64,000 nt of DNA from a bacterium (GTDB lineage Bacteria > SZUA-79 > Acidulodesulfobacterales > Acidulodesulfobacteraceae): the NCBI GenBank assembly GCA_021822485.1, contig JAKAQP010000002.1, positions 10,120 to 74,119 on the forward strand, read 5' to 3'. Below are positions 1 to 64,000 of this stretch, in pieces. The first letter of the stretch is position 1, and each line of letters opens with the position of its first letter. The position numbers were made by a program, and so were the translations under genes. The notes beneath the pieces were generated by a model. That model did no database searches. It was not told the origin of the DNA and worked only from the letters and a program-made list of their open reading frames with translations.

Positions 1-2
1 GA

Positions 3-215
3 TTTAAAAATTCGGGAGATTTAATTTTGTTCGGCGAATACGACGGTAAAAATATAATAAATTTTGAAAATCAGATGGGAGCCCACGGCGGAATAGGCGG
101 CGAACAAAACAAACCTTTTGCGGTCTGGAATAAATCTCTGCGGTTTAACTTCTCGGACGTAAATAATTCTTGTAAAATTCATGATTTTTTATATAATGAA
201 TATATAAAGCAATAA
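3..215 (+). CDS. 3' end of a gene truncated by the window edge; alkaline-phosphatase-superfamily-like C-terminus
   Basis: Frame 3 is open from the first bases to the stop at 213-215. The tail contains GAHGGIGGEQNKPF, which resembles the HGG metal-site motif near the C-terminus of AlkP/phosphodiesterase-family proteins (recognised from memory only). Confidence 0.35.
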   Translation, partial: FKNSGDLILFGEYDGKNIINFENQMGAHGGIGGEQNKPFAVWNKSLRFNFSDVNNSCKIHDFLYNEYIKQ

Positions 216-252
216 AAAATATAAAAATATAGATTATATATAAATATTAAAT

Positions 253-1338
253 ATGTCAGAATTAAGGCAGGATCCTACCACAAGAGAATGGGTCATAATA
301 GCTACCGAAAGAAGAAGAAGGCCTAACGAATTCGGCGGGGACTCCGCACATAAAAAAGATACGCTCGAAAAGCTCGGCGAATATTCGGCAGATTGCCCTT
401 TTTGTTCGGGAAACGAACACTTCTCGCCCCATGAAGTAGATGCTTTCAGGACTTATGGCACTCCGACAAATTCTAAAGGCTGGTGGATAAGAGTAATTCC
501 TAATAAATTTGCCGCTCTTTCTCTTAATTCTGAAGAAAATTTAAACGCTTATGAAGGGATGAAATCCGTAAATACCGATTTTACGGGATATTTTTTTCCC
601 AGGGCAACGGAAGTTTTCAGGACTAAACCCGGAATAGGTACGCACGAAGTAGTAATAGATACGCCTAAACATAACGAAACGATACCTTTTTTTTCGGACA
701 AGCAGGTGCAGGAGCTTTTTTTGATGTACAGGCAGAGGTATTTGAGCCTGCGCAACAATTCCAAATTTAAATATATCATAATTTTTAAAAACAGCGGCGC
801 TAACGCCGGAACTTCTATCATACATTCCCATTCGCAGATCATTGCCGCGCCCGTAATACCGCTGAGCCTTAGAAATAATATTTCGCAGGCCAGATTTTAT
901 TACGACGAAGTTGGAAGATGTATTTTTTGCGATATGATACAGGCTGAAATAGTGGACGGCAGAAGGATAATAATGCAGACCGACGATTTCATAGTTTTTC
1001 ATCCGTTTGCTTCGACGAGCCCTTTTGAAACATGGATAATGCCGCTGTCGCACGAGCCCTGTTTTTCAAATATTTCTATGGATAAGGTTAAGGCTCTCGG
1101 CATAATAGTCAAAAAGATTCTTAAAGGTATGTATGATGCGCTCGACAATCCGGATTATAATTTCGTATTTAATAATCCGCCGATAGCAGACGAAAAAGAA
1201 GACTATTACCACTGGAGTTTAAGAATCATTCCAAGACTGACTATGAAAGCCGGTTTCGAGATAGGAACCGGAATGTCCATTAATACAGCTATTCCCGAAG
1301 AAACCGCCGAATTTATGAGAGGTTTTTTAAAATTTTAA
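253..1338 (+). CDS. galT: galactose-1-phosphate uridylyltransferase family (GalT, HIT-superfamily nucleotidyltransferase)
   Basis: 361 aa. CPFCSGNE zinc-site motif and HSHSQIIA (H-x-H-x-Q) active-site motif; second half-domain contains CIFCD. Confidence 0.85.
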   Translation: MSELRQDPTTREWVIIATERRRRPNEFGGDSAHKKDTLEKLGEYSADCPFCSGNEHFSPHEVDAFRTYGTPTNSKGWWIRVIPNKFAALSLNSEENLNAYEGMKSVNTDFTGYFFPRATEVFRTKPGIGTHEVVIDTPKHNETIPFFSDKQVQELFLMYRQRYLSLRNNSKFKYIIIFKNSGANAGTSIIHSHSQIIAAPVIPLSLRNNISQARFYYDEVGRCIFCDMIQAEIVDGRRIIMQTDDFIVFHPFASTSPFETWIMPLSHEPCFSNISMDKVKALGIIVKKILKGMYDALDNPDYNFVFNNPPIADEKEDYYHWSLRIIPRLTMKAGFEIGTGMSINTAIPEETAEFMRGFLKF

Positions 1339-1418
1339 AAAAATATAATTCAATAATTTTTGATTTAGACGGGACGCTTATAGATTCGTTTGAAGCTATA
1401 AACGATGCCTTCGACGCC

Positions 1419-1967
1419 GTGTTTTCTAAATTCCAAAGCAGACAGATAACGCCCGAAGAATCCAGTTCTTACGTAGGCGTTCCGCTTGAAGGCCTGCTCG
1501 GCAAACTTTTCGGAAAAGAGAATGAAGAAGAAGCTATAGCCGTTTTTAGAAAAAAATACACGGAAGTCTGTTTCGATAAAACAACGTTAATAAAAGGCGC
1601 AAAAGAACTTCTTTTAAAATTAAAAAGCGAAAATAAAATTCTTAGCGTAGCGACTAATAAAACCGGTTCTATATCGCGTGAACTTTTAAAGCATCTGCAG
1701 ATCATAGATCTTTTTGATTGCGTTTACGGTGTATTCGACGGTTTAGAAGGCAAGCCGTCGCCGGAAATGATAAACAAAATCGTCGATATGACCGCTATTC
1801 CAAAAGAGTATACAATATTAATCGGCGATTCCCCGATAGACATAATGGCCGCAAAAAATGCCGGCATTCATATATGCGCCGTTGCTTCGGGGAATCACGA
1901 ATACGACGAACTAAAAGGATACAATCCAGATTATTTATATAAAGAAATTTCGCAAATTTTACCGTAA
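1419..1967 (+). CDS. HAD-superfamily phosphatase (phosphoglycolate-phosphatase-like); functional N-terminus must lie upstream of this first canonical start
   Basis: The ORF from GTG 1419 carries the later HAD motifs (SVATNK; GDSPIDIMAAKNAG). The same frame is open from 1284 and encodes IIFDLDGTLIDS (HAD motif I) at 1353-1388, but has no ATG/GTG/TTG before 1419. Confidence 0.8.
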   Translation: MFSKFQSRQITPEESSSYVGVPLEGLLGKLFGKENEEEAIAVFRKKYTEVCFDKTTLIKGAKELLLKLKSENKILSVATNKTGSISRELLKHLQIIDLFDCVYGVFDGLEGKPSPEMINKIVDMTAIPKEYTILIGDSPIDIMAAKNAGIHICAVASGNHEYDELKGYNPDYLYKEISQILP

Positions 1968-1982
1968 TACTGGCATCATTTT

Positions 1983-2867
1983 ATGATTAAAATAGGTGAG
2001 ATAAATTATCTTAACGTATATCCTATCTACTATTATTTAAAAAAATTACTTAACGATGAAAATAGAAGTAATTTTGCGGATTTCATTTCCGGAACGCCGG
2101 CTTTTTTGAACCGCAAATTACAATACGGCGGCATAGACATAAGCCCTTCATCTTCATTTTATTATATTTCCAATTACTATAATTCTTATATATTCCCCAA
2201 CCTTTCGATAAGTTCTAAGAAAAAAGTAAAAAGCATATATCTTTTTTCAAATAAACCCATAGAGAATTTCGATAAGAACGAAACGGTGTATGTTACCCCC
2301 GAAACTCTTACCTCCGTAAATTTATTGAAAGTTTTATTGGCCGAATTTTATAAGATGGATTTAAATGAAATGGAATTTTTAAGATTGAAACAAAACGACA
2401 ATTTAGAACTCGAAATAGATTCGGATTATTATAAAAAAATAGCTGAAGGAAGCAATTTCCTGCATATAGGCAATAATGCTTTAAAATTAGTAAAAAATAT
2501 TCCTGACGGCTATTATACATACGACTTAGCGGATTTATGGTACAGGCATACCTCGTTTCCGTTTGTTTTTGCTCTTTTTATAATAAGCAAAGAATCTTAC
2601 GACGGCAATAAAAATGAATTTTCCGTTTTATACGATTATTTGATTAAATCAAAAAGAAAGGCACTATCCGGTTTTGAAGAGGCAGCCGAATCGGTAATAA
2701 AATCCGGCGATTATAATTTCATATCTTTTGAAGAGCTAATGGAATACTGGACGGACTGCCTGAGTTTTAATTTAGGACCCGATGAAATAAGGGGTTTTAA
2801 TATTTATACCGAATTACTATACAAATACAAGCTTATAAAATCTATTCCTGAGTTAAATTTTGTTTAA
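1983..2867 (+). CDS. mqnA: MqnA-like protein (chorismate dehydratase family, futalosine route to menaquinone)
   Basis: 294 aa. The N-terminal IGEINYLNVYPIYY matches the typical start of MqnA/MqnD-type proteins. Family call is from memory. Confidence 0.55.
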   Translation: MIKIGEINYLNVYPIYYYLKKLLNDENRSNFADFISGTPAFLNRKLQYGGIDISPSSSFYYISNYYNSYIFPNLSISSKKKVKSIYLFSNKPIENFDKNETVYVTPETLTSVNLLKVLLAEFYKMDLNEMEFLRLKQNDNLELEIDSDYYKKIAEGSNFLHIGNNALKLVKNIPDGYYTYDLADLWYRHTSFPFVFALFIISKESYDGNKNEFSVLYDYLIKSKRKALSGFEEAAESVIKSGDYNFISFEELMEYWTDCLSFNLGPDEIRGFNIYTELLYKYKLIKSIPELNFV

Positions 2868-4107
2868 CCGTTTTAACCGGTATAATGAAAGAAAATTCAA
2901 ATCCGTTTCCCATACTGCTTTTAATGACTGCACTGCCTCTTAAGAATTTCAGCGTATGTTTGACGATAGCCAGGCCGAGACCTGAACCTTTTGCCGAATT
3001 TTTATGCGAGCCATCTATCCTGAAAAATCTTTCGCCTAGCCTTAAAAGATTAGTATAATTTACGCCGACACCGTTGTCGCTTATAGAAAAGAAAAGAAAT
3101 TGAGAGTCGGCTTCGTTAAGGGAATAAAAATTCCATAAAACCGATGTTTCTTCCGATTCTGAAAGAAAATTCATTGCGGCGTATCTGTCGCCAGTGTATC
3201 CTTCTATTGACGCTATACCGTTTTTATTGCCGTATTTCACTGCGTTCTGAATAAGGTTGTTTATTATAAGGCTAATTTTACCCGGGTCGGAAATAAATAT
3301 ATCGTTTTTTGCTTTATTTATAACGGATAAATTTTTTTCTTTTATTTCACGTTCAAATAAAATTAAAGAATTTTCTATATTGACTTTAATATCTATATTT
3401 TCTAATTTAACCGGAAACCTTTCCGTTTCGATATTGGAAAGTGTAATAAGGTCGTCAATCAAAAACTGAAGCCGTTTTGCGTGCTGTTCTATTATATTCA
3501 CGAATTTCATCCTGACGGAAGGGTTGTCTATAGCTCCGTTTTTTAAAGTTTCGGCGAAACCTGTTATAGCCGTTACGGGCGTTTGTAATTCATGAGAAAC
3601 GTTCTGAATAAAAGACGATCTAATATCTTCTATTTTCTGTATGTCGGTTATATCTTTTACTATTACCGCATATTTATCCTTATTATTTATCTTAAAGATT
3701 ACGCAATCGGCAGTTTTTTTTTCGGCCCTGTCGTAATAAGAAATTTTTTTTTCGGCGATTTTAAAAAAACTATTTTTAACCGCTTCGTCTATTAATGAAT
3801 TAAGTTCTATATTTCGAGTTAAAAAATCGAATTGATTATTAATATTTTTACCGTCTGTTTTTGCCGATCTTATGTTCCTACCGAAAGATTCGTTTACGAA
3901 TAAGATTTCTTTTTCTTTGTTTATAACGGCAACCCCTTCTGCAATATTGCTTAATATGGTTTTATAAATTTCAATTTCGCGCGTATATTCCCTTAATTTA
4001 TTTTTAGCAAATAAAGATTGTATATTTTTAAATAAAAAAATATATAAAAAAAATAAAAATAATGATAATATTAAAATATAAAATATAGATACTATATTGT
4101 AATGCAT
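2842..4107 (-). CDS. membrane sensor histidine kinase (PhoR-like, PAS + HisKA + HATPase_c)
   Basis: 421 aa. N-terminal TM helix, H-box SHELQTPVTAITGF, N box LIQNAVKYG, G box GSGLGLAIVKH. Its 3' end overlaps the mqnA-like gene convergently by 26 bp. Confidence 0.9.
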   Translation of the reverse strand: MHYNIVSIFYILILSLFLFFLYIFLFKNIQSLFAKNKLREYTREIEIYKTILSNIAEGVAVINKEKEILFVNESFGRNIRSAKTDGKNINNQFDFLTRNIELNSLIDEAVKNSFFKIAEKKISYYDRAEKKTADCVIFKINNKDKYAVIVKDITDIQKIEDIRSSFIQNVSHELQTPVTAITGFAETLKNGAIDNPSVRMKFVNIIEQHAKRLQFLIDDLITLSNIETERFPVKLENIDIKVNIENSLILFEREIKEKNLSVINKAKNDIFISDPGKISLIINNLIQNAVKYGNKNGIASIEGYTGDRYAAMNFLSESEETSVLWNFYSLNEADSQFLFFSISDNGVGVNYTNLLRLGERFFRIDGSHKNSAKGSGLGLAIVKHTLKFLRGSAVIKSSMGNGFEFSFIIPVKTVKQNLTQE

Positions 4108-4151
4108 AATAAGATTTTATAATAAATTTTTAATAATTTCTATTAAAAATA

Positions 4152-4790
4152 ATGAAATATAAAATAAAAATTACTTGGCTATCGATTTTTTTTGCATTTT
4201 TTTTGACTTCGGTTTTTGCTTGTGTTTCAAGCGGATTTCAGGTTGATTCTATAGCCGCCTCGGTTGACAATACTCCTATAACGCTTAATGATTTATACTT
4301 TTTATATAATTTTAATATGGTAAATAATTTAAAATATGTTAAAATTAACGAAACGTTACCTGAAGCGGAATTAAAGCGTTTGTCCAATATATATATAAAC
4401 AGGATTATTATTCTTAAGCAGCAGGAAAAAGCCGGAGGCGTAACTATAAACAGTCGTATTATAAACAGTCGTACTTTAAAAATTACAGCTCAAAATTTTA
4501 AAAAAAAGTTTGCGTCTCTTCATAAGCATATAAGTTTTTCGGTATTTTTAAGCAAGTTTGGTTTTGATAAAAACGATTTTTATAATTTTTTAAAAAAATT
4601 AGTTATAGAAAAAAAATTTATAAAATACAGGCTGCAATTCTTTTTATTTACTATCGAAAACGGAAGAGGAGCTTCAAAAAGACAAAAGCAAAAATATGCG
4701 GCTGAATTGACGGAGAAACTTAAAAATATGATTATAAATCTTAGAACGCACGCAAAAATTAAAATTAACGATAATTTTACAGGTTCATAA
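4152..4790 (+). CDS. hypothetical lipoprotein, SurA-N-terminal-like
   Basis: 212 aa. Signal peptide ending in the lipobox-like SVFAC; the rest is Lys-rich and helical. No catalytic motif seen. Confidence 0.35.
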   Translation: MKYKIKITWLSIFFAFFLTSVFACVSSGFQVDSIAASVDNTPITLNDLYFLYNFNMVNNLKYVKINETLPEAELKRLSNIYINRIIILKQQEKAGGVTINSRIINSRTLKITAQNFKKKFASLHKHISFSVFLSKFGFDKNDFYNFLKKLVIEKKFIKYRLQFFLFTIENGRGASKRQKQKYAAELTEKLKNMIINLRTHAKIKINDNFTGS

Positions 4791-4809
4791 TAAAAATAAT
4801 AAAAACTTT

Positions 4810-5193
4810 ATGTTCGATTTAAAAATAACGTCGGGTTTTTCATCTGCGCATGCTTTAAGAGGCTATCAGGGAAAATGCGAAAACGTTCACGGGCACAACT
4901 GGAAGGTTGAAGCCGTCGTTTCTGCATCTAAGTTAAACGAAATAGGAATAGCGATAGATTTTAAACTGCTGAAAAATTATCTTAACGAAGTATTGGAAAC
5001 GCTTGACCATAAGTTTATTAACGAGACCGATTTTTTTTTAAGCGTAAACCCTTCTGCTGAAAATTTAGCTATGTTTATATATAACGAATTTAAAAAAAAA
5101 ATTAAATACATGAAACATAACGGCATAGCCGTAAAAAGCATAAACGTGTATGAAACGGATACGTCTATGGCGTCTTATTACAAAATTGATTGA
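4810..5193 (+). CDS. queD: 6-carboxy-5,6,7,8-tetrahydropterin synthase (QueD, PTPS T-fold family)
   Basis: 127 aa. FSSAHALRGYQGKCENVHGHNWKVE carries the His/Cys/His-x-His zinc and catalytic signature of QueD. Confidence 0.85.
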   Translation: MFDLKITSGFSSAHALRGYQGKCENVHGHNWKVEAVVSASKLNEIGIAIDFKLLKNYLNEVLETLDHKFINETDFFLSVNPSAENLAMFIYNEFKKKIKYMKHNGIAVKSINVYETDTSMASYYKID

Positions 5194-5259
5194 CTTAAAA
5201 TTTTTAATAATGTATTAAATATATAATATATCAATTTAATTTTAAAAAAATATAATGTC

Positions 5260-6348
5260 GTGAATAAAAAAATAGCATATTATTTTGCCGTAACTTTTTT
5301 TATAATATCGTTGTTTGCCGTTTTTTTTATATATAAAAGCATTACTGCAAAAGAAAATAAAATAAGTTTCTCAATAAACAAAAGAATCGCCGTGTTAAAA
5401 AGTATTCAAATCAAGATAGACGAAAGCATAAAAGGAATACAAAAAACGGACATTCCTATTTTACGCTATGGATACTCTTTCAATAAAAACGAAAAATATT
5501 TCATTTCGGAAATTATAAGCGCCGGAAGAAAATATCGAATAAAATTGGACGCTGTTAAATTTATAAGGGTAAATAAAAAAAATAACGCCGCAGATTTTTA
5601 TTTTAGAGTGGCCGGTTTGGGACATCCCGACAATATATATTCATTTGTTAAAGATTTAGAGTATAATTATAAAATAAATTTTAAAAAATTCTATATCGGT
5701 AAAAATATTAATAAAAACAATTCGGTAAATTTTTCTTCAATCTTGGCTACATATGTTATAAGCAAACAAGAGACGTTAAAAAGCATTTTAAAATCGAAGC
5801 GCGAGATAGAAATGCCGAAAGATTTCGGAACTATAAATCCGTTTTTATACATCGTTAAGAAAAAGAAAAAAACCGTCGCAAAGCCAAAAGTAATGTCTGC
5901 AAATTATAAAAAAATAAAGAAAAAATCAAGTATATCCGAAAGAATATATAAGAAATTAGCAAAAAAAACCACCTTCGTTAAAGAGTCGAGCATTCAAGAA
6001 TCAAATTTTTACAATAAAAAAGGAGTCCTGTCGTTTTCGCAAAACGACTTTAACACCGCATTGATTATGTTTAAAAAAGCAGTAGAATTTAATCCCGACA
6101 ATTACAGGGCATTATCTAATGCCGCCTTGGACGAATACGAAATTAAAAATTATAAAGAATCTATTCATTATGCCAAAAAAGCGCTTCAGTACAAAAAATT
6201 ATGGCAGATAAATTTTATCTTGGGACTGTCATATATGCGTTTAAAAATGTTTTCCAATGCTGAATACAGCTTTAGAAAAGCATTAGAGTTGAATCCTTCA
6301 GACATAAAAATTAAATATTATTTAAATATTTCAAAAAAAATACGATAA
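5260..6348 (+). CDS. membrane-anchored TPR-repeat protein, function unknown
   Basis: 362 aa with a GTG start. One N-terminal TM helix, a Lys-rich linker, and C-terminal TPR-like repeats (FNPDNYRALSNAA..., LNPSDIKIKYYL). Confidence 0.5.
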   Translation: MNKKIAYYFAVTFFIISLFAVFFIYKSITAKENKISFSINKRIAVLKSIQIKIDESIKGIQKTDIPILRYGYSFNKNEKYFISEIISAGRKYRIKLDAVKFIRVNKKNNAADFYFRVAGLGHPDNIYSFVKDLEYNYKINFKKFYIGKNINKNNSVNFSSILATYVISKQETLKSILKSKREIEMPKDFGTINPFLYIVKKKKKTVAKPKVMSANYKKIKKKSSISERIYKKLAKKTTFVKESSIQESNFYNKKGVLSFSQNDFNTALIMFKKAVEFNPDNYRALSNAALDEYEIKNYKESIHYAKKALQYKKLWQINFILGLSYMRLKMFSNAEYSFRKALELNPSDIKIKYYLNISKKIR

Positions 6349-6353
6349 TAAAT

Positions 6354-7490
6354 ATGAAACATTATTCTTTTATTAAGGGGAATCCGATTATGAATTTTAA
6401 TGCAAAAAAAATAACTTTTTACGCCGTTATTTTCTCTTTACTGCTTTTTTGCTTAATTTCTATGTTTTCCGTTAACGGTTATGCATTTACTACTATAACC
6501 ATTCTTCCCGGAAAGCTTAATAATTTCAGGATAAACGTGCCGCACAGCGTCCAGGCCGGCAGCAAATTTGATGTCAGATTGGTTGCTTTAGACGATTACG
6601 GCAACGTAATTACAGATTTTGCCAAGAAATACGAGGGATTGAACATTACCGTCAATATCGGAGGCCAAAACAATCAAGAACAGTTAAATATTCCAGCTTC
6701 AGAGTTTAAGAAAGGCATAGTAAACTTTGACGTTTCTTATAAAAAAGCCGGCAGGATAGAAGTTTCAAGCTCATTTGAAGGTGTAGAAGACGAGAGTACG
6801 CCTATTCATATTTATGCAGGACCGTTCCATAATTTAAAAATATCGGTTCCAAAAAACGTTATAGCCGGCATTCCGTTTAAAGTAAAAATATATGCGGCCG
6901 ACCAATACGGAAACCCCGTAAAATTAATGCCAAAATCAAACGGCAATATAAAGGTTTATTTAACAGGAGATAACTTTAGCGTAAGACCAAAAATAATACC
7001 TGCCAATTATATCAGTGACGGTTCCGGTAAATTTAATTTTATTTCGGACAGGGCGGGGATAGGGCAGTTAAACTTTGCCATTAATTACGGCGGCAGGTCC
7101 CATATTTTTATAAGTAAAAATATAAACATAAGACCTTCTTATTTTAAAAAGTTTCTTATTTCTACAAACATTGCTCAAATTCCGGCAGGAAGACCTTTTA
7201 TAATTAAAATAGTGGCGGTCGATAAATTCGGCAACGTAATAACAAATGCCGACCGCATAAGCGGTAAAGTTAAATTGTCCTTAGTCTCTTCCGGCGGAAT
7301 AGAAAGGAGCAGCGTATTCAACTTTAAAGCTTTTAATAAAGGTATCGCTTTAGTAAAAACCGTATTTAACAAGGTTGGAACATTCTCTATTTATGCTAAA
7401 CCGGAAGGTATAAATTTTAAACAGCTTAAGTCGGGAGTGCCGAAGGTAAACCGCAGAATACGGGCAAAAAGCCTGTTGCTGTACAAATAA
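6354..7490 (+). CDS. secreted protein with three Ig-like (Big/invasin-type) repeats
   Basis: 378 aa. The likely true start is ATG 6390 (GGGGA 6 nt upstream; signal peptide MNFNAKKITFYAVIFSLLLFCLISMFSVNGYA). There are three roughly 100-aa modules, each with the pattern xAGxxFxVxxxAxDxYGNxV. Confidence 0.5.
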   Translation: MKHYSFIKGNPIMNFNAKKITFYAVIFSLLLFCLISMFSVNGYAFTTITILPGKLNNFRINVPHSVQAGSKFDVRLVALDDYGNVITDFAKKYEGLNITVNIGGQNNQEQLNIPASEFKKGIVNFDVSYKKAGRIEVSSSFEGVEDESTPIHIYAGPFHNLKISVPKNVIAGIPFKVKIYAADQYGNPVKLMPKSNGNIKVYLTGDNFSVRPKIIPANYISDGSGKFNFISDRAGIGQLNFAINYGGRSHIFISKNINIRPSYFKKFLISTNIAQIPAGRPFIIKIVAVDKFGNVITNADRISGKVKLSLVSSGGIERSSVFNFKAFNKGIALVKTVFNKVGTFSIYAKPEGINFKQLKSGVPKVNRRIRAKSLLLYK

Positions 7491-7560
7491 AAGAAAAAAC
7501 TATTTAAAAAAAACTGAAAAAATAATACAATAAAAGAATGTCCAATAATATTTTAATTAA

Positions 7561-7635
7561 GGCGGCATAGCCAAGCGGTAAGGCAGAGGTCTGCAAAACC
7601 TTTATACCTCGGTTCAATTCCGAGTGCCGCCTCCA
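7561..7635 (+). tRNA. tRNA-Cys (GCA)
   Basis: Cloverleaf read by hand: acceptor GGCGGCA/UGCCGCC, anticodon stem GAGGU/ACCUU with loop CUGCAAA, T-arm CUCGG-UUCAAUU-CCGAG, encoded CCA. Confidence 0.9.
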
Positions 7636-7669
7636 TGACAGCATAAAACGATAACCTATCGATAAAAAT

Positions 7670-8515
7670 ATGTATCAAATAATCGGTAAGAAAAATCTTG
7701 GCGAAGGGATAAATTTATACAATATATCGGCTCCGGATATTGCGTTAAAAGCGTTACCCGGCCAATTTATCATATTGAGGGTAAATAAAAACGGCGAAAG
7801 AATTCCTATTACTATCGCAAGTTCAGACAAAAACGACAAAACTATTACTATACTTGTGCAGACGCTTGGAAAAACTACGCACCTGCTCAGCGAATTAAAC
7901 GTCGGGGAAAGTTTAGTTGATTTAGTAGGGCCTCTCGGTGTTCCTACCGAAATAAAAAAATTTGGAACCGTAGTCTGCATCGGAGGCGGTTTCGGAACTG
8001 CGGCAATATATCCTATAGCTAAGGCTATGATAGCGGAAGGGAATCACGTCATATCTATAATCGGAGCCAGAAGCAAAGAGCTTCTTTTGATGGAAGACGA
8101 GATGAAAACGGCGAGCAGCGAAGTTCTTGCCGCTACAAACGACGGAAGCTACGGTACTAAAGGCATCGTCACAGATGTTTTAAGAAGCCTTATTTATGAT
8201 AAAAAAATACAGATAGACAGGGTTATCGCCATTGGTCCGGTAATTATGATGAAAGCCGTAAGCGACCTAACCAAAGAAAAATCCATAAAAACAATCGTAA
8301 GTTTAAATCCAATTATGATAGACGGAACGGGAATGTGCGGCGCATGCAGGGTTTTGGTTGGCAATAAAACAAAATTTGCTTGCGTAGACGGTCCCGACTT
8401 CGACGGGCATTTAGTGGATTTCGACAACCTTATGAATAGGCTTAAATTTTATAAGGAAGAAGAAAAAACTTCGTATGATTGCCATATGAAAGCACACCAT
8501 AATTTAACTGCTTAA
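7670..8515 (+). CDS. nfnA: NfnA-type subunit (PyrK/sulfide-dehydrogenase-like FAD/NAD(P)-binding protein with a C-terminal 2Fe-2S site)
   Basis: 281 aa. Ferredoxin-reductase-type fold motifs (RIPITIAS, GGGFGTAAIYP) and a C-terminal Cys cluster GMCGACRV...C. It lies immediately upstream of the GltD-like partner. Confidence 0.75.
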   Translation: MYQIIGKKNLGEGINLYNISAPDIALKALPGQFIILRVNKNGERIPITIASSDKNDKTITILVQTLGKTTHLLSELNVGESLVDLVGPLGVPTEIKKFGTVVCIGGGFGTAAIYPIAKAMIAEGNHVISIIGARSKELLLMEDEMKTASSEVLAATNDGSYGTKGIVTDVLRSLIYDKKIQIDRVIAIGPVIMMKAVSDLTKEKSIKTIVSLNPIMIDGTGMCGACRVLVGNKTKFACVDGPDFDGHLVDFDNLMNRLKFYKEEEKTSYDCHMKAHHNLTA

Positions 8516-8552
8516 TTTTATAAGTATAGAGAGTATAGCAGACAACTTATAA

Positions 8553-9974
<1,422 letters not shown>

Positions 9975-9977
9975 TAT

Positions 9978-10006
9978 TTGACAAATATTGCGATTTGTGA
10001 GATATT
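9978..10006 (+). promoter_or_regulatory. candidate sigma70-type promoter for tRNA-Leu
   Basis: TTGACA (9978-9983), 17-nt spacer, GATATT (10001-10006) preceded by TG-n (extended -10). An alternative TATAAT at 10008-10013 makes the exact -10 ambiguous. Confidence 0.35.
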
Positions 10007-10050
10007 ATATAATGCATTTTTTTGAAGCGCATCTTCTCAATTAAATAATT

Positions 10051-10138
10051 GCCGGGGTGGCGGAAGTGGTAGACGCAAGGGACTTAAAATCCCTCGGAAC
10101 TTTGTTCCGTGCCGGTTCGATTCCGGCCCTCGGCACCA
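10051..10138 (+). tRNA. tRNA-Leu (UAA), long variable arm
   Basis: Acceptor GCCGGGG/CCUCGGC (one G:U), anticodon stem AGGGA/UCCCU with loop CUUAAAA, long variable arm, T-arm, encoded CCA. Confidence 0.9.
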
Positions 10139-10221
10139 TAAAGATATTTATCTGATTTTTACGTTTTTAAACCTTTTTAATGTCTTTTCATATAAAAATT
10201 AAACCGCAAGCTTAAAAAATA

Positions 10222-10250
10222 TTTGTATATGAATAAGTTTTATGATAATA
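10222..10250 (+). promoter_or_regulatory. candidate sigma70-type promoter for tRNA-Phe
   Basis: TTGTAT (10222-10227), 17-nt spacer ending in TG-A, TAATAT (10245-10250). The tRNA starts 24 nt downstream. Confidence 0.4.
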
Positions 10251-10273
10251 TAATAAAACTTATCATATTTAAT

Positions 10274-10349
<76 letters not shown>

Positions 10350-10365
10350 CTTTAAACCGCAGTAT

Positions 10366-10758
10366 TTAAGCCTCTCCAAAGATTTTCCTCTTGACTTTAA
10401 GATGAACCCTGTTAATTTTCCTATTAATAAATCCATCGTTAAGAACCATTAACGTGATGATTCTGCCATATCCACTGCCTGTTTTGTCCTGTTTTAAGGC
10501 AATTCTAAATTCGGCTTCCGTTTCAGACGTTTTGGACAGTATCGCAAATCCAATGAGTTCGTCTGAATGTTCGGCGGCGTAACACTTGGTATTGGATTTC
10601 CCAAAGTACTCCGAAAGCCAGCCTCGTTTTCTTAAGGCGTAATCAAGTTCATTAAAGCATGACTGATAAGAAGGCCAGTCTGATATTGCCAATATATCGT
10701 CGGACAAAAGTTTTCTAAGGATAATATCTGGATTAGACTTAGACGGCATACGCTTCAA
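10366..10758 (-). CDS. GNAT-family N-acetyltransferase
   Basis: 130 aa. Motif A-like QDKTGSGYGRIIT. Overlaps the upstream methyltransferase gene by 20 bp (translationally coupled pair). Confidence 0.65.
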   Translation of the reverse strand: MKRMPSKSNPDIILRKLLSDDILAISDWPSYQSCFNELDYALRKRGWLSEYFGKSNTKCYAAEHSDELIGFAILSKTSETEAEFRIALKQDKTGSGYGRIITLMVLNDGFINRKINRVHLKVKRKIFGEA

Positions 10759-11530
10759 CCTCCAAACGAACCATTTTTACATTAATATTGCCTGATTTAT
10801 CTGTTGGATGGTCCATTTTATAAGATTCCGATACTTCGTCAAGAAAAGTTTCCCTTAATGTTTCAGGCAAGCAATCCGTAAATGGAAACCATGTAGTCCT
10901 TAACCAGCCTTTAAAACTTTCTTCTCCGGCATGTTTAATATTCTTTTTAGTCAATTCCAATCGTAGAGGCTTAAAATTATTTTCCGAAAGCCATATCTCG
11001 TAGTCTTTTATATCGTAAAAATAATACGGCGTAACGAAATTATTGAAATACTTACTCCAATCCGGTTTGTTAAGGACTAATTTAACGGTATTCAAAACTT
11101 CATCCACATTGCCGCGTCCGCCCATTTGAAATAAAATTCTGCCTTTCGGCTTAAGGCAGGCATGAACTTTTCTAAGAACGTAGCTATGGTCTTTTATCCA
11201 GTGAAGACAAGCATTAGAAAAAGCAATATCGAATTTTTTAGAGAATTTAATCTCTCCTGCATCCATTCGATAAAATGTCAGATTTTGAAATTTATCGTTT
11301 GGAAATTCTTTCGACGCTAAATTTATCATATTTTCGGATGCATCTATGCCGACTACTTCCCCTTTTTTTAGCATCTTAGATAATTTTGCGCTTATTTTTC
11401 CGTCTCCGCAACCTATATCGAGTAAGGATTCACTGCCGATTAAGGAAAGTTTTTCGATAAGTTCTTCGCCTAATTGCAACTGGCATTTAGAATTCTTTGC
11501 GTAATCTTCGGCATTCCAATTATGCTTCAT
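10739..11530 (-). CDS. class I SAM-dependent methyltransferase (trans-aconitate methyltransferase-like)
   Basis: 263 aa. SAM-binding motif I LLDIGCGDGK, post-I acidic residue in VVGIDAS, motif II DIAFSNACLHW. Confidence 0.8.
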   Translation of the reverse strand: MKHNWNAEDYAKNSKCQLQLGEELIEKLSLIGSESLLDIGCGDGKISAKLSKMLKKGEVVGIDASENMINLASKEFPNDKFQNLTFYRMDAGEIKFSKKFDIAFSNACLHWIKDHSYVLRKVHACLKPKGRILFQMGGRGNVDEVLNTVKLVLNKPDWSKYFNNFVTPYYFYDIKDYEIWLSENNFKPLRLELTKKNIKHAGEESFKGWLRTTWFPFTDCLPETLRETFLDEVSESYKMDHPTDKSGNINVKMVRLEVEAYAV

Positions 11531-11583
11531 ATTAACCTCCGTTTTACATCATAATAATGGAATTGTTATCAATTTAATATATC

Positions 11584-11622
11584 TTGAATATATTATAAGA
11601 TTTGATTTATAATGAATCAAAT
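11584..11622 (+). promoter_or_regulatory. candidate lysR-gene promoter with a perfect dyad flanking the -10
   Basis: TTGAAT (11584-11589), 18 nt, TATAAT (11608-11613). The -10 sits at the centre of the perfect 8-bp inverted repeat ATTTGATT/AATCAAAT (11600-11607 / 11615-11622), 35 nt upstream of the LysR start codon. Confidence 0.4.
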
Positions 11623-11656
11623 GAATAATTTTTATAATTAAAATGATTATATACTC

Positions 11657-12547
11657 ATGACGTTAACTCAATTAAATATTTTAAAAACCCTCATAGAATC
11701 CCAAAGCTTCACAAAAACGGCGGAAGCTCTTTATATAACGCAGTCCGCAGTGAGCCATTCCGTAGCATCGCTTGAAAACGAACTAGAAATAAAATTAGTT
11801 AAAAGCGACAAAAAGACCGTTACCCTTACGGAAGCTGGCGAAAAAGTTTATAATCACTCCAGAGATATTTTAAACAGAATAGAAAGGTTAAAAGAAGATA
11901 TATCGGCATTAAAAAATTTACAGACCGGCAGTCTTAAAATAGGATGTTTTCAAAGCGTTTCCGTTAGAATTTTGCCGGGAATTCTAAAAGAATTCAAACG
12001 CAAATATCCGGGCATAGAAGTTTCATGGTTTGAAGGAACAGATTTGGAAGTAACGGATTGGCTGTTAAAAGGTGCCGTTGATATAGGTTTTGTAGTACTT
12101 CCCGCAGAAGGACTCGAATACGTCCAGCTTTTAGAAGACAAAATGTTCGGAGTTTTTAACGAAAAACATCCGTTGTGTTCCAGAAAAAGCATAGGCTTAA
12201 AAGAACTTGTACGCGAACCGCTTTTAACTTTCAAGGGGTCAAGCTGCGGAATGCTGGTAGCGTCCAATTTAATAAATTCTATAAAGAAGACGGATGAAAT
12301 TAAAAATATAGAAGCGCGCAACATAGGCACTATTATCGAAATGGTCAGGGAAGGTATCGGGGTTGCCGTTATCCCTAAACTTGCAATCCCGCTTAATTAC
12401 AACGGGATATGTTCCGTTCCTATTAAACCGGAAATAAAGAGAAAAATTGCGCTAGCGGCGCAATCTTTAGATAACCTTTCTTTATCGGCAAAGGCTTTTG
12501 TAGAAATCACCGAAAAATTCATAGAGAAATTCAAAACTATTCATTAA
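11657..12547 (+). CDS. LysR-family transcriptional regulator
   Basis: 296 aa. N-terminal wHTH (FTKTAEALYITQSAVSHSVASLE) and a C-terminal substrate-binding fold. Divergent from the methyltransferase-GNAT pair. Confidence 0.9.
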   Translation: MTLTQLNILKTLIESQSFTKTAEALYITQSAVSHSVASLENELEIKLVKSDKKTVTLTEAGEKVYNHSRDILNRIERLKEDISALKNLQTGSLKIGCFQSVSVRILPGILKEFKRKYPGIEVSWFEGTDLEVTDWLLKGAVDIGFVVLPAEGLEYVQLLEDKMFGVFNEKHPLCSRKSIGLKELVREPLLTFKGSSCGMLVASNLINSIKKTDEIKNIEARNIGTIIEMVREGIGVAVIPKLAIPLNYNGICSVPIKPEIKRKIALAAQSLDNLSLSAKAFVEITEKFIEKFKTIH

Positions 12548-12802
12548 AGTTGTTCTTTTTTTGTGTATTTTTCCTAATATTAAAGTCTATTTTTGCCAAT
12601 GAAAAAGTTCCTGAACCTAAGTCAAAATTATACTGGAATATTATTTGAAAGGGCAAAATAGGATGCCTGTTTTAATTTTAAATTTTATAAAGTGCTAATT
12701 CTGGAATTAATTCAAAATGCTTATCTTCAGTCGAGGCAACAAGCAAATAAGTAAATCTTGTATAAATAATATACGATATGCACATTATAATTACATATAT
12801 AG

Positions 12803-13576
12803 TTAAAATTTAACATTAATATTAATGCTCGAAATTGTATTGAATGGTTTAAATCCCGCAGGAACAAGCGTTTGATATTCAAGTTCATAGTAGATAGCAA
12901 TATATATGTTTTTTACTATTTTCGTGCTCAATTTAGTTAAAGATTCGTAAAAAGAACCGCCTTTGTTTGCGAGATATGTCGTGATTTCCTCTTTAAACTT
13001 GACACCTTTGTTTAATTTCCAATGATACTTTGCTCGAATCATTGTCGTAATAGATCCAAAATACGGACCGCCGATAATTTTTTCCTGCCTTAATCCAGGC
13101 GCTAATTCTATGGACGCATTCATATTTTTAGAAATAATAAACTTTTTACCGTAGCCGATATTTTCGTATATTCTGTATCCGAATCCGGTAACAATATTCC
13201 TATCGAATCTTTCATCGGCAAAAATGTAGGAAGTTTTGTTGAAATAATAAGATGAATTTTCTTGCGTAATAAACCTTAAATAACTGAGCTGGCTATATTC
13301 TGTTATGTAATTGTAAACAAACCTGAGTTTATTATGCCATGGATAGTTTTTGTATTTTAGGTAGTCACGCGTATTTATATTAAATGACGGAATCGTTCCC
13401 GTCGTATTTGATATTCCAAGACCGATGCCCGCTTTTAGATTTTTATTATTTGTCTTTGTATTTGCATAAGATATTCCGGTAAAAACAATTAAATTTGCAA
13501 ATAAAATAAAGAATAATACAAAAATTAATTTACTTAAGATTTTAATGTAATTTTTTAAAATATTTATAATATGCAT
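12803..13576 (-). CDS. outer-membrane beta-barrel protein (DUF481/YdiY-like)
   Basis: The ORF runs to 13678, but the signal peptide (MHIINILKNYIKILSKLIFVLFFILFANLIVFTGISYA) starts at ATG 13576. Alternating amphipathic beta-strand pattern with Tyr/Gly-rich turns, and the C-terminal residue is Phe (NINVKF), as is typical of OMPs. Confidence 0.45.
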   Translation of the reverse strand: MHIINILKNYIKILSKLIFVLFFILFANLIVFTGISYANTKTNNKNLKAGIGLGISNTTGTIPSFNINTRDYLKYKNYPWHNKLRFVYNYITEYSQLSYLRFITQENSSYYFNKTSYIFADERFDRNIVTGFGYRIYENIGYGKKFIISKNMNASIELAPGLRQEKIIGGPYFGSITTMIRAKYHWKLNKGVKFKEEITTYLANKGGSFYESLTKLSTKIVKNIYIAIYYELEYQTLVPAGFKPFNTISSININVKF

Positions 13577-13628
13577 TAGATTAAATAATATGTTAAGATA
13601 TTCAAATTTGATTTGATATTGATAAAAA

Positions 13629-13904
13629 TTATCTTCTGATTGTTTTATGGCTGATTGTTTTATGGCCAGTCTGCTCAAATCTTATAACTTTCCGTTCTAA
13701 AAAGGGTTTATATTGAAAAACCGCTGCTGCGTTTTTAATTTTTAAAATCGTAAATAATTTTGGATGCATATTATTTTTAACCATAAGCCTATAAGAGCAT
13801 ATAAAATTTATCATTATCAATACTGGCGCAATACTGGCGGCCTTATTATAGGGCAATGCAAAAAAGACGGAAGAGTATATTTTTTCAATTATTAATTTTT
13901 TCAT
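13629..13904 (-). CDS. hypothetical 91-aa ORF (weak)
   Basis: Only an ORF call. No motif and no clear SD. It overlaps the extended N-terminus of the OMP ORF. Confidence 0.15.
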   Translation of the reverse strand: MKKLIIEKIYSSVFFALPYNKAASIAPVLIMINFICSYRLMVKNNMHPKLFTILKIKNAAAVFQYKPFLERKVIRFEQTGHKTISHKTIRR

Positions 13905-13940
13905 ATTAAAAATATAATAATCTTTTTAATTTATTAAAAC

Positions 13941-14128
13941 CCGCAGAGGTGGTTTGGCCGCAAACTCAGTTGGCAGTGAGTAAATAAAGAAATCTGTCCC
14001 TTTAATTTTTAATTCTTTAATTTAAACTGTTGCCGCTCAGAACTCCCTTCATATCTATCATAACAACTTTTTTCCGGTTTTAGCAAGCCTGAAAGTGGCG
14101 GGATAAGCTCCTCCGCCTGCTCCGCTAT
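13941..14128 (-). ncRNA. candidate structured RNA / cis-regulatory leader (class unknown)
   Basis: GC-rich patches (CCCGCAGAGGTGG, GGCCGC, GCCGCTCAG, GGCGGGATAAGCTCCTCCGCCTGCTCCGC) inside an otherwise very AT-rich 400-bp spacer. The distal pairing GCGGAGG/CCUCUGC is complete only on the - strand (G:U there, A:C on +). Local hairpins GGCGG-N11-CCGCC and ACUCA-N8-UGAGU. Confidence 0.25.
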
Positions 14129-14303
14129 AGTTAATAAATCTATTCATTTTTAAAACAATGTTATTTTTTTATAAAAAAAATTATAAAAAAAATTATTGAT
14201 TTAATTTTTTTTTTGTAATAAACTAAAAAGGATGTAAAAAAAATATAGCAATTGTCAAATCTATTTTTTTTAAATAATCTTTTAAAAATAAAATATAGGT
14301 TTA

Positions 14304-15188
14304 ATGTTGAAAAATCATATTATTTATTTTCCAGGCTGCGCAAATTCTTACGACCCTAAAACAAAAATAGAAAACATTTTTAGAGCATTAGATATAGATA
14401 TTAAGCCGGTTTCCGAATGGAACTGCTGCGGCGCTCCGCCATCGCACTATAAGCCGGATTTTTTTAATAAAGCGGTAATGCCCCTGAGAAATTTAGGTTT
14501 ATGTCAGAATGGCGGCGAAAATTTTTTATATTCCGGATGTTCGGTATGCGTAAATCAGATAAACGAATCCGTTAAACTTATAAATTCCGATTCCATGTTT
14601 AGAAAACAAGCGGATTACAGCCTGAAGCCGTTTAATGCTCAGCTTAAAGAATTTGAGCCTTTAAAGACGGGGGCGATTCATATTATAGATATTATTACAG
14701 ATACCGCGACCGAAGATAAACTGCTAAAAATCGTTCCGTCGAAAATAAAAGGGAATTCTATACTTCTATATACCGGATGCTACAACGATGAAGCTAGAAT
14801 AGAATCTTTAAAAAAAATATTCAAAATTATGGGTGCCGAAGTTAATATTTTTAATGATTGCTGCGGAGGCGAAAAATTGCAAAATATGACCCCGGTACAT
14901 TCTAAAAGAATTGAAAACGCAAATATAGCCGATAATTTTTTCAAACTAATAAACAAAAAAGCCGATGAAACAAATTCAGACTATATAGTCACGATTTGTT
15001 CTATGTGCGAAAAAAATATAGACGACGGCATGAAATTATCGGATTTAGATATATTTGCGCCGGTAATAGGCTTAGTAGAATTTATCGGTTTTATACTTGA
15101 TATTGAAGGTTGCGGAGAAATATTAAACAATATATTGTCTTGCGGAGTTAAACCTGAAAACGCAAAGTTAGAAGAGTACCGGATATAA
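14304..15188 (+). CDS. HdrB-like protein with two CCG domains
   Basis: 294 aa. Two complete C-Xn-CCG-Xm-C-X2-C motifs (YFPGC...NCCGAP...GCSVC and YTGC...DCCGGE...ICSMC). First gene of the Mo/W operon. Confidence 0.75.
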   Translation: MLKNHIIYFPGCANSYDPKTKIENIFRALDIDIKPVSEWNCCGAPPSHYKPDFFNKAVMPLRNLGLCQNGGENFLYSGCSVCVNQINESVKLINSDSMFRKQADYSLKPFNAQLKEFEPLKTGAIHIIDIITDTATEDKLLKIVPSKIKGNSILLYTGCYNDEARIESLKKIFKIMGAEVNIFNDCCGGEKLQNMTPVHSKRIENANIADNFFKLINKKADETNSDYIVTICSMCEKNIDDGMKLSDLDIFAPVIGLVEFIGFILDIEGCGEILNNILSCGVKPENAKLEEYRI

Positions 15189-15227
15189 AATAAAATAAAA
15201 TACTTTAATTAAAACGGAGGTAAAAAA

Positions 15228-17771
15228 ATGGATTTTGAGGAGTTAAAAAACGAAAAGTTCATGCGCGTAAAAGATAACAGGCTTATAAAAATAAAGCCTG
15301 ATCATCGTCCGCAGGAATCGACGAAAGAATACGACACTGTACGCTATTCCACCTGTACCAATATGTGCGAAAGCGGATGCGGTCTTAAAATATTCTTGAA
15401 AGACGGCAAAATTGTCGATGTTATGGGAGATCCGGAACACCCCCAGAACAGAGGCGGTCTTTGCTCTAAAGGCGTTGGCCAGATTCAATGGTGGTATGAC
15501 CCGCTAAGAGTTCATCATCCGATGATAAGGAAATCTTTAGCAGACGATTTTAAAAGGGTTTCATGGGATGATGCGCTTGATTTTGCGGCTGAAAGACTAA
15601 TAAAACTTCATGACGAATACGGCCCTGAGGCATTGACGGTTTTCAGAACGGGAAGATCTTCGTTCGGCAATAAAGAAGGCGGCGCGAGATTCGCCAGGAT
15701 ATTCGGTACGCCTAACGTTTACGGACAGGGACCTATATGCTGTGAAAGCCCCGGCGTTTCTATGAACTATGTTTTCGGCGCAAAAGGACTCGGCAGGCTT
15801 ATGAATCCTACTCAGGACTGGAAAAACTCCAAGTGTATTCTTGTAGTCGGCACAAATATGGCGGCGCAGGAAACTATTACGATGACCCACCTTCTCGATG
15901 CAAGAGATAACGGAGCATTTTTAATAGGCGTCGATCCGCGTTTTAACGCAACGCTTTCAAAATGCGATATAGGCATGAGAATCCGTTCGGGTTCGGACGC
16001 TATATTGTTTTTAGCTATGGGCAATATCATAATAAAAGAAAAACTTTATAATAAAGAATTTGTCGATAAATGGGTTGAAGGTTTTGAAGAGTATGCAAAA
16101 GAATGCGCTCAATGGACGCCTGAAAGAGCTGAAAAACTTACATACGTTCCCAAGGAAATGATTATAGAAGCCGCAAGAAGATTCGGCTCGGCAAGACCGG
16201 CATCCGTAACGGGAAATCTAGGTACTGCGCAGATATATAATTCGAACAACGTCAACAGGTCGATAGCGGCATTGTTAGCTCTTACCGGATCTATAGGCGT
16301 AAAAGGCGGCGGCTGGAACTGGCTGCATAACTGCCGTCCTCCTCTGAATTATGGACAAGATTTGAACGATCTGCCGGGTTTTAAAAGACCGCAGATAACG
16401 GACAAATTAATATCATGGGGAGACAGTTCGGTACCATGCATAATAAATGCGATGATGTATGAAAAACCCTATCCTGTTAAGGGTATTATATGGAACGGCG
16501 ACCATCTGCCGCAGTTTCCTAATTCATGGAAAATGGAAGAAGCGATGAAGAAAAATATAATTAATATTCATCTTTCCATATACCCAAACCATACATATAT
16601 GTTTAGTCATGTCGCGTTTCCTATAGCAATCTCCGTAGAAACAGACAGCGTTTGCCATCACGGGAACAACAGGCTCCTTCAGTGGCACAACAAAATAATA
16701 CCTTATCAGCATGAACACAGAGCCGATATCGATGTTTTCGACGGTCTTGCAAAAAGACTTAAAGGTAAAGCCGGACATTTCGATAAAGTCGAATTTAATC
16801 CGTGGGGATATTATAAAGAAGGTCCTGATAAAGGAAGAGTAAACGAAATTAAAATGACCGACTTCTTTAACGAGCAGGAATCGTTTACAAGAGGTATTAC
16901 TTACGAACTTCTTAATCCCGAAAAAAACCCGAAAGGCGGTTTGATGTGGCCCGTAATGTCGAAAGAAGAAGCTGTTTTCCAAGACGACGAAGCCGTTTTA
17001 AGGGGTAAATGGATAATGTATAAAGAAGGAGAAAATTATCCCGAATCCGACAAGAGATTCCCGACGCCTTCCGGCAAAATCGAATTAGCTTCCGAAGCTT
17101 TGGAAAAAATTGGCTGGTACAAAGTTCCTACGCAGGTTGAAGGTTCCGAATCGCCTCTCGGAAATTTTGAAAGAGCCAAGAAGTATCCGTTAGTACTGAA
17201 TACTACCAGAATAGCGCAGTCCTTCCACGAAGGAGGTCACTGGTGGCCGTGGAACGACGAACTCGAACCCGATAGAAATATAGAGATAAATCCAACTACC
17301 GCAGCGGTTATGGGCATCGAGGACGGAGACATGGTTATAGTAGAAAACGACAGAGGATGGGTTGAAGGTCCGGCATGGGTAACAGAAATGGTACCTGAAG
17401 ACGGAATATGGGCAAACTTCGGGTTTGACAGATATCAGCCGTTTCATCCGTATGAATCTATTAATACCGTTATAGACGATATTATAAAAGACCCGGTTTA
17501 TGGGCAGATACAGTTTAAAGCCGTCCTTTGCAGGGTTTATAGAAAAGGCGATACCGATCCGGATACTACCGCAAAAAAGACGCTTGAATTTTTGCAGAAA
17601 AGATTTCCGGAAGTTTGGGATCCTAAACACCAGGACAAAAATGTTATCGTAGGCAAATGGAAAAATCACTGGAAAGAATATCATGAACTTAGCATAGGCT
17701 GGAAAAAGCTTGTTAATTTTAAAGAGCCTGTCGAATGTACGCCTGTTTCCTGCGATATTCGTAAATACTAA
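15228..17771 (+). CDS. molybdopterin (Mo/W-bisPGD, MopB superfamily) oxidoreductase catalytic subunit, cytoplasmic, substrate unknown
   Basis: 847 aa with SD GGAGG. N-terminal FeS motif CTNMCESGC-X27-C (C-X3-C-X3-C-X27-C), no twin-arginine leader, candidate metal-ligand region GPICCESPG, and a C-terminal molybdopterin-binding barrel (IEINPTTAAVMGIEDGDMVIVEN) followed by an extra tail of about 90 aa. Confidence 0.85.
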   Translation: MDFEELKNEKFMRVKDNRLIKIKPDHRPQESTKEYDTVRYSTCTNMCESGCGLKIFLKDGKIVDVMGDPEHPQNRGGLCSKGVGQIQWWYDPLRVHHPMIRKSLADDFKRVSWDDALDFAAERLIKLHDEYGPEALTVFRTGRSSFGNKEGGARFARIFGTPNVYGQGPICCESPGVSMNYVFGAKGLGRLMNPTQDWKNSKCILVVGTNMAAQETITMTHLLDARDNGAFLIGVDPRFNATLSKCDIGMRIRSGSDAILFLAMGNIIIKEKLYNKEFVDKWVEGFEEYAKECAQWTPERAEKLTYVPKEMIIEAARRFGSARPASVTGNLGTAQIYNSNNVNRSIAALLALTGSIGVKGGGWNWLHNCRPPLNYGQDLNDLPGFKRPQITDKLISWGDSSVPCIINAMMYEKPYPVKGIIWNGDHLPQFPNSWKMEEAMKKNIINIHLSIYPNHTYMFSHVAFPIAISVETDSVCHHGNNRLLQWHNKIIPYQHEHRADIDVFDGLAKRLKGKAGHFDKVEFNPWGYYKEGPDKGRVNEIKMTDFFNEQESFTRGITYELLNPEKNPKGGLMWPVMSKEEAVFQDDEAVLRGKWIMYKEGENYPESDKRFPTPSGKIELASEALEKIGWYKVPTQVEGSESPLGNFERAKKYPLVLNTTRIAQSFHEGGHWWPWNDELEPDRNIEINPTTAAVMGIEDGDMVIVENDRGWVEGPAWVTEMVPEDGIWANFGFDRYQPFHPYESINTVIDDIIKDPVYGQIQFKAVLCRVYRKGDTDPDTTAKKTLEFLQKRFPEVWDPKHQDKNVIVGKWKNHWKEYHELSIGWKKLVNFKEPVECTPVSCDIRKY

Positions 17772-17783
17772 AATTAAATTTAA

Positions 17784-17838
17784 CCGGAAATTTGCATAGA
17801 TAATTTCATTGAAATAATGATAATATGCAAATTTCCGG
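17784..17838 (+). other. perfect 15-bp inverted repeat (intercistronic stem-loop)
   Basis: CCGGAAATTTGCATA (17784-17798) and TATGCAAATTTCCGG (17824-17838) with a 25-nt AT-rich loop, between the catalytic and FeS subunit genes. No U-tract follows. Confidence 0.6.
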
Positions 17839-17883
17839 ACGTTAAAAGAAATTTAACTTAAATAAAAAAATAGGAGTATAAAT

Positions 17884-18540
17884 ATGTCTTCGGAATACGG
17901 ATTTGACAGATTTCACCTTGGAGAAGAAAGAGCTTCCAGGATTACCCTGAAGTCTTCCACTCCAAAATATTCAATGAAGGTTAATATAGATAGATGCATA
18001 GGCTGCATGTCTTGCGAAGTATCTTGCAAAAAAGAACACAATCTTCCCGTCGGGCCCCGCAGAATGAGAGTTATACAGGTTGGACCTTATTTTATTAAAA
18101 AAGGACAACTAAAAACTGTTTATCTTCCCATGAACTGTTTTCACTGCGACGATGCGGCATGCGTAAAAGCCTGCCCTACAGGTTCTATGCAGAAAAGAGC
18201 AGACGGTATCGTATTTAACGACCCGAATACCTGTATCGGCTGTAAATCTTGCATACACGCTTGTCCTTTCGGTTCTCCGCAGTTTAACGAAGCAACGGGA
18301 AAAGTAACGAAGTGCGATTACTGCAAACACAGAATTGACGTAGGACTTTTGCCGGCATGCGTAACTTTGTGTTCGACCGATGCATTATGGTTCGGCAATA
18401 TAAACAGAATATCGACCATTGACAGAGAAAAGACTGCCAGAAAATTAACGGAACATTTATTTGGTTTTATTGCTCCTAATCCAAGCCAAATGGGAACATC
18501 AAACGTAAACGATACCGATAATGAGGTTAAAGTCGGATAA
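17884..18540 (+). CDS. four-cluster 4Fe-4S electron-transfer subunit (DmsB/PsrB/NrfC family), no Tat leader
   Basis: 218 aa with SD AGGAG. Four Cys groups: CIGCMSCEVSC, CFHCDDAACVKACP, CIGCKSCIHACP, CDYC...CVTLC. Confidence 0.85.
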   Translation: MSSEYGFDRFHLGEERASRITLKSSTPKYSMKVNIDRCIGCMSCEVSCKKEHNLPVGPRRMRVIQVGPYFIKKGQLKTVYLPMNCFHCDDAACVKACPTGSMQKRADGIVFNDPNTCIGCKSCIHACPFGSPQFNEATGKVTKCDYCKHRIDVGLLPACVTLCSTDALWFGNINRISTIDREKTARKLTEHLFGFIAPNPSQMGTSNVNDTDNEVKVG

Positions 18541-18595
18541 TTAAATATTTGACTATATTTGTAATGATATTAAAAATAAAACAAGGAGGTTATTT

Positions 18596-18841
18596 ATGGC
18601 AGAGATACTAAAGTCGGGAACCGTTTATAATGCGCCTATAAGAGTCGACTATTCAAACGGAGATTTCGATAAGGCTGAAGAAGCATTAAAAAAAGAAAAC
18701 GTTCATATCGTAGGAAGAAACGTCGCAAGCGTGACTCCTTACCATGCAACTATATTCGTAAGTTTAGAAGAAGAAGAAAAAGCTATAAAGACTATTAAAA
18801 AAGCGGGAATAAAAACATACCCCGTAGAACCATATTTTTAA
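18596..18841 (+). CDS. small (81 aa) protein of unknown function, likely accessory subunit
   Basis: Strong SD AAGGAGG 7 nt upstream of the ATG. No Cys residues or cofactor motif. A strong hairpin follows it. Confidence 0.5.
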   Translation: MAEILKSGTVYNAPIRVDYSNGDFDKAEEALKKENVHIVGRNVASVTPYHATIFVSLEEEEKAIKTIKKAGIKTYPVEPYF

Positions 18842-18849
18842 TTAACTTT

Positions 18850-18890
18850 AACAATAATAGCCGTCAAAACTATAGACGGCTATTATTGTT
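18850..18890 (+). terminator. hairpin terminator/attenuator after the 81-aa gene
   Basis: Perfect 16-bp inverted repeat AACAATAATAGCCGTC / GACGGCTATTATTGTT with a 9-nt loop. The 3' arm runs into TTGTTTTG. Confidence 0.5.
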
Positions 18891-18909
18891 TTGAAAAAAT
18901 AAAAACTCC

Positions 18910-20199
18910 ATGCAGGATAAAAAAACCGCTAAAACATTACTTGATATTACCGCTGAAAATATTAAAAAAATTAAGGACAGCGAAATTATTTCCGTTGAAG
19001 ATTCGCTCGGCAGAATAATATCGGAAGATATAATTCCGAAAAACGAGGTTCCTCCTTTTATAAGATCGGCCGTTGACGGTTTTGCGGTTATATCAAGCGA
19101 TTTTTTAGAAAAAAAAATAAATAAATTCAGGGTAGAAAACCAAATAACCGCAGGTTATTCAAAAGAAATAAAACCGCTTAATTCGGGAGAAGCCGCTTTC
19201 GTAACTACGGGCGCTCCTATTCCTTCCAATGCCGACAGCGTGGTATTAATAGAAGAAGTAGAAGAATATGCCGGCGGATATATGATTTACAAAAAGAAAG
19301 TAGAAAAAGGTTCGTATATATCTCCCATAGGAGACGACATTAAGGCGGGTGAAGTCCTTTTTAAGAAAGGCCATAGAATAAGATTATGCGATATTGCCGC
19401 CTTATCCGGAATAGGAATGAGTTCGGTTTCCGTTTATAAAAAACCTCTGGTAGGAATATTGTCCGGCGGAAATGAACTTACTGCGCCCGGCGAAAAATTA
19501 AAAAAAAATAGGATATATGATATAAATACCACCGTTCTTAAATCTTTAGTTAAAGATGCAGGAGGCGTTCCTGAAGTAATAGGCGCCGTTGAAGATGATT
19601 TTGAAAAAATAACTCAAACATTAAAAGAAGCCGACGAGTCTTCAAAATACGATCTGATTATATCTACCGGTGGAACGGGCGCCAGTTTTTTGGTTTTGGA
19701 AAATAAAGAGATAAAAAACTTTTACGACCTGGTTCCTTCCGCTATAGAAAAGACTGGAAAATTATTGTTCCACGGAGTAAAATTAGTTCCCGGCAAGCCG
19801 ACGTCGTTCGGCATGCTTAATAACGGCACGCCTATTTTTGCGCTTGCGGGCTGGCCTTATTCCGTTCTAATTACGTTCGACCTGTTCGTAAGGCCTGCTG
19901 TACAAAGAATGTCTAACTATAAAGACCTGTATAAAAGGTACCCTTCCGTTAAAGCCGCTTTAAAAAATGATATAATAAAAGAAGAAGGCGTAAGAAAATA
20001 TTTTCAGGTTAAGTTAACTAAAAGCGGCGATTTTTTATATGCGGAAATAATATCCGCTCCTAAGCCTCCGTCTGCCGCAAGATCATTAAGTCCAATGATA
20101 AAAGCCGACGGCAGTTTTGTCATGGAAGAGCATATTACGAATTTAAAAGCCGGATGTTTTATAGACGTTACGTTAAACGATTACGAAATAGAATATTAA
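18910..20199 (+). CDS. moeA: molybdopterin molybdotransferase MoeA
   Basis: 429 aa. MoeA-type domain order with VTTGAPIP, the MoCF-binding core STGGTGAS, and PGKPTSFG. Confidence 0.85.
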   Translation: MQDKKTAKTLLDITAENIKKIKDSEIISVEDSLGRIISEDIIPKNEVPPFIRSAVDGFAVISSDFLEKKINKFRVENQITAGYSKEIKPLNSGEAAFVTTGAPIPSNADSVVLIEEVEEYAGGYMIYKKKVEKGSYISPIGDDIKAGEVLFKKGHRIRLCDIAALSGIGMSSVSVYKKPLVGILSGGNELTAPGEKLKKNRIYDINTTVLKSLVKDAGGVPEVIGAVEDDFEKITQTLKEADESSKYDLIISTGGTGASFLVLENKEIKNFYDLVPSAIEKTGKLLFHGVKLVPGKPTSFGMLNNGTPIFALAGWPYSVLITFDLFVRPAVQRMSNYKDLYKRYPSVKAALKNDIIKEEGVRKYFQVKLTKSGDFLYAEIISAPKPPSAARSLSPMIKADGSFVMEEHITNLKAGCFIDVTLNDYEIEY

Positions 20200-20211
20200 T
20201 AAAAAATAATT

Positions 20212-21054
20212 ATGAAACAGCATTTATTTGAATTATTTGAAAATAAAGAATACGATTCAAATTTTGAAAGATTTAAATTTAAAATCCCGTCCTTAAGAGT
20301 TTCTCTTTTGGGCAAATGCAATGAAAACTGTTTTTACTGCCATAACGAAGGCGTTCCCAAAAAAATTTCTTCGACTATTCAGACCGGAGATATAATAAAC
20401 GTCGTATATTCGCTTAAAAATTTCGGACTTAAAAAAATTAAATTTACCGGCGGCGAACCTCTGCTCTATAAAGATTTAAAAAATCTTTTATATAAGGTCA
20501 AACATATCAATGATTTAAAACTATATATTACGACTAACGGCACTCTTATAAGAAAAAGAATAAAAGACCTTAGCCCTAATATTATAGATAAAATATCTGT
20601 AAGCTTAGATACGTTAGACGCTCATTTTTATAAATATATTACAGGTAAAGACTACTTAGACGAAGTTTTTTTAGGGCTTCGGATGCTAAAAAAATTCGGT
20701 TATAATGTAGAAATAGACGCAGTTTTACTGAAAAATATAAATTCTGCAAAGCCGTCATTAAACGAATTAATAGATTATTGCGTAAATAACGATTTTGATT
20801 TGCAGTTTATAGAATTATCGAACGAAACTGACGAGGCTTTGTATTCGAAGTTTTATGTCGACCCATACTTAACGTTAAAGAAAGCGGGATTAGATTTTTC
20901 AAACAACGATACAAACGACAGACAGTTTTTTAAAATTAAAAATTCTAAAATTACGCTATGCAGAAAGGTAAACGATGTCTGTAAATCTACCGGAGACAGA
21001 TGCAGCGGCATGAGGCTTCTGCCTAACGGCGTTCTTAGAAATTTCTATTATTAA
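20212..21054 (+). CDS. moaA: GTP 3',8-cyclase MoaA-like radical SAM protein (compact)
   Basis: 280 aa. CNENCFYC (C-X3-C-X2-C) radical-SAM cluster, GGEPLL motif, and C-terminal Cys triad C...C...C followed by RLLPNGVL (the MoaA second-cluster region). Confidence 0.7.
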   Translation: MKQHLFELFENKEYDSNFERFKFKIPSLRVSLLGKCNENCFYCHNEGVPKKISSTIQTGDIINVVYSLKNFGLKKIKFTGGEPLLYKDLKNLLYKVKHINDLKLYITTNGTLIRKRIKDLSPNIIDKISVSLDTLDAHFYKYITGKDYLDEVFLGLRMLKKFGYNVEIDAVLLKNINSAKPSLNELIDYCVNNDFDLQFIELSNETDEALYSKFYVDPYLTLKKAGLDFSNNDTNDRQFFKIKNSKITLCRKVNDVCKSTGDRCSGMRLLPNGVLRNFYY

Positions 21055-21077
21055 ATATTAGAGGTAAATAAACTTAA

Positions 21078-21563
21078 ATGATAGTCGAACTTAAAGGAAA
21101 AGAAGCCGGGTTAACGTTTGAATGCATGCATATAGTGCCTGGAAGAGGAGACTGTTCTAGAATACATCCTCATTTCCATTACGTGAACGTTTTAATAGAC
21201 GGAGAATTCGACGATAAAAGAAGGATAGTCCATCTATATAACTTAAAAGCGGTTATAAAAAGAATATGTTCTATGTTTGAAGATAAAATATTAATAGCCG
21301 ATTATCCGGAAAGCGTTCAGCGTATTGCCATAGAAGAACAGCATTACAGAATTGAAATTAACGGCAAAATGTATCTTATACCGAAAGCCGATATTTTTAA
21401 AATAAAGTGCCCGTCGCTTAATATTGAAGATTTGACGGTTTATTTCGCCGACGAACTTGCCTCAGATTTAAAAAACAGAGAAATGTTTAACCCTATAAAT
21501 TATTTTGAAGTTACGTTAAGCGAAGGCCACGGTCAAAGAGGCAGAATAAAGATAGAGTTATAA
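21078..21563 (+). CDS. divergent PTPS/QueD-like (T-fold) protein embedded in the Moco cluster
   Basis: 161 aa with SD AGAGG. FECMHIVPGRGDCSRIHPHFHYVNV aligns with the QueD signature FSSAHALRGYQGKCENVHGHNWKVE of the paralogue at 4810 (His, Cys, H-x-H conserved, one residue shorter). Confidence 0.45.
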   Translation: MIVELKGKEAGLTFECMHIVPGRGDCSRIHPHFHYVNVLIDGEFDDKRRIVHLYNLKAVIKRICSMFEDKILIADYPESVQRIAIEEQHYRIEINGKMYLIPKADIFKIKCPSLNIEDLTVYFADELASDLKNREMFNPINYFEVTLSEGHGQRGRIKIEL

Positions 21564-21588
21564 TTTTGCGACCGTGTTATTTAATTAA

Positions 21589-22542
21589 ATGCAAAAATTG
21601 AGCTGTATAATACTTGCCGGCGGCGAATCTAAAAGATTTGGAGAAAATAAAGTTTTTTTTAATTTTAACGGAAAATCATTTATAGAAAGAGCGGCAGAAA
21701 CAGCGTTAAAATTAAATGGAGATATAATAATTTCGGCAAGAGAAAAAGAAAGCGCCGAACTGTATAGTAATGAATTAAAAAAAAAATTGAATATAAATCC
21801 GCATGTAATAGCTGACGATAAAAACTGCGGCTTTATAGGGCCGCTTAGAGGAATTTACAGTTGTATTAAGCATCTTAAAGGCAAATACGTTCTTGTTATG
21901 GAATGCGACGCGCCTTTATTTAATTTTTCGGCGGCAAACGAGCTTATAAAAAAAATGGAGAAGGAGAAAGTCTGTGCGGTACTGCCTTTATGGCCGGATT
22001 CTACCGTAGAGCCGCTCCTCGGTATTTATAATATAAAAAAAACGGCTACAATTTTAGATATGTTAAACGATTATGCATTGAATCTTGAAAAAAATTTTCT
22101 TTTTAAGGATTCGGTGAATATTTCAAGATTTTTGCCGTCCGTATATTATTACAATATATTAGATATAATAAGAAAAAATTCGGATTTAAAAATTGAATTT
22201 TTTATGAATATTAATTCTAAGGACGATATTGAAAATTACTTGGCGGGAAAAATTAATACCGGTAGAAAAAAATACGCTAAAAGCGTAAAAATAAGAAAGG
22301 CAAACAGATTTTTCGACGTAAAAAATCCGGCGGGGAAACCGTTAGGCATACTTGCAAACGCGCTTTATTACTGGTGGATATATTCAAAAACGGGAAATTA
22401 CATATATTTAAAAAAGTCATACAGTTGTTTTAAAAAAGACGCCGATAAATATTATGCAGACGGATTAGATTTTATGGGCGGAAAATTAATTAAAACGATA
22501 CGCGGCCATGTAGGTGCATTTAGTCAAGAAATATGCAAGTAA
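21589..22542 (+). CDS. mobA: molybdenum cofactor guanylyl/cytidylyltransferase (MobA-like) with an uncharacterised C-terminal extension of about 120 aa
   Basis: 317 aa. N-terminal ILAGGESKRFG nucleotide-binding motif and a MobA-like fold up to about residue 190. The remaining Tyr/Lys-rich tail has no motif I recognise. Confidence 0.7.
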   Translation: MQKLSCIILAGGESKRFGENKVFFNFNGKSFIERAAETALKLNGDIIISAREKESAELYSNELKKKLNINPHVIADDKNCGFIGPLRGIYSCIKHLKGKYVLVMECDAPLFNFSAANELIKKMEKEKVCAVLPLWPDSTVEPLLGIYNIKKTATILDMLNDYALNLEKNFLFKDSVNISRFLPSVYYYNILDIIRKNSDLKIEFFMNINSKDDIENYLAGKINTGRKKYAKSVKIRKANRFFDVKNPAGKPLGILANALYYWWIYSKTGNYIYLKKSYSCFKKDADKYYADGLDFMGGKLIKTIRGHVGAFSQEICK

Positions 22543-22572
22543 ACAAAAATAATAAAATAAAAAGAGGTTGTT

Positions 22573-23121
22573 ATGAGTAAAAAACTTACCAATTTAGAGG
22601 AAGATTTAAAGAAAAATCAAATAGAAATAATGCTCTATCCCTCAAAATGCGACGGATGCGAAAGCGAAGGTTTTGCGGCATGCGTAAAAGCATGCGAATC
22701 GCATATGGCTGAAAAATACGGCTCAAAATATACGGGAGCCAGAATAAATATAAAAAAGAAAGGAAACAAATTTTTTCCTCTGATATGCCACAATTGCGAT
22801 GAGGCGCCATGCGTCGATGCATGTATGCCGGGTGCAAGATATAAAGACTTGGAATCGGGATGGACGGTAACAAACTATAAAAAATGCGTCGGATGCTGGA
22901 TGTGCGTAATGTCGTGTCCGTTCGGAGCTATAGAAAGAATAGGAAAAGGCCATTTTGCTTCAAAATGCGACGGCTGTTCGGACGAGGATACCCCGAAATG
23001 CGTAGAAGCCTGTAAGAAAGGGGCACTAAAAAGAATAGGAATTAAAAATTATTCATATGAAAGAAGACTTTCCGTCGCAAAAAAAATATACGGACCATAT
23101 ATAAAATCAATAGTTAAGTAA
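22573..23121 (+). CDS. polyferredoxin (multiple 4Fe-4S sites)
   Basis: 182 aa with SD AGAGG. Cys groups CDGCESEGFAACVKAC, CHNCDEAPCVDAC, CVGCWMCVMSCP, CDGC...CVEAC. Confidence 0.75.
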   Translation: MSKKLTNLEEDLKKNQIEIMLYPSKCDGCESEGFAACVKACESHMAEKYGSKYTGARINIKKKGNKFFPLICHNCDEAPCVDACMPGARYKDLESGWTVTNYKKCVGCWMCVMSCPFGAIERIGKGHFASKCDGCSDEDTPKCVEACKKGALKRIGIKNYSYERRLSVAKKIYGPYIKSIVK

Positions 23122-23142
23122 TATTAAAAAGGGGACAAGATT

Positions 23143-24468
23143 ATGAAATACGTTATTATAGGAAATTCATACGCGGGCTTATCCTGCGCCGATGCAATCA
23201 GGCGTTTCGACAAGTCCGGAGAAGTCGTAATAATATCTGACGAAAACTATAGGGCTTATGCTAGGCCTTTGATTTCATATTATTTAGAAGGAAAAACTAC
23301 AGACGAAACAATATGGTATAAAGAAGACGATTATTACGAAAAAAATAATTTCGATTTAATGCTTGGGAAAAAAGTAGTTTCAGTAGATACCTCTGCTAAA
23401 AGGTTAGTTTTGGATGACGGATCTGCCGTGAATTACGACAAACTTTTTATAGGCCCGGGGGGAACGCCTTTTATACCGCCGACGGAAGGATTTAATCCGG
23501 ATTCTCCTATGATGGGTACCTTTACCAGGTTCGACGATGCAAAAAAAATGGAAAAAGCTGCAAAAATGTCTAAAAGAAAAGAGGCGATAGTCGTAGGCGG
23601 CGGACTTATAGGGCTTAAGGCATCCGAAGGACTAAGAGCCTTAGGGCTTCATACGACGATAGTAGAATTACTGCCGAGAGTTCTGGGACTTGCTCTCGAC
23701 GAAGTATCCGGAAATATTACGTCTAAAAGACTTAACGAAAACGGCATAGATACGGCTACCGGCGAAACCGTTACCAAGATTAATTTAGACGAATCCGGCA
23801 ATCCGGTCAGCGTTTTATTGAAAAGCGGCAAAGAATTGCCTGCGGATATCGTCGTAGTCGGCGTAGGCGTAAGACCCAACGTCGGATTTCTCGAGGGAAG
23901 CGGAATAAAAATAGACAGAGGCATAATAGTCGATAAAACTATGATGACGAACGTTAAGGACGTATATGCCGGAGGAGACGCCGCCGTAATTTACGATATA
24001 TTGAACAAGCGTCCGAATATTATTGCAATAGTGCCTCTGGCTTGCGAAGAAGGCAGGGTTGCAGGTACGAATATGGCAGGCGTTTACAGGGAATACCCGG
24101 GCGGTATGGGTTTAAATTCCGTCGAAATTTACGGACTTCCGATAGTGACTATAGGTTTAACCAATCCTTCTAACGAAACGCAAAATGTTTACGTATTTCA
24201 AGACGATAAGATTTACAGAAAATTAGTATACGACGGAGAAGTTCTCGTAGGAGCCATACTCCTCGGCGATATTTCCGGCAGCGGAATATTATCCGCAATT
24301 ATAAGGCAGGGATTAAAATGCCTCAAATATAAAGACGAATTTTTAAACGGCAACATATATTCGTTCGTTATAGATAACGAATTTGAAATATACAATATAA
24401 ATGAAGGTTACGCCATAAGGGGAGACTTCGAAGACCTTCCCGAATTTTCAAGGACTAACTGGCGGTAA
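23143..24468 (+). CDS. FAD-dependent pyridine-nucleotide oxidoreductase (NirB N-terminal / rubredoxin-reductase-like)
   Basis: 441 aa with SD GGGGA. FAD fold VIIGNSYAGLS, NAD(P) fold VVGGGLIGLKASE, GGDAA motif. There is no CoA-disulfide-reductase-type active-site Cys (the sequence there reads YARPLISYYL). Confidence 0.8.
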   Translation: MKYVIIGNSYAGLSCADAIRRFDKSGEVVIISDENYRAYARPLISYYLEGKTTDETIWYKEDDYYEKNNFDLMLGKKVVSVDTSAKRLVLDDGSAVNYDKLFIGPGGTPFIPPTEGFNPDSPMMGTFTRFDDAKKMEKAAKMSKRKEAIVVGGGLIGLKASEGLRALGLHTTIVELLPRVLGLALDEVSGNITSKRLNENGIDTATGETVTKINLDESGNPVSVLLKSGKELPADIVVVGVGVRPNVGFLEGSGIKIDRGIIVDKTMMTNVKDVYAGGDAAVIYDILNKRPNIIAIVPLACEEGRVAGTNMAGVYREYPGGMGLNSVEIYGLPIVTIGLTNPSNETQNVYVFQDDKIYRKLVYDGEVLVGAILLGDISGSGILSAIIRQGLKCLKYKDEFLNGNIYSFVIDNEFEIYNINEGYAIRGDFEDLPEFSRTNWR

Positions 24469-24597
24469 CCGGCAATTAACATATTAAAGTCGATAATACG
24501 TCAAAAAAAAATGTTATTAACGCCGAAGTTTTAATTTGACAATATATAATTTCATATAATTTCAGTATATTACGCATATAAAAAGCGGTGATAAATT

Positions 24598-24792
24598 ATG
24601 AATAGCGAAAACGAAAAGCCTCTTACCGTTTTACTGGAAGAGTTATTAATAGAAGTGCGCTCCGTATCTTCCGAAAATTTCGATAAGTGGTATGAAAAGA
24701 AAAGGAAGGTTTTTAACATAGGCGTTAAAAATTATCCCACGAAAGAAGAATTCATAAAATATGTAAACTACGCATTAAGCATCGGGCATTAA
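24598..24792 (+). CDS. hypothetical 64-aa protein
   Basis: ORF only, with a weak SD (GGTGA). No motif. Confidence 0.3.
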   Translation: MNSENEKPLTVLLEELLIEVRSVSSENFDKWYEKKRKVFNIGVKNYPTKEEFIKYVNYALSIGH

Positions 24793-24816
24793 ATTATCTC
24801 CGCATTTTCAAATTTT

Positions 24817-24855
24817 CCTATTTGTGACAGGGTCAGAATTGAATTCTGCCCCTGT
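24817..24855 (-). repeat. palindromic box-hairpin element, copy A
   Basis: CCTATTTGTG box, then the 14+1+14 palindrome ACAGGGTCAGAATT-G-AATTCTGCCCCTGT (one T:C mismatch). It ends 2 nt before the ATPase stop codon. Confidence 0.8.
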
Positions 24856-24857
24856 AT

Positions 24858-27191
24858 TTATTTCAGTTTTTCCATCAGGGGTTTCTTGATGTAGTCTAAC
24901 GCAACCATATAAATAAAAGTCGCCGCAAGCAGTATAAATATATATGTGAAAGGAACTTTAGCCATGAGTATGCCGAAACCCGCCATTAAAGTTATAATTA
25001 TTAAATCTAAAGCGCTTGCAATCATCAAATAGTTTCCCGGCTTAGAACTCCAGAAATGACGTTCTTCTCTTACTAAATAAACGGTTGCCTGTGCGCTGAA
25101 TACTAAAGATAAAAACGTAAATGTTTGAACCTCAGGCAAGCTCATTCCTATAGAGTAATACCCGATATAATATGAAATAAAAGAATAAATCAGCCATGCT
25201 CCAGCTATTATAAGAGATGCCGATACTATAAGTTTTATTTTCCATTTATCCGGTTTATTGGAATATACTGCATTGTCTTTAGCTATAGACATAGTTACAA
25301 AATCGTTCGCAAAAATCAATATAAGAATAAGTTTTGGAGTAGTAACGAACTTCCCGAAAAATATAAGACCTAAACTCAAAAAAAGAGCAACCTGAAAAGT
25401 TTTTGATATTTTATTTAAAGTATAAGTCAGCATTCTCCTGTAAACCATTCTGCCGTATTTTACGGCATCCACGATATTTGCAAGACCCGGTTCCGTCAAT
25501 ATCAGGCTCGCCGATGCCTTTGCAACGTCCGTGGCATTAGCTACGGCAATGCCGACCTCCGCCTGTTTAAGCGCAGGTGCATCGTTTACTCCGTCCCCAG
25601 TCATTCCGGTAATCTTTTTTAGTTTCTGCAAACCCTGTACGAGATGAAACTTGTCTTCGGGGAAAACTCCCGCAAACACGTCACATCCGGATGGATTTTT
25701 AAATTTTTCTTTAGTGCAGACATTGTCCCCAAGCCCGATTAAGCCGGCAGTTGTTTTAGCGGTGAGTTCCGTATCTCCGGTAACCATACGCACTCTAATT
25801 CCTAATTTTTTAAGTTCATTTAATAATTTTTTAGAATCTTTCCTTGGAGGATCGGAAAGTCCTAAAATTCCGACAGCAAAATATTTATTTTCTTTTTCGT
25901 TTTTAATAGTTACTGCTATTACTCTATAACCCATAGCCTCGAATTTTTCGGATGCTTCTCTAAGTTTTTTTGCATCGTTTTCGTCGAGATTTTTTTCAAC
26001 TATTATAGGCGAACCTTTAATCGAACTAATTAATTTTTTTTCGCCTTTTTCAGATACTTCGAGCAATGCTTCCGCTCTTTTCGTCTGGGGGTCGAACGGC
26101 GTAAATTTAACCGTTTTTCCTATTTCCGGCAGGCTCAATTTATTGTTTTTTATGTAAGACAATATAGATAAATCTATGGGGTCCTGCGTAGATTCATCTG
26201 ATGCCGCCGCTGCGTAAGCAAAAAGTTCATTTTCGCCGAAAGGTTCAATCGGTTTAAAATCCGTAAGAAAAAGCGCATTTTCAGTTAAAGTGCCGGTTTT
26301 ATCGGAACATAATTCTTCCATAGATGCAATATCTTCTATTGCTGAAAGATGCGTTACCAATATTCCTCTGTTTGCAAGTTCCATAGAAGCAAGCGCTGTA
26401 GCCAAAGTAAAAGTAACCGGAAGAGCGACCGGTATAGACGCTACTAAGAGGATTAAAGCAAAGGGCAGCATTTCGGCAAAATTCAATTTGTATATAAGGG
26501 CGTATGCAAGTATTAAAACTACGAGAATGCCGTCAATCATAATAAAATAGCGTACGATTTTTAAAATTAATTCTTCTATATGGCCCTTAGTTTTTGCCGA
26601 TTTTATAAGTTCCGCCGTTTTCCCGAAATAGCTTTTTTCACCGGTCGCCGTAACCTTGCAGGTGGCTTCTCCTCTTTTAATTACGGAACCGGAATATACG
26701 AGTCCGCCTTCGTTTCTATCTACGGGCTGAGATTCTCCGGTTAAAGCCGACTGGTCAACCAATACGTTACCGGAAATAATTTCGGTATCCGCCGGAACCA
26801 AATCGCCCATTCGTACGTGAATTGCGTCTCCCGGAACCAATTGTTCCGCACTTAATTTGACCCACTTTCCGTCCCTTAAAACCCTGGACATAATTTTTAA
26901 CTGCTTTTTCAAAAGTTCGAGAGCTTTTTCAGCCTTATTTTCCTGCTGAAAAGATATTATAGCGTTAAATAGGATTAAACCGATAATAATATATGCTTCT
27001 ATGTTTTTTCCGAGTATTAATTCGATAATAAAGGTAAACTCAAGCATCCACGCAACAGGATTCCAAAATTTTAAAAGAAAAATTTCGACGGGATGCTTTT
27101 TTTTCTCTTTTATTTCGTTTAATCCATAACGTTTAGTCAGTTCTTCTGCTTCCGAAGACGATAGCCCTTTAATTTCTTTGTCCATATCCAT
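24858..27191 (-). CDS. P-type cation-transporting ATPase, P3A (plasma-membrane H+-ATPase)-like
   Basis: DKTGTLT phosphorylation site, TGES, MVTGD, GDGVNDAPALK. N-terminal GLSSSEAEELTKRYGLNEI and a length of about 777 aa resemble prokaryotic P3A pumps. The ORF track starts at 27248, but the first 19 codons translate repeat copy B. ATG 27191 (MDMDKEIKG) has a GGAG 9 nt upstream. Confidence 0.85.
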   Translation of the reverse strand: MDMDKEIKGLSSSEAEELTKRYGLNEIKEKKKHPVEIFLLKFWNPVAWMLEFTFIIELILGKNIEAYIIIGLILFNAIISFQQENKAEKALELLKKQLKIMSRVLRDGKWVKLSAEQLVPGDAIHVRMGDLVPADTEIISGNVLVDQSALTGESQPVDRNEGGLVYSGSVIKRGEATCKVTATGEKSYFGKTAELIKSAKTKGHIEELILKIVRYFIMIDGILVVLILAYALIYKLNFAEMLPFALILLVASIPVALPVTFTLATALASMELANRGILVTHLSAIEDIASMEELCSDKTGTLTENALFLTDFKPIEPFGENELFAYAAAASDESTQDPIDLSILSYIKNNKLSLPEIGKTVKFTPFDPQTKRAEALLEVSEKGEKKLISSIKGSPIIVEKNLDENDAKKLREASEKFEAMGYRVIAVTIKNEKENKYFAVGILGLSDPPRKDSKKLLNELKKLGIRVRMVTGDTELTAKTTAGLIGLGDNVCTKEKFKNPSGCDVFAGVFPEDKFHLVQGLQKLKKITGMTGDGVNDAPALKQAEVGIAVANATDVAKASASLILTEPGLANIVDAVKYGRMVYRRMLTYTLNKISKTFQVALFLSLGLIFFGKFVTTPKLILILIFANDFVTMSIAKDNAVYSNKPDKWKIKLIVSASLIIAGAWLIYSFISYYIGYYSIGMSLPEVQTFTFLSLVFSAQATVYLVREERHFWSSKPGNYLMIASALDLIIITLMAGFGILMAKVPFTYIFILLAATFIYMVALDYIKKPLMEKLK

Positions 27192-27202
27192 ATTTATTCT
27201 CT

Positions 27203-27240
27203 CCAATTTGTGACAGGGGCAGAATTGAATTATGTCCCCA
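27203..27240 (-). repeat. palindromic box-hairpin element, copy B
   Basis: CCAATTTGTG box plus ACAGGGGCAGAATT-G-AATTATGTCCCCA. On the mRNA-sense strand its box region supplies the GGAG SD of the ATPase gene. Confidence 0.8.
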
Positions 27241-27244
27241 TTTT

Positions 27245-27283
27245 CCAATTTGTGACAGTGGCAGAATTCAATTCTGTTCCTGT
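27245..27283 (-). repeat. palindromic box-hairpin element, copy C
   Basis: CCAATTTGTG box plus ACAGTGGCAGAATT-C-AATTCTGTTCCTGT. About 88 percent identical to copy A over 50 nt, including the shared flank CCTGTATTTA. Confidence 0.8.
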
Positions 27284-27445
27284 ATTTAAAAAATTAATCT
27301 GTTAAATTTATTTTAAATTTTGTTATAATGAATAATATACTACTTTGACGCTATATTCTAATTTTTACGATTTTATATTATACATCAATATGTTTTATGT
27401 ATACAAATAAATACGATAAATACCAAACGATAAACGGTAAAAATT

Positions 27446-27988
27446 ATGGTTAAAACAAAAAGCGGTAAAATCCCCGCCGCTGTTTCTTTTCTTGCAAGGT
27501 CGGGAACCGGTAAAACGACTTTAATAGAAAAAATAATAAAAATACTTTCTCAAAAGGGATATAAAGTTTCTTCTATAAAACACACCGACCATAACGTTTC
27601 TGCGGATACGGAAGGAAAAGATTCATGGAGACATCGGAATGCGGGCGCATTTTCAACGATGCTTATATCTAAAGAAAAAATTTCATTTTTCAGCGACATA
27701 GAACCGTCCGCCGATATATCCATAGACCGTTTAATATCCAATTTTTTTACCGGTTCCGACATAGTCATAGTAGAAGGTTTTAAAGAACTCGGCGTAAAAA
27801 AAATAGAGCTTGCAAGAAAAAATGCGGGCGGTTTGGAACTAAGATTTAAAAACGATACTAACCTTATCCTCGTCTGCGCCGATGAGCCGATAAGCGGTTT
27901 GAATATTCCGCAAATAAATATTAACGACGCAGAAAAAATATCTGCTTTTATAGAGAAAGAAATTATTCTGCATAATTCTACTATATGA
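27446..27988 (+). CDS. mobB: molybdopterin-guanine dinucleotide biosynthesis adapter MobB
   Basis: 180 aa. P-loop ARSGTGKTTLIEK and the IKH...D motif typical of MobB. Confidence 0.8.
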   Translation: MVKTKSGKIPAAVSFLARSGTGKTTLIEKIIKILSQKGYKVSSIKHTDHNVSADTEGKDSWRHRNAGAFSTMLISKEKISFFSDIEPSADISIDRLISNFFTGSDIVIVEGFKELGVKKIELARKNAGGLELRFKNDTNLILVCADEPISGLNIPQININDAEKISAFIEKEIILHNSTI

Positions 27989-27992
27989 GTAT

Positions 27993-28985
27993 ATGAGCGA
28001 ATTCAGCCTCGGCAGAAGTATTTTGGCGCCCATGGCGGGGATTACGGGATATCCTTTCAGGAAAATATGTTTGAAATGCGGGGCGGAATTCTGCTTTACG
28101 GAGATGATAAGCGCCGAAGGTTTTTTGCGTAACGATAAGAAAACACTTGAACTTCTTGAAGCGGGGAGCGGTATTTTAAAAACGGGTATTCAATTATTCG
28201 GCAATTCTGCCGCCTTATTGTCGGAAGCCGCTAAAAAAGCATTTGATCACGGTTTTAAGGTTATAGACATAAATGCCGGCTGTCCGGTTAAAAAGGTGGT
28301 TAAAACCGGCGCGGGAAGCTCATTATTAAAAGATCCCGCTCTTTTTGAGCATATAGCAGCGTCCGTCAGAAAATCGGTCAAAGACGCCTTTTTCACCGTT
28401 AAATTTAGAAGCGGTTTCGATTTTAATTCGGTAAATTTCGTTGAGATAGGAAAAATTGCCGAAGATTCGGGTATAAATGCTCTTTTTTTTCATCCGAGGA
28501 CGCGCTCTCAGATGTTCGGGGGAACGGCGGACCATTCACAGACCAAAAAACTTAAGAAATCGGTAAACATTCCCGTTTATGCAAGCGGCGACGTATTTAC
28601 GGCGGACGATGCCTTGAAGATAATGAATTATACCGGCGCCGACGGAATTATGTTCGCAAGGGGAGCCGTAGGAAAACCATGGATATTTAGCGATTATCTA
28701 AATATATCGAATACCGGTAGACGGGCTGAAAAAAAAGAGCAGGATATGACTGATAAAATAGATATACTACTTGAATTAAACGAAGAAATATCCTCTTTTT
28801 ACGGGGAAAAAAGAGGATTCAATATTATGAAGCCTCATCTTTATAATTTTTTAAAGAGGTTTAAGGGATCCAAAGAACTAAGGGCGGCCGTCAATAACGC
28901 AAAAAGCGATAAAGAGACCGCTGAAATTTTAGAAATACTTAAGACAAAAATAGCATCAAATGAATATTCTGAACCTGCTGGATAA
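27993..28985 (+). CDS. dus: tRNA-dihydrouridine synthase (Dus family)
   Basis: 330 aa. LAPMAGITGYPFR start, IDINAGCP active-site Cys region, FMN-binding TIM-barrel motifs. Confidence 0.85.
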   Translation: MSEFSLGRSILAPMAGITGYPFRKICLKCGAEFCFTEMISAEGFLRNDKKTLELLEAGSGILKTGIQLFGNSAALLSEAAKKAFDHGFKVIDINAGCPVKKVVKTGAGSSLLKDPALFEHIAASVRKSVKDAFFTVKFRSGFDFNSVNFVEIGKIAEDSGINALFFHPRTRSQMFGGTADHSQTKKLKKSVNIPVYASGDVFTADDALKIMNYTGADGIMFARGAVGKPWIFSDYLNISNTGRRAEKKEQDMTDKIDILLELNEEISSFYGEKRGFNIMKPHLYNFLKRFKGSKELRAAVNNAKSDKETAEILEILKTKIASNEYSEPAG

Positions 28986-30102
28986 ATTTTTAAACGCAAA
29001 CGAAAACGACGGACAGATTTTAATAAATCCCGATTTTTGCGTCAGACTAAAAACCCATATGTCCGGATGCTATGAGTGTATTGAAAGATGTCCGGATTTA
29101 TCTATAAAAATAACCGATTCCGAAATAAACATTCTGGAAAACTGTTCAAACTGCAATGCTTGTCTTTACTTATGCCCTAATTCCGTTTTTTACGTTAAGA
29201 AAGATAAAACAGATAAAAATCTAGAAAATTTTTATTTTTGCGGTAAAACCGAAAAATATTTTAAAAATTTTAAAATTTCCGCGACCGGCACTAATTACCT
29301 TATAAAATGTATTTACGAATTAGAAGACGTAGATATAATTTCTTCCTTAAAAAATAGATTTGACATAACATTCGTTTCGTCCGACTGCAAATCATGCAGG
29401 CTTAAATATTTCCATAACAAGAAAATCAAAAGAGTAAACGAAATAACAAAGTTTTTAAACGAAGAAAATATTTTTAAGGAAATTAACGCGGAGGATTTTA
29501 ATTTTAAAGAGTTTGCGGAAGAGCATAGCAAAAAAAAGAAAGATGTATATAATTTTAAAACTGCAGACGATAAAGCAGGGAATAAAAATACGGATAAAGA
29601 AAACATTGAAAGCGAAGGCGGCGTTAAAACCACAGAAACGTTAGATCGAAGAGAGTTTTTTAAAAATTCGTTTAAAAGTTTAAAAGACAATGCAAAAAAG
29701 CTCGCGGAAAACGTTTCTATCGAAGACCTTCCTTTATCCGAACTATATTCCCAATTCATTCCTGCCGGAAAAAACGATAAAAACATAAATTATTCGTTAT
29801 TAAATAGGCAGAAAAAAATTTATAAGTTTTTGAAAGAAAACAAAGAGTTTGTGCCGCTTTTTAATATAAGACTGCCTAAAATAAACGAAAATTGCGTCTT
29901 TTGTTCCAACTGTTGGGAAATGTGTCCTACCGGCGCGTTAATTTTTAAGGAAAACAAAATATCGCTTGAGCCTTTTTTTTGCACTTCCTGCGGTCTGTGC
30001 AAAGATATATGCAGTTTTGGAGCAGTAAGAATGTATAAGGCTTTGAGTTTAAAAGATATTTCCGGCAAAAAATCTCTTCTTATAAATAAAAATAATTTTT
30101 AA
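28960..30102 (+). CDS. Fe-S protein with N- and C-terminal 4Fe-4S ferredoxin domains joined by a Lys/Glu-rich linker
   Basis: 380 aa. CYECIERCP, CSNCNACLYLCP, CVFCSNCWEMCP and CTSCGLCKDIC. Internal Tat-like motif DRREFFK at about residue 228. Overlaps the end of dus by 26 bp. Confidence 0.6.
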   Translation: MNILNLLDKFLNANENDGQILINPDFCVRLKTHMSGCYECIERCPDLSIKITDSEINILENCSNCNACLYLCPNSVFYVKKDKTDKNLENFYFCGKTEKYFKNFKISATGTNYLIKCIYELEDVDIISSLKNRFDITFVSSDCKSCRLKYFHNKKIKRVNEITKFLNEENIFKEINAEDFNFKEFAEEHSKKKKDVYNFKTADDKAGNKNTDKENIESEGGVKTTETLDRREFFKNSFKSLKDNAKKLAENVSIEDLPLSELYSQFIPAGKNDKNINYSLLNRQKKIYKFLKENKEFVPLFNIRLPKINENCVFCSNCWEMCPTGALIFKENKISLEPFFCTSCGLCKDICSFGAVRMYKALSLKDISGKKSLLINKNNF

Positions 30103-30193
30103 TTCGTGATATAAATCACATATTAAAAATATACTGTCTGCTAATATATAAGAAAAATCTCCTAATTTAATTTTAAAAATTGAGGAAAAAATT

Positions 30194-30799
30194 ATGGAAA
30201 ACTTAAACGAAGAAAAAGAAAAAAGCTGCGTAGAAGTGACCGAAGAAGATATCAGAGAAGCCTTCGAAAAACACAAAACTTACATCGATATCTCGTTAGG
30301 CGATTTTATTAAAATATACAGGGATGCGTTTGCGCTGGCAAGGGATAAAGTTCACGGCATTACCGTCGATAAAGTGATGTCGAAAAATGCGGTTTCCGTG
30401 CATGAAAATTCCGCAATACATGATGCAATGAATCTGCTTGCGGAAAAAGGGCTGACATGCGCTCCGGTAGTTAACGACGAAAACGCAGTCGTCGGATTTC
30501 TGTCCGATTCCGATATTTTAACCAGCGCTGGAGTTATAAAAAAACACACGTTTAAAGATTTAGTAAGACACCTGATAGGCGAGCCGACCCCTCATGCTCA
30601 AAGAACTATCGATGCTAAAAACGTTAAGGATATTATGACTTCGCCCGCAATTACCGTATCGACGGACACGTGCATTAAAAAAGCGGCGGCGGTATTTAAC
30701 GAAAAGCGTATAAAAGTTATGCCGGTGGTGGATATAAACGGAAAAATCGTTGGAGTAATATCTATGACGGATATCATAAAGTATATCGATAAAAATTAA
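30194..30799 (+). CDS. CBS-domain pair protein
   Basis: 201 aa. Two CBS repeats (VDKVMSKNAVSV...; VKDIMTSPAITV...VVDINGKIVGVISMTDI). Confidence 0.75.
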   Translation: MENLNEEKEKSCVEVTEEDIREAFEKHKTYIDISLGDFIKIYRDAFALARDKVHGITVDKVMSKNAVSVHENSAIHDAMNLLAEKGLTCAPVVNDENAVVGFLSDSDILTSAGVIKKHTFKDLVRHLIGEPTPHAQRTIDAKNVKDIMTSPAITVSTDTCIKKAAAVFNEKRIKVMPVVDINGKIVGVISMTDIIKYIDKN

Positions 30800-30843
30800 A
30801 AAATTAAATAAAATTAACCATAAATAACAGCGGGGAAACCAAA

Positions 30844-31392
30844 ATGTGGATTAAAGAATACTTTGACAGAATGAAAGGCGGAGGAGAAAATGCGACCACT
30901 ATAAGCCTGCATGTAATCTTTTGGTCGGGCTTAGCTTCTATAATAGGCATAGGGACGGTAGCTTATATATCGGCAAAATTTTTCAGTCCTTACGATTTAA
31001 CGTTATTAATCGGTTCATTCGGAGCTTCGGCGGTTCTTATATACGGCGCAATTAAAACCCCTCTCGCTCAGCCGAGGAATCTTATGGGAGGACATATTCT
31101 TTCCGCTATCGTGGGTGTCGCAAGCTATAAACTGCTCGGTCATATAAATATGCCTTTAGCGGCTGCGGTAGCGGTTTCGTTTGCAATTATGCTTATGCAC
31201 GCTACTAAAACGCTTCATCCTCCAGGGGGTGCCACTGCTTTAATAGCGGTTATAGGGGGCAAAGGAATATATAAGCTCGGTTTTCTTTATCCGCTGATGC
31301 CCGTAGGTTTGGGAGCGTTAATACTTTTAATAGTTGCCGTATTGGTAAATAACCTTTCTAAATATAGAAAATACCCGGAATACTGGTGGTAA
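30844..31392 (+). CDS. HPP-family integral membrane protein
   Basis: 182 aa, about four TM helices, with the eponymous HPPGGA motif (TLHPPGGATALIAV). Confidence 0.75.
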   Translation: MWIKEYFDRMKGGGENATTISLHVIFWSGLASIIGIGTVAYISAKFFSPYDLTLLIGSFGASAVLIYGAIKTPLAQPRNLMGGHILSAIVGVASYKLLGHINMPLAAAVAVSFAIMLMHATKTLHPPGGATALIAVIGGKGIYKLGFLYPLMPVGLGALILLIVAVLVNNLSKYRKYPEYWW

Positions 31393-31499
31393 AATATAAT
31401 TATAAAAAAATTCTTGACAAAAAAGCATAATTATTTAATAATATAAAACTACGCTTAAATTTTACATATTATTTTATATTTTATTTCGGGAGATTTTGA

Positions 31500-31916
31500 A
31501 TGACTGAAAGCAAGTGGATATTGGTTGATGCAAAAGACATAAGCCTTGGAAGAGTAGCAAGTTTTGCGGCCAACAGACTTATGGGCAAAGATAAAGCGGA
31601 CTGGACGCCGTACGCTGATAACGGAGATTTCGTTATAATTATAAACAGCGCCAAAGCTAAATTAACCGGAAAAAAAACCGAAGATAAAGAATATCATTTT
31701 CACAGCGGTTATCCGGGCGGACTTAAAACGTTCAAATACAGAGATATGGTTAAAAAAGACCATTCTTATCCTCTGATTTCGGCTATAAAAGGAATGCTTC
31801 CCAAGAATAAACTGTCGGATGCGGTAATAAAAAAAGTTAAAATATATGAAGGCGAAGAACATCCTCATGCCGCGCAAAAGCCGGTCAGGGTAGAAATAGC
31901 CGATAAGGTAAAGTAA
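31500..31916 (+). CDS. rplM: 50S ribosomal protein L13
   Basis: 138 aa. WILVDAKDISLGRVAS N-terminus. Classic rplM-rpsI pair. Confidence 0.9.
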   Translation: MTESKWILVDAKDISLGRVASFAANRLMGKDKADWTPYADNGDFVIIINSAKAKLTGKKTEDKEYHFHSGYPGGLKTFKYRDMVKKDHSYPLISAIKGMLPKNKLSDAVIKKVKIYEGEEHPHAAQKPVRVEIADKVK

Positions 31917-31992
31917 AGCAAGGTAAAGTAAAGCAAAAAAAATTTAAAAAATAGAAATTAAATTAAGTTATAATTAAGTAAGGTAAAAGCTG

Positions 31993-32388
31993 ATGGCTAA
32001 AAAAAGCATTATACACGCGGTAGGTAAAAGAAAAACAGGTATTGCAAGGGCTTATTTCAAAGAAGGCGCCGGCAAAATAATTATTAACGGAAGAGATTTC
32101 GAGCAGTATTTTCCTCTTGAAAGCCACAGGGTTTCTGCCGTAAAGCCGTTAGCGTTTTATCCTATAGAAAATAAGTTCGACGTATATATAAACGTATCCG
32201 GCGGCGGATTGAGCGGTCAAGCCGGAGCGGTAAGGCTGGCTCTCGCAAAAGCTATTCTTCTTGTAAGTCCGGAATTAAAAGAAACTCTTGCAAAAGCCTC
32301 TATGCTTACAAGGGACCCCAGGGTCAAAGAAAGAAAGAAATACGGGCAGAAAGCGGCAAGAGCAAGGTTTCAGTTCTCTAAGAGATAA
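31993..32388 (+). CDS. rpsI: 30S ribosomal protein S9
   Basis: 131 aa. GKRKTGIARAY, GGGLSGQAGA, and the C-terminal ...RARFQFSKR. Confidence 0.9.
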   Translation: MAKKSIIHAVGKRKTGIARAYFKEGAGKIIINGRDFEQYFPLESHRVSAVKPLAFYPIENKFDVYINVSGGGLSGQAGAVRLALAKAILLVSPELKETLAKASMLTRDPRVKERKKYGQKAARARFQFSKR

Positions 32389-32408
32389 TATAATCGTTAT
32401 ATCCATAA

Positions 32409-33494
32409 ATGATAAGAGTTTCGATTGTGGGGGCATCCGGTTACAGCGGCGTATATCTTATGCAGGCGCTGTTGTCAAGACCGGATGTTTCTATATCGGT
32501 AATTACTTCAAACAGTAATGCCGGCAAAAAACTTTCCGATTTTTTTCCTTTGTTCGCAAAGACGAACCATAAAAATCCTTTGTTATCCGAAATTAAATTT
32601 TCGCTTTTCGACGCAGATTTAATAGGCGGTTCTTCGGATGCCGTATTTTTTTGCCTTCCGCATAACGAAAGTTCTAAACTTATACCGGCTGTTTTAAAAA
32701 AAAACAAAGACGTTAAAATAATCGATATAGGTGCCGATTTCAGATTCGACGACGTATCGGCATATGAACAGCATTATGGCAAACATAGCGCTCCGGAATT
32801 AAACGGCGGTTTCATTTACGGTCTTTCCGACGTTTTTTACGATAAAATCAAAAATTCACAATTAATCGCCAATCCGGGATGTTATCCGACCGGCGCTTTG
32901 CTTCCCGTTCTGCCTCTTGTTTTTAAAGAGTGCGTGGATTTTTCGTTTCCGGTCATAATTAACTCATTGTCGGGAATTTCCGGCGCCGGCAGAGGCTTAA
33001 AATTGCAGAATCTTTTTTGCGAGATAGAAAATTCGGCAAAAGCCTATAACGTCTGGACGCACAGGCATCTGCCGGAAATTAAAGAAAAAATAAAAAAAGC
33101 CGGCAAACTTACGCCCGACGTTATATTTACTCCTCATGTTATTCCGGTTTCCAGAGGCATACTGACCACTGTATATTTAAAATTAAATAAAGATTCAACT
33201 ATGGAAAATATAGCCGGCATATATGAAAGTTTTTATTCGGGTAGCCCTTTTGTATCGATACTTAATAATATAGAAGACTGCAATATAAAAAACGTCGTCT
33301 ATACCAATAACTGCCATATCGCTTTTGAAATACGCGAAGAAAACGCCGCAGGTTCGGCAGGTTTAATGGTTAAAATAGTCAGCGCCATAGACAACCTTGG
33401 AAAAGGAGCTTCCCTCCAGGCAATTCAGAATATGAATCTTATGTTCGGTTTGGAGCCCGACTTCGGAATACCGCAGTATTCGCCGTATCCTTAA
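32409..33494 (+). CDS. argC: N-acetyl-gamma-glutamyl-phosphate reductase
   Basis: 361 aa. VGASGYSG NAD(P) fold and the active-site region ANPGCYPT. Confidence 0.9.
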   Translation: MIRVSIVGASGYSGVYLMQALLSRPDVSISVITSNSNAGKKLSDFFPLFAKTNHKNPLLSEIKFSLFDADLIGGSSDAVFFCLPHNESSKLIPAVLKKNKDVKIIDIGADFRFDDVSAYEQHYGKHSAPELNGGFIYGLSDVFYDKIKNSQLIANPGCYPTGALLPVLPLVFKECVDFSFPVIINSLSGISGAGRGLKLQNLFCEIENSAKAYNVWTHRHLPEIKEKIKKAGKLTPDVIFTPHVIPVSRGILTTVYLKLNKDSTMENIAGIYESFYSGSPFVSILNNIEDCNIKNVVYTNNCHIAFEIREENAAGSAGLMVKIVSAIDNLGKGASLQAIQNMNLMFGLEPDFGIPQYSPYP

Positions 33495-33629
33495 TAGACC
33501 CCGTTTATTTTTTATTTTGCCGAATCAAGCCGATTATTCCCATGCTTTCGCCTTAACTAAAACCGTAAAAATTTAAGAATATTGTTTTTTCTTGAAACAT
33601 TAACGCTTAATCTGAGATAATAAATAAAT

Positions 33630-35279
33630 ATGAAATTATCCGGATATAAAAAACGAATTAAGTATCTGCTTCTTATTATTGCGCTCTTAACGCTGTCCGC
33701 CGCATCGATTATATTTTTTTATTCAAAATCGGGCGTTAAAAATAACCGGAATAAAATAGTAAAACCTTTAAAAAACCTTCAAAATTCCTCGTTGATTATC
33801 GGTTTGCCGGCAGACGCGACAAATCTTATAGGCAATATGGCGGCAGATGCGCCTACCGCGGAAGTTACCTCTCAAATTTACGACGGGTTGGTCAGATATA
33901 ACCGCAATTTCAAGATAGTTCCCGATCTTGCAAAATCTTGGAAAATAAGCAACGGCGGTAAAACTATAACTTTTTATCTAAGACGTGACGTTTACTGGCA
34001 GAACGCTCAAAAATTTACCGCAAAAGACGTAATGTTTACTTACCGTTTAATGGTAAATCCTAAAACGCCTACGCCTTATGCAGCGGAATACCTTAAAGTT
34101 TATAAAGCCCAAACTATAGGAAAATATATTTTTCGGGTTACTTACAAAAAACCTTATGCGCCGGCTCTTTCTTCATGGGGATTAAGTATTTTACCTGAAA
34201 AACTTTTAAAAGGAAAAAATCTTTTAACTACTAAACTGAGAAGCCATCCTATAGGTACAGGCCCATACGAATTCGATAAATGGGTCCACGGATACGAAAT
34301 AGTCCTGAAAGCTAACCCTCATTATTTTATGGGCGCACCAAAAATAAAGCGCCTCGTATATAAGATAGTGCCGGACATTTCGTCTATGTTCCTGATGCTT
34401 AAATCCAACGGCATAAGCTACATGGGGTTAAGCCCTATTCAGTATAAATACGAATCCAACGGAAAGGGATTTAATTCAAAGTTCAAAAAATATATTCATC
34501 CCTCTTTAAGTTTTACTTTTCTGGGATATAATCTTTTAGACCCGCTTTTCAAAAACGTAAAAGTAAGGCGGGCTTTAAGCTATGCGATAAATAAAAAAGA
34601 GATAATAAAAGGAGCTCTGTTCGGATTGGGAATTCACTGTTACGGACCTTTTATGCCCGGAACTTATTTTTACGATAAGGACGTAAAAAAATACCGCTAT
34701 AATCCCCATAAAGCCCTGCGGCTTTTGAGGCAGGCGGGATGGCGTTTAAAAAAAGGAATTTTAGAAAAAAACGGCGTTCCCTTTAGGTTTACGATACTAA
34801 CCCCGCAGGGCAATCAGGAAAGGCTTTCCGCCGCCGAAATTATCCAGCAAAATTTAAAAAAAATAGGCATAAAAGCTGAAATAAGGGTTATGGAGTGGAC
34901 GTCATTGATATCCGAATTTATTATGAAAAAAAAGTTTCAGACCGTTTTGCTGGGATTTACCATAACGCCGGACCCTTACGATAACGCTTCTATATTTACC
35001 GGTTCAAATATAGTTCCTAAAGGCTTAAACTTTACTTCTTTTAATAATCCCGAAATAGACGTTTTATTCAGAAAAGCAAGGTCAACGTTCAATTTAAAAA
35101 AGCAGAAAAAATATTATTTCAAAATTCAGCGTATTCTCGCAAAAGAAGCTCCTTATACTTTTTTATACGTTCCTTATGCAATGCCCGTAGTTGTCAGAAC
35201 TGTAAAAGGAATAAAGCCCGCTCCCGCAGGAATCGGATACGATATAAGAAAATGGTATTATACTAAATTTACCGATTAA
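33630..35279 (+). CDS. ABC transporter substrate-binding protein, family 5 (peptide/nickel, OppA/DppA-like)
   Basis: 549 aa. Signal anchor and family-5 SBP motifs (DGLVRYN, LRRDVYWQN, GTGPYEF). No cognate permease or ATPase genes are adjacent. Confidence 0.85.
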   Translation: MKLSGYKKRIKYLLLIIALLTLSAASIIFFYSKSGVKNNRNKIVKPLKNLQNSSLIIGLPADATNLIGNMAADAPTAEVTSQIYDGLVRYNRNFKIVPDLAKSWKISNGGKTITFYLRRDVYWQNAQKFTAKDVMFTYRLMVNPKTPTPYAAEYLKVYKAQTIGKYIFRVTYKKPYAPALSSWGLSILPEKLLKGKNLLTTKLRSHPIGTGPYEFDKWVHGYEIVLKANPHYFMGAPKIKRLVYKIVPDISSMFLMLKSNGISYMGLSPIQYKYESNGKGFNSKFKKYIHPSLSFTFLGYNLLDPLFKNVKVRRALSYAINKKEIIKGALFGLGIHCYGPFMPGTYFYDKDVKKYRYNPHKALRLLRQAGWRLKKGILEKNGVPFRFTILTPQGNQERLSAAEIIQQNLKKIGIKAEIRVMEWTSLISEFIMKKKFQTVLLGFTITPDPYDNASIFTGSNIVPKGLNFTSFNNPEIDVLFRKARSTFNLKKQKKYYFKIQRILAKEAPYTFLYVPYAMPVVVRTVKGIKPAPAGIGYDIRKWYYTKFTD

Positions 35280-35337
35280 TTTAAAAAACTCTTCAATTTC
35301 TTTTTTTTCGAATGTTATAAACTTAAACGCGGAGGAA

Positions 35338-35838
35338 ATGATAATGGAAAAAGAAACAAAGTTGACACATCTTGACGAAAACGGAATGCCGAAAATGGTA
35401 GACGTTTCGGATAAAAAAGACACTGTAAGGACGGCTTCGTCCCACGCAAAAGTAACTATGTCGGAAGAAGCGTTTAAGCTTGCAGTCGGCGGGGGAGGAA
35501 AAAAGGGAGACGTTTTTGGAACTGCAAAGATTGCGGGCATTATGGCGGCGAAAAAAACGTCGGAATTAATACCTTTATGCCATCCTTTAAATATAGAAGG
35601 ATGCGATATCGTTTTTAAACCGGAAGAAAAAAAAAATTCCGTAGATATAATTTCCACCGTTAAAATATCGGGAAAAACCGGCGTAGAAATGGAAAGCCTG
35701 ACGGCTGCATCAGTGGCGGCGCTTACCGTTTACGATATGCTGAAGGCTGCGGATAAATCCATAGAAATATCTGATATTTACCTTATAAGGAAAGAGGGCG
35801 GAAAAAGCGGAACGTATAAAAGAAAGAAAAAAAATTGA
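35338..35838 (+). CDS. moaC: cyclic pyranopterin monophosphate synthase MoaC
   Basis: 166 aa. LTHLDENGMPKMVDVSDK, GDVFGTAKIAGIMAAKKTSELIPLCHPL. Confidence 0.9.
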   Translation: MIMEKETKLTHLDENGMPKMVDVSDKKDTVRTASSHAKVTMSEEAFKLAVGGGGKKGDVFGTAKIAGIMAAKKTSELIPLCHPLNIEGCDIVFKPEEKKNSVDIISTVKISGKTGVEMESLTAASVAALTVYDMLKAADKSIEISDIYLIRKEGGKSGTYKRKKKN

Positions 35839-35852
35839 CGTAAAAAAATTTA

Positions 35853-35881
35853 TTGCAAATTTTAGACGTTTATCCTATAAT
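35853..35881 (+). promoter_or_regulatory. candidate sigma70-type promoter of the sdh operon
   Basis: TTGCAA (35853-35858), exactly 17 nt, TATAAT (35876-35881). It lies about 100 nt upstream of sdhA. The leader contains a CGGCGG-N11-CCGCCG hairpin (35924-35946). Confidence 0.45.
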
Positions 35882-35979
35882 ATCAAAAACCGTATTCTTA
35901 TAATAAAAATCAATCGATTTAAACGGCGGGATGAAGTCTGCCGCCGCCATGCAAATTGTTAAAATAATAGAGGTTATAA

Positions 35980-37656
35980 ATGTTAAAACATGACGTTATT
36001 ATTGTCGGTGCCGGACTTGCGGGATTAAGGGCGGCCGTAGAACTTAAGAAAAAAGGCATAGATGCCGTAATAGTCAGCAAGGTTTATCCTACGCGTTCCC
36101 ATTCGGGAGCGGCTCAGGGCGGAGTCAACGCTGCGTTTGACGAAAACGATTCATGGGAATCCCATTTTTTCGATACCGTAAAAGGCAGCGATTATCTCGG
36201 CGATCAGGATGCCATAGAAATACTTACGAGCGAAGCTCCAGGGAACATACTTGAACTTCAGAGTATGGGCGTTGTTTTTAACAGAAACGATAAAGGCGGA
36301 ATAGCCCAGAGACCTTTCGGCGGACAAAGTTTTCCCCGTTCCTGCTACTATGCGGATGCCGTGGGACATATGATGCTGCATGGGTTGTTCGACAACGTAC
36401 TCAAATATAAAACAAAAATTCTTTACGAATATTTCGTTACAAGCCTGCTTACCGATAACGGAAAAGTCAGCGGCGTAGTGGCATACGATATTAAAAACGG
36501 AAAATTCGAGGGTATTGCCGCAAAAGCCGTTTTATTCGCTACCGGAGGATACGGACAGGTTTATTCTTCCAACACCAATGCATTAATAAATACCGGAGAC
36601 GGTATGGCAATATCTATCAATGCCGGCGTTCCGCTTATGGACATGGAATTCGTACAGTTTCATCCTACCACCCTTAAAAGCACGGGAATATTGGTAACGG
36701 AGGGAGCAAGAGGTGAAGGGGCATATCTTCTTAATTCACTCGGCGTCCGCTTTATGTCTAAATATGCTCCTAAAGCAATGGAACTTGCGCCGAGAGATGT
36801 AGTAGCAAGAGCCGAACAGACGGAAATAAACGAAGGCAGGGGCGTCAATGGAGCCATTCTTTTAGATATAAGGCATCTCGGCAAAGAAAGAATAATGGAA
36901 AGGCTTCCGCAGATTATGCAGTTATCTATCGATTTTGAAGGCGTTAATCCTATTCATGAGCCTATTCCCATCAGACCCGGCGCTCATTACTCTATGGGTG
37001 GAATTAAAACGGATTATAACGGAAGAACGGCAATAGAAGGTTATTATTCCGCAGGCGAGTCTGCCTGCGTCAGCGTTCACGGGGCAAACAGGCTCGGCGG
37101 GAATTCCCTTCTCGATACCGTTGTTTTTGGCAGAAGGGCGGGAATAGACATAGCCGAATATCTTAAATCTGTCGCCGATGACAGAAAATTCGACGAATCG
37201 GCAATAAAAAGAGACGAAGAAAAATTCGAACAATTAAAAAAATCGGCGGGAAAAGAAAGACACGGCCTTTTAAAATCGGAACTTCAGGAAGAGATGAGAG
37301 CCAGCGTCGGAGTATTCAGGGAAGAAACCGCCATGAAAAAAGCTTTAGACAAAATAGGCGAACTCAAAGAACGCGCAAAAAATATAGGAATAGACGACAA
37401 ATCGAAAACATTTAATACCGATATAGTAGAAGCGTTCGAGTTTAGCAATATACTGCTTATAGCCGAAGTAATAACAAGAGGAGCAATACTCAGGAAGGAG
37501 TCGAGGGGCGCACATTACAGAACGGATTTTCCGGAAAGAGACGATTCCAACTGGCTCAAACATACGCTTGCGACCTTAGACGGAAACGGAAACATAAAAT
37601 TCGATTTTTCCGAAGTTGCGATAACAAAATTTAAACCTCAACCGAGGACGTATTAA
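35980..37656 (+). CDS. sdhA: succinate dehydrogenase / fumarate reductase flavoprotein subunit
   Basis: 558 aa. VIIVGAGLAGLRAA FAD fold, RSHSGAAQGG (covalent-FAD His region), HPT...GARGEG, HYSMGG, RGAHYR. Confidence 0.9.
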   Translation: MLKHDVIIVGAGLAGLRAAVELKKKGIDAVIVSKVYPTRSHSGAAQGGVNAAFDENDSWESHFFDTVKGSDYLGDQDAIEILTSEAPGNILELQSMGVVFNRNDKGGIAQRPFGGQSFPRSCYYADAVGHMMLHGLFDNVLKYKTKILYEYFVTSLLTDNGKVSGVVAYDIKNGKFEGIAAKAVLFATGGYGQVYSSNTNALINTGDGMAISINAGVPLMDMEFVQFHPTTLKSTGILVTEGARGEGAYLLNSLGVRFMSKYAPKAMELAPRDVVARAEQTEINEGRGVNGAILLDIRHLGKERIMERLPQIMQLSIDFEGVNPIHEPIPIRPGAHYSMGGIKTDYNGRTAIEGYYSAGESACVSVHGANRLGGNSLLDTVVFGRRAGIDIAEYLKSVADDRKFDESAIKRDEEKFEQLKKSAGKERHGLLKSELQEEMRASVGVFREETAMKKALDKIGELKERAKNIGIDDKSKTFNTDIVEAFEFSNILLIAEVITRGAILRKESRGAHYRTDFPERDDSNWLKHTLATLDGNGNIKFDFSEVAITKFKPQPRTY

Positions 37657-37678
37657 TTAATAGCGAGGAAAACATATA

Positions 37679-38677
37679 ATGGAATTTAAGGTAAGGGCTT
37701 ACAGATTTAATCCTGAAACCGACGAAAAACCGTACTATAAAGAATATACGGCAGAAGACTATCCGGGCATGACTGTTTTAAACGCCTTAATAAAAATAAA
37801 ATCGGAGCTTGACGGAACGCTAAGTTTTAGAAGGTCATGCAGAAGCGCCATCTGCGGTTCCTGCGCTATGAAAATAAACGGCATAACCAAACTTGCATGT
37901 AAAACGCAGGTTAGCTTAGAAATAGATAAATTTGGAATAATAAACGTCGAACCTCTTGCCAACATGCCGGTAATTCGCGATTTAATCGTCGATCAGGAGG
38001 TTTTTTTCGATAAGATAAAAGCCATAAAACCTTATCTGCTCGGACAGAGGGAAGACGCAGCACATAACCGCTTTAAGACATTAAAAGAAGGCGAAAAAAT
38101 CAGTCAGCCGGTTTACGATAAATCGGAGTTTAAAAATTTGACCGGAAACGAAGATACGCCTAACTGCATTTTGTGCGAATGCTGTTATTCCGAATGCGGC
38201 GGAGTAGTCGGTAATAAAAACTATCTCGGACCTGCCGCTCTCGCTAAACTTTATAGATATGCCGAAGATCCGAGAGATAACGATAAAAACGGTTCACGTT
38301 TAGTAAACGGTTCTAAGCCTAACGGTTTTTGGGATTGCGTTCACTGTCAGTCATGTGAACAGTTCTGCCCGAAAGGTATTTCTCCGGTAAAATCGATAGT
38401 CAGGCTTCATGAAAAATCGGTTAAAAATTCCATTACTTTTTCGCCAGGTTCGAAGCATGTAGTTTCTATAGCGAGGTCTATAGGTGAAACGGGAAGGCTC
38501 GACGAAATAAAAGTTGCATTTGAATCCGGAGGAGTTACGGGGCTTTTAAACGATCTGCCGGTTGCGTTTGGCGCTGGTCTTAAGGGAAAGATACCGCCTC
38601 TCAGGCATAAATTAATAAAAGATATGGAAGATATTCGGCTTGCATATAAAGAACTGGACTTGGAGGATAAATTATGA
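37679..38677 (+). CDS. sdhB: succinate dehydrogenase / fumarate reductase iron-sulfur subunit with a C-terminal extension
   Basis: 332 aa. 2Fe-2S CRSAICGSCAM...C, 4Fe-4S CILCECCYSEC, and the third site CVHCQSCEQFCP, which has the extra Cys expected for a second 4Fe-4S (type-E/Tfr-like) rather than a 3Fe-4S. About 80 extra residues at the C-terminus. Confidence 0.85.
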   Translation: MEFKVRAYRFNPETDEKPYYKEYTAEDYPGMTVLNALIKIKSELDGTLSFRRSCRSAICGSCAMKINGITKLACKTQVSLEIDKFGIINVEPLANMPVIRDLIVDQEVFFDKIKAIKPYLLGQREDAAHNRFKTLKEGEKISQPVYDKSEFKNLTGNEDTPNCILCECCYSECGGVVGNKNYLGPAALAKLYRYAEDPRDNDKNGSRLVNGSKPNGFWDCVHCQSCEQFCPKGISPVKSIVRLHEKSVKNSITFSPGSKHVVSIARSIGETGRLDEIKVAFESGGVTGLLNDLPVAFGAGLKGKIPPLRHKLIKDMEDIRLAYKELDLEDKL

Positions 38678-39561
38678 TTACATATGCTTATTATCCTGGG
38701 TGCGTAGCTCAGGAAAGCGGCAAAGAACTCGATAACGCCACAAAATATATTGCAAGCAAATTAGATTTAAATTTAATTCCAATGCCTGAGGCGTCATGCT
38801 GCGGAGGCGGTGTTATCGACGGCTTCGATAAAAACTTAAAACTTTTTATAAACGGTAGAACCCTTGCTTTGGCGGAAAAAGAAGGGCTTGATATAATGAC
38901 TATATGCAATACCTGCACCCTGACTCTGAGCGAGGTAAACGAAGAACTTATAAATAATCCCGAATCATTAGAAAAAACAAACGAGTATCTTGCTAAAATA
39001 GGTTTGAAATATACCGGAAAAGTTAAAGTAAAGCATATTTTATATGCCGTAAGAGACGACATAGGATTCGATAAATTAAAAGAAAAAGCGGTTAAAAGCC
39101 TGAAAGGAATAAAAATAGCCCCGTTTTACGGATGCCATATACTTAGGCCGTCAAGCGCGGTTAAGTTCGACGACGTGGAAAATCCTCAAGGATTCGAAGA
39201 GTTGATTAAAGCTCTGGGCGGCGAGCCCGTATCTTATGCCAGAAGGACCAAATGCTGCGGATTTCAGACGATACTCGTCAACGAATCTACTTCTACATCG
39301 CTTGCGGGCAATGCTATTTACGAGGCTCAGGAGAAAGAAGCCGACGTCATGGTAACCCCTTGTCCTTTATGCCACTTAAGTTTAGATACATATCAAACGG
39401 TTGCGGCAAAAAATATAAACAAAAAATTATCTCTGCCTATACTTCATTTGCCTCAGCTTATAGGCATAGCCTTAGGCGCCGATTATGCCGAAATGGGTTT
39501 TTCGAGGCATAACGTTTCGCTTAGGGGCGTAATGGCTAAAGTCAGGCAGAACGAAATATAA
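38674..39561 (+). CDS. sdhE: SdhE-type (HdrB-like, double CCG domain) subunit of type-E succinate dehydrogenase / thiol:fumarate reductase
   Basis: 295 aa. ATGA start/stop overlap with sdhB. CCG motifs YPGC...SCCGGG...CNTC and YGC...KCCGF...CPLC. No TM helices. Confidence 0.8.
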   Translation: MITYAYYPGCVAQESGKELDNATKYIASKLDLNLIPMPEASCCGGGVIDGFDKNLKLFINGRTLALAEKEGLDIMTICNTCTLTLSEVNEELINNPESLEKTNEYLAKIGLKYTGKVKVKHILYAVRDDIGFDKLKEKAVKSLKGIKIAPFYGCHILRPSSAVKFDDVENPQGFEELIKALGGEPVSYARRTKCCGFQTILVNESTSTSLAGNAIYEAQEKEADVMVTPCPLCHLSLDTYQTVAAKNINKKLSLPILHLPQLIGIALGADYAEMGFSRHNVSLRGVMAKVRQNEI

Positions 39562-39589
39562 TAAAAAAAATAAAAAGAGGAAGGTTAAA

Positions 39590-39883
39590 ATGTCCGATAC
39601 TATAAATGTGGTTCTTAAAGCACTTAAAGGTCTTTCGATTATCGCACAGGAAAAATTAGACGATTATGTCGATATATCGGATGAAGAGAGCAGGGAAGCG
39701 GCAGACCAGATTATCGAAACCGTTAAATATGAATCAGGCGTTATTTTTAAGTCTATAAAAGAAAAAGCCGCCGATATTCTGCTTGACGAAATGAATTTCG
39801 CTTCTACTTACGACGTAGAAGAGCTGACCAAAAAAATCCAAAAATTAGAAGCAAAGATAGAAGAGCTTACCAATAAAAGATAA
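39590..39883 (+). CDS. small acidic coiled-coil protein (phasin-like), unknown function
   Basis: 97 aa with a strong SD (AGAGGAAGG). Heptad-like C-terminus KKIQKLEAKIEELTNK. Follows sdhE by 28 nt. Confidence 0.4.
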   Translation: MSDTINVVLKALKGLSIIAQEKLDDYVDISDEESREAADQIIETVKYESGVIFKSIKEKAADILLDEMNFASTYDVEELTKKIQKLEAKIEELTNKR

Positions 39884-39907
39884 AAAATAGCGGCAATCCT
39901 CTTAATT

Positions 39908-41254
39908 TTAATCGGCGTCGTATTTTTTATATTCCATTACGACTTCGACGTTCGATTTTATACCGAATGCCTCTTTTATGCTGTTTCTTAAAAATTTTAT
40001 ATCCGTCATAGTAAATATTTTTCCTTTATTGCCTGTAAAAAATATAAAAGTAGGAATTTCTTCTCCTTCTTTCTGTACGCCGTAGCTTATGTATTTATAA
40101 ATCCTGCCGCTGCGCGGCTCTGTTTTTGCGGCTTCTATAAATCTGTTTAAATCTTTCTTTTTTATTTTTACGCTTTTTGAATCGAATATTTCTATAGACA
40201 TATCTAATATCTTATTTAAATTTTTATTTATCCTCGATGAAATATATACGAAAGGTATTCCGAAAAACTCTTTTAGCTTGTACTTAATTTCGTTTTTTAA
40301 CTGCACGGCGTTTTCCGGCAGTTTTTCTTTTAAATCCCACTTTGTAAAAGCTATTATGACCGGTTTTTTTTCAAGCGTTATTCTCCTCAGCAAAGACAGG
40401 TCTTCATGCGTAATATCCAAATTTACATCCATAAAAAGAACGACGATATCCGCCCTCTTTATTTGATTAAGGCTCTGTTTTTGAAATGCTTCGGAATTCA
40501 AATTAAGTTTATTTTTTTTTCTGATGCCTGCAGTATCTACTAAAGTTATAGAACGCTCTTTATATCTAATATACGTGTCTATGGAATCGCGCGTGGTGCC
40601 GGGTTTGTCGTCTGTAAAAAGCAGGTCTTCTTTTAATAAGGTGTTTATATAAGTAGATTTTCCGCTGTTAGGTCTTCCGATTATGGCTATTTTAAAAGAA
40701 TTTTCGTCTTCTTCGACGTTTTTTTGAGGTTTTATCGGTTTTTTAATATTTATTTCTTCGGCTATTTTTTCGAGTATTTCATATATGCCCGTTCCTTTTT
40801 CCGCGCTTGCGGATATAACCGTTTTTATGCCGAGACCTATAAATTCGCTTTCCGCTCCGTTTACATCTCTGGGAGAATCGACTTTATTTATTACCAAGAT
40901 AATATTAGAGCCGTTTTTTTTAAGGCGTTTAAATATCTCCCTATCTTCCGGTAAAAACCCGCTTTTATAATCGACCGCAAATAAAATTAAGCCGGCTTTT
41001 TTTGAATATTCGAAAACTTTGTCCCTGATTTTTTTTTCTGTTTCGTTTGCGGGCGAAACGTTAAATCCGCCGCTGTCTGAAATAAAAAAATCCGTTCCGT
41101 TAAAGGATATTTTTTTTATATTTAAATCTAAAGTAGTACCGGCGATTTTAGACGACAAAGCCGAAGTTTTTCCGGTTATTTTATTAAATATAGTCGATTT
41201 TCCTACATTAGGCCTGCCGATTATAAGTACGAAAAAATCTTTACTTTTTATCAT
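39908..41254 (-). CDS. der: ribosome-biogenesis GTPase Der (EngA)
   Basis: 448 aa. Two tandem G domains (GRPNVGKST twice; DSGG / DTAG; NKVD / TKWD) plus a KH-like C-terminus. Confidence 0.9.
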   Translation of the reverse strand: MIKSKDFFVLIIGRPNVGKSTIFNKITGKTSALSSKIAGTTLDLNIKKISFNGTDFFISDSGGFNVSPANETEKKIRDKVFEYSKKAGLILFAVDYKSGFLPEDREIFKRLKKNGSNIILVINKVDSPRDVNGAESEFIGLGIKTVISASAEKGTGIYEILEKIAEEINIKKPIKPQKNVEEDENSFKIAIIGRPNSGKSTYINTLLKEDLLFTDDKPGTTRDSIDTYIRYKERSITLVDTAGIRKKNKLNLNSEAFQKQSLNQIKRADIVVLFMDVNLDITHEDLSLLRRITLEKKPVIIAFTKWDLKEKLPENAVQLKNEIKYKLKEFFGIPFVYISSRINKNLNKILDMSIEIFDSKSVKIKKKDLNRFIEAAKTEPRSGRIYKYISYGVQKEGEEIPTFIFFTGNKGKIFTMTDIKFLRNSIKEAFGIKSNVEVVMEYKKYDAD

Positions 41255-41933
41255 TTAGTTTCTCCATAAATTTCTTAATTGCAATTTTCGCTCCGTTTTG
41301 TTCCGCATCTTTTTTTGTGTTGCCGCGCCCTAAAGCAAAAATCTCGTCGTCTATTTTAACGCATATCGTAAAAACGGCATTGTGGTCTGGACCTTCTTTG
41401 TTAATAGTAATATATCGCGGCGTTCTGCCCGTTTCTTTTTGAACCATCTCCTGAAGTTCGGTTTTAAAATCGGAATTTTTTAAGATTTCTTCATCGATAT
41501 CGGGGGTAACTTTTAAAATATGCTTTAGAAGTATTTCTTTTGCTTTTTCAAAGGAGGAGTCGAGAAATACCGCTCCGATTACGGCTTCATAAACATTGCC
41601 GATTATTCTTTTATTTTTAGCTTTTAACTCTGCGGCGCCGTTATCGCGTTCTTTAATTATAAACTCGGAAATCTTAATATTTTGAGCTATGTTATGAAGA
41701 GCATCTAATCTTACGAGCGACGCCCGATATTTGGAAAGTTCTCCCTCGTTTAAATTTATGTAATTTTTATAAAGATATTCTGTTACTATAGCGCCTATAA
41801 CCGCATCGCCGAGAAACTCCAACCTTTCATAGTTTTTCTCTGCGCTTACGGATTTATGCGTAAAAGCAAGGTCTATTAACGACCTGTCCTTAAACGAATA
41901 TCCTATTCTTTTTTCAATAATATTATAATCCAT
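41241..41933 (-). CDS. rnc: ribonuclease III
   Basis: 230 aa. ERLEFLGDAV signature and a C-terminal dsRBD (GPDHNAVFT...G.G.TKKDAEQNGA). Confidence 0.9.
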   Translation of the reverse strand: MDYNIIEKRIGYSFKDRSLIDLAFTHKSVSAEKNYERLEFLGDAVIGAIVTEYLYKNYINLNEGELSKYRASLVRLDALHNIAQNIKISEFIIKERDNGAAELKAKNKRIIGNVYEAVIGAVFLDSSFEKAKEILLKHILKVTPDIDEEILKNSDFKTELQEMVQKETGRTPRYITINKEGPDHNAVFTICVKIDDEIFALGRGNTKKDAEQNGAKIAIKKFMEKLNDKK

Positions 41934-41936
41934 TTC

Positions 41937-43256
41937 TTATATAAAAGCTTCAATTTCTACTGTTACTTCCGAAACCTCGTCTTTCCTAACGCGTCCGCCT
42001 ATATTTATAATTTTTCCTTTAAATTCCGTTCCTTGAGTTAAATTAGGATATCCGGATATTTTTGCTTTAATATAATTGGAACTTATCGCTTTATCGTCCG
42101 TCAGGCTGATAAATTCTAAAGTTTTATCGTAGAATTTATCATGAAATTTTATTTTTTTTTGGAGAGAAATTTCTCTTATTATGCCGGTTCTTCTTTTAAT
42201 TTCAGTCTCTTTAATTTTCGGCTTTAAAAAATAAGATTCCGTTCCTTCTCTGTCCGAATAAGAAAAAGCATGTATATAATAAATAGGCAGTTTTTCGATA
42301 TTTTTCGCCGTTTCGTAAAAATCGCTTTCGGTTTCACCCGGAAAGCCGCTTATTATGTCCGTTCCTATTGCGGCGTCCGGCACAGATTCGCAAATTTTTT
42401 CTGCTATTTTTAAATAGTCGTTAAAAGAATAATTTCTTTTCATTAGCTTAAGTATTCGGTCGGAAGCGCTTTGGAGAGGTATATGAAAATGATTTCTGAT
42501 TTTTCTAGAATCCGCAAAAATTTTAATAATTTCGTCGTCTATGTATATAGGGTCTATGGAACTAATCCTTATTTTGACCCCGTTTTTTAGCTCTTCTGCG
42601 CCAATAAGCAGTTCTTTTAATCCGGCGCCGGATTTTTTGTCTTTATACGAGCCTATATTTACTCCGGTTAATATTATTTCGCGAAAACCTTGTCTGCCGA
42701 ATTCTTCTATATAACGCAAAACTTTTTTTATGCCGAGCGACCATTTGACGGGTCTTGCTTTAGGTATTATGCAGTAAGAACATTCAAGTTCGCAGCCTTC
42801 CTGAATTTTCAAATAAGGCCTGGTTCGTTTTTGATTAAAAACCGAATTCGGAAATTCGTCTGCCGAATTTTTTATAAGCTCGGCCTTTTTTACGTTATCC
42901 ATAAGTTTTAAACCGGCTATGTCCAAAAATCTGCCTTTATTAATCTGGGCTGAACATCCGGTAATAATCAAACGGCTTTTCGGATAGCGTCTTTTAATTT
43001 TTCTTACGGTTCTTTCTGTTTCCGTGTCTGCTTTGTCCGTAACGGTACAGGTATTTATCAAAAAAACGTCGATTTCCGGTTCGCCGTATTCTGCGGCGTA
43101 AATATTAAACCGTTTAAATATTTCGGAAAGTTGGTTTGATTCAAACTGGTTAAGTTTGCATCCCGAAGAAACGACGGCGCATTTAACGGCTGCCTTTCCG
43201 CCGTTCAGATTTTCTTTTCCGAATAGTTCCGCAATTATATTTTCCGTTATGGTCAT
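41937..43256 (-). CDS. mtaB: radical-SAM methylthiotransferase, MtaB-like (tRNA t6A37)
   Basis: 439 aa. UPF0004 N-domain Cys residues (GCKLNQFES, NTCTVT), radical-SAM CELECSYC, TRAM-like C-terminus. Confidence 0.7.
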   Translation of the reverse strand: MTITENIIAELFGKENLNGGKAAVKCAVVSSGCKLNQFESNQLSEIFKRFNIYAAEYGEPEIDVFLINTCTVTDKADTETERTVRKIKRRYPKSRLIITGCSAQINKGRFLDIAGLKLMDNVKKAELIKNSADEFPNSVFNQKRTRPYLKIQEGCELECSYCIIPKARPVKWSLGIKKVLRYIEEFGRQGFREIILTGVNIGSYKDKKSGAGLKELLIGAEELKNGVKIRISSIDPIYIDDEIIKIFADSRKIRNHFHIPLQSASDRILKLMKRNYSFNDYLKIAEKICESVPDAAIGTDIISGFPGETESDFYETAKNIEKLPIYYIHAFSYSDREGTESYFLKPKIKETEIKRRTGIIREISLQKKIKFHDKFYDKTLEFISLTDDKAISSNYIKAKISGYPNLTQGTEFKGKIINIGGRVRKDEVSEVTVEIEAFI

Positions 43257-43278
43257 GTTTTTCGTATATTTTAATTTA

Positions 43279-44367
43279 TTATTCTATAATTCCGCCGCCT
43301 ATAACTTTAATTCCGGAATAAAGTACGGCGGACTGTCCCGGAGTTATAAATTTAACTTTTTCGCCGAATTTTATTTTTACGGAACCGTCTTCTGAAATAC
43401 TGGCTTTACATCTATAATCAGGCGAAGAATATCTTATCTTTGCGGAGATTTTTATCTCTTCGAGCAAGTTTTTATATTCGGGATTAATAAAATTGAAATT
43501 TTTAACCGTTAAAGAATCGGACATGCAGTCTTCTATATTTCCAACGAAAATTTCATTATTTTCCGCCGAAATATTAACTACGTATAGAGGATTTTTAGAA
43601 GAAACTCCGAGCCTTTTCCTCTGCCCTACGGTGTAGTTAAAAATACCGCTATGTTCCCCTATTATTTCCCCTCTTAAATTTTTAATAAATCCTTTTTTTA
43701 AACATCCGGATGATTGCTTTTTAATGAATCCTGCATAATCTTTATCCGGAACGAAGCATATTTCTACGCTGTCTTTTTTGCCGGAAATATCGGCAAATCC
43801 GGCATCCGAAGCTATCCTGCGCGTCTGCATTTTATTCATATTGCCTACCGGAAACATTATGCTTTTAAGGTTTTCCTGCGAAAGGCCGTAAAGAACGTAA
43901 GACTGGTCTTTAGATAAATCTTTAGATTTAAGGAGAAAATAGCGTCCGTCCGTATCTGCCGTTATTCTTGCATAATGTCCCGTAGCAAGAAAATCTGCGC
44001 CGAGTTCTTTTGCTCTTTTAATCAGCAGGTCGAACTTCATAACGCAGTTGCATACAATGCAGGGATTAGGCGTTTTTCCGTCTAAATATTCCGTGACGAA
44101 CCGGTCTATTACTTCGGTTTTAAATTCTTTTTCGAGATTTACGACAAAATGGGGAATGCCGAGTTTTACGCAAACCCTTTTTGCCGAAATTATATCGTCC
44201 GTGCTGCAGCAGGTTTTTAAATTACAGGAGGACGTATCTTCCGAAACGAGATGCATAGAAACGCCGATTACAGAGTAGCCCCTTTTTTTAAGGATTATAG
44301 CGCTTACCGAGCTGTCTACGCCGCCAGACATTGCTACGGCGACGGTTTTATTGGATTTAATAAGCAT
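43279..44367 (-). CDS. mnmA: tRNA-specific 2-thiouridylase MnmA
   Basis: 362 aa. PP-loop AMSGGVDSS, catalytic Cys in NPCIVCN, GHYAR. Confidence 0.9.
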   Translation of the reverse strand: MLIKSNKTVAVAMSGGVDSSVSAIILKKRGYSVIGVSMHLVSEDTSSCNLKTCCSTDDIISAKRVCVKLGIPHFVVNLEKEFKTEVIDRFVTEYLDGKTPNPCIVCNCVMKFDLLIKRAKELGADFLATGHYARITADTDGRYFLLKSKDLSKDQSYVLYGLSQENLKSIMFPVGNMNKMQTRRIASDAGFADISGKKDSVEICFVPDKDYAGFIKKQSSGCLKKGFIKNLRGEIIGEHSGIFNYTVGQRKRLGVSSKNPLYVVNISAENNEIFVGNIEDCMSDSLTVKNFNFINPEYKNLLEEIKISAKIRYSSPDYRCKASISEDGSVKIKFGEKVKFITPGQSAVLYSGIKVIGGGIIE

Positions 44368-44386
44368 AATAATATACAGCGCGGCA

Positions 44387-45553
44387 TCAACCGCCCGCCC
44401 GCAATTTTAGCACGCCCTTTTTAATAGCGCTTACGGCATAATCTATATCGTCTTCCGTAGTATATCTTCCTATGCTGAATCTTATAGCCGACTCTATCCT
44501 TTTAGCATCGTATCCGTGAGCCTTTAATACGTGAGACAGGGAAATCGTTCCGGCATTGCAGGCGGAACCGGCTGAAGCGCTTATTCCGTAAAGGTCAAGA
44601 TTAAACAGAAGGGTTTCCGATTTGACGCCGTCGAAAGAAACATTCAAGGTATTTTTCAGCCTGTTTACGGGATTTCCGTTAAGTTTTATGCCTTCTATGC
44701 CGTAAAAAAGTTTGTCGTGAAAAATGCTTCCAAGCGAATTAATTCTCGTCAATTCGTCGTTCATGATATTTTTTAATAAACTTAAACCTTTCGCTATGGA
44801 AACTATACCCGCTATATTTTCCGTACCTGCCCTTAAACCTCGTTCCTGATGTCCGCCATGAATAATAGGCTCTATATTTACCCCTTTTTTTATATAAAGA
44901 GCTCCGCATCCTTTTAAAGCGTAAAATTTATGTCCAGAAAAACTGCACATATCCAAAGGAACGTCTTTTAGGCTGAAATGCGCTTTGCCTATAACTTGAA
45001 CTAAGTCGCTGTGGCAGATAACGTCTTCCTTAACTTTTTTAACCTCTTCAAAAATTTGTTTAATCGGAAAAAGCGTGCCGGTTTCGTTATTTGCCCCCAT
45101 AATAGAAACTAACGAGGTATTTTCCCTTATTGCTCCGGTTACTTCCTCGATATCGATCATGCCGAATTCGTTTACTCCGACATAAGTAGTTTCTGCGCCT
45201 ATAGATTCCAAGAATTTAAAGGTGTTTAATACCGCATGGTGTTCTACCGCCGAAGTTATAATATGCGGAACCTTTTTTTTGTTGTTTTTCATATAAGCGT
45301 AAACGGAACCCTTTATCGCAAGATTAATGGATTCCGAACCCGAAGACGTAAAAATAACTTCTCCTGAATTTCCTGCATCCAGAAAAGATTTGACTAAATC
45401 ACGGGAGTCTTCTATTAGTATTCTTGCGGCGCGCCCTTCTTCGTAAACCGAAGACGGATTGCCCTGATAATTTTTAAGTGTATTGACTACTTCTTCCAGA
45501 ACCGCCGGATCTACCGGAGTGGTCGCATTATAGTCTAAATAAATTCTTGTCAT
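44387..45553 (-). CDS. nifS: cysteine desulfurase (NifS/IscS class)
   Basis: 388 aa. PLP Lys in SFSGHKFYALKG, active-site loop SAGSACNAG. Confidence 0.9.
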   Translation of the reverse strand: MTRIYLDYNATTPVDPAVLEEVVNTLKNYQGNPSSVYEEGRAARILIEDSRDLVKSFLDAGNSGEVIFTSSGSESINLAIKGSVYAYMKNNKKKVPHIITSAVEHHAVLNTFKFLESIGAETTYVGVNEFGMIDIEEVTGAIRENTSLVSIMGANNETGTLFPIKQIFEEVKKVKEDVICHSDLVQVIGKAHFSLKDVPLDMCSFSGHKFYALKGCGALYIKKGVNIEPIIHGGHQERGLRAGTENIAGIVSIAKGLSLLKNIMNDELTRINSLGSIFHDKLFYGIEGIKLNGNPVNRLKNTLNVSFDGVKSETLLFNLDLYGISASAGSACNAGTISLSHVLKAHGYDAKRIESAIRFSIGRYTTEDDIDYAVSAIKKGVLKLRAGG

Positions 45554-45569
45554 ATGTTTCCATTTTATT

Positions 45570-45605
45570 CCATTTTGTGATAGTGCCGGAATTGAATTTT
45601 GGCAC
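45570..45605 (-). repeat. palindromic box-hairpin element, copy D
   Basis: CCATTTTGTG box, ATAG, then GTGCCGGAATT-G-AATTTTGGCAC (11 bp, two G:T pairs on the + strand). It lies 17 nt from the nifS start codon. Confidence 0.8.
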
Positions 45606-45610
45606 CTTAT

Positions 45611-45650
45611 CCCATTTTGTGCTAGTGCCAGAATTGAATTCTGGCACTAG
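45611..45650 (-). repeat. palindromic box-hairpin element, copy E
   Basis: CCCATTTTGTG box, then the perfect 14+1+14 palindrome CTAGTGCCAGAATT-G-AATTCTGGCACTAG. The outer arm contains the TAG stop of the Rrf2 gene. Confidence 0.85.
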
Positions 45651-46090
45651 GTTTTAGATGATGACAGTTTTTGTTTGTATTCGTCTATTACGTCTTGTAT
45701 AGTTATAGAACTAAGTAATTCGGTGATTTTCTTCGATACCGAATTCCACATATCGAAAGCTAAGCAGACCGATTTTCTGCCGCATTCTTTTTTTGCTTTA
45801 GATTTGCTTATACAGCTTGTAATTTCTATCGGCTCTACTGATTCTATTATATCTCCGATAAATAGCTCCGAAGGTTTTTTATTAAGCAGATAACCGCCGT
45901 TCGGACCTCTTAAACTTCTTACTATACCCGCTTTTTTTAAAGTAAAAAATATCTGTTCCAAATAGTGCAGGGAAATATATTCTCCGGCGGCAATATCCTT
46001 TAAACTTACCGGAACCGAGTTGTCCTTTGAATTATACGACAGATATATCAGCGCCCTTACGGCGTATTGACCTTTAGAAGAAAGTTTCAT
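45647..46090 (-). CDS. iscR: Rrf2-family transcriptional regulator (IscR-like)
   Basis: 147 aa. N-terminal wHTH (KGQYAVRALIYLS) and three clustered Cys residues (C-X8-C-X5-C region) suitable for an Fe-S ligand set. Confidence 0.85.
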   Translation of the reverse strand: MKLSSKGQYAVRALIYLSYNSKDNSVPVSLKDIAAGEYISLHYLEQIFFTLKKAGIVRSLRGPNGGYLLNKKPSELFIGDIIESVEPIEITSCISKSKAKKECGRKSVCLAFDMWNSVSKKITELLSSITIQDVIDEYKQKLSSSKT

Positions 46091-46092
46091 TT

Positions 46093-46743
46093 TTATTTTT
46101 TCGATGCCTCAATTTCTTTTATCCTGTTTTCAAGCTCGGATATTTTTGATTTTAAAAGCGATATCTCGTAAAAAGCAGGGTCGAAAAGTCTGTTATGTTC
46201 AAGGTCGATATTGTCGTGAACTTCCGATTCGTCCCGCTTTGTCGATTTGGCCGGTATTCCGACTACCGTAGAATGAGCAGGAACTTCGTTTACTACCACC
46301 GAATTAGCCCCTACCTTAGAGTCGTGTCCGATAGTTAAAGGGCCTAGTATTTTTGCTCCCGTGCCTATTATCACCCTGTCCCCTACGGTAGGATGCCTTT
46401 TTTCCTTTTTCCAGCTTGTCCCGCCTAACGTAACGCCGTGATAAATAGTAACGTCGTCTCCTATTTCAGCGGTTTCGCCTATCACGACCCCCATGCCGTG
46501 GTCTATAAAAAATCTTCTGCCTATTTTTGCGCCGGGATGAATTTCAATTCCCGTAAAAAATCTTCCTGCCTGCGAAACGAGCCTTGCCAAAAGCCTGAAT
46601 TTATGTTTCCATAAAAAATGCGACACTTTATGAAAATATACGGCATGAAGCCCCGGGTAGCAGAGCAAAACCTCCAAAGCGTTTCTGGCGGCAGGGTCTC
46701 TTTCGTAAACCGAATTTATATTTTCTCTTAGAGTTTTAAACAT
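46093..46743 (-). CDS. cysE: serine O-acetyltransferase
   Basis: The ORF extends to 46791, but the CysE-type N-terminus [20 protein letters not shown] starts at 46743. Hexapeptide repeats follow ([15 protein letters not shown]...). Confidence 0.85.
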
Positions 46744-46850
46744 CTTCTGCGCAGTATATAAAAATATGATTAATACGAAATAATATTCCAAATATTTTTT
46801 ATATTTATCTTATTAATATAACAGAAATATAAAAAATATGAAAGATTATA

Positions 46851-48086
46851 CTATTCATACCTTAATGCTTCTACGGGGTTCATCCTCGATGCTTTAAAGG
46901 CTGGATAAAAGCCGAAAAATATTCCTACGCACAGAGAAAATACGACGGAGATTATTATAGGTTCCGCCGTCACTACGGTTTTAAGGGGAGAGAAAGCGGA
47001 AATTGCGCTTGAGATTCCAAAGCCGAGACCGATTCCGAGCAGTCCTCCGAAAAGGCTTAAAACGGCTGATTCTATCAGAAACTGTTTAAGGATATCGGAT
47101 TTTTTAGCGCCTATAGCCATTCTTATTCCTATTTCCTTAGTTCTTTCGGTAACGGAAACAAGCATTATATTCATTATGCCTATGCCGCCTACCAGTAGGG
47201 AAACCGCTGCAATGCTTGCGAGAAGAATGGTAAAAGTAGCGGCGCTTGAATTTGCCGCCTGAGCTATTTCGGTAAGGTTTCTGACGAAAAAGTCGTTAGG
47301 TTTATTAAGCGGTATATGATGTCTTTGCCTTAATAGCTGCGTAATTTGTTGCTGGGCAATAACCGTATCTTTCTGGGTTTTTGCGGAAACCGCTATAGCG
47401 TGTACCCATGTAGTTCCTGCAATCTTTTCCATCATAGTAGTTATAGGTATAACAACAATGTCGTCCTGGTCTTGTCCGAAAGCGTTAAATCCTTTAATAG
47501 ATAAAAGACCTATAACGGTAAACGGAACGCTGTGAATAATTATTATGTGCCCTATGGGATTTATAAGCCCGAAAAGTTCGGTTGCGGCCGTGTTTCCTAT
47601 TACGGCTACATTAGCCGCTGAAGCAACCTGCTGCGGAGTAAAAAACGTTCCTTTTGCTATCGGCCATTTTCTGACTATAGGGAATGTAGAATCTGCCCCG
47701 TTAATCAAAGTTGACCAGTTGTTCCCCCTCCATATTACCTGCTGAGACATGCCGAGTATTGCGGTGTCGGTTTTAACGGAAGAAAGGTTTCTTATTGAGT
47801 AGGCATCGTTCAGCGTCAGCGTAGGCAGTACTCCGAAACCGCTGTTTATTCCTCCGAGCGACGACGAACCCGGAAGTATAATCAGCATATTGGAACCCAT
47901 CGAGTTAATGGAATTCTGAATAGCTTTAGAAGCGCCCTGTCCGATGCCTATCGTTGCGATAACCGAGCCTACGCCTATAATAATTCCGAGTATCGTCAAA
48001 AACGACCTTATTTTATTTCTCAACAGGGTTTTATATGCCGATTCCAAGTCAAGAAAAAAAGCAAATTTTACGCGTTTTCGTTTCAT
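46851..48086 (-). CDS. ABC transporter permease, MacB/FtsX family
   Basis: 411 aa. N-terminal TM helix, large periplasmic MacB_PCD-like domain, C-terminal FtsX 3-TM bundle. 4-bp overlap with the ATPase gene. Confidence 0.85.
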   Translation of the reverse strand: MKRKRVKFAFFLDLESAYKTLLRNKIRSFLTILGIIIGVGSVIATIGIGQGASKAIQNSINSMGSNMLIILPGSSSLGGINSGFGVLPTLTLNDAYSIRNLSSVKTDTAILGMSQQVIWRGNNWSTLINGADSTFPIVRKWPIAKGTFFTPQQVASAANVAVIGNTAATELFGLINPIGHIIIIHSVPFTVIGLLSIKGFNAFGQDQDDIVVIPITTMMEKIAGTTWVHAIAVSAKTQKDTVIAQQQITQLLRQRHHIPLNKPNDFFVRNLTEIAQAANSSAATFTILLASIAAVSLLVGGIGIMNIMLVSVTERTKEIGIRMAIGAKKSDILKQFLIESAVLSLFGGLLGIGLGFGISSAISAFSPLKTVVTAEPIIISVVFSLCVGIFFGFYPAFKASRMNPVEALRYE

Positions 48087-48805
48087 ATTTTTTTTATGGT
48101 TTCCGAAGACAAAATAATTCCGTCTTTTACCGTTATAAGTCTTTTTGCATAATCTGCTATATGCTTATCGTGCGTTACCAAAATTATAGTAGCGCCCCTT
48201 TCAGTATTAATTTTTTCAAAAAAATTCATAACGTCCGCCCCTCTTACGGAGTCGAGATTACCCGTAGGTTCGTCCGCCATTATTATAGGGGCGTCGTTTA
48301 CTACGGCTCTTGCTATAGCTACTCTTTGCTGTTCTCCGCCGGATATCTGATTCGGAAATTTATTTCCTTTTTCCGAAAGATCGACGAGCTTTAAAGCTTT
48401 TAATGCCATTTCTTCCGAATCTTTTGAATGATAGCCTGAATAATAAAGCGGCAGCATAACGTTTTCAATAATAGAAAGCCTCTGTATAAGATTAAAACCC
48501 TGAAATACGAAGCCTATTTTTTTGTTTCTAATTTCGGCAAGCTCGTCCGGCGTAAGTCCTGACACATCTCTTCCTTCGAGAAAATAGCTTCCGGAAGTAG
48601 GTTTATCCAAGCATCCTAATATGTTCATTAGAGTAGATTTCCCTGAGCCGGATGCGCCCATTATCGAAACGAATTCCCCGTTTTCTACGGTAAGGTTTAT
48701 TCCTTTAAGAACTTCATAAGAAATATCGCCTATTTTATAAATCATGCCGATATTTTCAAGCCTTATAAGAGAAACGTTGTTTTTAGTATTATAGCTGTTT
48801 GTCAT
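48083..48805 (-). CDS. ABC transporter ATP-binding protein (MacB/LolD-type)
   Basis: 240 aa. Walker A GASGSGKST, signature ISGGEQQR, Walker B IIMADEPT. Confidence 0.9.
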   Translation of the reverse strand: MTNSYNTKNNVSLIRLENIGMIYKIGDISYEVLKGINLTVENGEFVSIMGASGSGKSTLMNILGCLDKPTSGSYFLEGRDVSGLTPDELAEIRNKKIGFVFQGFNLIQRLSIIENVMLPLYYSGYHSKDSEEMALKALKLVDLSEKGNKFPNQISGGEQQRVAIARAVVNDAPIIMADEPTGNLDSVRGADVMNFFEKINTERGATIILVTHDKHIADYAKRLITVKDGIILSSETIKKI

Positions 48806-48813
48806 ATTATATT

Positions 48814-50004
48814 TTAGAAGAACATCCTTCTTCCCGGAGCCGCCGCGCTTTTAGAGGAAGATTGCATGCCCGTTATTACTTCGGTGCCGCTCTTAATATC
48901 TTTCGAAGCGACCTCCGTATATTCGTCGTTATTTATACCAAGTTTTACTATAACCGGTTTGGGAACGCCGTTTTCCAATACCCATACGACGCCTTCGCCG
49001 ACTTTTAATTCTTTCGTGATATTATTTAAAACCTGTTTGTTTTCTCCGGTCGGAATAAATCTTAAAGCCGAATTAGGGACGCCGAGGATGCCTTTTTTTT
49101 CCGAAACGTAAATTTTAACGATAGCGGTCATTCCCGGAAGCACCTTCTCGTCGTCGTTATTAAAAAATATCGTGACGTTATAGCTGACGACTCCGGAAAC
49201 GGTCGTAGGATTAATTCTTATATTATGAACGCTGCCCCATACGGTTTTATCGGGATATGCATATACGGTAAATGACGCCCTGTCGCCTTTTTTAATGCCG
49301 CCGAGGTCGGCTTCGTTGGTAGTCGTGTCTATTTCCATTCTTTTTATGTTTTCGCCTATTACGAAAAGGTTCGGCGTTTGAAAACTTGAAGCGACGGTCT
49401 GTCCGACCACGACGCCTACATTTATTATAATGCCGTTAACCGGCGAATATATATTTGTGTAAGAAAGATTCGTTTCGTCCTGCCCCAATTGGGCCTTAGC
49501 CGCATTTACCGCATCTTCTAAATATTTAAGCTGGGCTACATCTTGGAGATAAACGCTGTAGGCGTTTTGTTCCGTCTGATGCGCTATCAAGTTTTCTTTC
49601 CATAATTTTTTGTCCCTGATATAAGTCAGCCTGTCGTACGATAACGCCGCTTTTTGCTTAAGGACGTTTGCTTCGGCAGAAGCGAGATTAGCTTTGTCCT
49701 GGTCGACTTTTTGGATAAAAGGGGCAGGATCTATCTGGGCTAAAAGTTGTCCTTTTTTGACTATAGAGTTATACCAGACGTAAAGTTTTGAAAATATTCC
49801 CGATACCTGCGCTCCCACGTTTATAGTATTTATAGGATTAGCCGTTCCGGTAGTAGTAACGTATTTTTGTATTGTAATGGGTTTTACCAGATAAAGGTTG
49901 TAAGAAACTTTATGCGTTTTAGATTTTATAATAAAATAAGACGCTAAAGATATCGCAAGTAAAATTATAACCGAGATTATAATAATTTTTTTATTTTTTT
50001 TCAT
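48814..50004 (-). CDS. efflux periplasmic adaptor (HlyD/MacA family)
   Basis: 396 aa. Signal anchor, lipoyl-like and coiled-coil hairpin regions, beta-barrel C-terminus. Confidence 0.85.
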   Translation of the reverse strand: MKKNKKIIIISVIILLAISLASYFIIKSKTHKVSYNLYLVKPITIQKYVTTTGTANPINTINVGAQVSGIFSKLYVWYNSIVKKGQLLAQIDPAPFIQKVDQDKANLASAEANVLKQKAALSYDRLTYIRDKKLWKENLIAHQTEQNAYSVYLQDVAQLKYLEDAVNAAKAQLGQDETNLSYTNIYSPVNGIIINVGVVVGQTVASSFQTPNLFVIGENIKRMEIDTTTNEADLGGIKKGDRASFTVYAYPDKTVWGSVHNIRINPTTVSGVVSYNVTIFFNNDDEKVLPGMTAIVKIYVSEKKGILGVPNSALRFIPTGENKQVLNNITKELKVGEGVVWVLENGVPKPVIVKLGINNDEYTEVASKDIKSGTEVITGMQSSSKSAAAPGRRMFF

Positions 50005-50017
50005 TATTTCACCTTTA

Positions 50018-51367
50018 TTATTTTAAATAATGTTGCGGTATTAATCCAAGGTCCGAATACAGCTTAGCTTTTAGATAAAAATATGTGTATCTGCCGTTTA
50101 TATAGCTTGTCAATGAGGAAATATACTGTGCGTTTGCAGTTACGAGCTGAACCATGGAACCTACTCCCACTTCGTAGCTTTTAAAAGCAAGAGTATAAGC
50201 AAGTTTCGAAGCTTTTTCGGAAGATTTCAGCGCTTTAACCGTTAAATACTGGTTGTTTAAAGCGTAATAATCGCTTGAAACGCCGTAAACCAAGTTGTTT
50301 TCGGTAAGTTTTTTATTCCAAATAGAACCGTTTAACGCCGCTTTGGAATAATCTATTTTATTTTGAGTTAAAAATCCGTTAAAAATAGGTATTGAAACCG
50401 AAAGTCCCGCAGAATAATTTCTGTTAAGCGGAAAAGCCGAATTTTCTCCGGTATATGAAAAATCTGCGTTAAAAGACGGATAATAACCGCTGTCCGACTG
50501 TTTAACGGAAGCCTTTGCCGCTTTTACCGCATACAGAGCCTGTTTTAACTGAGGATTATTTTTAACTGCCGATTTAATAAGCCTTTGCAGTTTGCTTTTA
50601 AAAGGTTTAAATTTTAAGGTATTTACGAAAACATAGTTTTTTGAAGGCGGAAGCCCTATAGAATTTAACAGAGCCAGCCTTGCTATGCGGACGCTGAATA
50701 TAGAATTTATATAAGCGGCTTTTGCCGTTTCCATGGTAGCTTTTGCAGTTTCCGCGTCTAAAAGGTCGCCCGTTCCGACTTTGTAAAATGCTTTTGCGGC
50801 TTTATACTGCATTTCGTCGTTTTTAAGGTTTTCTTTGTCGGCTTTCATTAATTCTTTGTCGGCAAAATATTCGGCAAAATTTAAAATAACGTTATATAAA
50901 TCGCTGTTTACGGCATAATTATAACCTGCGTTTGCCCCCTTCATCTGATATTTTGCGTTAAGATAGCCGTAATAGCGCGAGCCGAAAGAATAAAGCATAT
51001 ACGTCGCATTCAAAGACGCCGAATAGTCGTTTAAGGAGTAGTTTATACCAGGCTCCGTAATTACCTGTCCTCCGGAAATTACGGTATTATTATCTACGTC
51101 CATAACTGAATTTTTTGAAAATCCTGCGCTTGCGGAAATTTGCGGATAATATTGAGAAAGAGTTTCATTTTTTGTATATACGGACGAAAGATATGAATAT
51201 TTTGAAGTTAATATTCCTGGGTAAAGTTTGACCGCAAGCCTTAACGCATCTTTTAAGGTTATAATTTTTTTTGTTGCGCCGTAAGAATTTCCGGCGTTAA
51301 TAAATAACAATGCGACAATTAAGAAAAACAAAGGCAGTGTTATTTTTTTTATGGTTTTAATATTCAT
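50018..51367 (-). CDS. TolC-family outer-membrane efflux protein
   Basis: 449 aa. Signal peptide and two internal repeats of the TolC/OEP coiled-coil/beta pattern. First gene of the tolC-macA-macB operon. Confidence 0.8.
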   Translation of the reverse strand: MNIKTIKKITLPLFFLIVALLFINAGNSYGATKKIITLKDALRLAVKLYPGILTSKYSYLSSVYTKNETLSQYYPQISASAGFSKNSVMDVDNNTVISGGQVITEPGINYSLNDYSASLNATYMLYSFGSRYYGYLNAKYQMKGANAGYNYAVNSDLYNVILNFAEYFADKELMKADKENLKNDEMQYKAAKAFYKVGTGDLLDAETAKATMETAKAAYINSIFSVRIARLALLNSIGLPPSKNYVFVNTLKFKPFKSKLQRLIKSAVKNNPQLKQALYAVKAAKASVKQSDSGYYPSFNADFSYTGENSAFPLNRNYSAGLSVSIPIFNGFLTQNKIDYSKAALNGSIWNKKLTENNLVYGVSSDYYALNNQYLTVKALKSSEKASKLAYTLAFKSYEVGVGSMVQLVTANAQYISSLTSYINGRYTYFYLKAKLYSDLGLIPQHYLK

Positions 51368-51418
51368 TTTATATTATTATATTATATAGATTATTATATA
51401 TCGATATTATATTAAATT

Positions 51419-51455
51419 ATGGGGGCTGAATTCAATTATGTCCCCATAACAAATT
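51419..51455 (+). repeat. palindromic box-hairpin element, copy F (solo)
   Basis: ATGGGGGCTGAATT-C-AATTATGTCCCCAT followed by AACAAATT (a degenerate box on the right-hand side). It lies in the divergent tolC / rimO spacer. Confidence 0.65.
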
Positions 51456-51594
51456 ATAACGTCGCATTGTTAATAAATAATTAATAAATTATAAATAGAA
51501 AAAATATAATGCATAATCATTAATTAAATAATGTTAATCAATAATAATCATAATGACTTTAAAGTCACTTGTCAATATAAATATTTCTGAGTAA

Positions 51595-52941
51595 ATGTCT
51601 TTAACTTTTAATCTTATAAGCCTAGGTTGTCCTAAAAATCAGGTAGATTCGGAAACTATGTTTACCCGTCTCGAAAAGTCGGATATAAGATTTACTTCCG
51701 ATTCCTACGGCTGCGATATCTGCGTAGTAAATACCTGCGGATTTATAGAAGCGGCAAGAAAAGAATCTATAGACGTAATAATGGAAGCCGTCGAAAAAAA
51801 ACAGTCCGGCTCAATAAAATATATCGCGGTAACGGGGTGTATGGTTAACAATAACATAGAAACCCTTAAAAAAGAACTGCCCGAAGTCGATATTTTTCTG
51901 ACTACTTTTGACGAAGAAAAAATAGTAGAAGAAATAGAGGCGGCGACCGGTAAAAAAATATCGGCCGGGCATGCCGTGCATAAAAAAAATAAAAAATTCG
52001 AGAGAGAACATTTTAACCTAAAAAGCACGGCATATCTTAAAATATCGGAAGGATGCAGCAGGTCTTGTTCTTTCTGCACTATTCCTTCCATAAGAGGAGC
52101 ATACCGCTCGAAATCTATAGAAGAGATAAAAAATGAAGCCGAATATTTAGCTTCTGCAGGAGTCGAAGAGTTGATAATCGTTTCCCAAGATACATCTTAT
52201 TACGGAACGGATGCGGGAGTTAAAAACGGTTTATACGTTCTGCTGAAAGAGCTTATAAAGATAAAAGGCGTAAAATGGATAAGGCTTATGTATCTTTATC
52301 CTTCGGCGGCTTTGTTTACCGATGATTTAACAAGCATGTTTAATAATGAAGAAAAAATTTTAAAATATATAGATATGCCTGTTCAACACATAAGCGACAC
52401 AATTCTTAAACTTATGAAACGCGGCGAATCGAAAAAAGACGTTTTAAAAATTATAGAAAAAATAAAAAAAGAAATTCCGGAGGCTGCCCTAAGGACTTCT
52501 CTTATTACGGGTTTCCCGGGAGAAACGGATAAAGACTTCGAAGAATTATCGGCGTTCGTCAAAGACGTAAAATTCGACAACCTCGGAGTTTTTAAATATT
52601 CGGACGAAATGTCGGCCGGTTCATATAAATATAACCAAAAAGTAAGCGCAAAAATTAAATCCGAAAGATATAAAATTTTAATGGAAACCCAAAAATCGCT
52701 TATCGGTTCGATAATGTCTAAACACTTGGGGCGGACGTACGAAGCGGTTATCGACGAAATAAACAATAAAACGGTAAAGTTGAGGACATACTTTCAATCT
52801 CCAGATATTGACGGATATACATATATGTATTCAGAAGACTTAAAAAATAGTCGCGGTTATATTGCAAAAAAAAATTTTATTTACGTTAACATCAATAAAA
52901 TTAAGGGTTACGACCTCTTATGCAAGCCTTCGGCTATATAA
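51595..52941 (+). CDS. rimO: ribosomal protein S12 methylthiotransferase RimO
   Basis: 448 aa. LGCPKNQVDSE, VNTCGFI, radical-SAM CSRSCSFC, TRAM C-terminus. Confidence 0.85.
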   Translation: MSLTFNLISLGCPKNQVDSETMFTRLEKSDIRFTSDSYGCDICVVNTCGFIEAARKESIDVIMEAVEKKQSGSIKYIAVTGCMVNNNIETLKKELPEVDIFLTTFDEEKIVEEIEAATGKKISAGHAVHKKNKKFEREHFNLKSTAYLKISEGCSRSCSFCTIPSIRGAYRSKSIEEIKNEAEYLASAGVEELIIVSQDTSYYGTDAGVKNGLYVLLKELIKIKGVKWIRLMYLYPSAALFTDDLTSMFNNEEKILKYIDMPVQHISDTILKLMKRGESKKDVLKIIEKIKKEIPEAALRTSLITGFPGETDKDFEELSAFVKDVKFDNLGVFKYSDEMSAGSYKYNQKVSAKIKSERYKILMETQKSLIGSIMSKHLGRTYEAVIDEINNKTVKLRTYFQSPDIDGYTYMYSEDLKNSRGYIAKKNFIYVNINKIKGYDLLCKPSAI

Positions 52942-52958
52942 TTAACAGTTAAAATCTC

Positions 52959-52987
52959 TTGACTAAAATTTAATTTAGTTTTATAAT
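52959..52987 (+). promoter_or_regulatory. near-consensus sigma70-type promoter of the hdr-flx operon
   Basis: TTGACT (52959-52964), exactly 17 nt, TATAAT (52982-52987). The predicted leader is about 105 nt. Confidence 0.55.
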
Positions 52988-53009
52988 TAAGAACGGCATT
53001 TTAAAATCG

Positions 53010-53070
53010 AATACAAAAACAAAAAATATCAAATATCGATTATCGATTTACAATACAAAAACAAAAAATA
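53010..53070 (+). promoter_or_regulatory. two perfect 19-nt direct repeats in the hdr leader
   Basis: AATACAAAAACAAAAAATA at 53010-53028 and 53052-53070, separated by a segment with two ATCGAT palindromes (53035-53040, 53042-53047). Confidence 0.5.
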
Positions 53071-53099
53071 AATTCAATTTTCAATTCAGGGACAAAGCT

Positions 53100-53648
53100 A
53101 TGAAGACGGTTTTAAATGAACAAAACAGGCGGAATTTTGTCGCACAGGTCGAGTCTATGCTGCACGACAAACTATCTAAGTGCTATCAATGCGGCAAATG
53201 TTCGGCGGGATGCCCCGTTAATTTTGAAATGGATTATACTCCAAACCAAATTATAAAAATGACCGAACTTGGAATGGAAGATAGCGTTTTAAATTCTAAG
53301 ACGATATGGCTGTGCGTTTCGTGCAATACATGTTCGACAAGATGCCCGAAAGGGTTTGAAGTTACCGGAATAATGGATGTTCTTAGGGAAATAGCCGAGA
53401 GAAAAGGGATAACTTCAAAAACGGAAAAAGAAGTACAGATGTTTCACGAAGTTTTTTTGGAAAACGTCAAGTCGCACGGAAGAATTTTCGAACTTGAATT
53501 AGTCGGCAAATATAAATTAAAAACAAAGCATCTTTTCAGAGATATGTTTTTGGCTCCAAAAATGCTCGAAAAAGGAAAACTTAAAATTCACGGAGAAAAA
53601 ATTTCCAATTTAAATCAAGTAGCAAAAATTTTTAAGGATTTCGAGTAA
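53100..53648 (+). CDS. hdrC: heterodisulfide reductase subunit C
   Basis: 182 aa. Two ferredoxin-type motifs, CYQCGKCSAGCP and CVSCNTCSTRCP. Confidence 0.8.
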   Translation: MKTVLNEQNRRNFVAQVESMLHDKLSKCYQCGKCSAGCPVNFEMDYTPNQIIKMTELGMEDSVLNSKTIWLCVSCNTCSTRCPKGFEVTGIMDVLREIAERKGITSKTEKEVQMFHEVFLENVKSHGRIFELELVGKYKLKTKHLFRDMFLAPKMLEKGKLKIHGEKISNLNQVAKIFKDFE

Positions 53649-53673
53649 AAAGTTAAAGGAGAAATTAAAAAAT

Positions 53674-54552
53674 ATGAAATTAGCATATTACCCCGGATGT
53701 TCGTTAAAAGGAACGTCGTTTGAATATGAAGTATCGTTGTTAAAAATTCTTGAAGCTATGAACATAGAGGTCAAGGAAATTCCCGACTGGAACTGCTGCG
53801 GCGCTTCAGCGGCACACAGCATTAACCATAATCTTGCTATAGCTCTTCCGGCAAGAAATCTTGCCATAGCCGAAAAAGACGGTTTCGAATCCGTCCTTGC
53901 CCCCTGCGCCGCCTGTTCAAACAGGCTTAAAAACGCCGATTACGAATTAAAGAATGACGATATATTAAAAAAGAAAATAACCAATTCCTTAGAAATGCCA
54001 TACGATTCCCAAATGAGCATCAACAACATGCTCGAATTCCTTATAGGCGTAGTCGGCAAAGACAAGATAAAATCGATGGTTAAAAAACCGCTTGCGGGAC
54101 TTAAAGTTGCATCATATTACGGCTGTTTATTAGTAAGACCTCCTAAAGTTATGCAGTTCGACGACCCCGAAAATCCGGTTACCATGGACGAGCTGGTTTC
54201 TCTTACCGGAGCGGAGCCGGTGGACTATTCATATAAAACCGAATGCTGCGGGGCTATTAATTCCCTTTCCAAACCGGACGTAGTTATGGCTTTGACGGGA
54301 AAAGTTTTGTACGATGCCAAAAATCACGGAGCAGACGTCGTAGTCGTCGCCTGTCCCCTGTGTCATTCAAATTTAGACGTCAGGCAGAAGGAAATAGAAA
54401 GAAAATACGAAGAAAAAATAGGCTTGCCGGTTTTGTTTATTACGGAGCTTCTGGGTCTTTCTTTTGGAATTAATCCTAAAGACCTTGCGATAGACGGACA
54501 TATGGTTGCGGCAGACAGGGTATTGAAAAAAATAGAAGAATTATCTAAATAA
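53674..54552 (+). CDS. hdrB: heterodisulfide reductase subunit B
   Basis: 292 aa. Two CCG domains (YPGC...NCCGAS...CAAC; YYGC...ECCGA...CPLC). Confidence 0.85.
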   Translation: MKLAYYPGCSLKGTSFEYEVSLLKILEAMNIEVKEIPDWNCCGASAAHSINHNLAIALPARNLAIAEKDGFESVLAPCAACSNRLKNADYELKNDDILKKKITNSLEMPYDSQMSINNMLEFLIGVVGKDKIKSMVKKPLAGLKVASYYGCLLVRPPKVMQFDDPENPVTMDELVSLTGAEPVDYSYKTECCGAINSLSKPDVVMALTGKVLYDAKNHGADVVVVACPLCHSNLDVRQKEIERKYEEKIGLPVLFITELLGLSFGINPKDLAIDGHMVAADRVLKKIEELSK

Positions 54553-54601
54553 GCAGTATAGATTATTTATTTATTAAGTTACATACGAGGGGTAAAATAT
54601 T

Positions 54602-56584
54602 ATGTCAAGAATAGGCGTGTTTGTCTGCTGGTGCGGTTCCAATATAGCGAGCACCGTCGACGTAGAAAAAGTAAGAGAGGAAGCTGCAAAAATACCCGGA
54701 GTTGTAAGCGCGCTCGATTACAAATATATGTGTTCCGATCCGGGGCAGAACAGCTTGAGAAACGTAATCAAAGAGAAAAATTTGACCGGCGTCGTACTTG
54801 CCGCATGCTCGCCGCATATGCACGAAAACACTTTCAGGAAAGCGGCGGTAAAAGAGGGATTAAATCCGTATTTCGTCGAAATAGCAAATATCAGAGAGCA
54901 GGTTTCATGGGTTCACGAAGATAAAGAAAGAGCTACCGCAAAAGCCGTCGATTTAATGAAAATGATGGTAGAAAAAGTAAAAAGGGATAAACCTATAGAA
55001 GACGTCAGAGTTCCACTAAATAAAAAAGCGCTGGTTATAGGCGGAGGCATTTCGGGAATACAGGCCGCTTTGGATATTGCAAACGGCGGAGTAGAAGTTG
55101 TATTGGTCGAGAAAGAACCGTCTATAGGCGGCAGAATGATACAGCTTGACGAAACTTTTCCTACCTTAGACTGTTCCAGTTGTATAATGACCCCAAAAAT
55201 GGTCGAAGTAAACCAGCACCCTAATATCAAATTATATACATATTCCGAAATAGAAGACGTTTCCGGCTATATAGGAAACTTCAAAGTAAAAATAAAGAAA
55301 AAAGCAAGAAGCGTCGTCGAAAAAGACTGTACCGGATGCGGCGAATGCTGGAATGCCTGTCCTATGCACAAAAACGTTAAAAGCGAGTTTAATTTAAACT
55401 TATCGGAAAGAACGGCAATATACGTTCCGTTTCCTCAAGCTGTGCCTCTAGTGCCGGTCTTAGACCGCTCGGTCTGCCTGCATTTTAAAAAAGGCGGCAA
55501 ATGTCAGAAATGTTTAGATGTCTGCGGTCCAAAGTGCATTGATTTCGGTTTGCAGGACGAAATAATAGAAGAAACCGTCGGCGCAATAGTAGCCGCCACA
55601 GGATACGACCTTATGGAAACTTCCATGTACGGAGAATACGGTTACGGAAAATATAAAGACGTAGTTTCCGGATTGCAGTTTGAAAGGCTTCTTTCGGCTT
55701 CCGGTCCTACCGAAGGCGTTATCAAAAGACCGTCCGACGGAAAAACTCCTCAAACTATAGTTTTCGTTCAGTGCGTCGGCTCTAGGGACCCCGAAAAAGG
55801 AGTTCCGTATTGTTCCAAAGTTTGCTGTATGTACACCGCAAAGCACGCAAAACTTTTTGCCCATAAGGTTCACGGCTCGCAGAGCTATGTTTTTTATATA
55901 GACATAAGATCTACAAGCAAGGGTTACGAAGAGTTCGTCAGAGGAACTATGGAGCAGGACGGAGCGGTTTATTTAAGAGGCAGGGTGTCTAAAATATATG
56001 AAGACAACGGAAAACTTATAGTAAAAGGAGCCGATACGCTTTCAGGGAATCAGGTAGAAATAGCTGCCGATATGGTTGTGCTTGCAACCGGCGTAATACC
56101 CAAAAAAGGTTCGGATAAACTTGCTCAAATGCTTGGAATATCATACGATAAATATGGTTTCTTAACCGAATCTCATCCTAAACTGAGACCTGCGGAATCT
56201 TCCACGGCAGGCATATTTCTTGCGGGTATGGCGCAGGGACCTAGGGATATTCCCGAATCCGTTGTTTCCGGTTCCGCGGCGGCATCAAAAATACTCGGCT
56301 TGTTTTCAAAAAGCGAGTATGAGGTCGAAGGAACTATATCGAGCGTTAACGAAGCAACCTGCGTTGCCTGTTTTTACTGCCAGAGAGTCTGCGCTTATAA
56401 TGCTATAAGCAGAAAAGAAATTAAAGACAGAAACGGCAATGTAGTAAAAGTAGTCGCCAACGTAAATCCCGGACTGTGTACCGGATGCGGAGCATGCGTG
56501 AATGCCTGCTTCTCTAAGTCCATCGACGTAAAAGGCTTTATGGATGACCAGATATATGCAGAAATTAAATCGTTAGCTGTATAA
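54602..56584 (+). CDS. hdrA: heterodisulfide reductase subunit A (FAD, multiple 4Fe-4S)
   Basis: 660 aa. FVCWCGSN start, FAD fold VIGGGISGIQAALD, ferredoxin motifs CTGCGECWNACP, CVACFYCQRVC and CTGCGACVNAC, and the CVGSRD region. Confidence 0.9.
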   Translation: MSRIGVFVCWCGSNIASTVDVEKVREEAAKIPGVVSALDYKYMCSDPGQNSLRNVIKEKNLTGVVLAACSPHMHENTFRKAAVKEGLNPYFVEIANIREQVSWVHEDKERATAKAVDLMKMMVEKVKRDKPIEDVRVPLNKKALVIGGGISGIQAALDIANGGVEVVLVEKEPSIGGRMIQLDETFPTLDCSSCIMTPKMVEVNQHPNIKLYTYSEIEDVSGYIGNFKVKIKKKARSVVEKDCTGCGECWNACPMHKNVKSEFNLNLSERTAIYVPFPQAVPLVPVLDRSVCLHFKKGGKCQKCLDVCGPKCIDFGLQDEIIEETVGAIVAATGYDLMETSMYGEYGYGKYKDVVSGLQFERLLSASGPTEGVIKRPSDGKTPQTIVFVQCVGSRDPEKGVPYCSKVCCMYTAKHAKLFAHKVHGSQSYVFYIDIRSTSKGYEEFVRGTMEQDGAVYLRGRVSKIYEDNGKLIVKGADTLSGNQVEIAADMVVLATGVIPKKGSDKLAQMLGISYDKYGFLTESHPKLRPAESSTAGIFLAGMAQGPRDIPESVVSGSAAASKILGLFSKSEYEVEGTISSVNEATCVACFYCQRVCAYNAISRKEIKDRNGNVVKVVANVNPGLCTGCGACVNACFSKSIDVKGFMDDQIYAEIKSLAV

Positions 56585-56592
56585 CTTATATA

Positions 56593-56630
56593 GAGTATCG
56601 TAATTCAATTGCGGTACTCACACAAAATTG
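56593..56630 (+). repeat. palindromic box-hairpin element, copy G1
   Basis: GAGTATCGTAATT-C-AATTGCGGTACTC (13 bp, two T:G pairs) followed by the box ACACAAAATTG. It starts 9 nt after the hdrA stop. Confidence 0.75.
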
Positions 56631-56634
56631 AACC

Positions 56635-56673
56635 GTATGGATGGAATTAAATTCCGTCCATACCACAAAACGG
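56635..56673 (+). repeat. palindromic box-hairpin element, copy G2
   Basis: GTATGGATGGAATT-A-AATTCCGTCCATAC (14 bp, one T:G pair) followed by the box CACAAAACGG. It lies 22 nt upstream of the corrected flxD/mvhD start. Confidence 0.75.
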
Positions 56674-56694
56674 AAAAAAAGGAGTCTTTCAGAC

Positions 56695-57177
56695 ATGGAA
56701 GATATGAACGCAGAAAAGGAAAAACAAAAAGAAGGAACGGCGGCAACTAATGCCGGCAGTCAAAGCGACCCAAGGTTAATAGCTTTCGTCTGCAACTGGT
56801 GTACATACAACGGCGCGGATCTTGCCGGCACGAGCAGAATGAAGTATTCCGACAACGTAAGGGTTATAAAACTGCCGTGTACCGGAAGAATAGACCCGCT
56901 TTTTATAGTAGAAGCTTTTAAAAAAGGTGCAAAAGGAGTTTTAGTTTCCGGGTGTCACCCAGGCGACTGCCATTATACCAGCGGAAATTATCATTCAAGA
57001 AGAAAATACGCGACGTTTAGAGATTTACTAGGCTATCTCGGAGTAGATTTAAACAGGGTGGAATTTTCCTGGATAAGCGCATCGGAAGGAAACAAATGGG
57101 TTGCCGTAATTAACGAATTTACGGATAAAATTAAATCTCTGCCGGATAAAACGACGGATATATTTACAAAAAAATAA
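56695..57177 (+). CDS. mvhD: MvhD-like protein (FlxD)
   Basis: FVCNWCTYNGADLAG...LPCTGR...SGCHPGDCHY is the MvhD signature. The ORF track starts at 56641 inside repeat G2. ATG 56695 (MEDMNAEKE) has a GGAG 10 nt upstream. Confidence 0.85.
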   Translation: MEDMNAEKEKQKEGTAATNAGSQSDPRLIAFVCNWCTYNGADLAGTSRMKYSDNVRVIKLPCTGRIDPLFIVEAFKKGAKGVLVSGCHPGDCHYTSGNYHSRRKYATFRDLLGYLGVDLNRVEFSWISASEGNKWVAVINEFTDKIKSLPDKTTDIFTKK

Positions 57178-57188
57178 AGGATATATTT

Positions 57189-58094
57189 ATGGCAAACACA
57201 AAAACAGACGAAAAATTGCAAAAAATAGCAAAAGATCTTCTAGAAAGCGGGGAAGTAAACCTCATAATAGGATATACCAAAGGTTCTAATCCGCAAAGAA
57301 TGAGACCCGTTTTTATAACGAAACCTGAAGAGGTTGAAAAGCTTTCTTTCAGTCATAACGCCGTTCAAGATCTAGCCGTATTTTTAAAAAAACAGGAAGT
57401 CAAGAAATACGGAAAAATAGGAATAACAGTTAAAGGATGCGACGAAAAAGCCGTTAATTCCTTAATTCAGGAATATCAATTATCTAGAGACAACATAAAA
57501 ATAATAGGTATGCAGTGTAACGGCGTAATAAAACAAAATCTTGCCGATAAAGGCGAAACAAAGGTTTCTGAAACTACCGTTTACGATAAGTGCCTGATAT
57601 GTCAGGAACATACGCCCGTTCTTTACGATTTTCTCATTGAAACCGAAGAACCTGAATTAAGTCTGTCGGGAAACGTAAAGCCTTATGCAGATATAGAAAA
57701 ATTAGATGAGCTAAGTACCGAAGAAAAAAATGCTTACTGGGCAAAAGAGTTTGATAAATGTATTAAGTGTTATGCCTGCAGACAGGCTTGTCCGCTTTGT
57801 TTCTGCTCAAGATGCATAGTAGAAAAAAATATGCCTCAGTGGATAGATACTAATTCCGAAGAACCCGGAAATGCACAGTGGAATATGATAAGAGCTTATC
57901 ATCTTTCCGGCAGGTGCATAGGCTGCGGAGAGTGCGAAAGAGCATGCCCCGTGAACATTCCGCTTATGCTGATAAACGAAAAAATGGCAAGAGACGTATA
58001 TAATCTTTTCGGGTATAAGTCAGGATTAGATATTAATGCTAAACCCGTTTTCGGCGTATTCAGCGAAAACGATTTCAACGATTTTATAAAATAA
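57189..58094 (+). CDS. Fe-S protein, FlxC-like
   Basis: 301 aa. CIKCYACRQACPLCFC and CIGCGECERACP. Position between the mvhD-like and AsrA-like genes. Confidence 0.6.
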   Translation: MANTKTDEKLQKIAKDLLESGEVNLIIGYTKGSNPQRMRPVFITKPEEVEKLSFSHNAVQDLAVFLKKQEVKKYGKIGITVKGCDEKAVNSLIQEYQLSRDNIKIIGMQCNGVIKQNLADKGETKVSETTVYDKCLICQEHTPVLYDFLIETEEPELSLSGNVKPYADIEKLDELSTEEKNAYWAKEFDKCIKCYACRQACPLCFCSRCIVEKNMPQWIDTNSEEPGNAQWNMIRAYHLSGRCIGCGECERACPVNIPLMLINEKMARDVYNLFGYKSGLDINAKPVFGVFSENDFNDFIK

Positions 58095-58121
58095 GAAATA
58101 AGATATTGGAGACGGCTTATA

Positions 58122-59144
58122 ATGGAAGAAAAATATTTTGAAATTTCCTCGGAAAATCTTAAAAAATTTGTTGACGGGATGGTAACCGATAATTATGAGG
58201 TTATAGCGCCGACCGATAAAGACGGCGATACTTTTTACGGAAAAATAAGCAAGTTTGAAGAAGCAAATTTAGATATTTTATTGCCGAAGATGTCTTATAA
58301 GGAATATCTTCTTCCTAAAACCGAAACTATTTTTGAGTATTCTATTTCGGGAGTCGATACGGATATTAAAGACGGTCTGCAAAATATTGCCGGCGCAAAC
58401 GAAAAACGGGTTATTTTCGGCGGAAGGCCTTGCGATGCGGGAGCAGGTCCTATAATGGAAAAAGTTTTTAACTGGGATTATAAAGACGAATTCTTTAACG
58501 AAAGATTTAAAAATCTGACCATAATTTCTATAGCCTGCGAAAAACCGGATAACTATTGTTTCTGCACTGAAATGCAGCTTTCTCCGGAAAGTTCTTACGG
58601 TTCCGACATTCTTCTTAAAAAATCCGGCGACAAATATTTTGCTATAGTTACAGGAGAGAAAGGACTAAATCTTGTAAAAAAATATTCGGATTTGTTTACC
58701 GAAACTACAAAAGACAAAGTTCCGGCAGATAAAGACTGGAAAAAGATTTTTGAAATAGAAAAGACTAAAAGCTTTTTAGATAAAAATTTCGAGCATAACT
58801 ATTTTCAGGAAAGATTTTTATCGTGCATAGGCTGCGGAGTCTGTACTTACACATGTCCTACATGCCACTGTTTCGATATTCAGGACGAGGGCAACCTTAA
58901 AGAAGGCAGGAGGATCCGCAACTGGGATTCATGCCAATTCGGAATATTTACGCTTCATACTTCGGGACATAATCCGAGGGTTACTCAGGGCGACAGATAC
59001 AGACAGAGATTGATGCACAAATTTAAAATCTACAGCGAGAAATTCGATAAATATTTATGCGTAGGATGCGGCAGATGTTCGAGAAACTGCCCCGAAGACA
59101 TAGATATAAAAGAAGTTGCGAAAAATTTAGCCGAAATGGCGTAA
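58122..59144 (+). CDS. Fe-S protein, FlxB-like (AsrA / sulfhydrogenase beta-like)
   Basis: 340 aa. CIGCGVCTYTCPTCHCFD and CVGCGRCSRNCP. Confidence 0.6.
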   Translation: MEEKYFEISSENLKKFVDGMVTDNYEVIAPTDKDGDTFYGKISKFEEANLDILLPKMSYKEYLLPKTETIFEYSISGVDTDIKDGLQNIAGANEKRVIFGGRPCDAGAGPIMEKVFNWDYKDEFFNERFKNLTIISIACEKPDNYCFCTEMQLSPESSYGSDILLKKSGDKYFAIVTGEKGLNLVKKYSDLFTETTKDKVPADKDWKKIFEIEKTKSFLDKNFEHNYFQERFLSCIGCGVCTYTCPTCHCFDIQDEGNLKEGRRIRNWDSCQFGIFTLHTSGHNPRVTQGDRYRQRLMHKFKIYSEKFDKYLCVGCGRCSRNCPEDIDIKEVAKNLAEMA

Positions 59145-59203
59145 GTAATAGTTTAAAATAATATAATTTAATATTAATATTATATAGCGGGAGCATATAG
59201 TTA

Positions 59204-60028
59204 ATGGAAAATATCTATTTGCCTAAACTGGCGGAAATAAAAGAAATTATTCAGGAGACGGCTGACACTAAAACGATACGCCTTACCATAGACGGAAAAA
59301 GCATTGATTTTCTTCCCGGTCAGTTTGGCGAATTTTCGCTGATAGGGGAGGGCGAGTCAACCTTCGGTTTTTCATCCTCTCCTTTAAGAAAAGAATATTT
59401 TGAATTCAGTTTCAGGACTTCGGGACGCGCTACGACTGGAATAAACGGATTAAACGAAGGCGATAAACTTGCTTTCAGGGGTCCTTACGGAAACTATTTC
59501 GATACTTCGAAAATGCACGGCAAAGATATCGTCTTCGTCGGCGGAGGCATAGGCATGGCTCCGGTTAAGTCTATTATGGAATATTGTCTCGACGAGCGCG
59601 ATAAATACGGTAAAATTACTATACTATACGGTGCGAGAACCGTAGGCGACCTTTTATATAAAAATATTTTCGAAGAATGGAAAAATCATAAAGATACTGA
59701 ATTTGTCGTGACGGTAGATCCGGGCGGAGAAACACCGGACTGGAAAGGAAAAGTAGGCTTCGTTCCGACTATTCTGGAACAGCTTCCTCTTAAAGGAGAA
59801 AACAGCATAGCGGTAGTCTGCGGGCCTCCGATTATGATTAAGTTTGCTTTGAAAACTCTTGAAGAAAAAATGGGTTTCAGTAAAGAAAATATAATAACTA
59901 CTCTTGAAAACAGAATGAAATGCGGACTCGGAAAATGCGGAAGATGCAACGTAGGCAGCGTTTACGTATGCAAAGACGGTCCGGTGTTTACGGCAAAAGA
60001 GCTTGAGAGCCTGCCCAACGACTTCTAA
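59204..60028 (+). CDS. FAD/NAD(P)H oxidoreductase with a C-terminal 2Fe-2S site, FlxA-like (AsrB / PyrK / HydG family)
   Basis: 274 aa. FNR-like fold (PGQFGEF, FVGGGIGMAPV) and the C-terminal CGLGKCGRC...C. Confidence 0.75.
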   Translation: MENIYLPKLAEIKEIIQETADTKTIRLTIDGKSIDFLPGQFGEFSLIGEGESTFGFSSSPLRKEYFEFSFRTSGRATTGINGLNEGDKLAFRGPYGNYFDTSKMHGKDIVFVGGGIGMAPVKSIMEYCLDERDKYGKITILYGARTVGDLLYKNIFEEWKNHKDTEFVVTVDPGGETPDWKGKVGFVPTILEQLPLKGENSIAVVCGPPIMIKFALKTLEEKMGFSKENIITTLENRMKCGLGKCGRCNVGSVYVCKDGPVFTAKELESLPNDF

Positions 60029-60051
60029 TTCTAACGACTGAAACTAAATTT

Positions 60052-61989
60052 ATGCAGCTATTAATAATTCATGCCGACGATTTCAGTTATTCTTTGACCG
60101 GAAAAACACCGGTTGCAGAAGAAATAGACAAATCGGTCGTTAAAGACGCCGGCATTTTTTTTGAAGAGCCTTTAGTAGTTTTTTGCACCGTAGAAAAAGC
60201 AGACGCGAAAAATAACGAAGATATAGTAAAACAGGCTTTTACGCAAATCAAAGATATAGCCGACAAATTAAAACCGCGTATAATTATTGTCTATCCTTAT
60301 GCGCATCTTTCCAGCAGTCTTGCCGACCCAAGACTTGCAGTTTCTACGCTAGAATCTTTAAAAAACGAAATAGCGGCGTTTTATTCGGTTTACAGAGCGC
60401 CTTTCGGATGGTATAAGAGCTTTAAAATATTGTGCAAGGGTCATCCGTTAAGCGAATCGTCGAGGCATATTACATATTTATCCGAAGAAGAGCAGGCAAA
60501 TATGCCGGCTAAAACTTCCGTAAACAGAAAAACAAGGGAAGACGTAGTTAAAGATGTTGAAAGCGAATTTTTTATATTAAATTTCGACGGCAAAGAAACG
60601 AAAATAGATTTAAAAAACGAAAGCATTTTAGAAGATATATCGCTTAAAGATTTTCCTTCGTTAAGAAAAGTAATCGCATACGAAGAATTTAAAATAAAAG
60701 AAGGGGAGACGCCCCCTTCGGTTTCGGCTATGAGGCGTCTTGAGATTGCCGACCACGAAGAAAATTCAGATTCGGGACATCTGCGCTTTTACCCAAAAGG
60801 CACTTTGCTCTTCAAACTTTTGTCCGATTGGGCGGAAGATATAGCTTTGAACCGCTTAAACTGCATGGAAATAGAAACCCCGCTGATATACAACTGGAAT
60901 AAACCGGAGATAAAAGGGCAGGGAGAATCGTTTCACGAAAGACACTACTCAATTTTGGTACCGGATGAAAAATCCGAAACGGGCGGATTTGCGCCTTCTA
61001 AAGAATTCGTGTTAAGGTTTGCCGGAGATTTCGGTCTTTTTTCGATGCTTAAAGATACGAAAATGAGCTATAAACACCTCCCGTTAAGATTTTACGAAAT
61101 TTCAAAAAGTTTCAGATATGAAAAAAGCGGAGAATTGGCGGGTTTAAGAAGGCTGAGGGGTTTTACCATGCCTGATATCCACAGTTTCTGCCTTAATCTA
61201 GAAGAAGGCTTTAACGAATATCAAACTCTTTACAGAACGTACGCCGACCTTGCGGAAGGCACGGGAATCGAATACGCCGTAGTTTTTAGAATAGTCAAAG
61301 AATATTACGAAAAATATAAAGATAAAATAGTGGAACTGTTAAGATACTCAAAAAAACCCGCGCTTATCGAAGTTTTATCTAAGATGAAGCATTACTGGGC
61401 GCTTAAACACGAATTTCAAGGCGTCGACTCGGTAAACGGCTCCTGCCAGCTTTCCACCGTACAGCTTGACGTGGAAGACGCTAAAAGATACGGTTTGAAT
61501 TTTACTACGGAAACCGGTGAAAAAGCAGGATGTATAATATGCCATTCTTCGGTAGGGGCTATCGAAAGGTGGATGTATCTGATTATAGAAGAAGCTCTTA
61601 AAAAAGTTATTCCGGTCTTTCCTTTATGGTTAAGCCCCACTCAGGTCAGGATTATACCGGTATCGGAAAAGTTTATCGATGTTGCGGTTAAATTAAAAGA
61701 AGAGATAAGCGGCTCGGATATAAGGGCGGATATCGACGACAGGGATTTCAGCTTAGGCAAAAAGATAATGTTTGCCGAAGAAGAATGGGTTCCGTACATT
61801 GCCGTCGTAGGACAAAAAGAAGCTGAAAGCGGAGTTTTGTCTATTAGAAACAGGTATAAAGAAAGAAAAAATTTTAATATAGACAAAGCCGATTTTATTA
61901 AAGAAATTAAAGCCGAAACAAAGGGAATGCCTTACAGAAAACTTATACTGCCGGATGTGCTTTCAAAACGCCCGATATTCGTCGGATAA
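60052..61989 (+). CDS. thrS: threonyl-tRNA synthetase, archaeal type (N-terminal DTD-like editing domain)
   Basis: 645 aa. N-terminus MQLLIIHADDFSY...VYPYAHLSS...APFGWYKSFKILCKGHPLSE matches the archaeal ThrRS editing domain. Class II motif 2 is FRYEKSGELAGLRRLRGFTMPD, motif 3 is HSSVGAIERWMY, and there is a C-terminal anticodon-binding domain. No bacterial TGS/N2 domains. Confidence 0.9.
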   Translation: MQLLIIHADDFSYSLTGKTPVAEEIDKSVVKDAGIFFEEPLVVFCTVEKADAKNNEDIVKQAFTQIKDIADKLKPRIIIVYPYAHLSSSLADPRLAVSTLESLKNEIAAFYSVYRAPFGWYKSFKILCKGHPLSESSRHITYLSEEEQANMPAKTSVNRKTREDVVKDVESEFFILNFDGKETKIDLKNESILEDISLKDFPSLRKVIAYEEFKIKEGETPPSVSAMRRLEIADHEENSDSGHLRFYPKGTLLFKLLSDWAEDIALNRLNCMEIETPLIYNWNKPEIKGQGESFHERHYSILVPDEKSETGGFAPSKEFVLRFAGDFGLFSMLKDTKMSYKHLPLRFYEISKSFRYEKSGELAGLRRLRGFTMPDIHSFCLNLEEGFNEYQTLYRTYADLAEGTGIEYAVVFRIVKEYYEKYKDKIVELLRYSKKPALIEVLSKMKHYWALKHEFQGVDSVNGSCQLSTVQLDVEDAKRYGLNFTTETGEKAGCIICHSSVGAIERWMYLIIEEALKKVIPVFPLWLSPTQVRIIPVSEKFIDVAVKLKEEISGSDIRADIDDRDFSLGKKIMFAEEEWVPYIAVVGQKEAESGVLSIRNRYKERKNFNIDKADFIKEIKAETKGMPYRKLILPDVLSKRPIFVG

Positions 61990-62079
61990 ATATAATAAGG
62001 ACAAATTCGTATAAATATAATATAATATAGTATAATATATAAAAAATAAAAATATTAAAACAGGAGAACATCGCAGGTT

Positions 62080-63315
62080 ATGGATAATGCGTCGAACGAA
62101 ATTGCAATAATAGACGAAACATCGGTGAAAAAAAGCGTTACTTTAAAATTGGACGAAAACAGGACGCAGGAACTTTTGCAGAAAAAATTATCCGAAGCGG
62201 CTAAAAAAGCCAATATAAAAGGCTTTAGACCGGGCAAGGCGCCTATGTCTATAATAAAGAAATATTACGAAGCGGAACTTTTAGAAGAATCGGCGGCGGA
62301 AATTTTAAATCAGGATTTTAGAAAAATTATTTCTGAAAAAGGAATATATCTTATAGGAACGCCCGTGCTGGAAAAAAAGAGCGATACAGAGTATTCCATA
62401 TCGTTTGACGTAATGCCGGAAATTAAAGATTTAAATTTAGACATAAAAATTAAAAAAATAGACAAAAGAGAAATTACCGATAAAACAATAGAAGAAGAAA
62501 TAAATTTTCTTTTAGAAAGGCTTGCCGACCAGGAAAAGCTTGACGATTCGGCTATTATAGATGCGGACGGGAAATATTTCGCAAAGATAGATTATATTAC
62601 TATAGACGAAAACGGCAAAGAAATAGACAGCGCAAAGGATTATACCATCAGTTTAAACTCAAGCATAATAGACAAGTCTTTTGAATCTGCATTCATAGGC
62701 AAGAAAAAAGGAGACGCATTCGAATACGACGACAAAGAAAGAAAAGTTACCGTCAAAGGTTTCGTAAGGGAAATAGACAGGAAAATACTGCCCGAACTTA
62801 ACGAAGAAACTATAAAAAATTTCGGAGACTTCAAAGACATCGGAGAATTTAAAAAATACGTCGAAAAGAGTCTTAACGAATACGAAGAAAAAAAATACAA
62901 AGATGCGCTGAGAGCTTCTATTTCCGAAGAATTGATTAAACTTAACCCTGTCGAACTTCCGGAAAGCATAGTAGAAGAAGATGCAAAATCAAGATTGGAA
63001 GAAATGAAAAAGCAGGACAAATATAAAAATATAGACGGAAAGTCTGAAGAATATATGGGAATTTTAAAAATAATGGCAAAACGCGATATAGCGCTATATC
63101 TTCTGCTTTCCGCCGTCGAAAAGAAAGAAAATATAACGGTAGCGGATGAGGACTTAGAAGATTTCTATAAAAATACCGCATTAATATCAAATATGAAAGA
63201 AGACGAAGTCAAAGGTTTTTATTCGTCGCCTGAAGCGCAGGAAAATTTAAAAAACGCTCTTTTGGAAGATAAAACCTTCGATTTCTTATCGCAAAACAAA
63301 GTCGAATATATTTAA
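62080..63315 (+). CDS. tig: trigger factor
   Basis: 411 aa. GFRPGKAP ribosome-binding signature, acidic helical C-terminal arms. Upstream of clpP-clpX, as is usual. Confidence 0.85.
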
Positions 63316-63331
63316 GGAGAATAAAAATAAA

Positions 63332-63931
63332 ATGTCGCTTGTACCTATAGTAGTAGAACAGACCCACAGGGGCGAAAGGTCATACGATATTTATTCGCGC
63401 CTTTTAAAAGACAGAATTATATTTATAGGAGAGGCTATCGACGATACTTTTGCAAATCTCGTAATCGCCCAGCTGTTGTTTCTCGAATCCGAAGACCCGG
63501 AAAAAGACATAAACATATATATAAATTCCCCCGGAGGCGTAATAACGGCCGGACTTGCCATTTACGATACCATGCAGTATATTAAGCCCGATGTATCTAC
63601 CTTATGCATGGGGCAGGCGGCAAGCATGGGCGCCGTTCTTCTTGCGGCGGGAGCTAAGGGAAAAAGATTTGCCCTGCCTCATTCCAGAATTATGATACAT
63701 CAGCCGCTCGGCGGTTTTCAGGGTCAGGCTACCGATATCGATATACAGGCAAGGGAGATTTTAAGGATGCGCGAAGAATTAAATCAGATACTTGCCGGAC
63801 ATACGGGGCAAAATATAGATAAAATCAGGGAAGATACCGAAAGAGACTTTTTTATGAGCGGAGGTCAGTCTGTAGAATACGGCATTATAGATAAAGTTGT
63901 AGAAAAAAAAGAGATTAAAGAAGTGAAATAG
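63332..63931 (+). CDS. clpP: ATP-dependent Clp protease proteolytic subunit
   Basis: 199 aa. [17 protein letters not shown], active-site GQAASMG, HQPLGG. Confidence 0.95.
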
Positions 63932-63969
63932 ATTTAATATAATACGATTAATACCGGGGATAATAAAAA

Positions 63970-64000
63970 TGGCTAAGAAAAATAACGGAAACAACAATAA
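63970..64000 (+). CDS. clpX: 5' end of a gene truncated by the window edge, probably clpX
   Basis: Only MAKKNNGNNN is visible. The call rests solely on the conserved tig-clpP-clpX order. Confidence 0.3.

Follow-up and report, generated by a model that had tools for sequence, protein, structure and literature searches.

A conserved operon for a cytoplasmic Mo/W-pterin enzyme linked to NAD(P)H in Candidatus Acidulodesulfobacterium, with a possible sulfur substrate

It was found that Candidatus Acidulodesulfobacterium, a bacterium of acid mine drainage, has a real and conserved operon for a cytoplasmic Mo/W-pterin enzyme linked to NAD(P)H. The operon lies at positions 14304-24468 of the stretch of DNA analysed here (64,000 nucleotides, GCA_021822485.1 JAKAQP010000002.1:10120-74119; hereafter the window). 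The subunit architecture and the sequence relationships jointly make it very probable that the catalytic subunit represents a previously uncharacterised, sharply delimited clade of the DMSO-reductase superfamily. The best explanation of the whole is a soluble Mo (or W) bis-pyranopterin oxidoreductase that is NAD(P)-linked and acts on a sulfur substrate, with sulfite as a guess. I give this reading a probability of about 0.5.

Gene order and conservation of the operon

Exactly ten ORFs, all on the plus strand and with intergenic gaps of 12-112 nt, fill positions 14304-24468. They are listed here with two genes that follow them.

14304-15188, plus strand: HdrB-like CCG protein, 294 aa, lineage-specific accessory (Pfam CCG twice)
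15228-17771, plus strand: catalytic MopB subunit, 847 aa (Pfam Fe4S4, Molybdopterin, Molydop_binding)
17884-18540, plus strand: Fd4, four-[4Fe-4S] ferredoxin of the DmsB/PsrB type, 218 aa, beta subunit (Pfam Fer4_11)
18596-18841, plus strand: p81, orphan small subunit or assembly factor, 81 aa, no Cys (no Pfam or NCBIfam match)
18910-20199, plus strand: MoeA, Mo/W insertase (Pfam MoeA_N, MoCF_biosynth)
20212-21054, plus strand: MoaA-like radical-SAM protein, 280 aa, atypical (CX3CX2C motif)
21078-21563, plus strand: PTPS/QueD-like T-fold protein, 161 aa (Pfam PTPS, E 1.3e-7)
21589-22542, plus strand: MobA with a C-terminal extension of about 160 aa (NTP_transf_3 at residues 6-157)
22573-23121, plus strand: Fd2, second four-cluster ferredoxin, 182 aa, 16 Cys (like AorA, the PadI N-terminus and HycB)
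23143-24468, plus strand: PNDR, FAD/NAD(P)H:ferredoxin-type oxidoreductase, 441 aa, AorC/PadH-like (Pfam Pyr_redox_2, Rubredoxin_C)
24598-24792, plus strand: conserved 64-aa ORF, 129 nt after the PNDR gene (no Pfam match)
27446-27988, plus strand: MobB, loosely attached syntenic neighbour (Pfam MobB)

A preliminary description, made from the sequence alone, had counted eleven co-directional genes with short gaps. The common direction and the short gaps stand; the number does not, and the list given there has ten entries. The eleventh gene is probably the 64-aa ORF, which lies outside the operon end given in that description. It is found directly 3′ of the PNDR gene, at 63-96% identity, in every Acidulodesulfobacteriota locus extending past PNDR. 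The earlier domain calls (CCG, MopB, both ferredoxins, MoeA, PTPS-like, MobA and the FAD/NAD(P)H reductase) agree with Pfam and NCBIfam.

Is this gene order conserved? All ten genes occur in the same order in 20 Acidulodesulfobacteriota genomes. At the BLAST level, nine of the ten keep this order in four to five Sulfobacillus-like Bacillota MAGs, where the MobA slot is occupied by a 183-aa NTP_transf_3 gene unmatched by BLAST. Such conservation is far above chance expectation. MobB lies within 1-3 kb downstream of the cluster in most relatives, and only some genomes have the P-type ATPase gene (24858-27248, minus strand) between the operon and MobB. The MopB, Fd4, Fd2 and PNDR proteins evolve slowly, with mean identities of 88-94% (94% for MopB and 93% for Fd4). 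The CCG, MobA and MoaA-like proteins evolve fast (58-66%).

The enzyme had been described as soluble and cytoplasmic, with no membrane anchor of the NrfD/PsrC/DmsC/NarI type, and this was confirmed. MopB has no RR within its first 40 residues and thus no Tat leader. No TM-like segment was found in the operon proteins (the maximum 19-residue Kyte-Doolittle mean is 1.88), and no NrfD-type gene lies in the operon or its flanks.

The operon has its own cofactor-assembly genes, as had been noted. MoeA scores 237-304 bits with NCBIfam models, under their cut-offs. The protein first called MoaA is indeed a MoaA-like radical-SAM protein, but an atypical paralogue. It reaches 166 bits against a MoaA cut-off of 231, lacks the Mob_synth_C domain, and has a shorter C-terminus than MoaA of the archaeal type. 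Of its three C-terminal Cys residues, two are missing in the Sulfobacillus orthologue. The PTPS-like protein keeps His18 and Cys26-x3-His30-x-His32 and takes the same position in Sulfobacillus. A separate QueD-type gene is present at 4810-5193 of the window. MobA is the fastest-evolving protein of the set (mean identity 58%); its extension was compared with NarJ and is not NarJ-like (hhalign probability 0.2). The MoeA, MoaA-like, PTPS-like and MobA genes are found only in the Acidulodesulfobacteriota and Sulfobacillus version of the cluster.

The catalytic subunit and its electron-transfer partners

The 847-aa protein belongs to the MopB superfamily, with three Pfam matches above cut-off (54, 113 and 67 bits) and four FS0 Cys residues. 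The unusual FS0 motif noted before was found at C43-x3-C47-x3-C51-x27-C79, and the extra C-terminal tail, earlier put at about 90 aa, extends about 80 aa beyond the last Pfam domain. The protein reached no curated NCBIfam cut-off; all scores are 3-10 times below. The best score is for Fdh-alpha (TIGR01591, 280 bits against 666), followed by PhsA (230 against 694); the NasC/NasA scores are 190 against 1100 and 71 against 1000 bits. In the PDB, the best sequence matches are Fdh, acetylene hydratase (AH) and Psr (277-331 bits), and structure-based alignments with PDB relatives give 18-24% identity. An AF2 model (pLDDT 80.7) has the generic Fdh/Nap/AH fold, with TM scores of 0.77-0.83.

The clade around this protein is sharply bounded. 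About 28 clusters share 49-92% identity; the next value is 39%, and all others are at most 33%, most of them 22-29%. An exhaustive search with HMMER gave the clade as a single 50%-identity cluster out of 1.84 billion representatives, and fewer than ten intermediate sequences connect it with the generic MopB continuum. Its members share at least 50% identity among themselves, against at most about 30% with anything characterised. Thus, MopB does not nest inside a characterised clade, and the earlier statement that the enzyme falls outside the textbook Psr/Phs/Ttr/Dms/Nar/Nap/Nas/Fdh types holds.

Cys171, the candidate metal ligand, aligns with FdhH Sec140 and AH Cys141. Across the clade, it is followed by Cys or Thr at position 172 and by an invariant Glu173. 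The nearly invariant Glu48, after the second FS0 Cys, takes the position of AH Asp13. Both Glu173 and Glu48 are predicted to lie near the metal. A MOT1-type molybdate transporter gene adjoins several clusters, which would favour Mo over W.

An annotation of the KO type would make this enzyme a formate dehydrogenase (K00123/K00124), and FDH alpha subunits are indeed its best profile and PDB matches. In the supplement of PMC6776010, Acidulodesulfobacterales MAGs have one fdoG and one fdoH each, without fdoI, and these are expressed. This entry would correspond to the present cluster. However, Cys/Thr and the invariant Glu follow the metal ligand in place of the catalytic His (His141 in FdhH), and His367 stands in the column of FdhH Arg333 in both MAFFT and HMMER alignments. 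Since the residues at the catalytic His and Arg positions differ, a formate dehydrogenase is highly improbable, although Arg370, three residues past His367, might substitute spatially. The Fdh-alpha score, far under its cut-off, points the same way. The 'formate dehydrogenase' annotation in Acidulodesulfobacteriota is probably corrected by this analysis.

Could the enzyme hydrate or hydroxylate a small neutral molecule like AH, with the FeS/NAD module serving for reductive activation only? AH ranks high among both the sequence and the fold matches, Glu48 and Cys171 correspond to its Asp13 and Cys141, and the clade has many invariant Trp residues. On the other hand, AH is a monomer without electron-transfer partners, whereas the present system conserves two four-cluster ferredoxins and a flavoprotein, all of them slow-evolving. 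An AH-like reaction is highly improbable.

The electron-transfer partners support an NAD(P)-linked oxidoreductase. Fd4 has 16 Cys in four motifs and no Tat motif, as described before, and its gene is always directly 3′ of the MopB gene in all lineages (50-62% identity). The next gene, p81, is the conserved partner that the preliminary description passed over, apart from its correct remark that the strongest SD of the operon (AAGGAGG) precedes it. The p81 family comprises 86 clusters in 5.8 billion proteins, none of which has a Pfam domain. Its members, where named, are 'hypothetical protein', save two evidently mis-assigned JGI labels. p81 adjoins this MopB clade in nearly all lineages, with 40-54% identity across phyla, and no examined p81 locus lies away from the clade. 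An AF2 model (pLDDT 68) suggests a beta-alpha-beta-beta-alpha, ACT/ferredoxin-like fold with weak PDB matches, so that p81 may be ACT-like. It is not NapD-like on comparison.

In summary, MopB, Fd4 and the roughly 80-aa p81 form a conserved core across 8-9 phyla, including Acidulodesulfobacteriota, Bacillota, Nitrospirota, Chloroflexota, Actinomycetota, Rhodobacteraceae and Altiarchaeales. In Hydrothermarchaeota, the p81 position is taken by an ORF of 91-93 aa. Most bacterial lineages and one Altiarchaeales locus have Fd2 and PNDR next to the core. Fd2 matches the PadI N-terminus in NCBIfam, and HycB-type proteins, the WOR5 FeS subunit and AorA (8c0z_C, E 1.8e-10) in the PDB. The best PDB match of PNDR is AorC (8c0z_E, E 6.7e-52, residues 1-404); its PadH score is 284 bits, below the equivalog cut-off of 475. 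Its N-terminal motif, read directly, lacks the CoADR/Nox-type active-site Cys. A Pyr_redox_2 and Rubredoxin_C protein without a redox Cys, beside a four-cluster ferredoxin, constitutes an NAD module of the AorA/AorC (PadI/PadH) type, and judged by sequence its nearest solved analogue is AorA/AorC of AorABC. The NAD(P)H flavoprotein and FeS chain of the preliminary description are thereby substantiated.

PNDR also resembles the NirB N-terminus (228 bits), which leads to a further alternative, a cytoplasmic enzyme that uses NAD(P)H to reduce nitrate or a different oxyanion (arsenate, selenate, chlorate) and resembles NasBC/NasCA with extra FeS subunits. By fold, MopB comes nearest the Fdh/Nap group, its NasC score is 190 bits, and most clusters outside acid mine drainage have a NarJ-family chaperone. 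However, that NasC score is far from the cut-off, NarJ-type chaperones serve many MopB enzymes, and no nitrite reductase or nitrate transporter gene was found among the annotated or BLAST-screened neighbours at 78 related loci. Membership in NasC/NasA was rejected on these scores and this context, and an oxyanion reductase is improbable.

For the NAD(P)-linked oxidoreductase, the core comprises MopB (Cys171-ligated metal, CX3CX3C FS0), the four-cluster ferredoxin and the ACT-like p81. In most bacteria, including this host, it is joined by the four-cluster Fd2 and the FAD flavoprotein PNDR, the homologues of AorA and AorC. Electrons would pass between NAD(P)(H), FAD, four FeS clusters, four further FeS clusters, FS0 and Mo/W, presumably with no membrane or quinone step and no bifurcation.

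Gene neighbourhoods and the possible substrate

What is the substrate? Because sulfur genes surround the cluster in other lineages, the substrate may belong to cytoplasmic inorganic sulfur metabolism; by this guilt by association, the odds are roughly even. The genes sat-aprBA-qmoABC lie directly upstream, with TusA nearby, at loci L086, L038 and L041. The qmoAB-hdrCB genes are divergent from the cluster at loci L043, L046, L056 and L089, with aprA as well in L043. In L083/L060, the cluster is inside a type II sHdr/ETF/LbpA/lipoate-assembly locus, and in L068, Emo/LbpA/lipoate-assembly genes are just upstream. A DsrMK-like pair (L055) and a TauE/SafE gene (L082) were also found upstream. Sulfur genes are absent around the Thermoleophilia, Hydrothermarchaeota, most Rhodobacteraceae and most Altiarchaeales copies. 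In the window itself, the HdrB-like protein was counted toward the sulfur link. Sulfite is known to be formed in the cytoplasm by sHdr-LbpA, whose type II sHdr is found mainly in Chloroflexota, Actinobacteriota and Bacillota (PMC11094781).

The single best guess, a tentative one that is rather doubtful, is that the enzyme would oxidise sulfite to sulfate with reduction of NAD(P)+, as a predicted soluble functional counterpart of the membrane-bound SoeABC. The E0′ of sulfate/sulfite is about -516 mV, well below that of NAD(P)+ (-320 mV), and the AorAC and PadHI modules, homologous to the NAD module here, serve low-potential donors. Two points count against sulfite. The two carboxylates predicted from the alignments near the metal (Glu173 and Glu48) are unlike an expected oxyanion pocket. 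Moreover, organisms with Apr/Sat or SoeABC already own a sulfite route (PMC4378227).

The same neighbourhoods would also suit a cytoplasmic enzyme that uses NAD(P)H to reduce a sulfur compound (polysulfide/persulfide, tetrathionate, trithionate or thiosulfate), with the HdrB-like protein handling a thiol, disulfide or persulfide product in the acid-mine-drainage version. PhsA is the second-best NCBIfam match, Psr is among the top PDB sequence matches, and all cluster ligands are kept in the CCG protein. Acid mine drainage is rich in tetrathionate and polysulfide. Yet electrons from NAD(P)H would have to go uphill to reduce thiosulfate (about -400 mV), and most lineages with the enzyme have no CCG protein. 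The PhsA score, the lack of a Tat leader and the lack of PsrC also speak against it. Membership in PhsA/PsrA was rejected (230 against 694 bits, no RR motif, no TM protein in the operon or flanks), and such a reductase is unlikely.

The HdrB-like protein had been described as having two CCG motifs, and both are complete (Cys12/41/42/79/82 and Cys159/186/187/232/235). It is colinear over its full length with the HdrB (22% identity, E 9e-22) and the SdhE-like protein (23%, E 1e-12) of the same genome. With 34 bits in NCBIfam, where the cut-off is 345, it does not qualify as an HdrB equivalog. The ten motif Cys residues are kept in all orthologues, including those of Sulfobacillus at 22% identity; one Acidulodesulfobacterium genome (L018) has CCA in the first motif with Cys retained. 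It was earlier taken for a subunit of the enzyme. However, it is absent outside the Acidulodesulfobacteriota and Sulfobacillus versions of the cluster and evolves as fast as the maturation genes (mean identity 63% against 94% for MopB). Thus, of the proposed quartet of hdrB-like, MopB, FeS and 81-aa genes, the last three are conserved and the hdrB-like gene is lineage-restricted.

This bears on the earlier proposal of a flavin-based bifurcating complex like class II benzoyl-CoA reductase, with the HdrB-like subunit as an integral catalytic partner. The CCG gene is 39 nt upstream of the MopB gene here and is conserved, with its cluster ligands intact, in two phyla, and one Altiarchaeales copy is divergent to NuoE/NuoF/HdrA-like genes. 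However, the operon has no bifurcating flavoprotein of the HdrA, MvhD, NuoEF, Etf or NfnB type, PNDR is a simple AorC-type FAD protein, and the CCG protein is fast-evolving and absent from most lineages. In addition, BamB belongs to the AOR family and not to MopB. The analogy was not supported, and a bifurcating complex is very improbable.

Returning to the sulfur oxidoreductase, its version in acid mine drainage has probably passed between Acidulodesulfobacteriota and Sulfobacillus, and may have recruited MoeA, the atypical MoaA-like/PTPS-like pair, MobA and the HdrB-like CCG protein as accessories. A bolder proposal, with the odds clearly against it, is that the clade as a whole is a soluble sulfite:NAD(P)+ oxidoreductase with a core of MopB, FeS protein and a new ACT-like subunit, bypassing quinone and reverse electron flow, and that in its acid-mine-drainage version the MoaA-like/PTPS-like pair makes a pterin precursor in place of MoaC. 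Sulfite from sHdr, rDsr, SOR or desulfonation would then yield NAD(P)H directly.

Should the substrate indeed be a sulfur compound, the clade would close a gap in how sulfur is oxidised and disproportionated in the cytoplasm, namely sulfite disposal with a gain of reducing power in sHdr-type oxidisers, acidophiles and disproportionators lacking or not relying on SoeABC or Apr/Sat. Whatever the substrate, this MopB family is compact and spans two domains of life, its active site is set apart by Cys-x-Glu and by a Glu that follows the second FS0 Cys, and it has an obligatory partner in the orphan protein p81. The presence of the MoaA-like/PTPS-like pair in a Moco operon offers a lead, as yet unexplained, for cofactor biosynthesis.

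Comparison with known systems

Formate dehydrogenases (HDCR FdhF, 7qv7; FdhH, 1aa6) are the best sequence and fold matches and share the Cys/Sec-type ligand position, the FS0 domain and a Lys after the fourth FS0 Cys. They differ in identity (19-24% in structure-based alignments), in the replaced catalytic His and Arg positions, in an FS0 motif of CX2CX3C against CX3CX3C here, and in the tail of about 80 aa found here. Acetylene hydratase (2e7z) is alike in its carboxylate after the second FS0 Cys, its Cys ligand and a similar overall score. It is monomeric and non-redox, in contrast to the enzyme here with its conserved electron-transfer partners.

Class II benzoyl-CoA reductase (BamBCDEFGHI) likewise has a pterin enzyme encoded beside an Hdr-like protein and a module related to NAD(P)H. 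However, BamB is of the AOR type, and the operon has nothing equivalent to BamE (HdrA-like), BamF (MvhD-like) or BamGHI (NuoEFG-like); Pfam and NCBIfam found no HdrA-like, MvhD-like or NuoEF-like domain in the ten proteins. The NADH-dependent assimilatory nitrate reductases NasBC/NasCA also pair a cytoplasmic MopB with a NirB-like FAD/NAD(P)H subunit. They lack the four-cluster ferredoxins and p81, and the low NasC score and the lack of nitrogen-metabolism context separate the present enzyme from them.

SoeABC, a sulfite dehydrogenase oriented towards the cytoplasm, resembles the present system in having a MopB without a Tat leader and a four-cluster FeS subunit in the cytoplasm. It is tied to sulfite from rDsr or sHdr, and the neighbourhood logic is similar here. 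This likeness is one of gene set and neighbourhood; no SoeA model was among the NCBIfam matches. SoeABC has the NrfD-type anchor SoeC and reduces quinone, whereas the operon has no membrane protein and its partner would be NAD(P)(H). On the SoeC criterion, the operon is not a SoeABC system; the missing SoeC lowers the claim of being a Soe, not of working like one.

AorABC of Aromatoleum aromaticum, an NAD+-linked tungsten aldehyde oxidoreductase (8c0z), is likewise soluble and cytoplasmic and consists of a pterin enzyme, the four-cluster polyferredoxin AorA and the FAD subunit AorC, which uses NAD+. PNDR resembles AorC over its full length, and Fd2 resembles AorA. The catalytic subunit of AorABC is an AOR-family W-bis-pterin protein, in contrast to the bis-PGD MopB of the DMSO-reductase superfamily here, and the operon adds a DmsB-type beta subunit and p81. 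The AorA/AorC-type NAD module is thus plugged into MopB enzymes too.

Gene content of the operon and its flanks

Positions 14304 to 24468 hold ten ORFs on the + strand, with intergenic gaps of 12-112 nt. They are listed below, each with its mean identity within Acidulodesulfobacteriota.

Genes of the operon (coordinates, strand, product, length, mean identity)
14304-15188, +, HdrB-like protein with CCG motifs (CCG protein), 294 aa, 63%
15228-17771, +, catalytic Mo/W-pterin subunit (MopB), 847 aa, 94%
17884-18540, +, four-cluster ferredoxin Fd4, 218 aa, 93%
18596-18841, +, orphan protein p81, 81 aa, 79%
18910-20199, +, MoeA, 429 aa, 75%
20212-21054, +, MoaA-like radical SAM protein, 280 aa, 66%
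21078-21563, +, PTPS-like protein, 161 aa, 82%
21589-22542, +, extended MobA, 317 aa, 58%
22573-23121, +, four-cluster ferredoxin Fd2, 182 aa, 88%
23143-24468, +, FAD/NAD(P)H reductase (PNDR), 441 aa, 89%

Eleven genes were counted in this interval in the preliminary description, which itself names ten. Directly 3' of PNDR lies a 64-aa ORF (24598-24792, +), which is found with 63-96% identity in every Acidulodesulfobacteriota locus extending past PNDR. The ORF matches nothing in Pfam, and Sulfobacillus does not have it. This ORF is probably the missing eleventh gene. The domain assignments made earlier were each upheld by Pfam and NCBIfam, and none of the ten proteins reaches an NCBIfam equivalog cut-off. 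Fd4 and Fd2 have 16 Cys residues each, arranged in four cluster motifs. No twin-arginine motif was found in the operon proteins, and their highest 19-residue Kyte-Doolittle mean is 1.88. No NrfD-type anchor is encoded in the flanks, where genes for a LysR regulator, a DUF481 protein, and a P-type ATPase were found. An Rfam search 5' of the operon for a leader RNA or Moco riboswitch was blank at the gathering threshold and at E values up to 5, and the promoter and terminator scans gave scores no better than those of shuffled sequences.

Some of the surroundings vary among strains. The region 9974-14304 is a strain-variable insertion with tRNA genes at 10051 and 10274 and genes for GNAT, methyltransferase, LysR, and DUF481 proteins and a 91-aa ORF. 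Four related loci (L001 and L005-L007) lack it and have a DHODB-like/GltD-like (NfnAB/SudAB-like) pair just 5' of the CCG gene; the window has this pair at 7670-9974. On the other side, MobB (27446-27988, +) and Dus are the genes otherwise conserved 3' of the operon, and only some related genomes have the P-type ATPase gene (24858-27248, -) that separates MobB from it. A CBS-domain protein and a membrane protein of the HPP family, which includes nitrite transporters, are encoded 6 kb 3' of the operon (30194-31392, +). A threonyl-tRNA synthetase gene (60052-61989, +) has the PF08915 editing domain, "archaea-specific" according to Pfam, though the genome is bacterial.

A compact MopB family with an invariant trio

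The identical 847-aa MopB is encoded in GCA_027319425.1, and proteins with 89-99% identity were found in about 28 genomes assigned to Candidatus Acidulodesulfobacterium, Acididesulfobacter, or unclassified acid-mine-drainage bacteria. All ten genes are kept in order in 20 of these Acidulodesulfobacteriota loci. Sulfobacillus-like Bacillota MAGs from a similar habitat have a nearly identical cluster, encoding the CCG protein, MopB, Fd4, p81, MoeA, the MoaA-like and PTPS-like proteins, a short MobA, Fd2, and PNDR, after which comes a gene for a MOT1-type molybdate transporter. Since MopB is more similar to the Sulfobacillus-like MopB (61-62% identity) than to that of any other lineage, the operon seems to have been exchanged between these acid-mine-drainage organisms. 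The clade of close MopB relatives spans Acidulodesulfobacteriota, Bacillota (Sulfobacillus), Nitrospirota, Chloroflexota (Ardenticatenales and Anaerolineae), Actinomycetota (Thermoleophilia and Gaiellales), Rhodobacteraceae, Altiarchaeales, and Hydrothermarchaeota.

This clade is sharply delimited. A search of 5.8 billion proteins yielded about 28 clusters at 49-92% identity, then one step at 39%, and then matches at 33% or less, mostly 22-29%. When 1.84 billion 50%-identity representatives were searched exhaustively with HMMER, which gave 27,543 MopB relatives in total, the entire clade came out as one representative (1505 bits), followed by a sister group, fewer than ten intermediates (498-700 bits), and the generic MopB continuum. 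The top NCBIfam profile scores are 280 bits for Fdh-alpha (cut-off 666), 230 for PhsA (694), and 190 for NasC (1100). The top PDB sequence matches, HDCR FdhF, F420-FDH, FdhH, acetylene hydratase, and Psr, all score 277-331 bits, and the AF2 model (pLDDT 80.7) fits FdhH, Nap, and acetylene hydratase equally at 22-24% identity. Since the profile scores are below the cut-offs and the PDB and AF2 matches are distant, MopB appears to nest in none of the characterised clades compared. The operon is genuine and conserved. Judged against these NCBIfam and PDB entries, its catalytic subunit represents a new compact family in a known superfamily, and its set of subunits is distinctive.

When the ten proteins were compared with 82 loci by tblastn, MopB, Fd4, and p81 emerged as an invariant trio. 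The p81 family comprises 86 clusters without a Pfam domain or an informative name; p81 adjoins a MopB clade member in every locus examined, with 40-54% identity across phyla. Its model (pLDDT 68) has a beta-alpha-beta-beta-alpha ACT/ferredoxin-like fold, and Foldseek returned no convincing structural neighbour, only generic ACT/PII-like matches with E values of 2e-3 or weaker. A NapD-like chaperone was considered for p81 and rejected (hhalign probability 0.14 against E. coli NapD). Outside acid mine drainage, the cluster also includes a NarJ-family chaperone in most lineages and VWA, AAA, or Mrp-type maturation genes in some. One Nitrospirota group (L086, 13718-16039; also L039-L041 and L072) has a 773-aa VWA-domain protein between p81 and the NarJ-like chaperone, which is probably a maturation factor.

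The genes for the CCG protein, MoeA, the MoaA-like and PTPS-like proteins, and MobA are limited to the acid-mine-drainage version. Since its mean identity of 63% falls among those of the maturation genes, the CCG protein evolves like a maturation or accessory factor. All ten of its motif Cys residues survive in the Sulfobacillus orthologues at 22% identity, which marks it as a true binder of iron-sulfur clusters. Its sequence aligns colinearly with the HdrB (E 9e-22) and the SdhE-like protein (E 1e-12) of this genome. A type-E succinate dehydrogenase/fumarate reductase with a 558-aa flavoprotein, a 332-aa FeS protein, and a 295-aa SdhE-like CCG 'anchor' is encoded at 35980-39561 (+).

The MoaA-like protein has a truncated C-terminus and no Mob_synth_C domain, and of its three C-terminal Cys residues two are missing from the Sulfobacillus orthologue. 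It is always paired, in a Moco-enzyme operon, with the PTPS/QueD-like T-fold protein (20212-21563, +, in the window; 14621-16046 in L088), whose Zn and catalytic motif is intact. The two proteins may stand in for MoaC or for MoaA/MoaC, or may take part in a modified pterin route. A word-indexed homologue search with the PTPS-like protein gave close relatives only. A separate QueD-type gene lies at 4810-5193. The C-terminal extension of MobA was also considered as a fused NarJ-type chaperone, which was rejected (hhalign probability 0.2).

Active site and candidate substrates

The active-site positions of MopB were concordant between MAFFT and HMMER alignments. The FS0 motif is C43-x3-C47-x3-C51-x27-C79, and Lys81 after the fourth Cys is retained. 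The nearly invariant Cys171 aligns with Sec140 of FdhH and Cys141 of acetylene hydratase, and the next residues are Cys/Thr172 and an invariant Glu173, in place of the His of FDH. The column of FdhH Arg333 holds His367, with Arg370 three residues on. The nearly invariant Glu48, next to the second FS0 Cys, occupies the position of the catalytic Asp13 of acetylene hydratase. Since the His and Arg columns hold Cys/Thr172 and His367, the FDH catalytic dyad appears to be missing, and formate dehydrogenase was rejected. An Arg shared by Nap and Fdh was dropped as an argument, for E. coli NapA aligns no Arg in the Arg333 column. In a 2019 account of these bacteria, every MAG has a single expressed 'fdoG', a single 'fdoH', and no fdoI (supplement of PMC6776010); both entries are probably genes of this cluster under a wrong name. 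The C-terminal tail of MopB is found clade-wide, its first ~40 residues being modelled as confident helices and its last ~35 disordered and lineage-specific. Model confidence is low in the conserved FHExGHWWPW segment and the Cys171 loop.

The sequence itself fixes no substrate, and sulfur metabolism is the leading lead. The cluster lies directly 3' of adk-sat-aprBA-qmoABC, with TusA nearby, in one Nitrospirota group and is divergent from qmoAB-hdrCB in another, with aprA beyond in L043. It is found inside a type II sHdr/ETF/LbpA/lipoate-assembly locus in an Ardenticatenaceae genome. Just 5' of it are Emo/LbpA/lipoate-assembly genes in an Anaerolineales MAG, and on its 5' side there is a DsrMK-like pair in an Anaerolineae contig and a TauE/SafE gene in a Gaiellales contig. 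Cytoplasmic oxidation of sulfane sulfur by sHdr-LbpA yields sulfite, and the type II form of sHdr occurs mainly in Chloroflexota, Actinobacteriota, and Bacillota (PMC11094781). These three phyla also hold MopB clade members. Like sulfite, the substrates that the homologous AorAC and PadHI modules serve are low-potential donors. On account of this likeness and the recurring sulfur gene context, a soluble sulfite:NAD(P)+ oxidoreductase is ranked first, tentatively, at roughly three chances in ten. Against it, copies in several lineages show no sulfur context, these organisms already possess other sulfite routes (PMC4378227), and the conserved carboxylates Glu48 and Glu173 would sit oddly in an oxyanion site. 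Second in rank is an NAD(P)H-dependent enzyme that reduces polysulfide, tetrathionate, or thiosulfate, and third is a reductase of nitrate or another oxyanion. Two papers' accounts of Acidulodesulfobacterales do not mention molybdo-enzymes, and for Sulfobacillus only membrane SoeABC, Ttr, Nas, and Fdh are described (including PMC4378227). Literature searches on a soluble or NAD-dependent sulfite dehydrogenase and on Hydrothermarchaeota molybdopterin found nothing relevant.

The NAD(P)H module and known systems

Fd2 and PNDR adjoin the core in Acidulodesulfobacteriota, Sulfobacillus, Nitrospirota, Ardenticatenales, Thermoleophilia, and one Altiarchaeales locus. The partner is instead a different 506-aa flavoprotein in Rhodobacteraceae and a second Fd4-type protein in Hydrothermarchaeota. 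In a second Altiarchaeales copy (L077, 1055-7017, -), MopB-Fd4-p81 is divergent to NuoE-like and NuoF-like proteins and a 1060-aa Fer2/Fer4/HdrA-like fusion, which make up a different, possibly bifurcating NADH module.

The operon had been likened to class II benzoyl-CoA reductase with flavin-based electron bifurcation. No HdrA-, MvhD-, NuoEF-, Etf-, or NfnB-type component was found among its ten proteins by Pfam and NCBIfam. A bona fide HdrC-HdrB-HdrA-MvhD cluster (53100-60028, +) lies 29 kb away with no positional relation to the operon, followed on its 3' side by FrhB-like/Fer4, Fer4_22, and NAD_binding/DHODB-type (Flx-like) proteins. Since the bifurcation components are absent and the true Hdr cluster is distant, the analogy is not supported at this operon. 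The preliminary description is largely sound as a description of the operon, apart from its stress on HdrB and bifurcation. AorA and AorC form a structurally characterised module connecting a tungsten-pterin enzyme to NAD+. Among solved structures, PNDR is closest to AorC (8c0z_E; E 6.7e-52 over the full length), and Fd2 matches AorA as well as WOR5 FeS subunits and HycB. Judging from these matches, AorABC is a better structural analogy for the operon than class II benzoyl-CoA reductase.

Follow-up and report, generated by a model that had tools for sequence, protein, structure and literature searches.

The window, by which we mean the whole stretch of 64,000 nt that was analysed, contains eight copies of a short box-plus-hairpin element, and there is little doubt in our minds that the family to which they belong is selfish and mobile in general. 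Judging from the sequences and by analogy, these box-hairpins are probably REP-like, non-autonomous derivatives of TIRtrons, made of two tips placed back-to-back, which would be mobilised by a Y1 transposase of the TIRYT type. We read them as a known kind of element, the form of which, extremely reduced and with a box on one side, is new. The likeness to REP/BIME sequences that was pointed out in the original prediction holds, since these are dispersed palindromes with a one-sided tag, found at about 82 loci.

All eight copies were found at the positions and with the architecture that had been predicted. In every copy, the box CC(A/T)WTTTGTG (degenerate in copies F and G2) abuts an arm of 11-14 nt, which is followed by the centre AATT-N-AATT and by the complementary arm. 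A covariance model of 48 positions and 13 pairs, R1, was built from 45 genome copies, and its matches in the window are exactly these eight copies and no others. The copies with their R1 scores, the neighbouring genes and one related site are as follows:

24817..24855, box-first strand plus: copy A, 66.5 bits
24858-27191, minus strand: P-type ATPase gene (Pfam)
27203..27240, plus strand: copy B, 33.9 bits, directly upstream of the ATPase start
27245..27283, plus strand: copy C, 60 bits, in direct tandem with B with a period of 42 nt
44387-45553, minus strand: NifS-like gene (Pfam)
45570..45605, plus strand: copy D, 52.5 bits, between the Rrf2/IscR-like and NifS-like genes
45611..45650, plus strand: copy E, 63.4 bits, with the iscR stop codon (TAG within CTAG) inside its arm
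45647-46090, minus strand: Rrf2/IscR-like gene (Pfam)
46744..46850, no strand assigned: empty site of a second, related repeat, from orthologous spacer comparison
51419..51460, minus strand: copy F, 52.2 bits, with the degenerate box TTATAATTTGTT
56593..56630, minus strand: copy G1, 50.3 bits, between the HdrA-like and FlpD/MvhD-like genes
56635..56673, minus strand: copy G2, 40.8 bits, in direct tandem with G1 with a period of 43 nt

The Pfam matches on the genes of the window comprised P-type ATPase, NifS-like, Rrf2/IscR-like, HdrA-like, FlpD/MvhD, OEP and RimO/MiaB-like proteins. Copy F is located in a divergent spacer, with an OEP/TolC-like gene on one side and a RimO/MiaB-like gene on the other.

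A genome-wide census with a covariance model, as had been suggested together with the original prediction, was performed with R1 on the 1.6-Mb genome (36% G+C, 95 contigs). It returned about 82 non-overlapping loci with E-values down to 1e-13, a biased orientation and a broad distribution of distances to start codons. The 12-mer GGKGWCAGAWTT occurs 75 times in this genome, compared to a single occurrence of its reversed control. The box-first consensus of the genome copies reads TTTCCATTTTGTG / ACGGKGMCAGAATT / G / AATTCTGKCMCCGT / ATTTA, where TTTCCATTTTGTG is the tag situated immediately 5' of the stem. The stem has 13-14 bp and closes on a tip of 1-3 nt, and each hairpin can be described as two 12-14-nt tips, GG(G/T)G(A/T/C)CAGAATT, that meet at their tails with a single nucleotide between them. 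In 39 of the 53 box-first copies this central nucleotide is a G. It is thus tied to the orientation of the box, and the box and the hairpin are therefore copied or inherited as one unit. The pairing of copies in tandem, which had been noticed in the window, was found for B/C, D/E and G1/G2, all of them direct repeats; in the genome, tandems account for 12 of 46 loci. Their period is 36-44 nt, none of the 12 tandem loci contains mixed orientations, and some of the direct arrays have truncated arms, as in copy B, where the box of copy C cuts the 3' arm short.

In the seed alignment, 92.6% of the paired cells are complementary and 8 of the 13 pairs exhibit double changes. The seed sequences had been picked for palindromy, and covariation was accordingly retested on an arm-independent set of 53 sites, selected by the AATTNAATT centre and the box score only. 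At the ten outer positions of these sites the arms pair in 86.8% of cases, compared to 70.7 ± 1.4% with shuffled partners. Since the pairing exceeds that of shuffled partners in sites chosen without regard to the arms, the outer-arm covariation is real, as had been claimed. The further claim, that the outer arms differ completely between loci, has to be given up: most copies use one of a few arm types, GGGGACAG, GGTGCCAG, GGTGACAG and similar. Two promoter-like motifs were considered and set aside, since neither is common to the other arm types or flanks: CTGGCAC, present in one arm type and suggestive of a sigma-54 -24 box, and the -10-like TAAAT.

The positions of the elements relative to genes were assessed with ORF-based proxies for gene calls (1572 genes, covering 90% of the genome). 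For 59 copies in 46 loci the orientation could be assigned with confidence; 54 of these copies are intergenic and 5 lie inside proxy gene calls. In co-directional spacers, 23 loci have the sense arrangement (stop - hairpin - CACAAAATGG - start) and 7 the antisense one (p = 0.005), so the reported bias of orientation with respect to transcription exists. Contrary to what had been proposed, the placement relative to the start codon is not regular; the distance from the centre to the start codon ranges from 21 to 270 nt among intergenic copies. A regularity is found instead at the upstream stop codon: in 11 copies, a TAA or TAG ends 16-17 nt ahead of the centre, which means that the hairpin starts 2 nt later. 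Copy A is an example of this. On the minus strand its hairpin begins 2 nt past the stop codon of the ATPase gene, sense to that gene, and is followed by CACAAATAGG (stop-to-centre distance of 17 nt). GC skew is concordant with the strand of the element at 27 loci and discordant at 19, and the skew itself tracks the gene strand. The strand bias could come from selection at the level of transcription, or from targeting of one replication strand.

These observations bring up the explanation that the elements are primarily cis-acting RNA signals, whose transcribed hairpins stabilise or process mRNA or tune translation, and whose structure is maintained by selection on the RNA. The excess of sense loci and the 11 hairpins placed 2 nt past a stop codon would be expected of such signals, and the consensus hairpin folded as RNA is stable (-21.8 kcal/mol). 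Several copies reside within operons: hdrA-flpD harbours one pair, and D/E lie inside the iscR-nifS operon with the iscR stop codon within the arm of E, just as the sequence had been read before. The Shine-Dalgarno-like motif attributed to the box region of copy B was also recovered, as a GGAG formed by the box together with GAGAG. In addition, E. coli REPs situated near stop codons are reported to lower expression (Liang, Rudd and Deutscher, 2015; PMC4427526, as cited in PMC6006769). Nevertheless, we regard this explanation as improbable. The mismatches in the arms are balanced between G·T (27) and A·C (25), and because G·U-type mismatches are thus equally distributed between strands, neither strand bears the signature of an RNA. 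At the gathering threshold, a comparison of the window with Rfam returned tRNAs only, and the broad range of start-codon distances does not fit a signal of this type either. The evolutionary behaviour of the family, described below, points in the same direction. The suggestion that the elements are primarily a dedicated post-transcriptional operator is therefore not upheld, given that their positions vary among congeners, their mismatches are balanced and their core recurs across phyla. Secondary effects of the stop-codon-adjacent copies on mRNA or translation are plausible.

When R1 was run over 19 species genomes of one genus, the element was present in most of them, with 0-126 hits each, and it was essentially absent from five sister genera and from 16 other families. 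The family is restricted to one genus. This genus is probably Ca. Acidulodesulfobacterium: in contig matches, its members are acid-mine-drainage MAGs, including 'Candidatus Acidulodesulfobacterium sp. KM4364-02'. Copy number differs 100-fold between sister species. We then compared synteny with five congeners that are 88-94% identical to the window. The orthologue of the iscR-nifS spacer that holds copy D is empty in G016. It differs in G005, in G001 and G013, where other inserts are found, and in G017, where one and a half copies are present. Between hdrA and flpD there is no copy in G016, a remnant of the box in G005, one copy in G001 and G013, and two copies in G000 and G017. In the rimO spacer, the position of copy F is filled only in G000 and G017, and another position is used in G005, G013 and G016. 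Compared to empty orthologous sites, copies arrive as insertions of 30-66 nt, even within genes, and no direct target duplications were visible between filled and empty orthologous sites. One repeat resembling a target duplication, AAATTAT at C66:31475, was seen in a pairwise comparison and is not repeated at other copies. The filled, empty and shifted orthologous spacers, together with the range of 0-126 copies, indicate mobile or unstable (indel-prone) DNA rather than a conserved regulator. An RNA signal would not be expected to occupy the same operon junction with zero, one or two copies among congeners, nor to vary to this extent in number within one genus.

Related repeats exhibit the same behaviour. 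At the site 46744..46850, which is empty in the window, the orthologues in G017, G005 and G016 carry inverted-repeat inserts of about 190-390 bp ending in GGAAAAGGTGTCAGATTTTATTTTC(C/A)GC, and G001 carries a different insert, also with AAAAAGGTGTCAGATTTATTTATT. The tip motif of this second repeat is present genome-wide as well. Dispersed repeats with AAAGGTGTCAGATTTATTTATT share sequence with the TIRs of the Y1 gene discussed below, and the AAAGGTGTCAGA tip, allowing up to one mismatch, gives 78 hits that include several repeat types. Box-less relatives of the hairpin, about 31 nt long, were found in frame inside folE2 and aroC, where they fall in surface loops and add about 10 residues, KGSE(F/L)NSDPF, to the translated protein. 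The in-frame translation of relatives within enzymes is a further point against a role as RNA signal.

The core of the element extends far beyond the genus. The species genomes in which the exact 25-mer GGGGACAGAATTNAATTCTGTCCCC was found belong to many phyla, and it occurs there at over 119 sites whose flanks are unrelated; the carriers include Ca. Entotheonella, Nitrospirae, Gammaproteobacteria, Desulfobulbaceae, Desulfuromonas and Thermodesulfobacteriota. Only in the genus of the window is the TTTGTG box present next to this core. The 12-mer GGGGACAGAATT was counted in three gammaproteobacterial genomes that are nearly closed; it is found 74, 38 and 26 times, compared to 0 for the control, and almost always within a palindrome with a 0- or 1-nt centre. 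A search of a plasmid collection for the core gave no match and a search of a viral contig collection gave one hit, which indicates that the core is not a typical phage or plasmid signal. Clustering of the ORFs beside 125 cross-phylum copies revealed no neighbour gene in common, and the top clusters consisted of translations of the repeat itself. Stop-codon adjacency at these loci of other phyla is not a reliable measure, the ORF calling being crude in GC-rich DNA. A full-text literature search for the element sequence returned only unrelated primers. The identity of the core in distant phyla and in unrelated contexts is again difficult to reconcile with an RNA signal.

Conservation of this kind might be taken to indicate double-stranded sites for a dimeric DNA-binding protein, either a regulator or a nucleoid or segregation factor, with CAGAATT-N-AATTCTG as the recognition core, by analogy to parS/Noc. 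The dyad is perfect and the core invariant, each genome has from tens to about a hundred sites, and the sequence is common to several phyla, as is the case with parS, which also recurs across phyla. We nevertheless consider this the least credible of the explanations, and a very remote one. The outer arms change jointly so as to stay complementary, instead of each conforming to a consensus, and the cross-phylum copies have no neighbour gene in common. Arrival as 30-66-nt insertions, even inside genes, direct tandem arrays with truncated arms and a 100-fold difference in copy number between sister species are likewise not what one would expect of binding sites.

Another possibility is that the copies are MITEs, either of a cut-and-paste DDE transposon or of small hairpin elements with a GIY-YIG nuclease, the arms representing TIRs. 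The arms do resemble two inverted ends, and a 1.3-kb IS with an IS5-family DDE transposase was found between half-palindromes in one gammaproteobacterial genome. However, this IS possesses TIRs of its own (GGGAACCTCTAT...) and is accompanied by a TTAA duplication from which an intact 25-nt palindrome is exactly restored; from this we conclude that the IS inserted into the palindrome, and the IS5-family element was discarded as a parent. A MITE of 180-420 bp has likewise inserted into the palindrome at the central TA. REPs tend to be targets of IS (Tobes and Pareja, as cited in PMC3733652). The GIY-YIG nuclease was discarded as a partner, too: small GIY-YIG ORFs were detected only in G002, G004 and a few genomes of other phyla, none of them flanked by the motif, and G018 has just a degenerate fragment of about 50 aa. 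They are absent from the high-copy genomes of the genus, in which GIY-YIG matches are essentially UvrC only, bar a weak 136-aa hit in G013. The copies lack flanking direct target duplications and are asymmetric, with the box on one side. We therefore judge a MITE origin of either type to be very unlikely. It had been anticipated along with the original prediction that the copies might turn out to be terminal repeats of a known MITE or IS; this comes close in that the arm tips match the inverted-repeat motif of TIRtrons, but no parentage by a DDE-type IS or MITE was found.

The reading as TIRtron derivatives was arrived at because the arms in the window (GGGGACAG, GGGGTCAG and GGTG... variants) fit the motif GGGGWSAS. 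Di Nocera, De Gregorio and Rocco (2013; PMC3733652) described RAYT-like genes, named TIRYTs, as parts of units called TIRtrons, of which many TIRs share GGGGWSAS, and reported that some genomes hold moderately abundant families of TIRs, which are sometimes self-complementary or dimeric. Quentin et al. (2018; PMC6006769) assigned TIRYTs to TnpA_Y1 subclass 2.1, with the consensus GGGG[AT][CG]A[CG] and a C-terminal HTH (Bac_DnaA_C, HTH_23 or HTH_28), and found no REP-like sequences near genes of this subclass. The tip of the 25-nt core, GGGG(A/T)CAGA, agrees with the published GGGGWSAS.

The absence of a RAYT/IS200-like gene had been noted for the window, and this is correct for the window itself; a search of the genome finds one such gene elsewhere. 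This single Y1 transposase gene, at C84:42073-42804, is cut by the contig end. It matches PF01797 at C84:42508-42789 and contains the motifs NHVHLL and RYIELNP. Its best NCBIfam match is NF047646, 'REP-associated tyrosine transposase', with 71.6 bits, below the cut-off of 80. The structure closest to the protein model (pLDDT 75) is that of TnpA_REP in complex with a REP hairpin (4er8; E = 5e-8), followed by IS608 and ISDra2 TnpA. At the C-terminus the enzyme is extended by about 100 conserved aa, in which three helices are predicted and for which Pfam gave no hit even at E <= 5.

A search for the whole palindrome beside Y1 genes was negative, and the link surfaced only when the tip motif was used as the query. 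In congeners, a full-length Y1 gene encoding 246 aa lies between inverted copies of AATAAAGG(T/G)G(T/A)CAGATTTATTTATT, one of which comes directly after the stop codon. The GGGGWSAS bracket was seen at the genus loci L005, L006, L008 and L009 and at L135, L138, L149 and L155 from other phyla; some members of the genus have GGTGTCAG, with T as the third base, instead of GGGG(A/T)CAG. One of these loci is the following:

L005:1501-2238, minus strand: Y1 gene (246 aa) with its own TIR hairpin AATAAAGGTGTCAGATTTATTTATT

The bracket also exists in Nitrospirae, Thermodesulfobacteriota and Gammaproteobacteria, and in L155 the exact 25-nt palindrome lies 75 nt upstream of the Y1 gene. We examined 80 metagenomic loci encoding this Y1 clade with the strict motif GGGG[AT]CAGA, and 68 of them were evaluable. 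In 31 of the 68 loci the gene had the motif on both sides, in forward orientation upstream and in reverse orientation downstream, and in 21 on one side only. Its density was 2.5/kb within 300 nt of the Y1 gene vs. 0.16/kb beyond 600 nt, a 15-fold local enrichment, and its orientation was the expected one in 95 cases and wrong in 6. TIRs of some homologues (L331, L257) read GGGG(T/A)CAGAAT(T/C), and in other lineages palindromes of 25-55 nt, made from the two TIRs of the unit itself placed tail to tail, are found beside or around the Y1 gene.

The box-hairpin as such does not accompany the gene: none occurs within 1.5 kb of any Y1 gene in the genus, and R1 matches at none of the 11 Y1 loci of the genus. 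The link to the Y1 transposase rests on the shared tip and on the analogy with other lineages, not on adjacency. With the TIRs of the genus Y1 genes, the box-hairpin has only the 9-12-nt tip in common, and the 13-nt box is without counterpart in the TIRs. In the 41-genome panel, the motif has 8-174 copies in 19 of 19 genus genomes and in one genome of a sister genus, and elsewhere at most 6. We detected genes of the Y1 clade in 9 of the 19 genomes of the genus and, outside it, in a single motif-poor sister genome; the clade is missing from the high-copy MAGs G001 (98% complete), G013 and G016, and present in G006, which has zero box-hairpin hits. Among palindrome-carrying other-phylum genomes, 4 of 12 gave no Y1_Tnp match, two of those four being MAGs of the genus. 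The Y1 gene tends to sit on short contigs or contig ends, and its absence through loss from MAGs is plausible. A poor correlation between presence of the gene and abundance of the repeat was also noted for TIRtrons (PMC3733652, PMC6006769).

The elements share further features with TIRtrons: a RAYT-like Y1/HUH gene bracketed by inverted GGGGWSAS repeats, and dispersed repeat families, some of them self-complementary or dimeric. They are unlike TIRtrons in that the elements of the window keep only the 12-14-nt tip, doubled tail to tail, plus the one-sided 13-nt box, and in that the motif reaches about 80-170 copies in genomes of 1.3-2.5 Mb, with a 25-nt core identical across many phyla. For the HTH that subclass 2.1 is described as having at its C-terminus, Pfam gave no match in the enzyme, although three C-terminal helices are predicted. 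With classical REP/BIME and REPIN-RAYT systems, as these are summarised in PMC6006769 (citing PMC2817692, PMC3116915 and PMC3479197), the elements have in common that they are short, abundant, mostly extragenic palindromes with a one-sided unpaired tag, which cluster at the 3' ends of genes, at times providing or abutting the stop codon, serve as targets for IS insertion, and are associated with a Y1 transposase, here with TnpA_REP (4er8) as the closest solved structure. As far as that summary goes, they differ from classical REPs in the tag, TTTGTG... instead of GTAG or CGTC, and in having a stem of 13-14 bp with a 1-3-nt tip instead of an imperfect, bulged one. Their clusters are direct tandems and not the alternating or inverted pairs of BIMEs and REPINs, and, unlike in REPtrons, the Y1 gene is not flanked by the box-hairpin itself (R1, 11 genus loci). 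The box-less relatives in frame in housekeeping enzymes are reminiscent of Rickettsia palindromic elements and intragenic REPs (as summarised in PMC3733652); the relatives are about 31 nt long, and the Rickettsia elements 100-150 bp, in a comparison made by description only.

For the derivation from TIRtrons that we favour, a mechanism can be proposed. At the replication fork, the Y1 enzyme would work in trans and on single-stranded DNA, where it would recognise the folded hairpin and the tip motif, cut beside it and re-ligate it elsewhere. The one-sided 13-nt box would be carried along as the stretch from the foot of the hairpin to the cleavage site. Such a mechanism would explain why the box is one-sided, why target duplications are missing, why there is a strand bias and why the tandem arrays are direct. 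Complementarity of the arms would be kept by the need of the enzyme for a hairpin, by template-switch correction of quasi-palindromes, or by both, and not by selection on RNA. Copies would survive mainly in short spacers, and many would for this reason end up 2 nt past a stop codon or beside a ribosome-binding site, where they may secondarily affect mRNA stability or translation. One might go further and speculate, tentatively and as a rather doubtful extension, that the 24-25-nt palindrome (two GGGGWCAGAATT tips with 0-1 nt between them) is the minimal trans-mobilised substrate of TIRYTs and the 'missing REP partner' of TnpA_Y1 subclass 2.1. It would then be a palindrome conserved letter for letter in at least five phyla, the symmetry of which is maintained in place, also within essential genes, through the enzyme or through template switching, and which has been recruited in this genus as stop-codon-adjacent operon punctuation.

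To our knowledge, TIRYT transposases constitute a functionally untested branch of the HUH/Y1 superfamily that is both large and widespread. For annotation, our findings mean that the hairpins are a source of spurious ORFs and of genes wrongly extended at the N-terminus, cause MAG assemblies to break at contig ends and put 10-residue loops into housekeeping enzymes, and that they are not to be taken as operon-specific regulators of iscR-nifS or hdr-flx. If the TIRYT link is true, the enzyme family gains a concrete substrate, about 25 nt in length and accessible to synthesis and to tests in vitro, and one that would be among the smallest mobile units known. The same link, if true, would explain why this palindrome recurs in MAGs of sediments, groundwater, sponges and acid mine drainage.

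Outside the window, box-less palindromes of the form AAAGG(G/T)GTCAGAATTNAATTCTGAC(C/A)CCTTT lie within and between two protein-coding genes of the same genome:

C2:84940-86057 (locus L185), folE2-aroC region with box-less palindromes.

One copy is carried in frame within folE2, where it encodes the peptide ..AIKGSEFNSDPF.. and interrupts the Pfam match in two; another is in frame within the chorismate synthase gene aroC (peptide ..KKGSELNSDPF..), and a third occupies the spacer between the two genes.

The aroC loop was compared as one orthologous site across the genus (loci L186-L206). The arms vary by species while complementarity is kept (GGGGTC/GACCCC, GGTGTC/GACACC, GGCGAC/GTCGCC), and the palindrome is not of constant length (16-24 nt per arm); in G010, for example, it reads GGGGGGGAAAAAGGTGTCAGAATT C AATTCTGACACCTTTTTCCCCCCC. 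G006 and G004, two species with few copies of the family, have a decayed palindrome at this site, and the decay extends to the core. Taken together, the arm differences with retained complementarity and the decay in low-copy species suggest that the arms are homogenised in place during family activity, either by template switching or in an enzyme-driven manner. The site is empty, that is without a palindrome, on G012:C75 and G003:C1. Both bins contain two diverged folE2-aroC regions, of which only one carries the palindrome (C13 versus C75 in G012, C79 versus C1 in G003), which indicates that these bins are strain mixtures or contaminated.

Copies of the box-hairpin family itself also occur in direct tandem in the own genome:

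C12:3066-3205, array of four box-hairpin copies with a 37-nt period.

Here arm types GGTGCCAG and GGGGACAG alternate, and the 3' arm of each upstream copy is shortened by the next box.

In other phyla, an IS5-family element encoding a 347-aa DDE transposase (L217, gammaproteobacterial MAG OZ244846, 1097049-1098366) and a MITE of 180-420 bp (L220/L221) are each inserted in a 24/25-nt palindrome, at its exact AT centre (TTAA or TA). Such palindromes are thus insertion targets. In Ca. Entotheonella TSY1, a composite repeat roughly 100 nt long is present in dozens of copies (e.g. L050, L063, L131), with the 25-nt palindrome at its centre (TCTCCCGGAAATCATGAAAAAGTCAAGAAGGCY-core-TCCGCAAGACGGAATTTTTCATAGGAGA).

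The tip motif of the box-hairpin family is shared by other repeats of the own genome. One is a MITE of about 95 bp with inverted ends GAAAAAGGTGTCAGATT(T/A)TATTTTCCGCATACG, found at 78 sites, for example:

C26:3714-3796, MITE copy.
C36:18283-18364, MITE copy.
C41:63894-63976, MITE copy.

Another, AAAGGTGTCAGATTTATTTATTCYCTTACTCCCGACTGCGTTTGACGCGGTCGGGAGTTTT, combines the tip motif with a GC hairpin and a T-run (C49, C71, C72; C84:41819, C84:42010). It stands directly after numerous small accessory genes, among them HEPN/MNT-like pairs and a PD-(D/E)XK Rpn-like gene, and in congeners it brackets the Y1 transposase gene.

Several repeat families crowd the intergenic regions of the genus. The window spacer at 46744-46850 is an empty site of the MITE of about 95 bp when compared with G017, G005 and G016; the orthologous spacer of G001 holds a different insert, and that of G013 is filled by another, unrelated MITE-like insert with ends CCTTAATCCTGCATTAGAA. 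This latter insert also fills the iscR-nifS spacer of G013 (L183) and G001 (L181). In G005 (L164/L180) the iscR frame reads through the element, giving a longer C-terminus (164 versus 147 aa).
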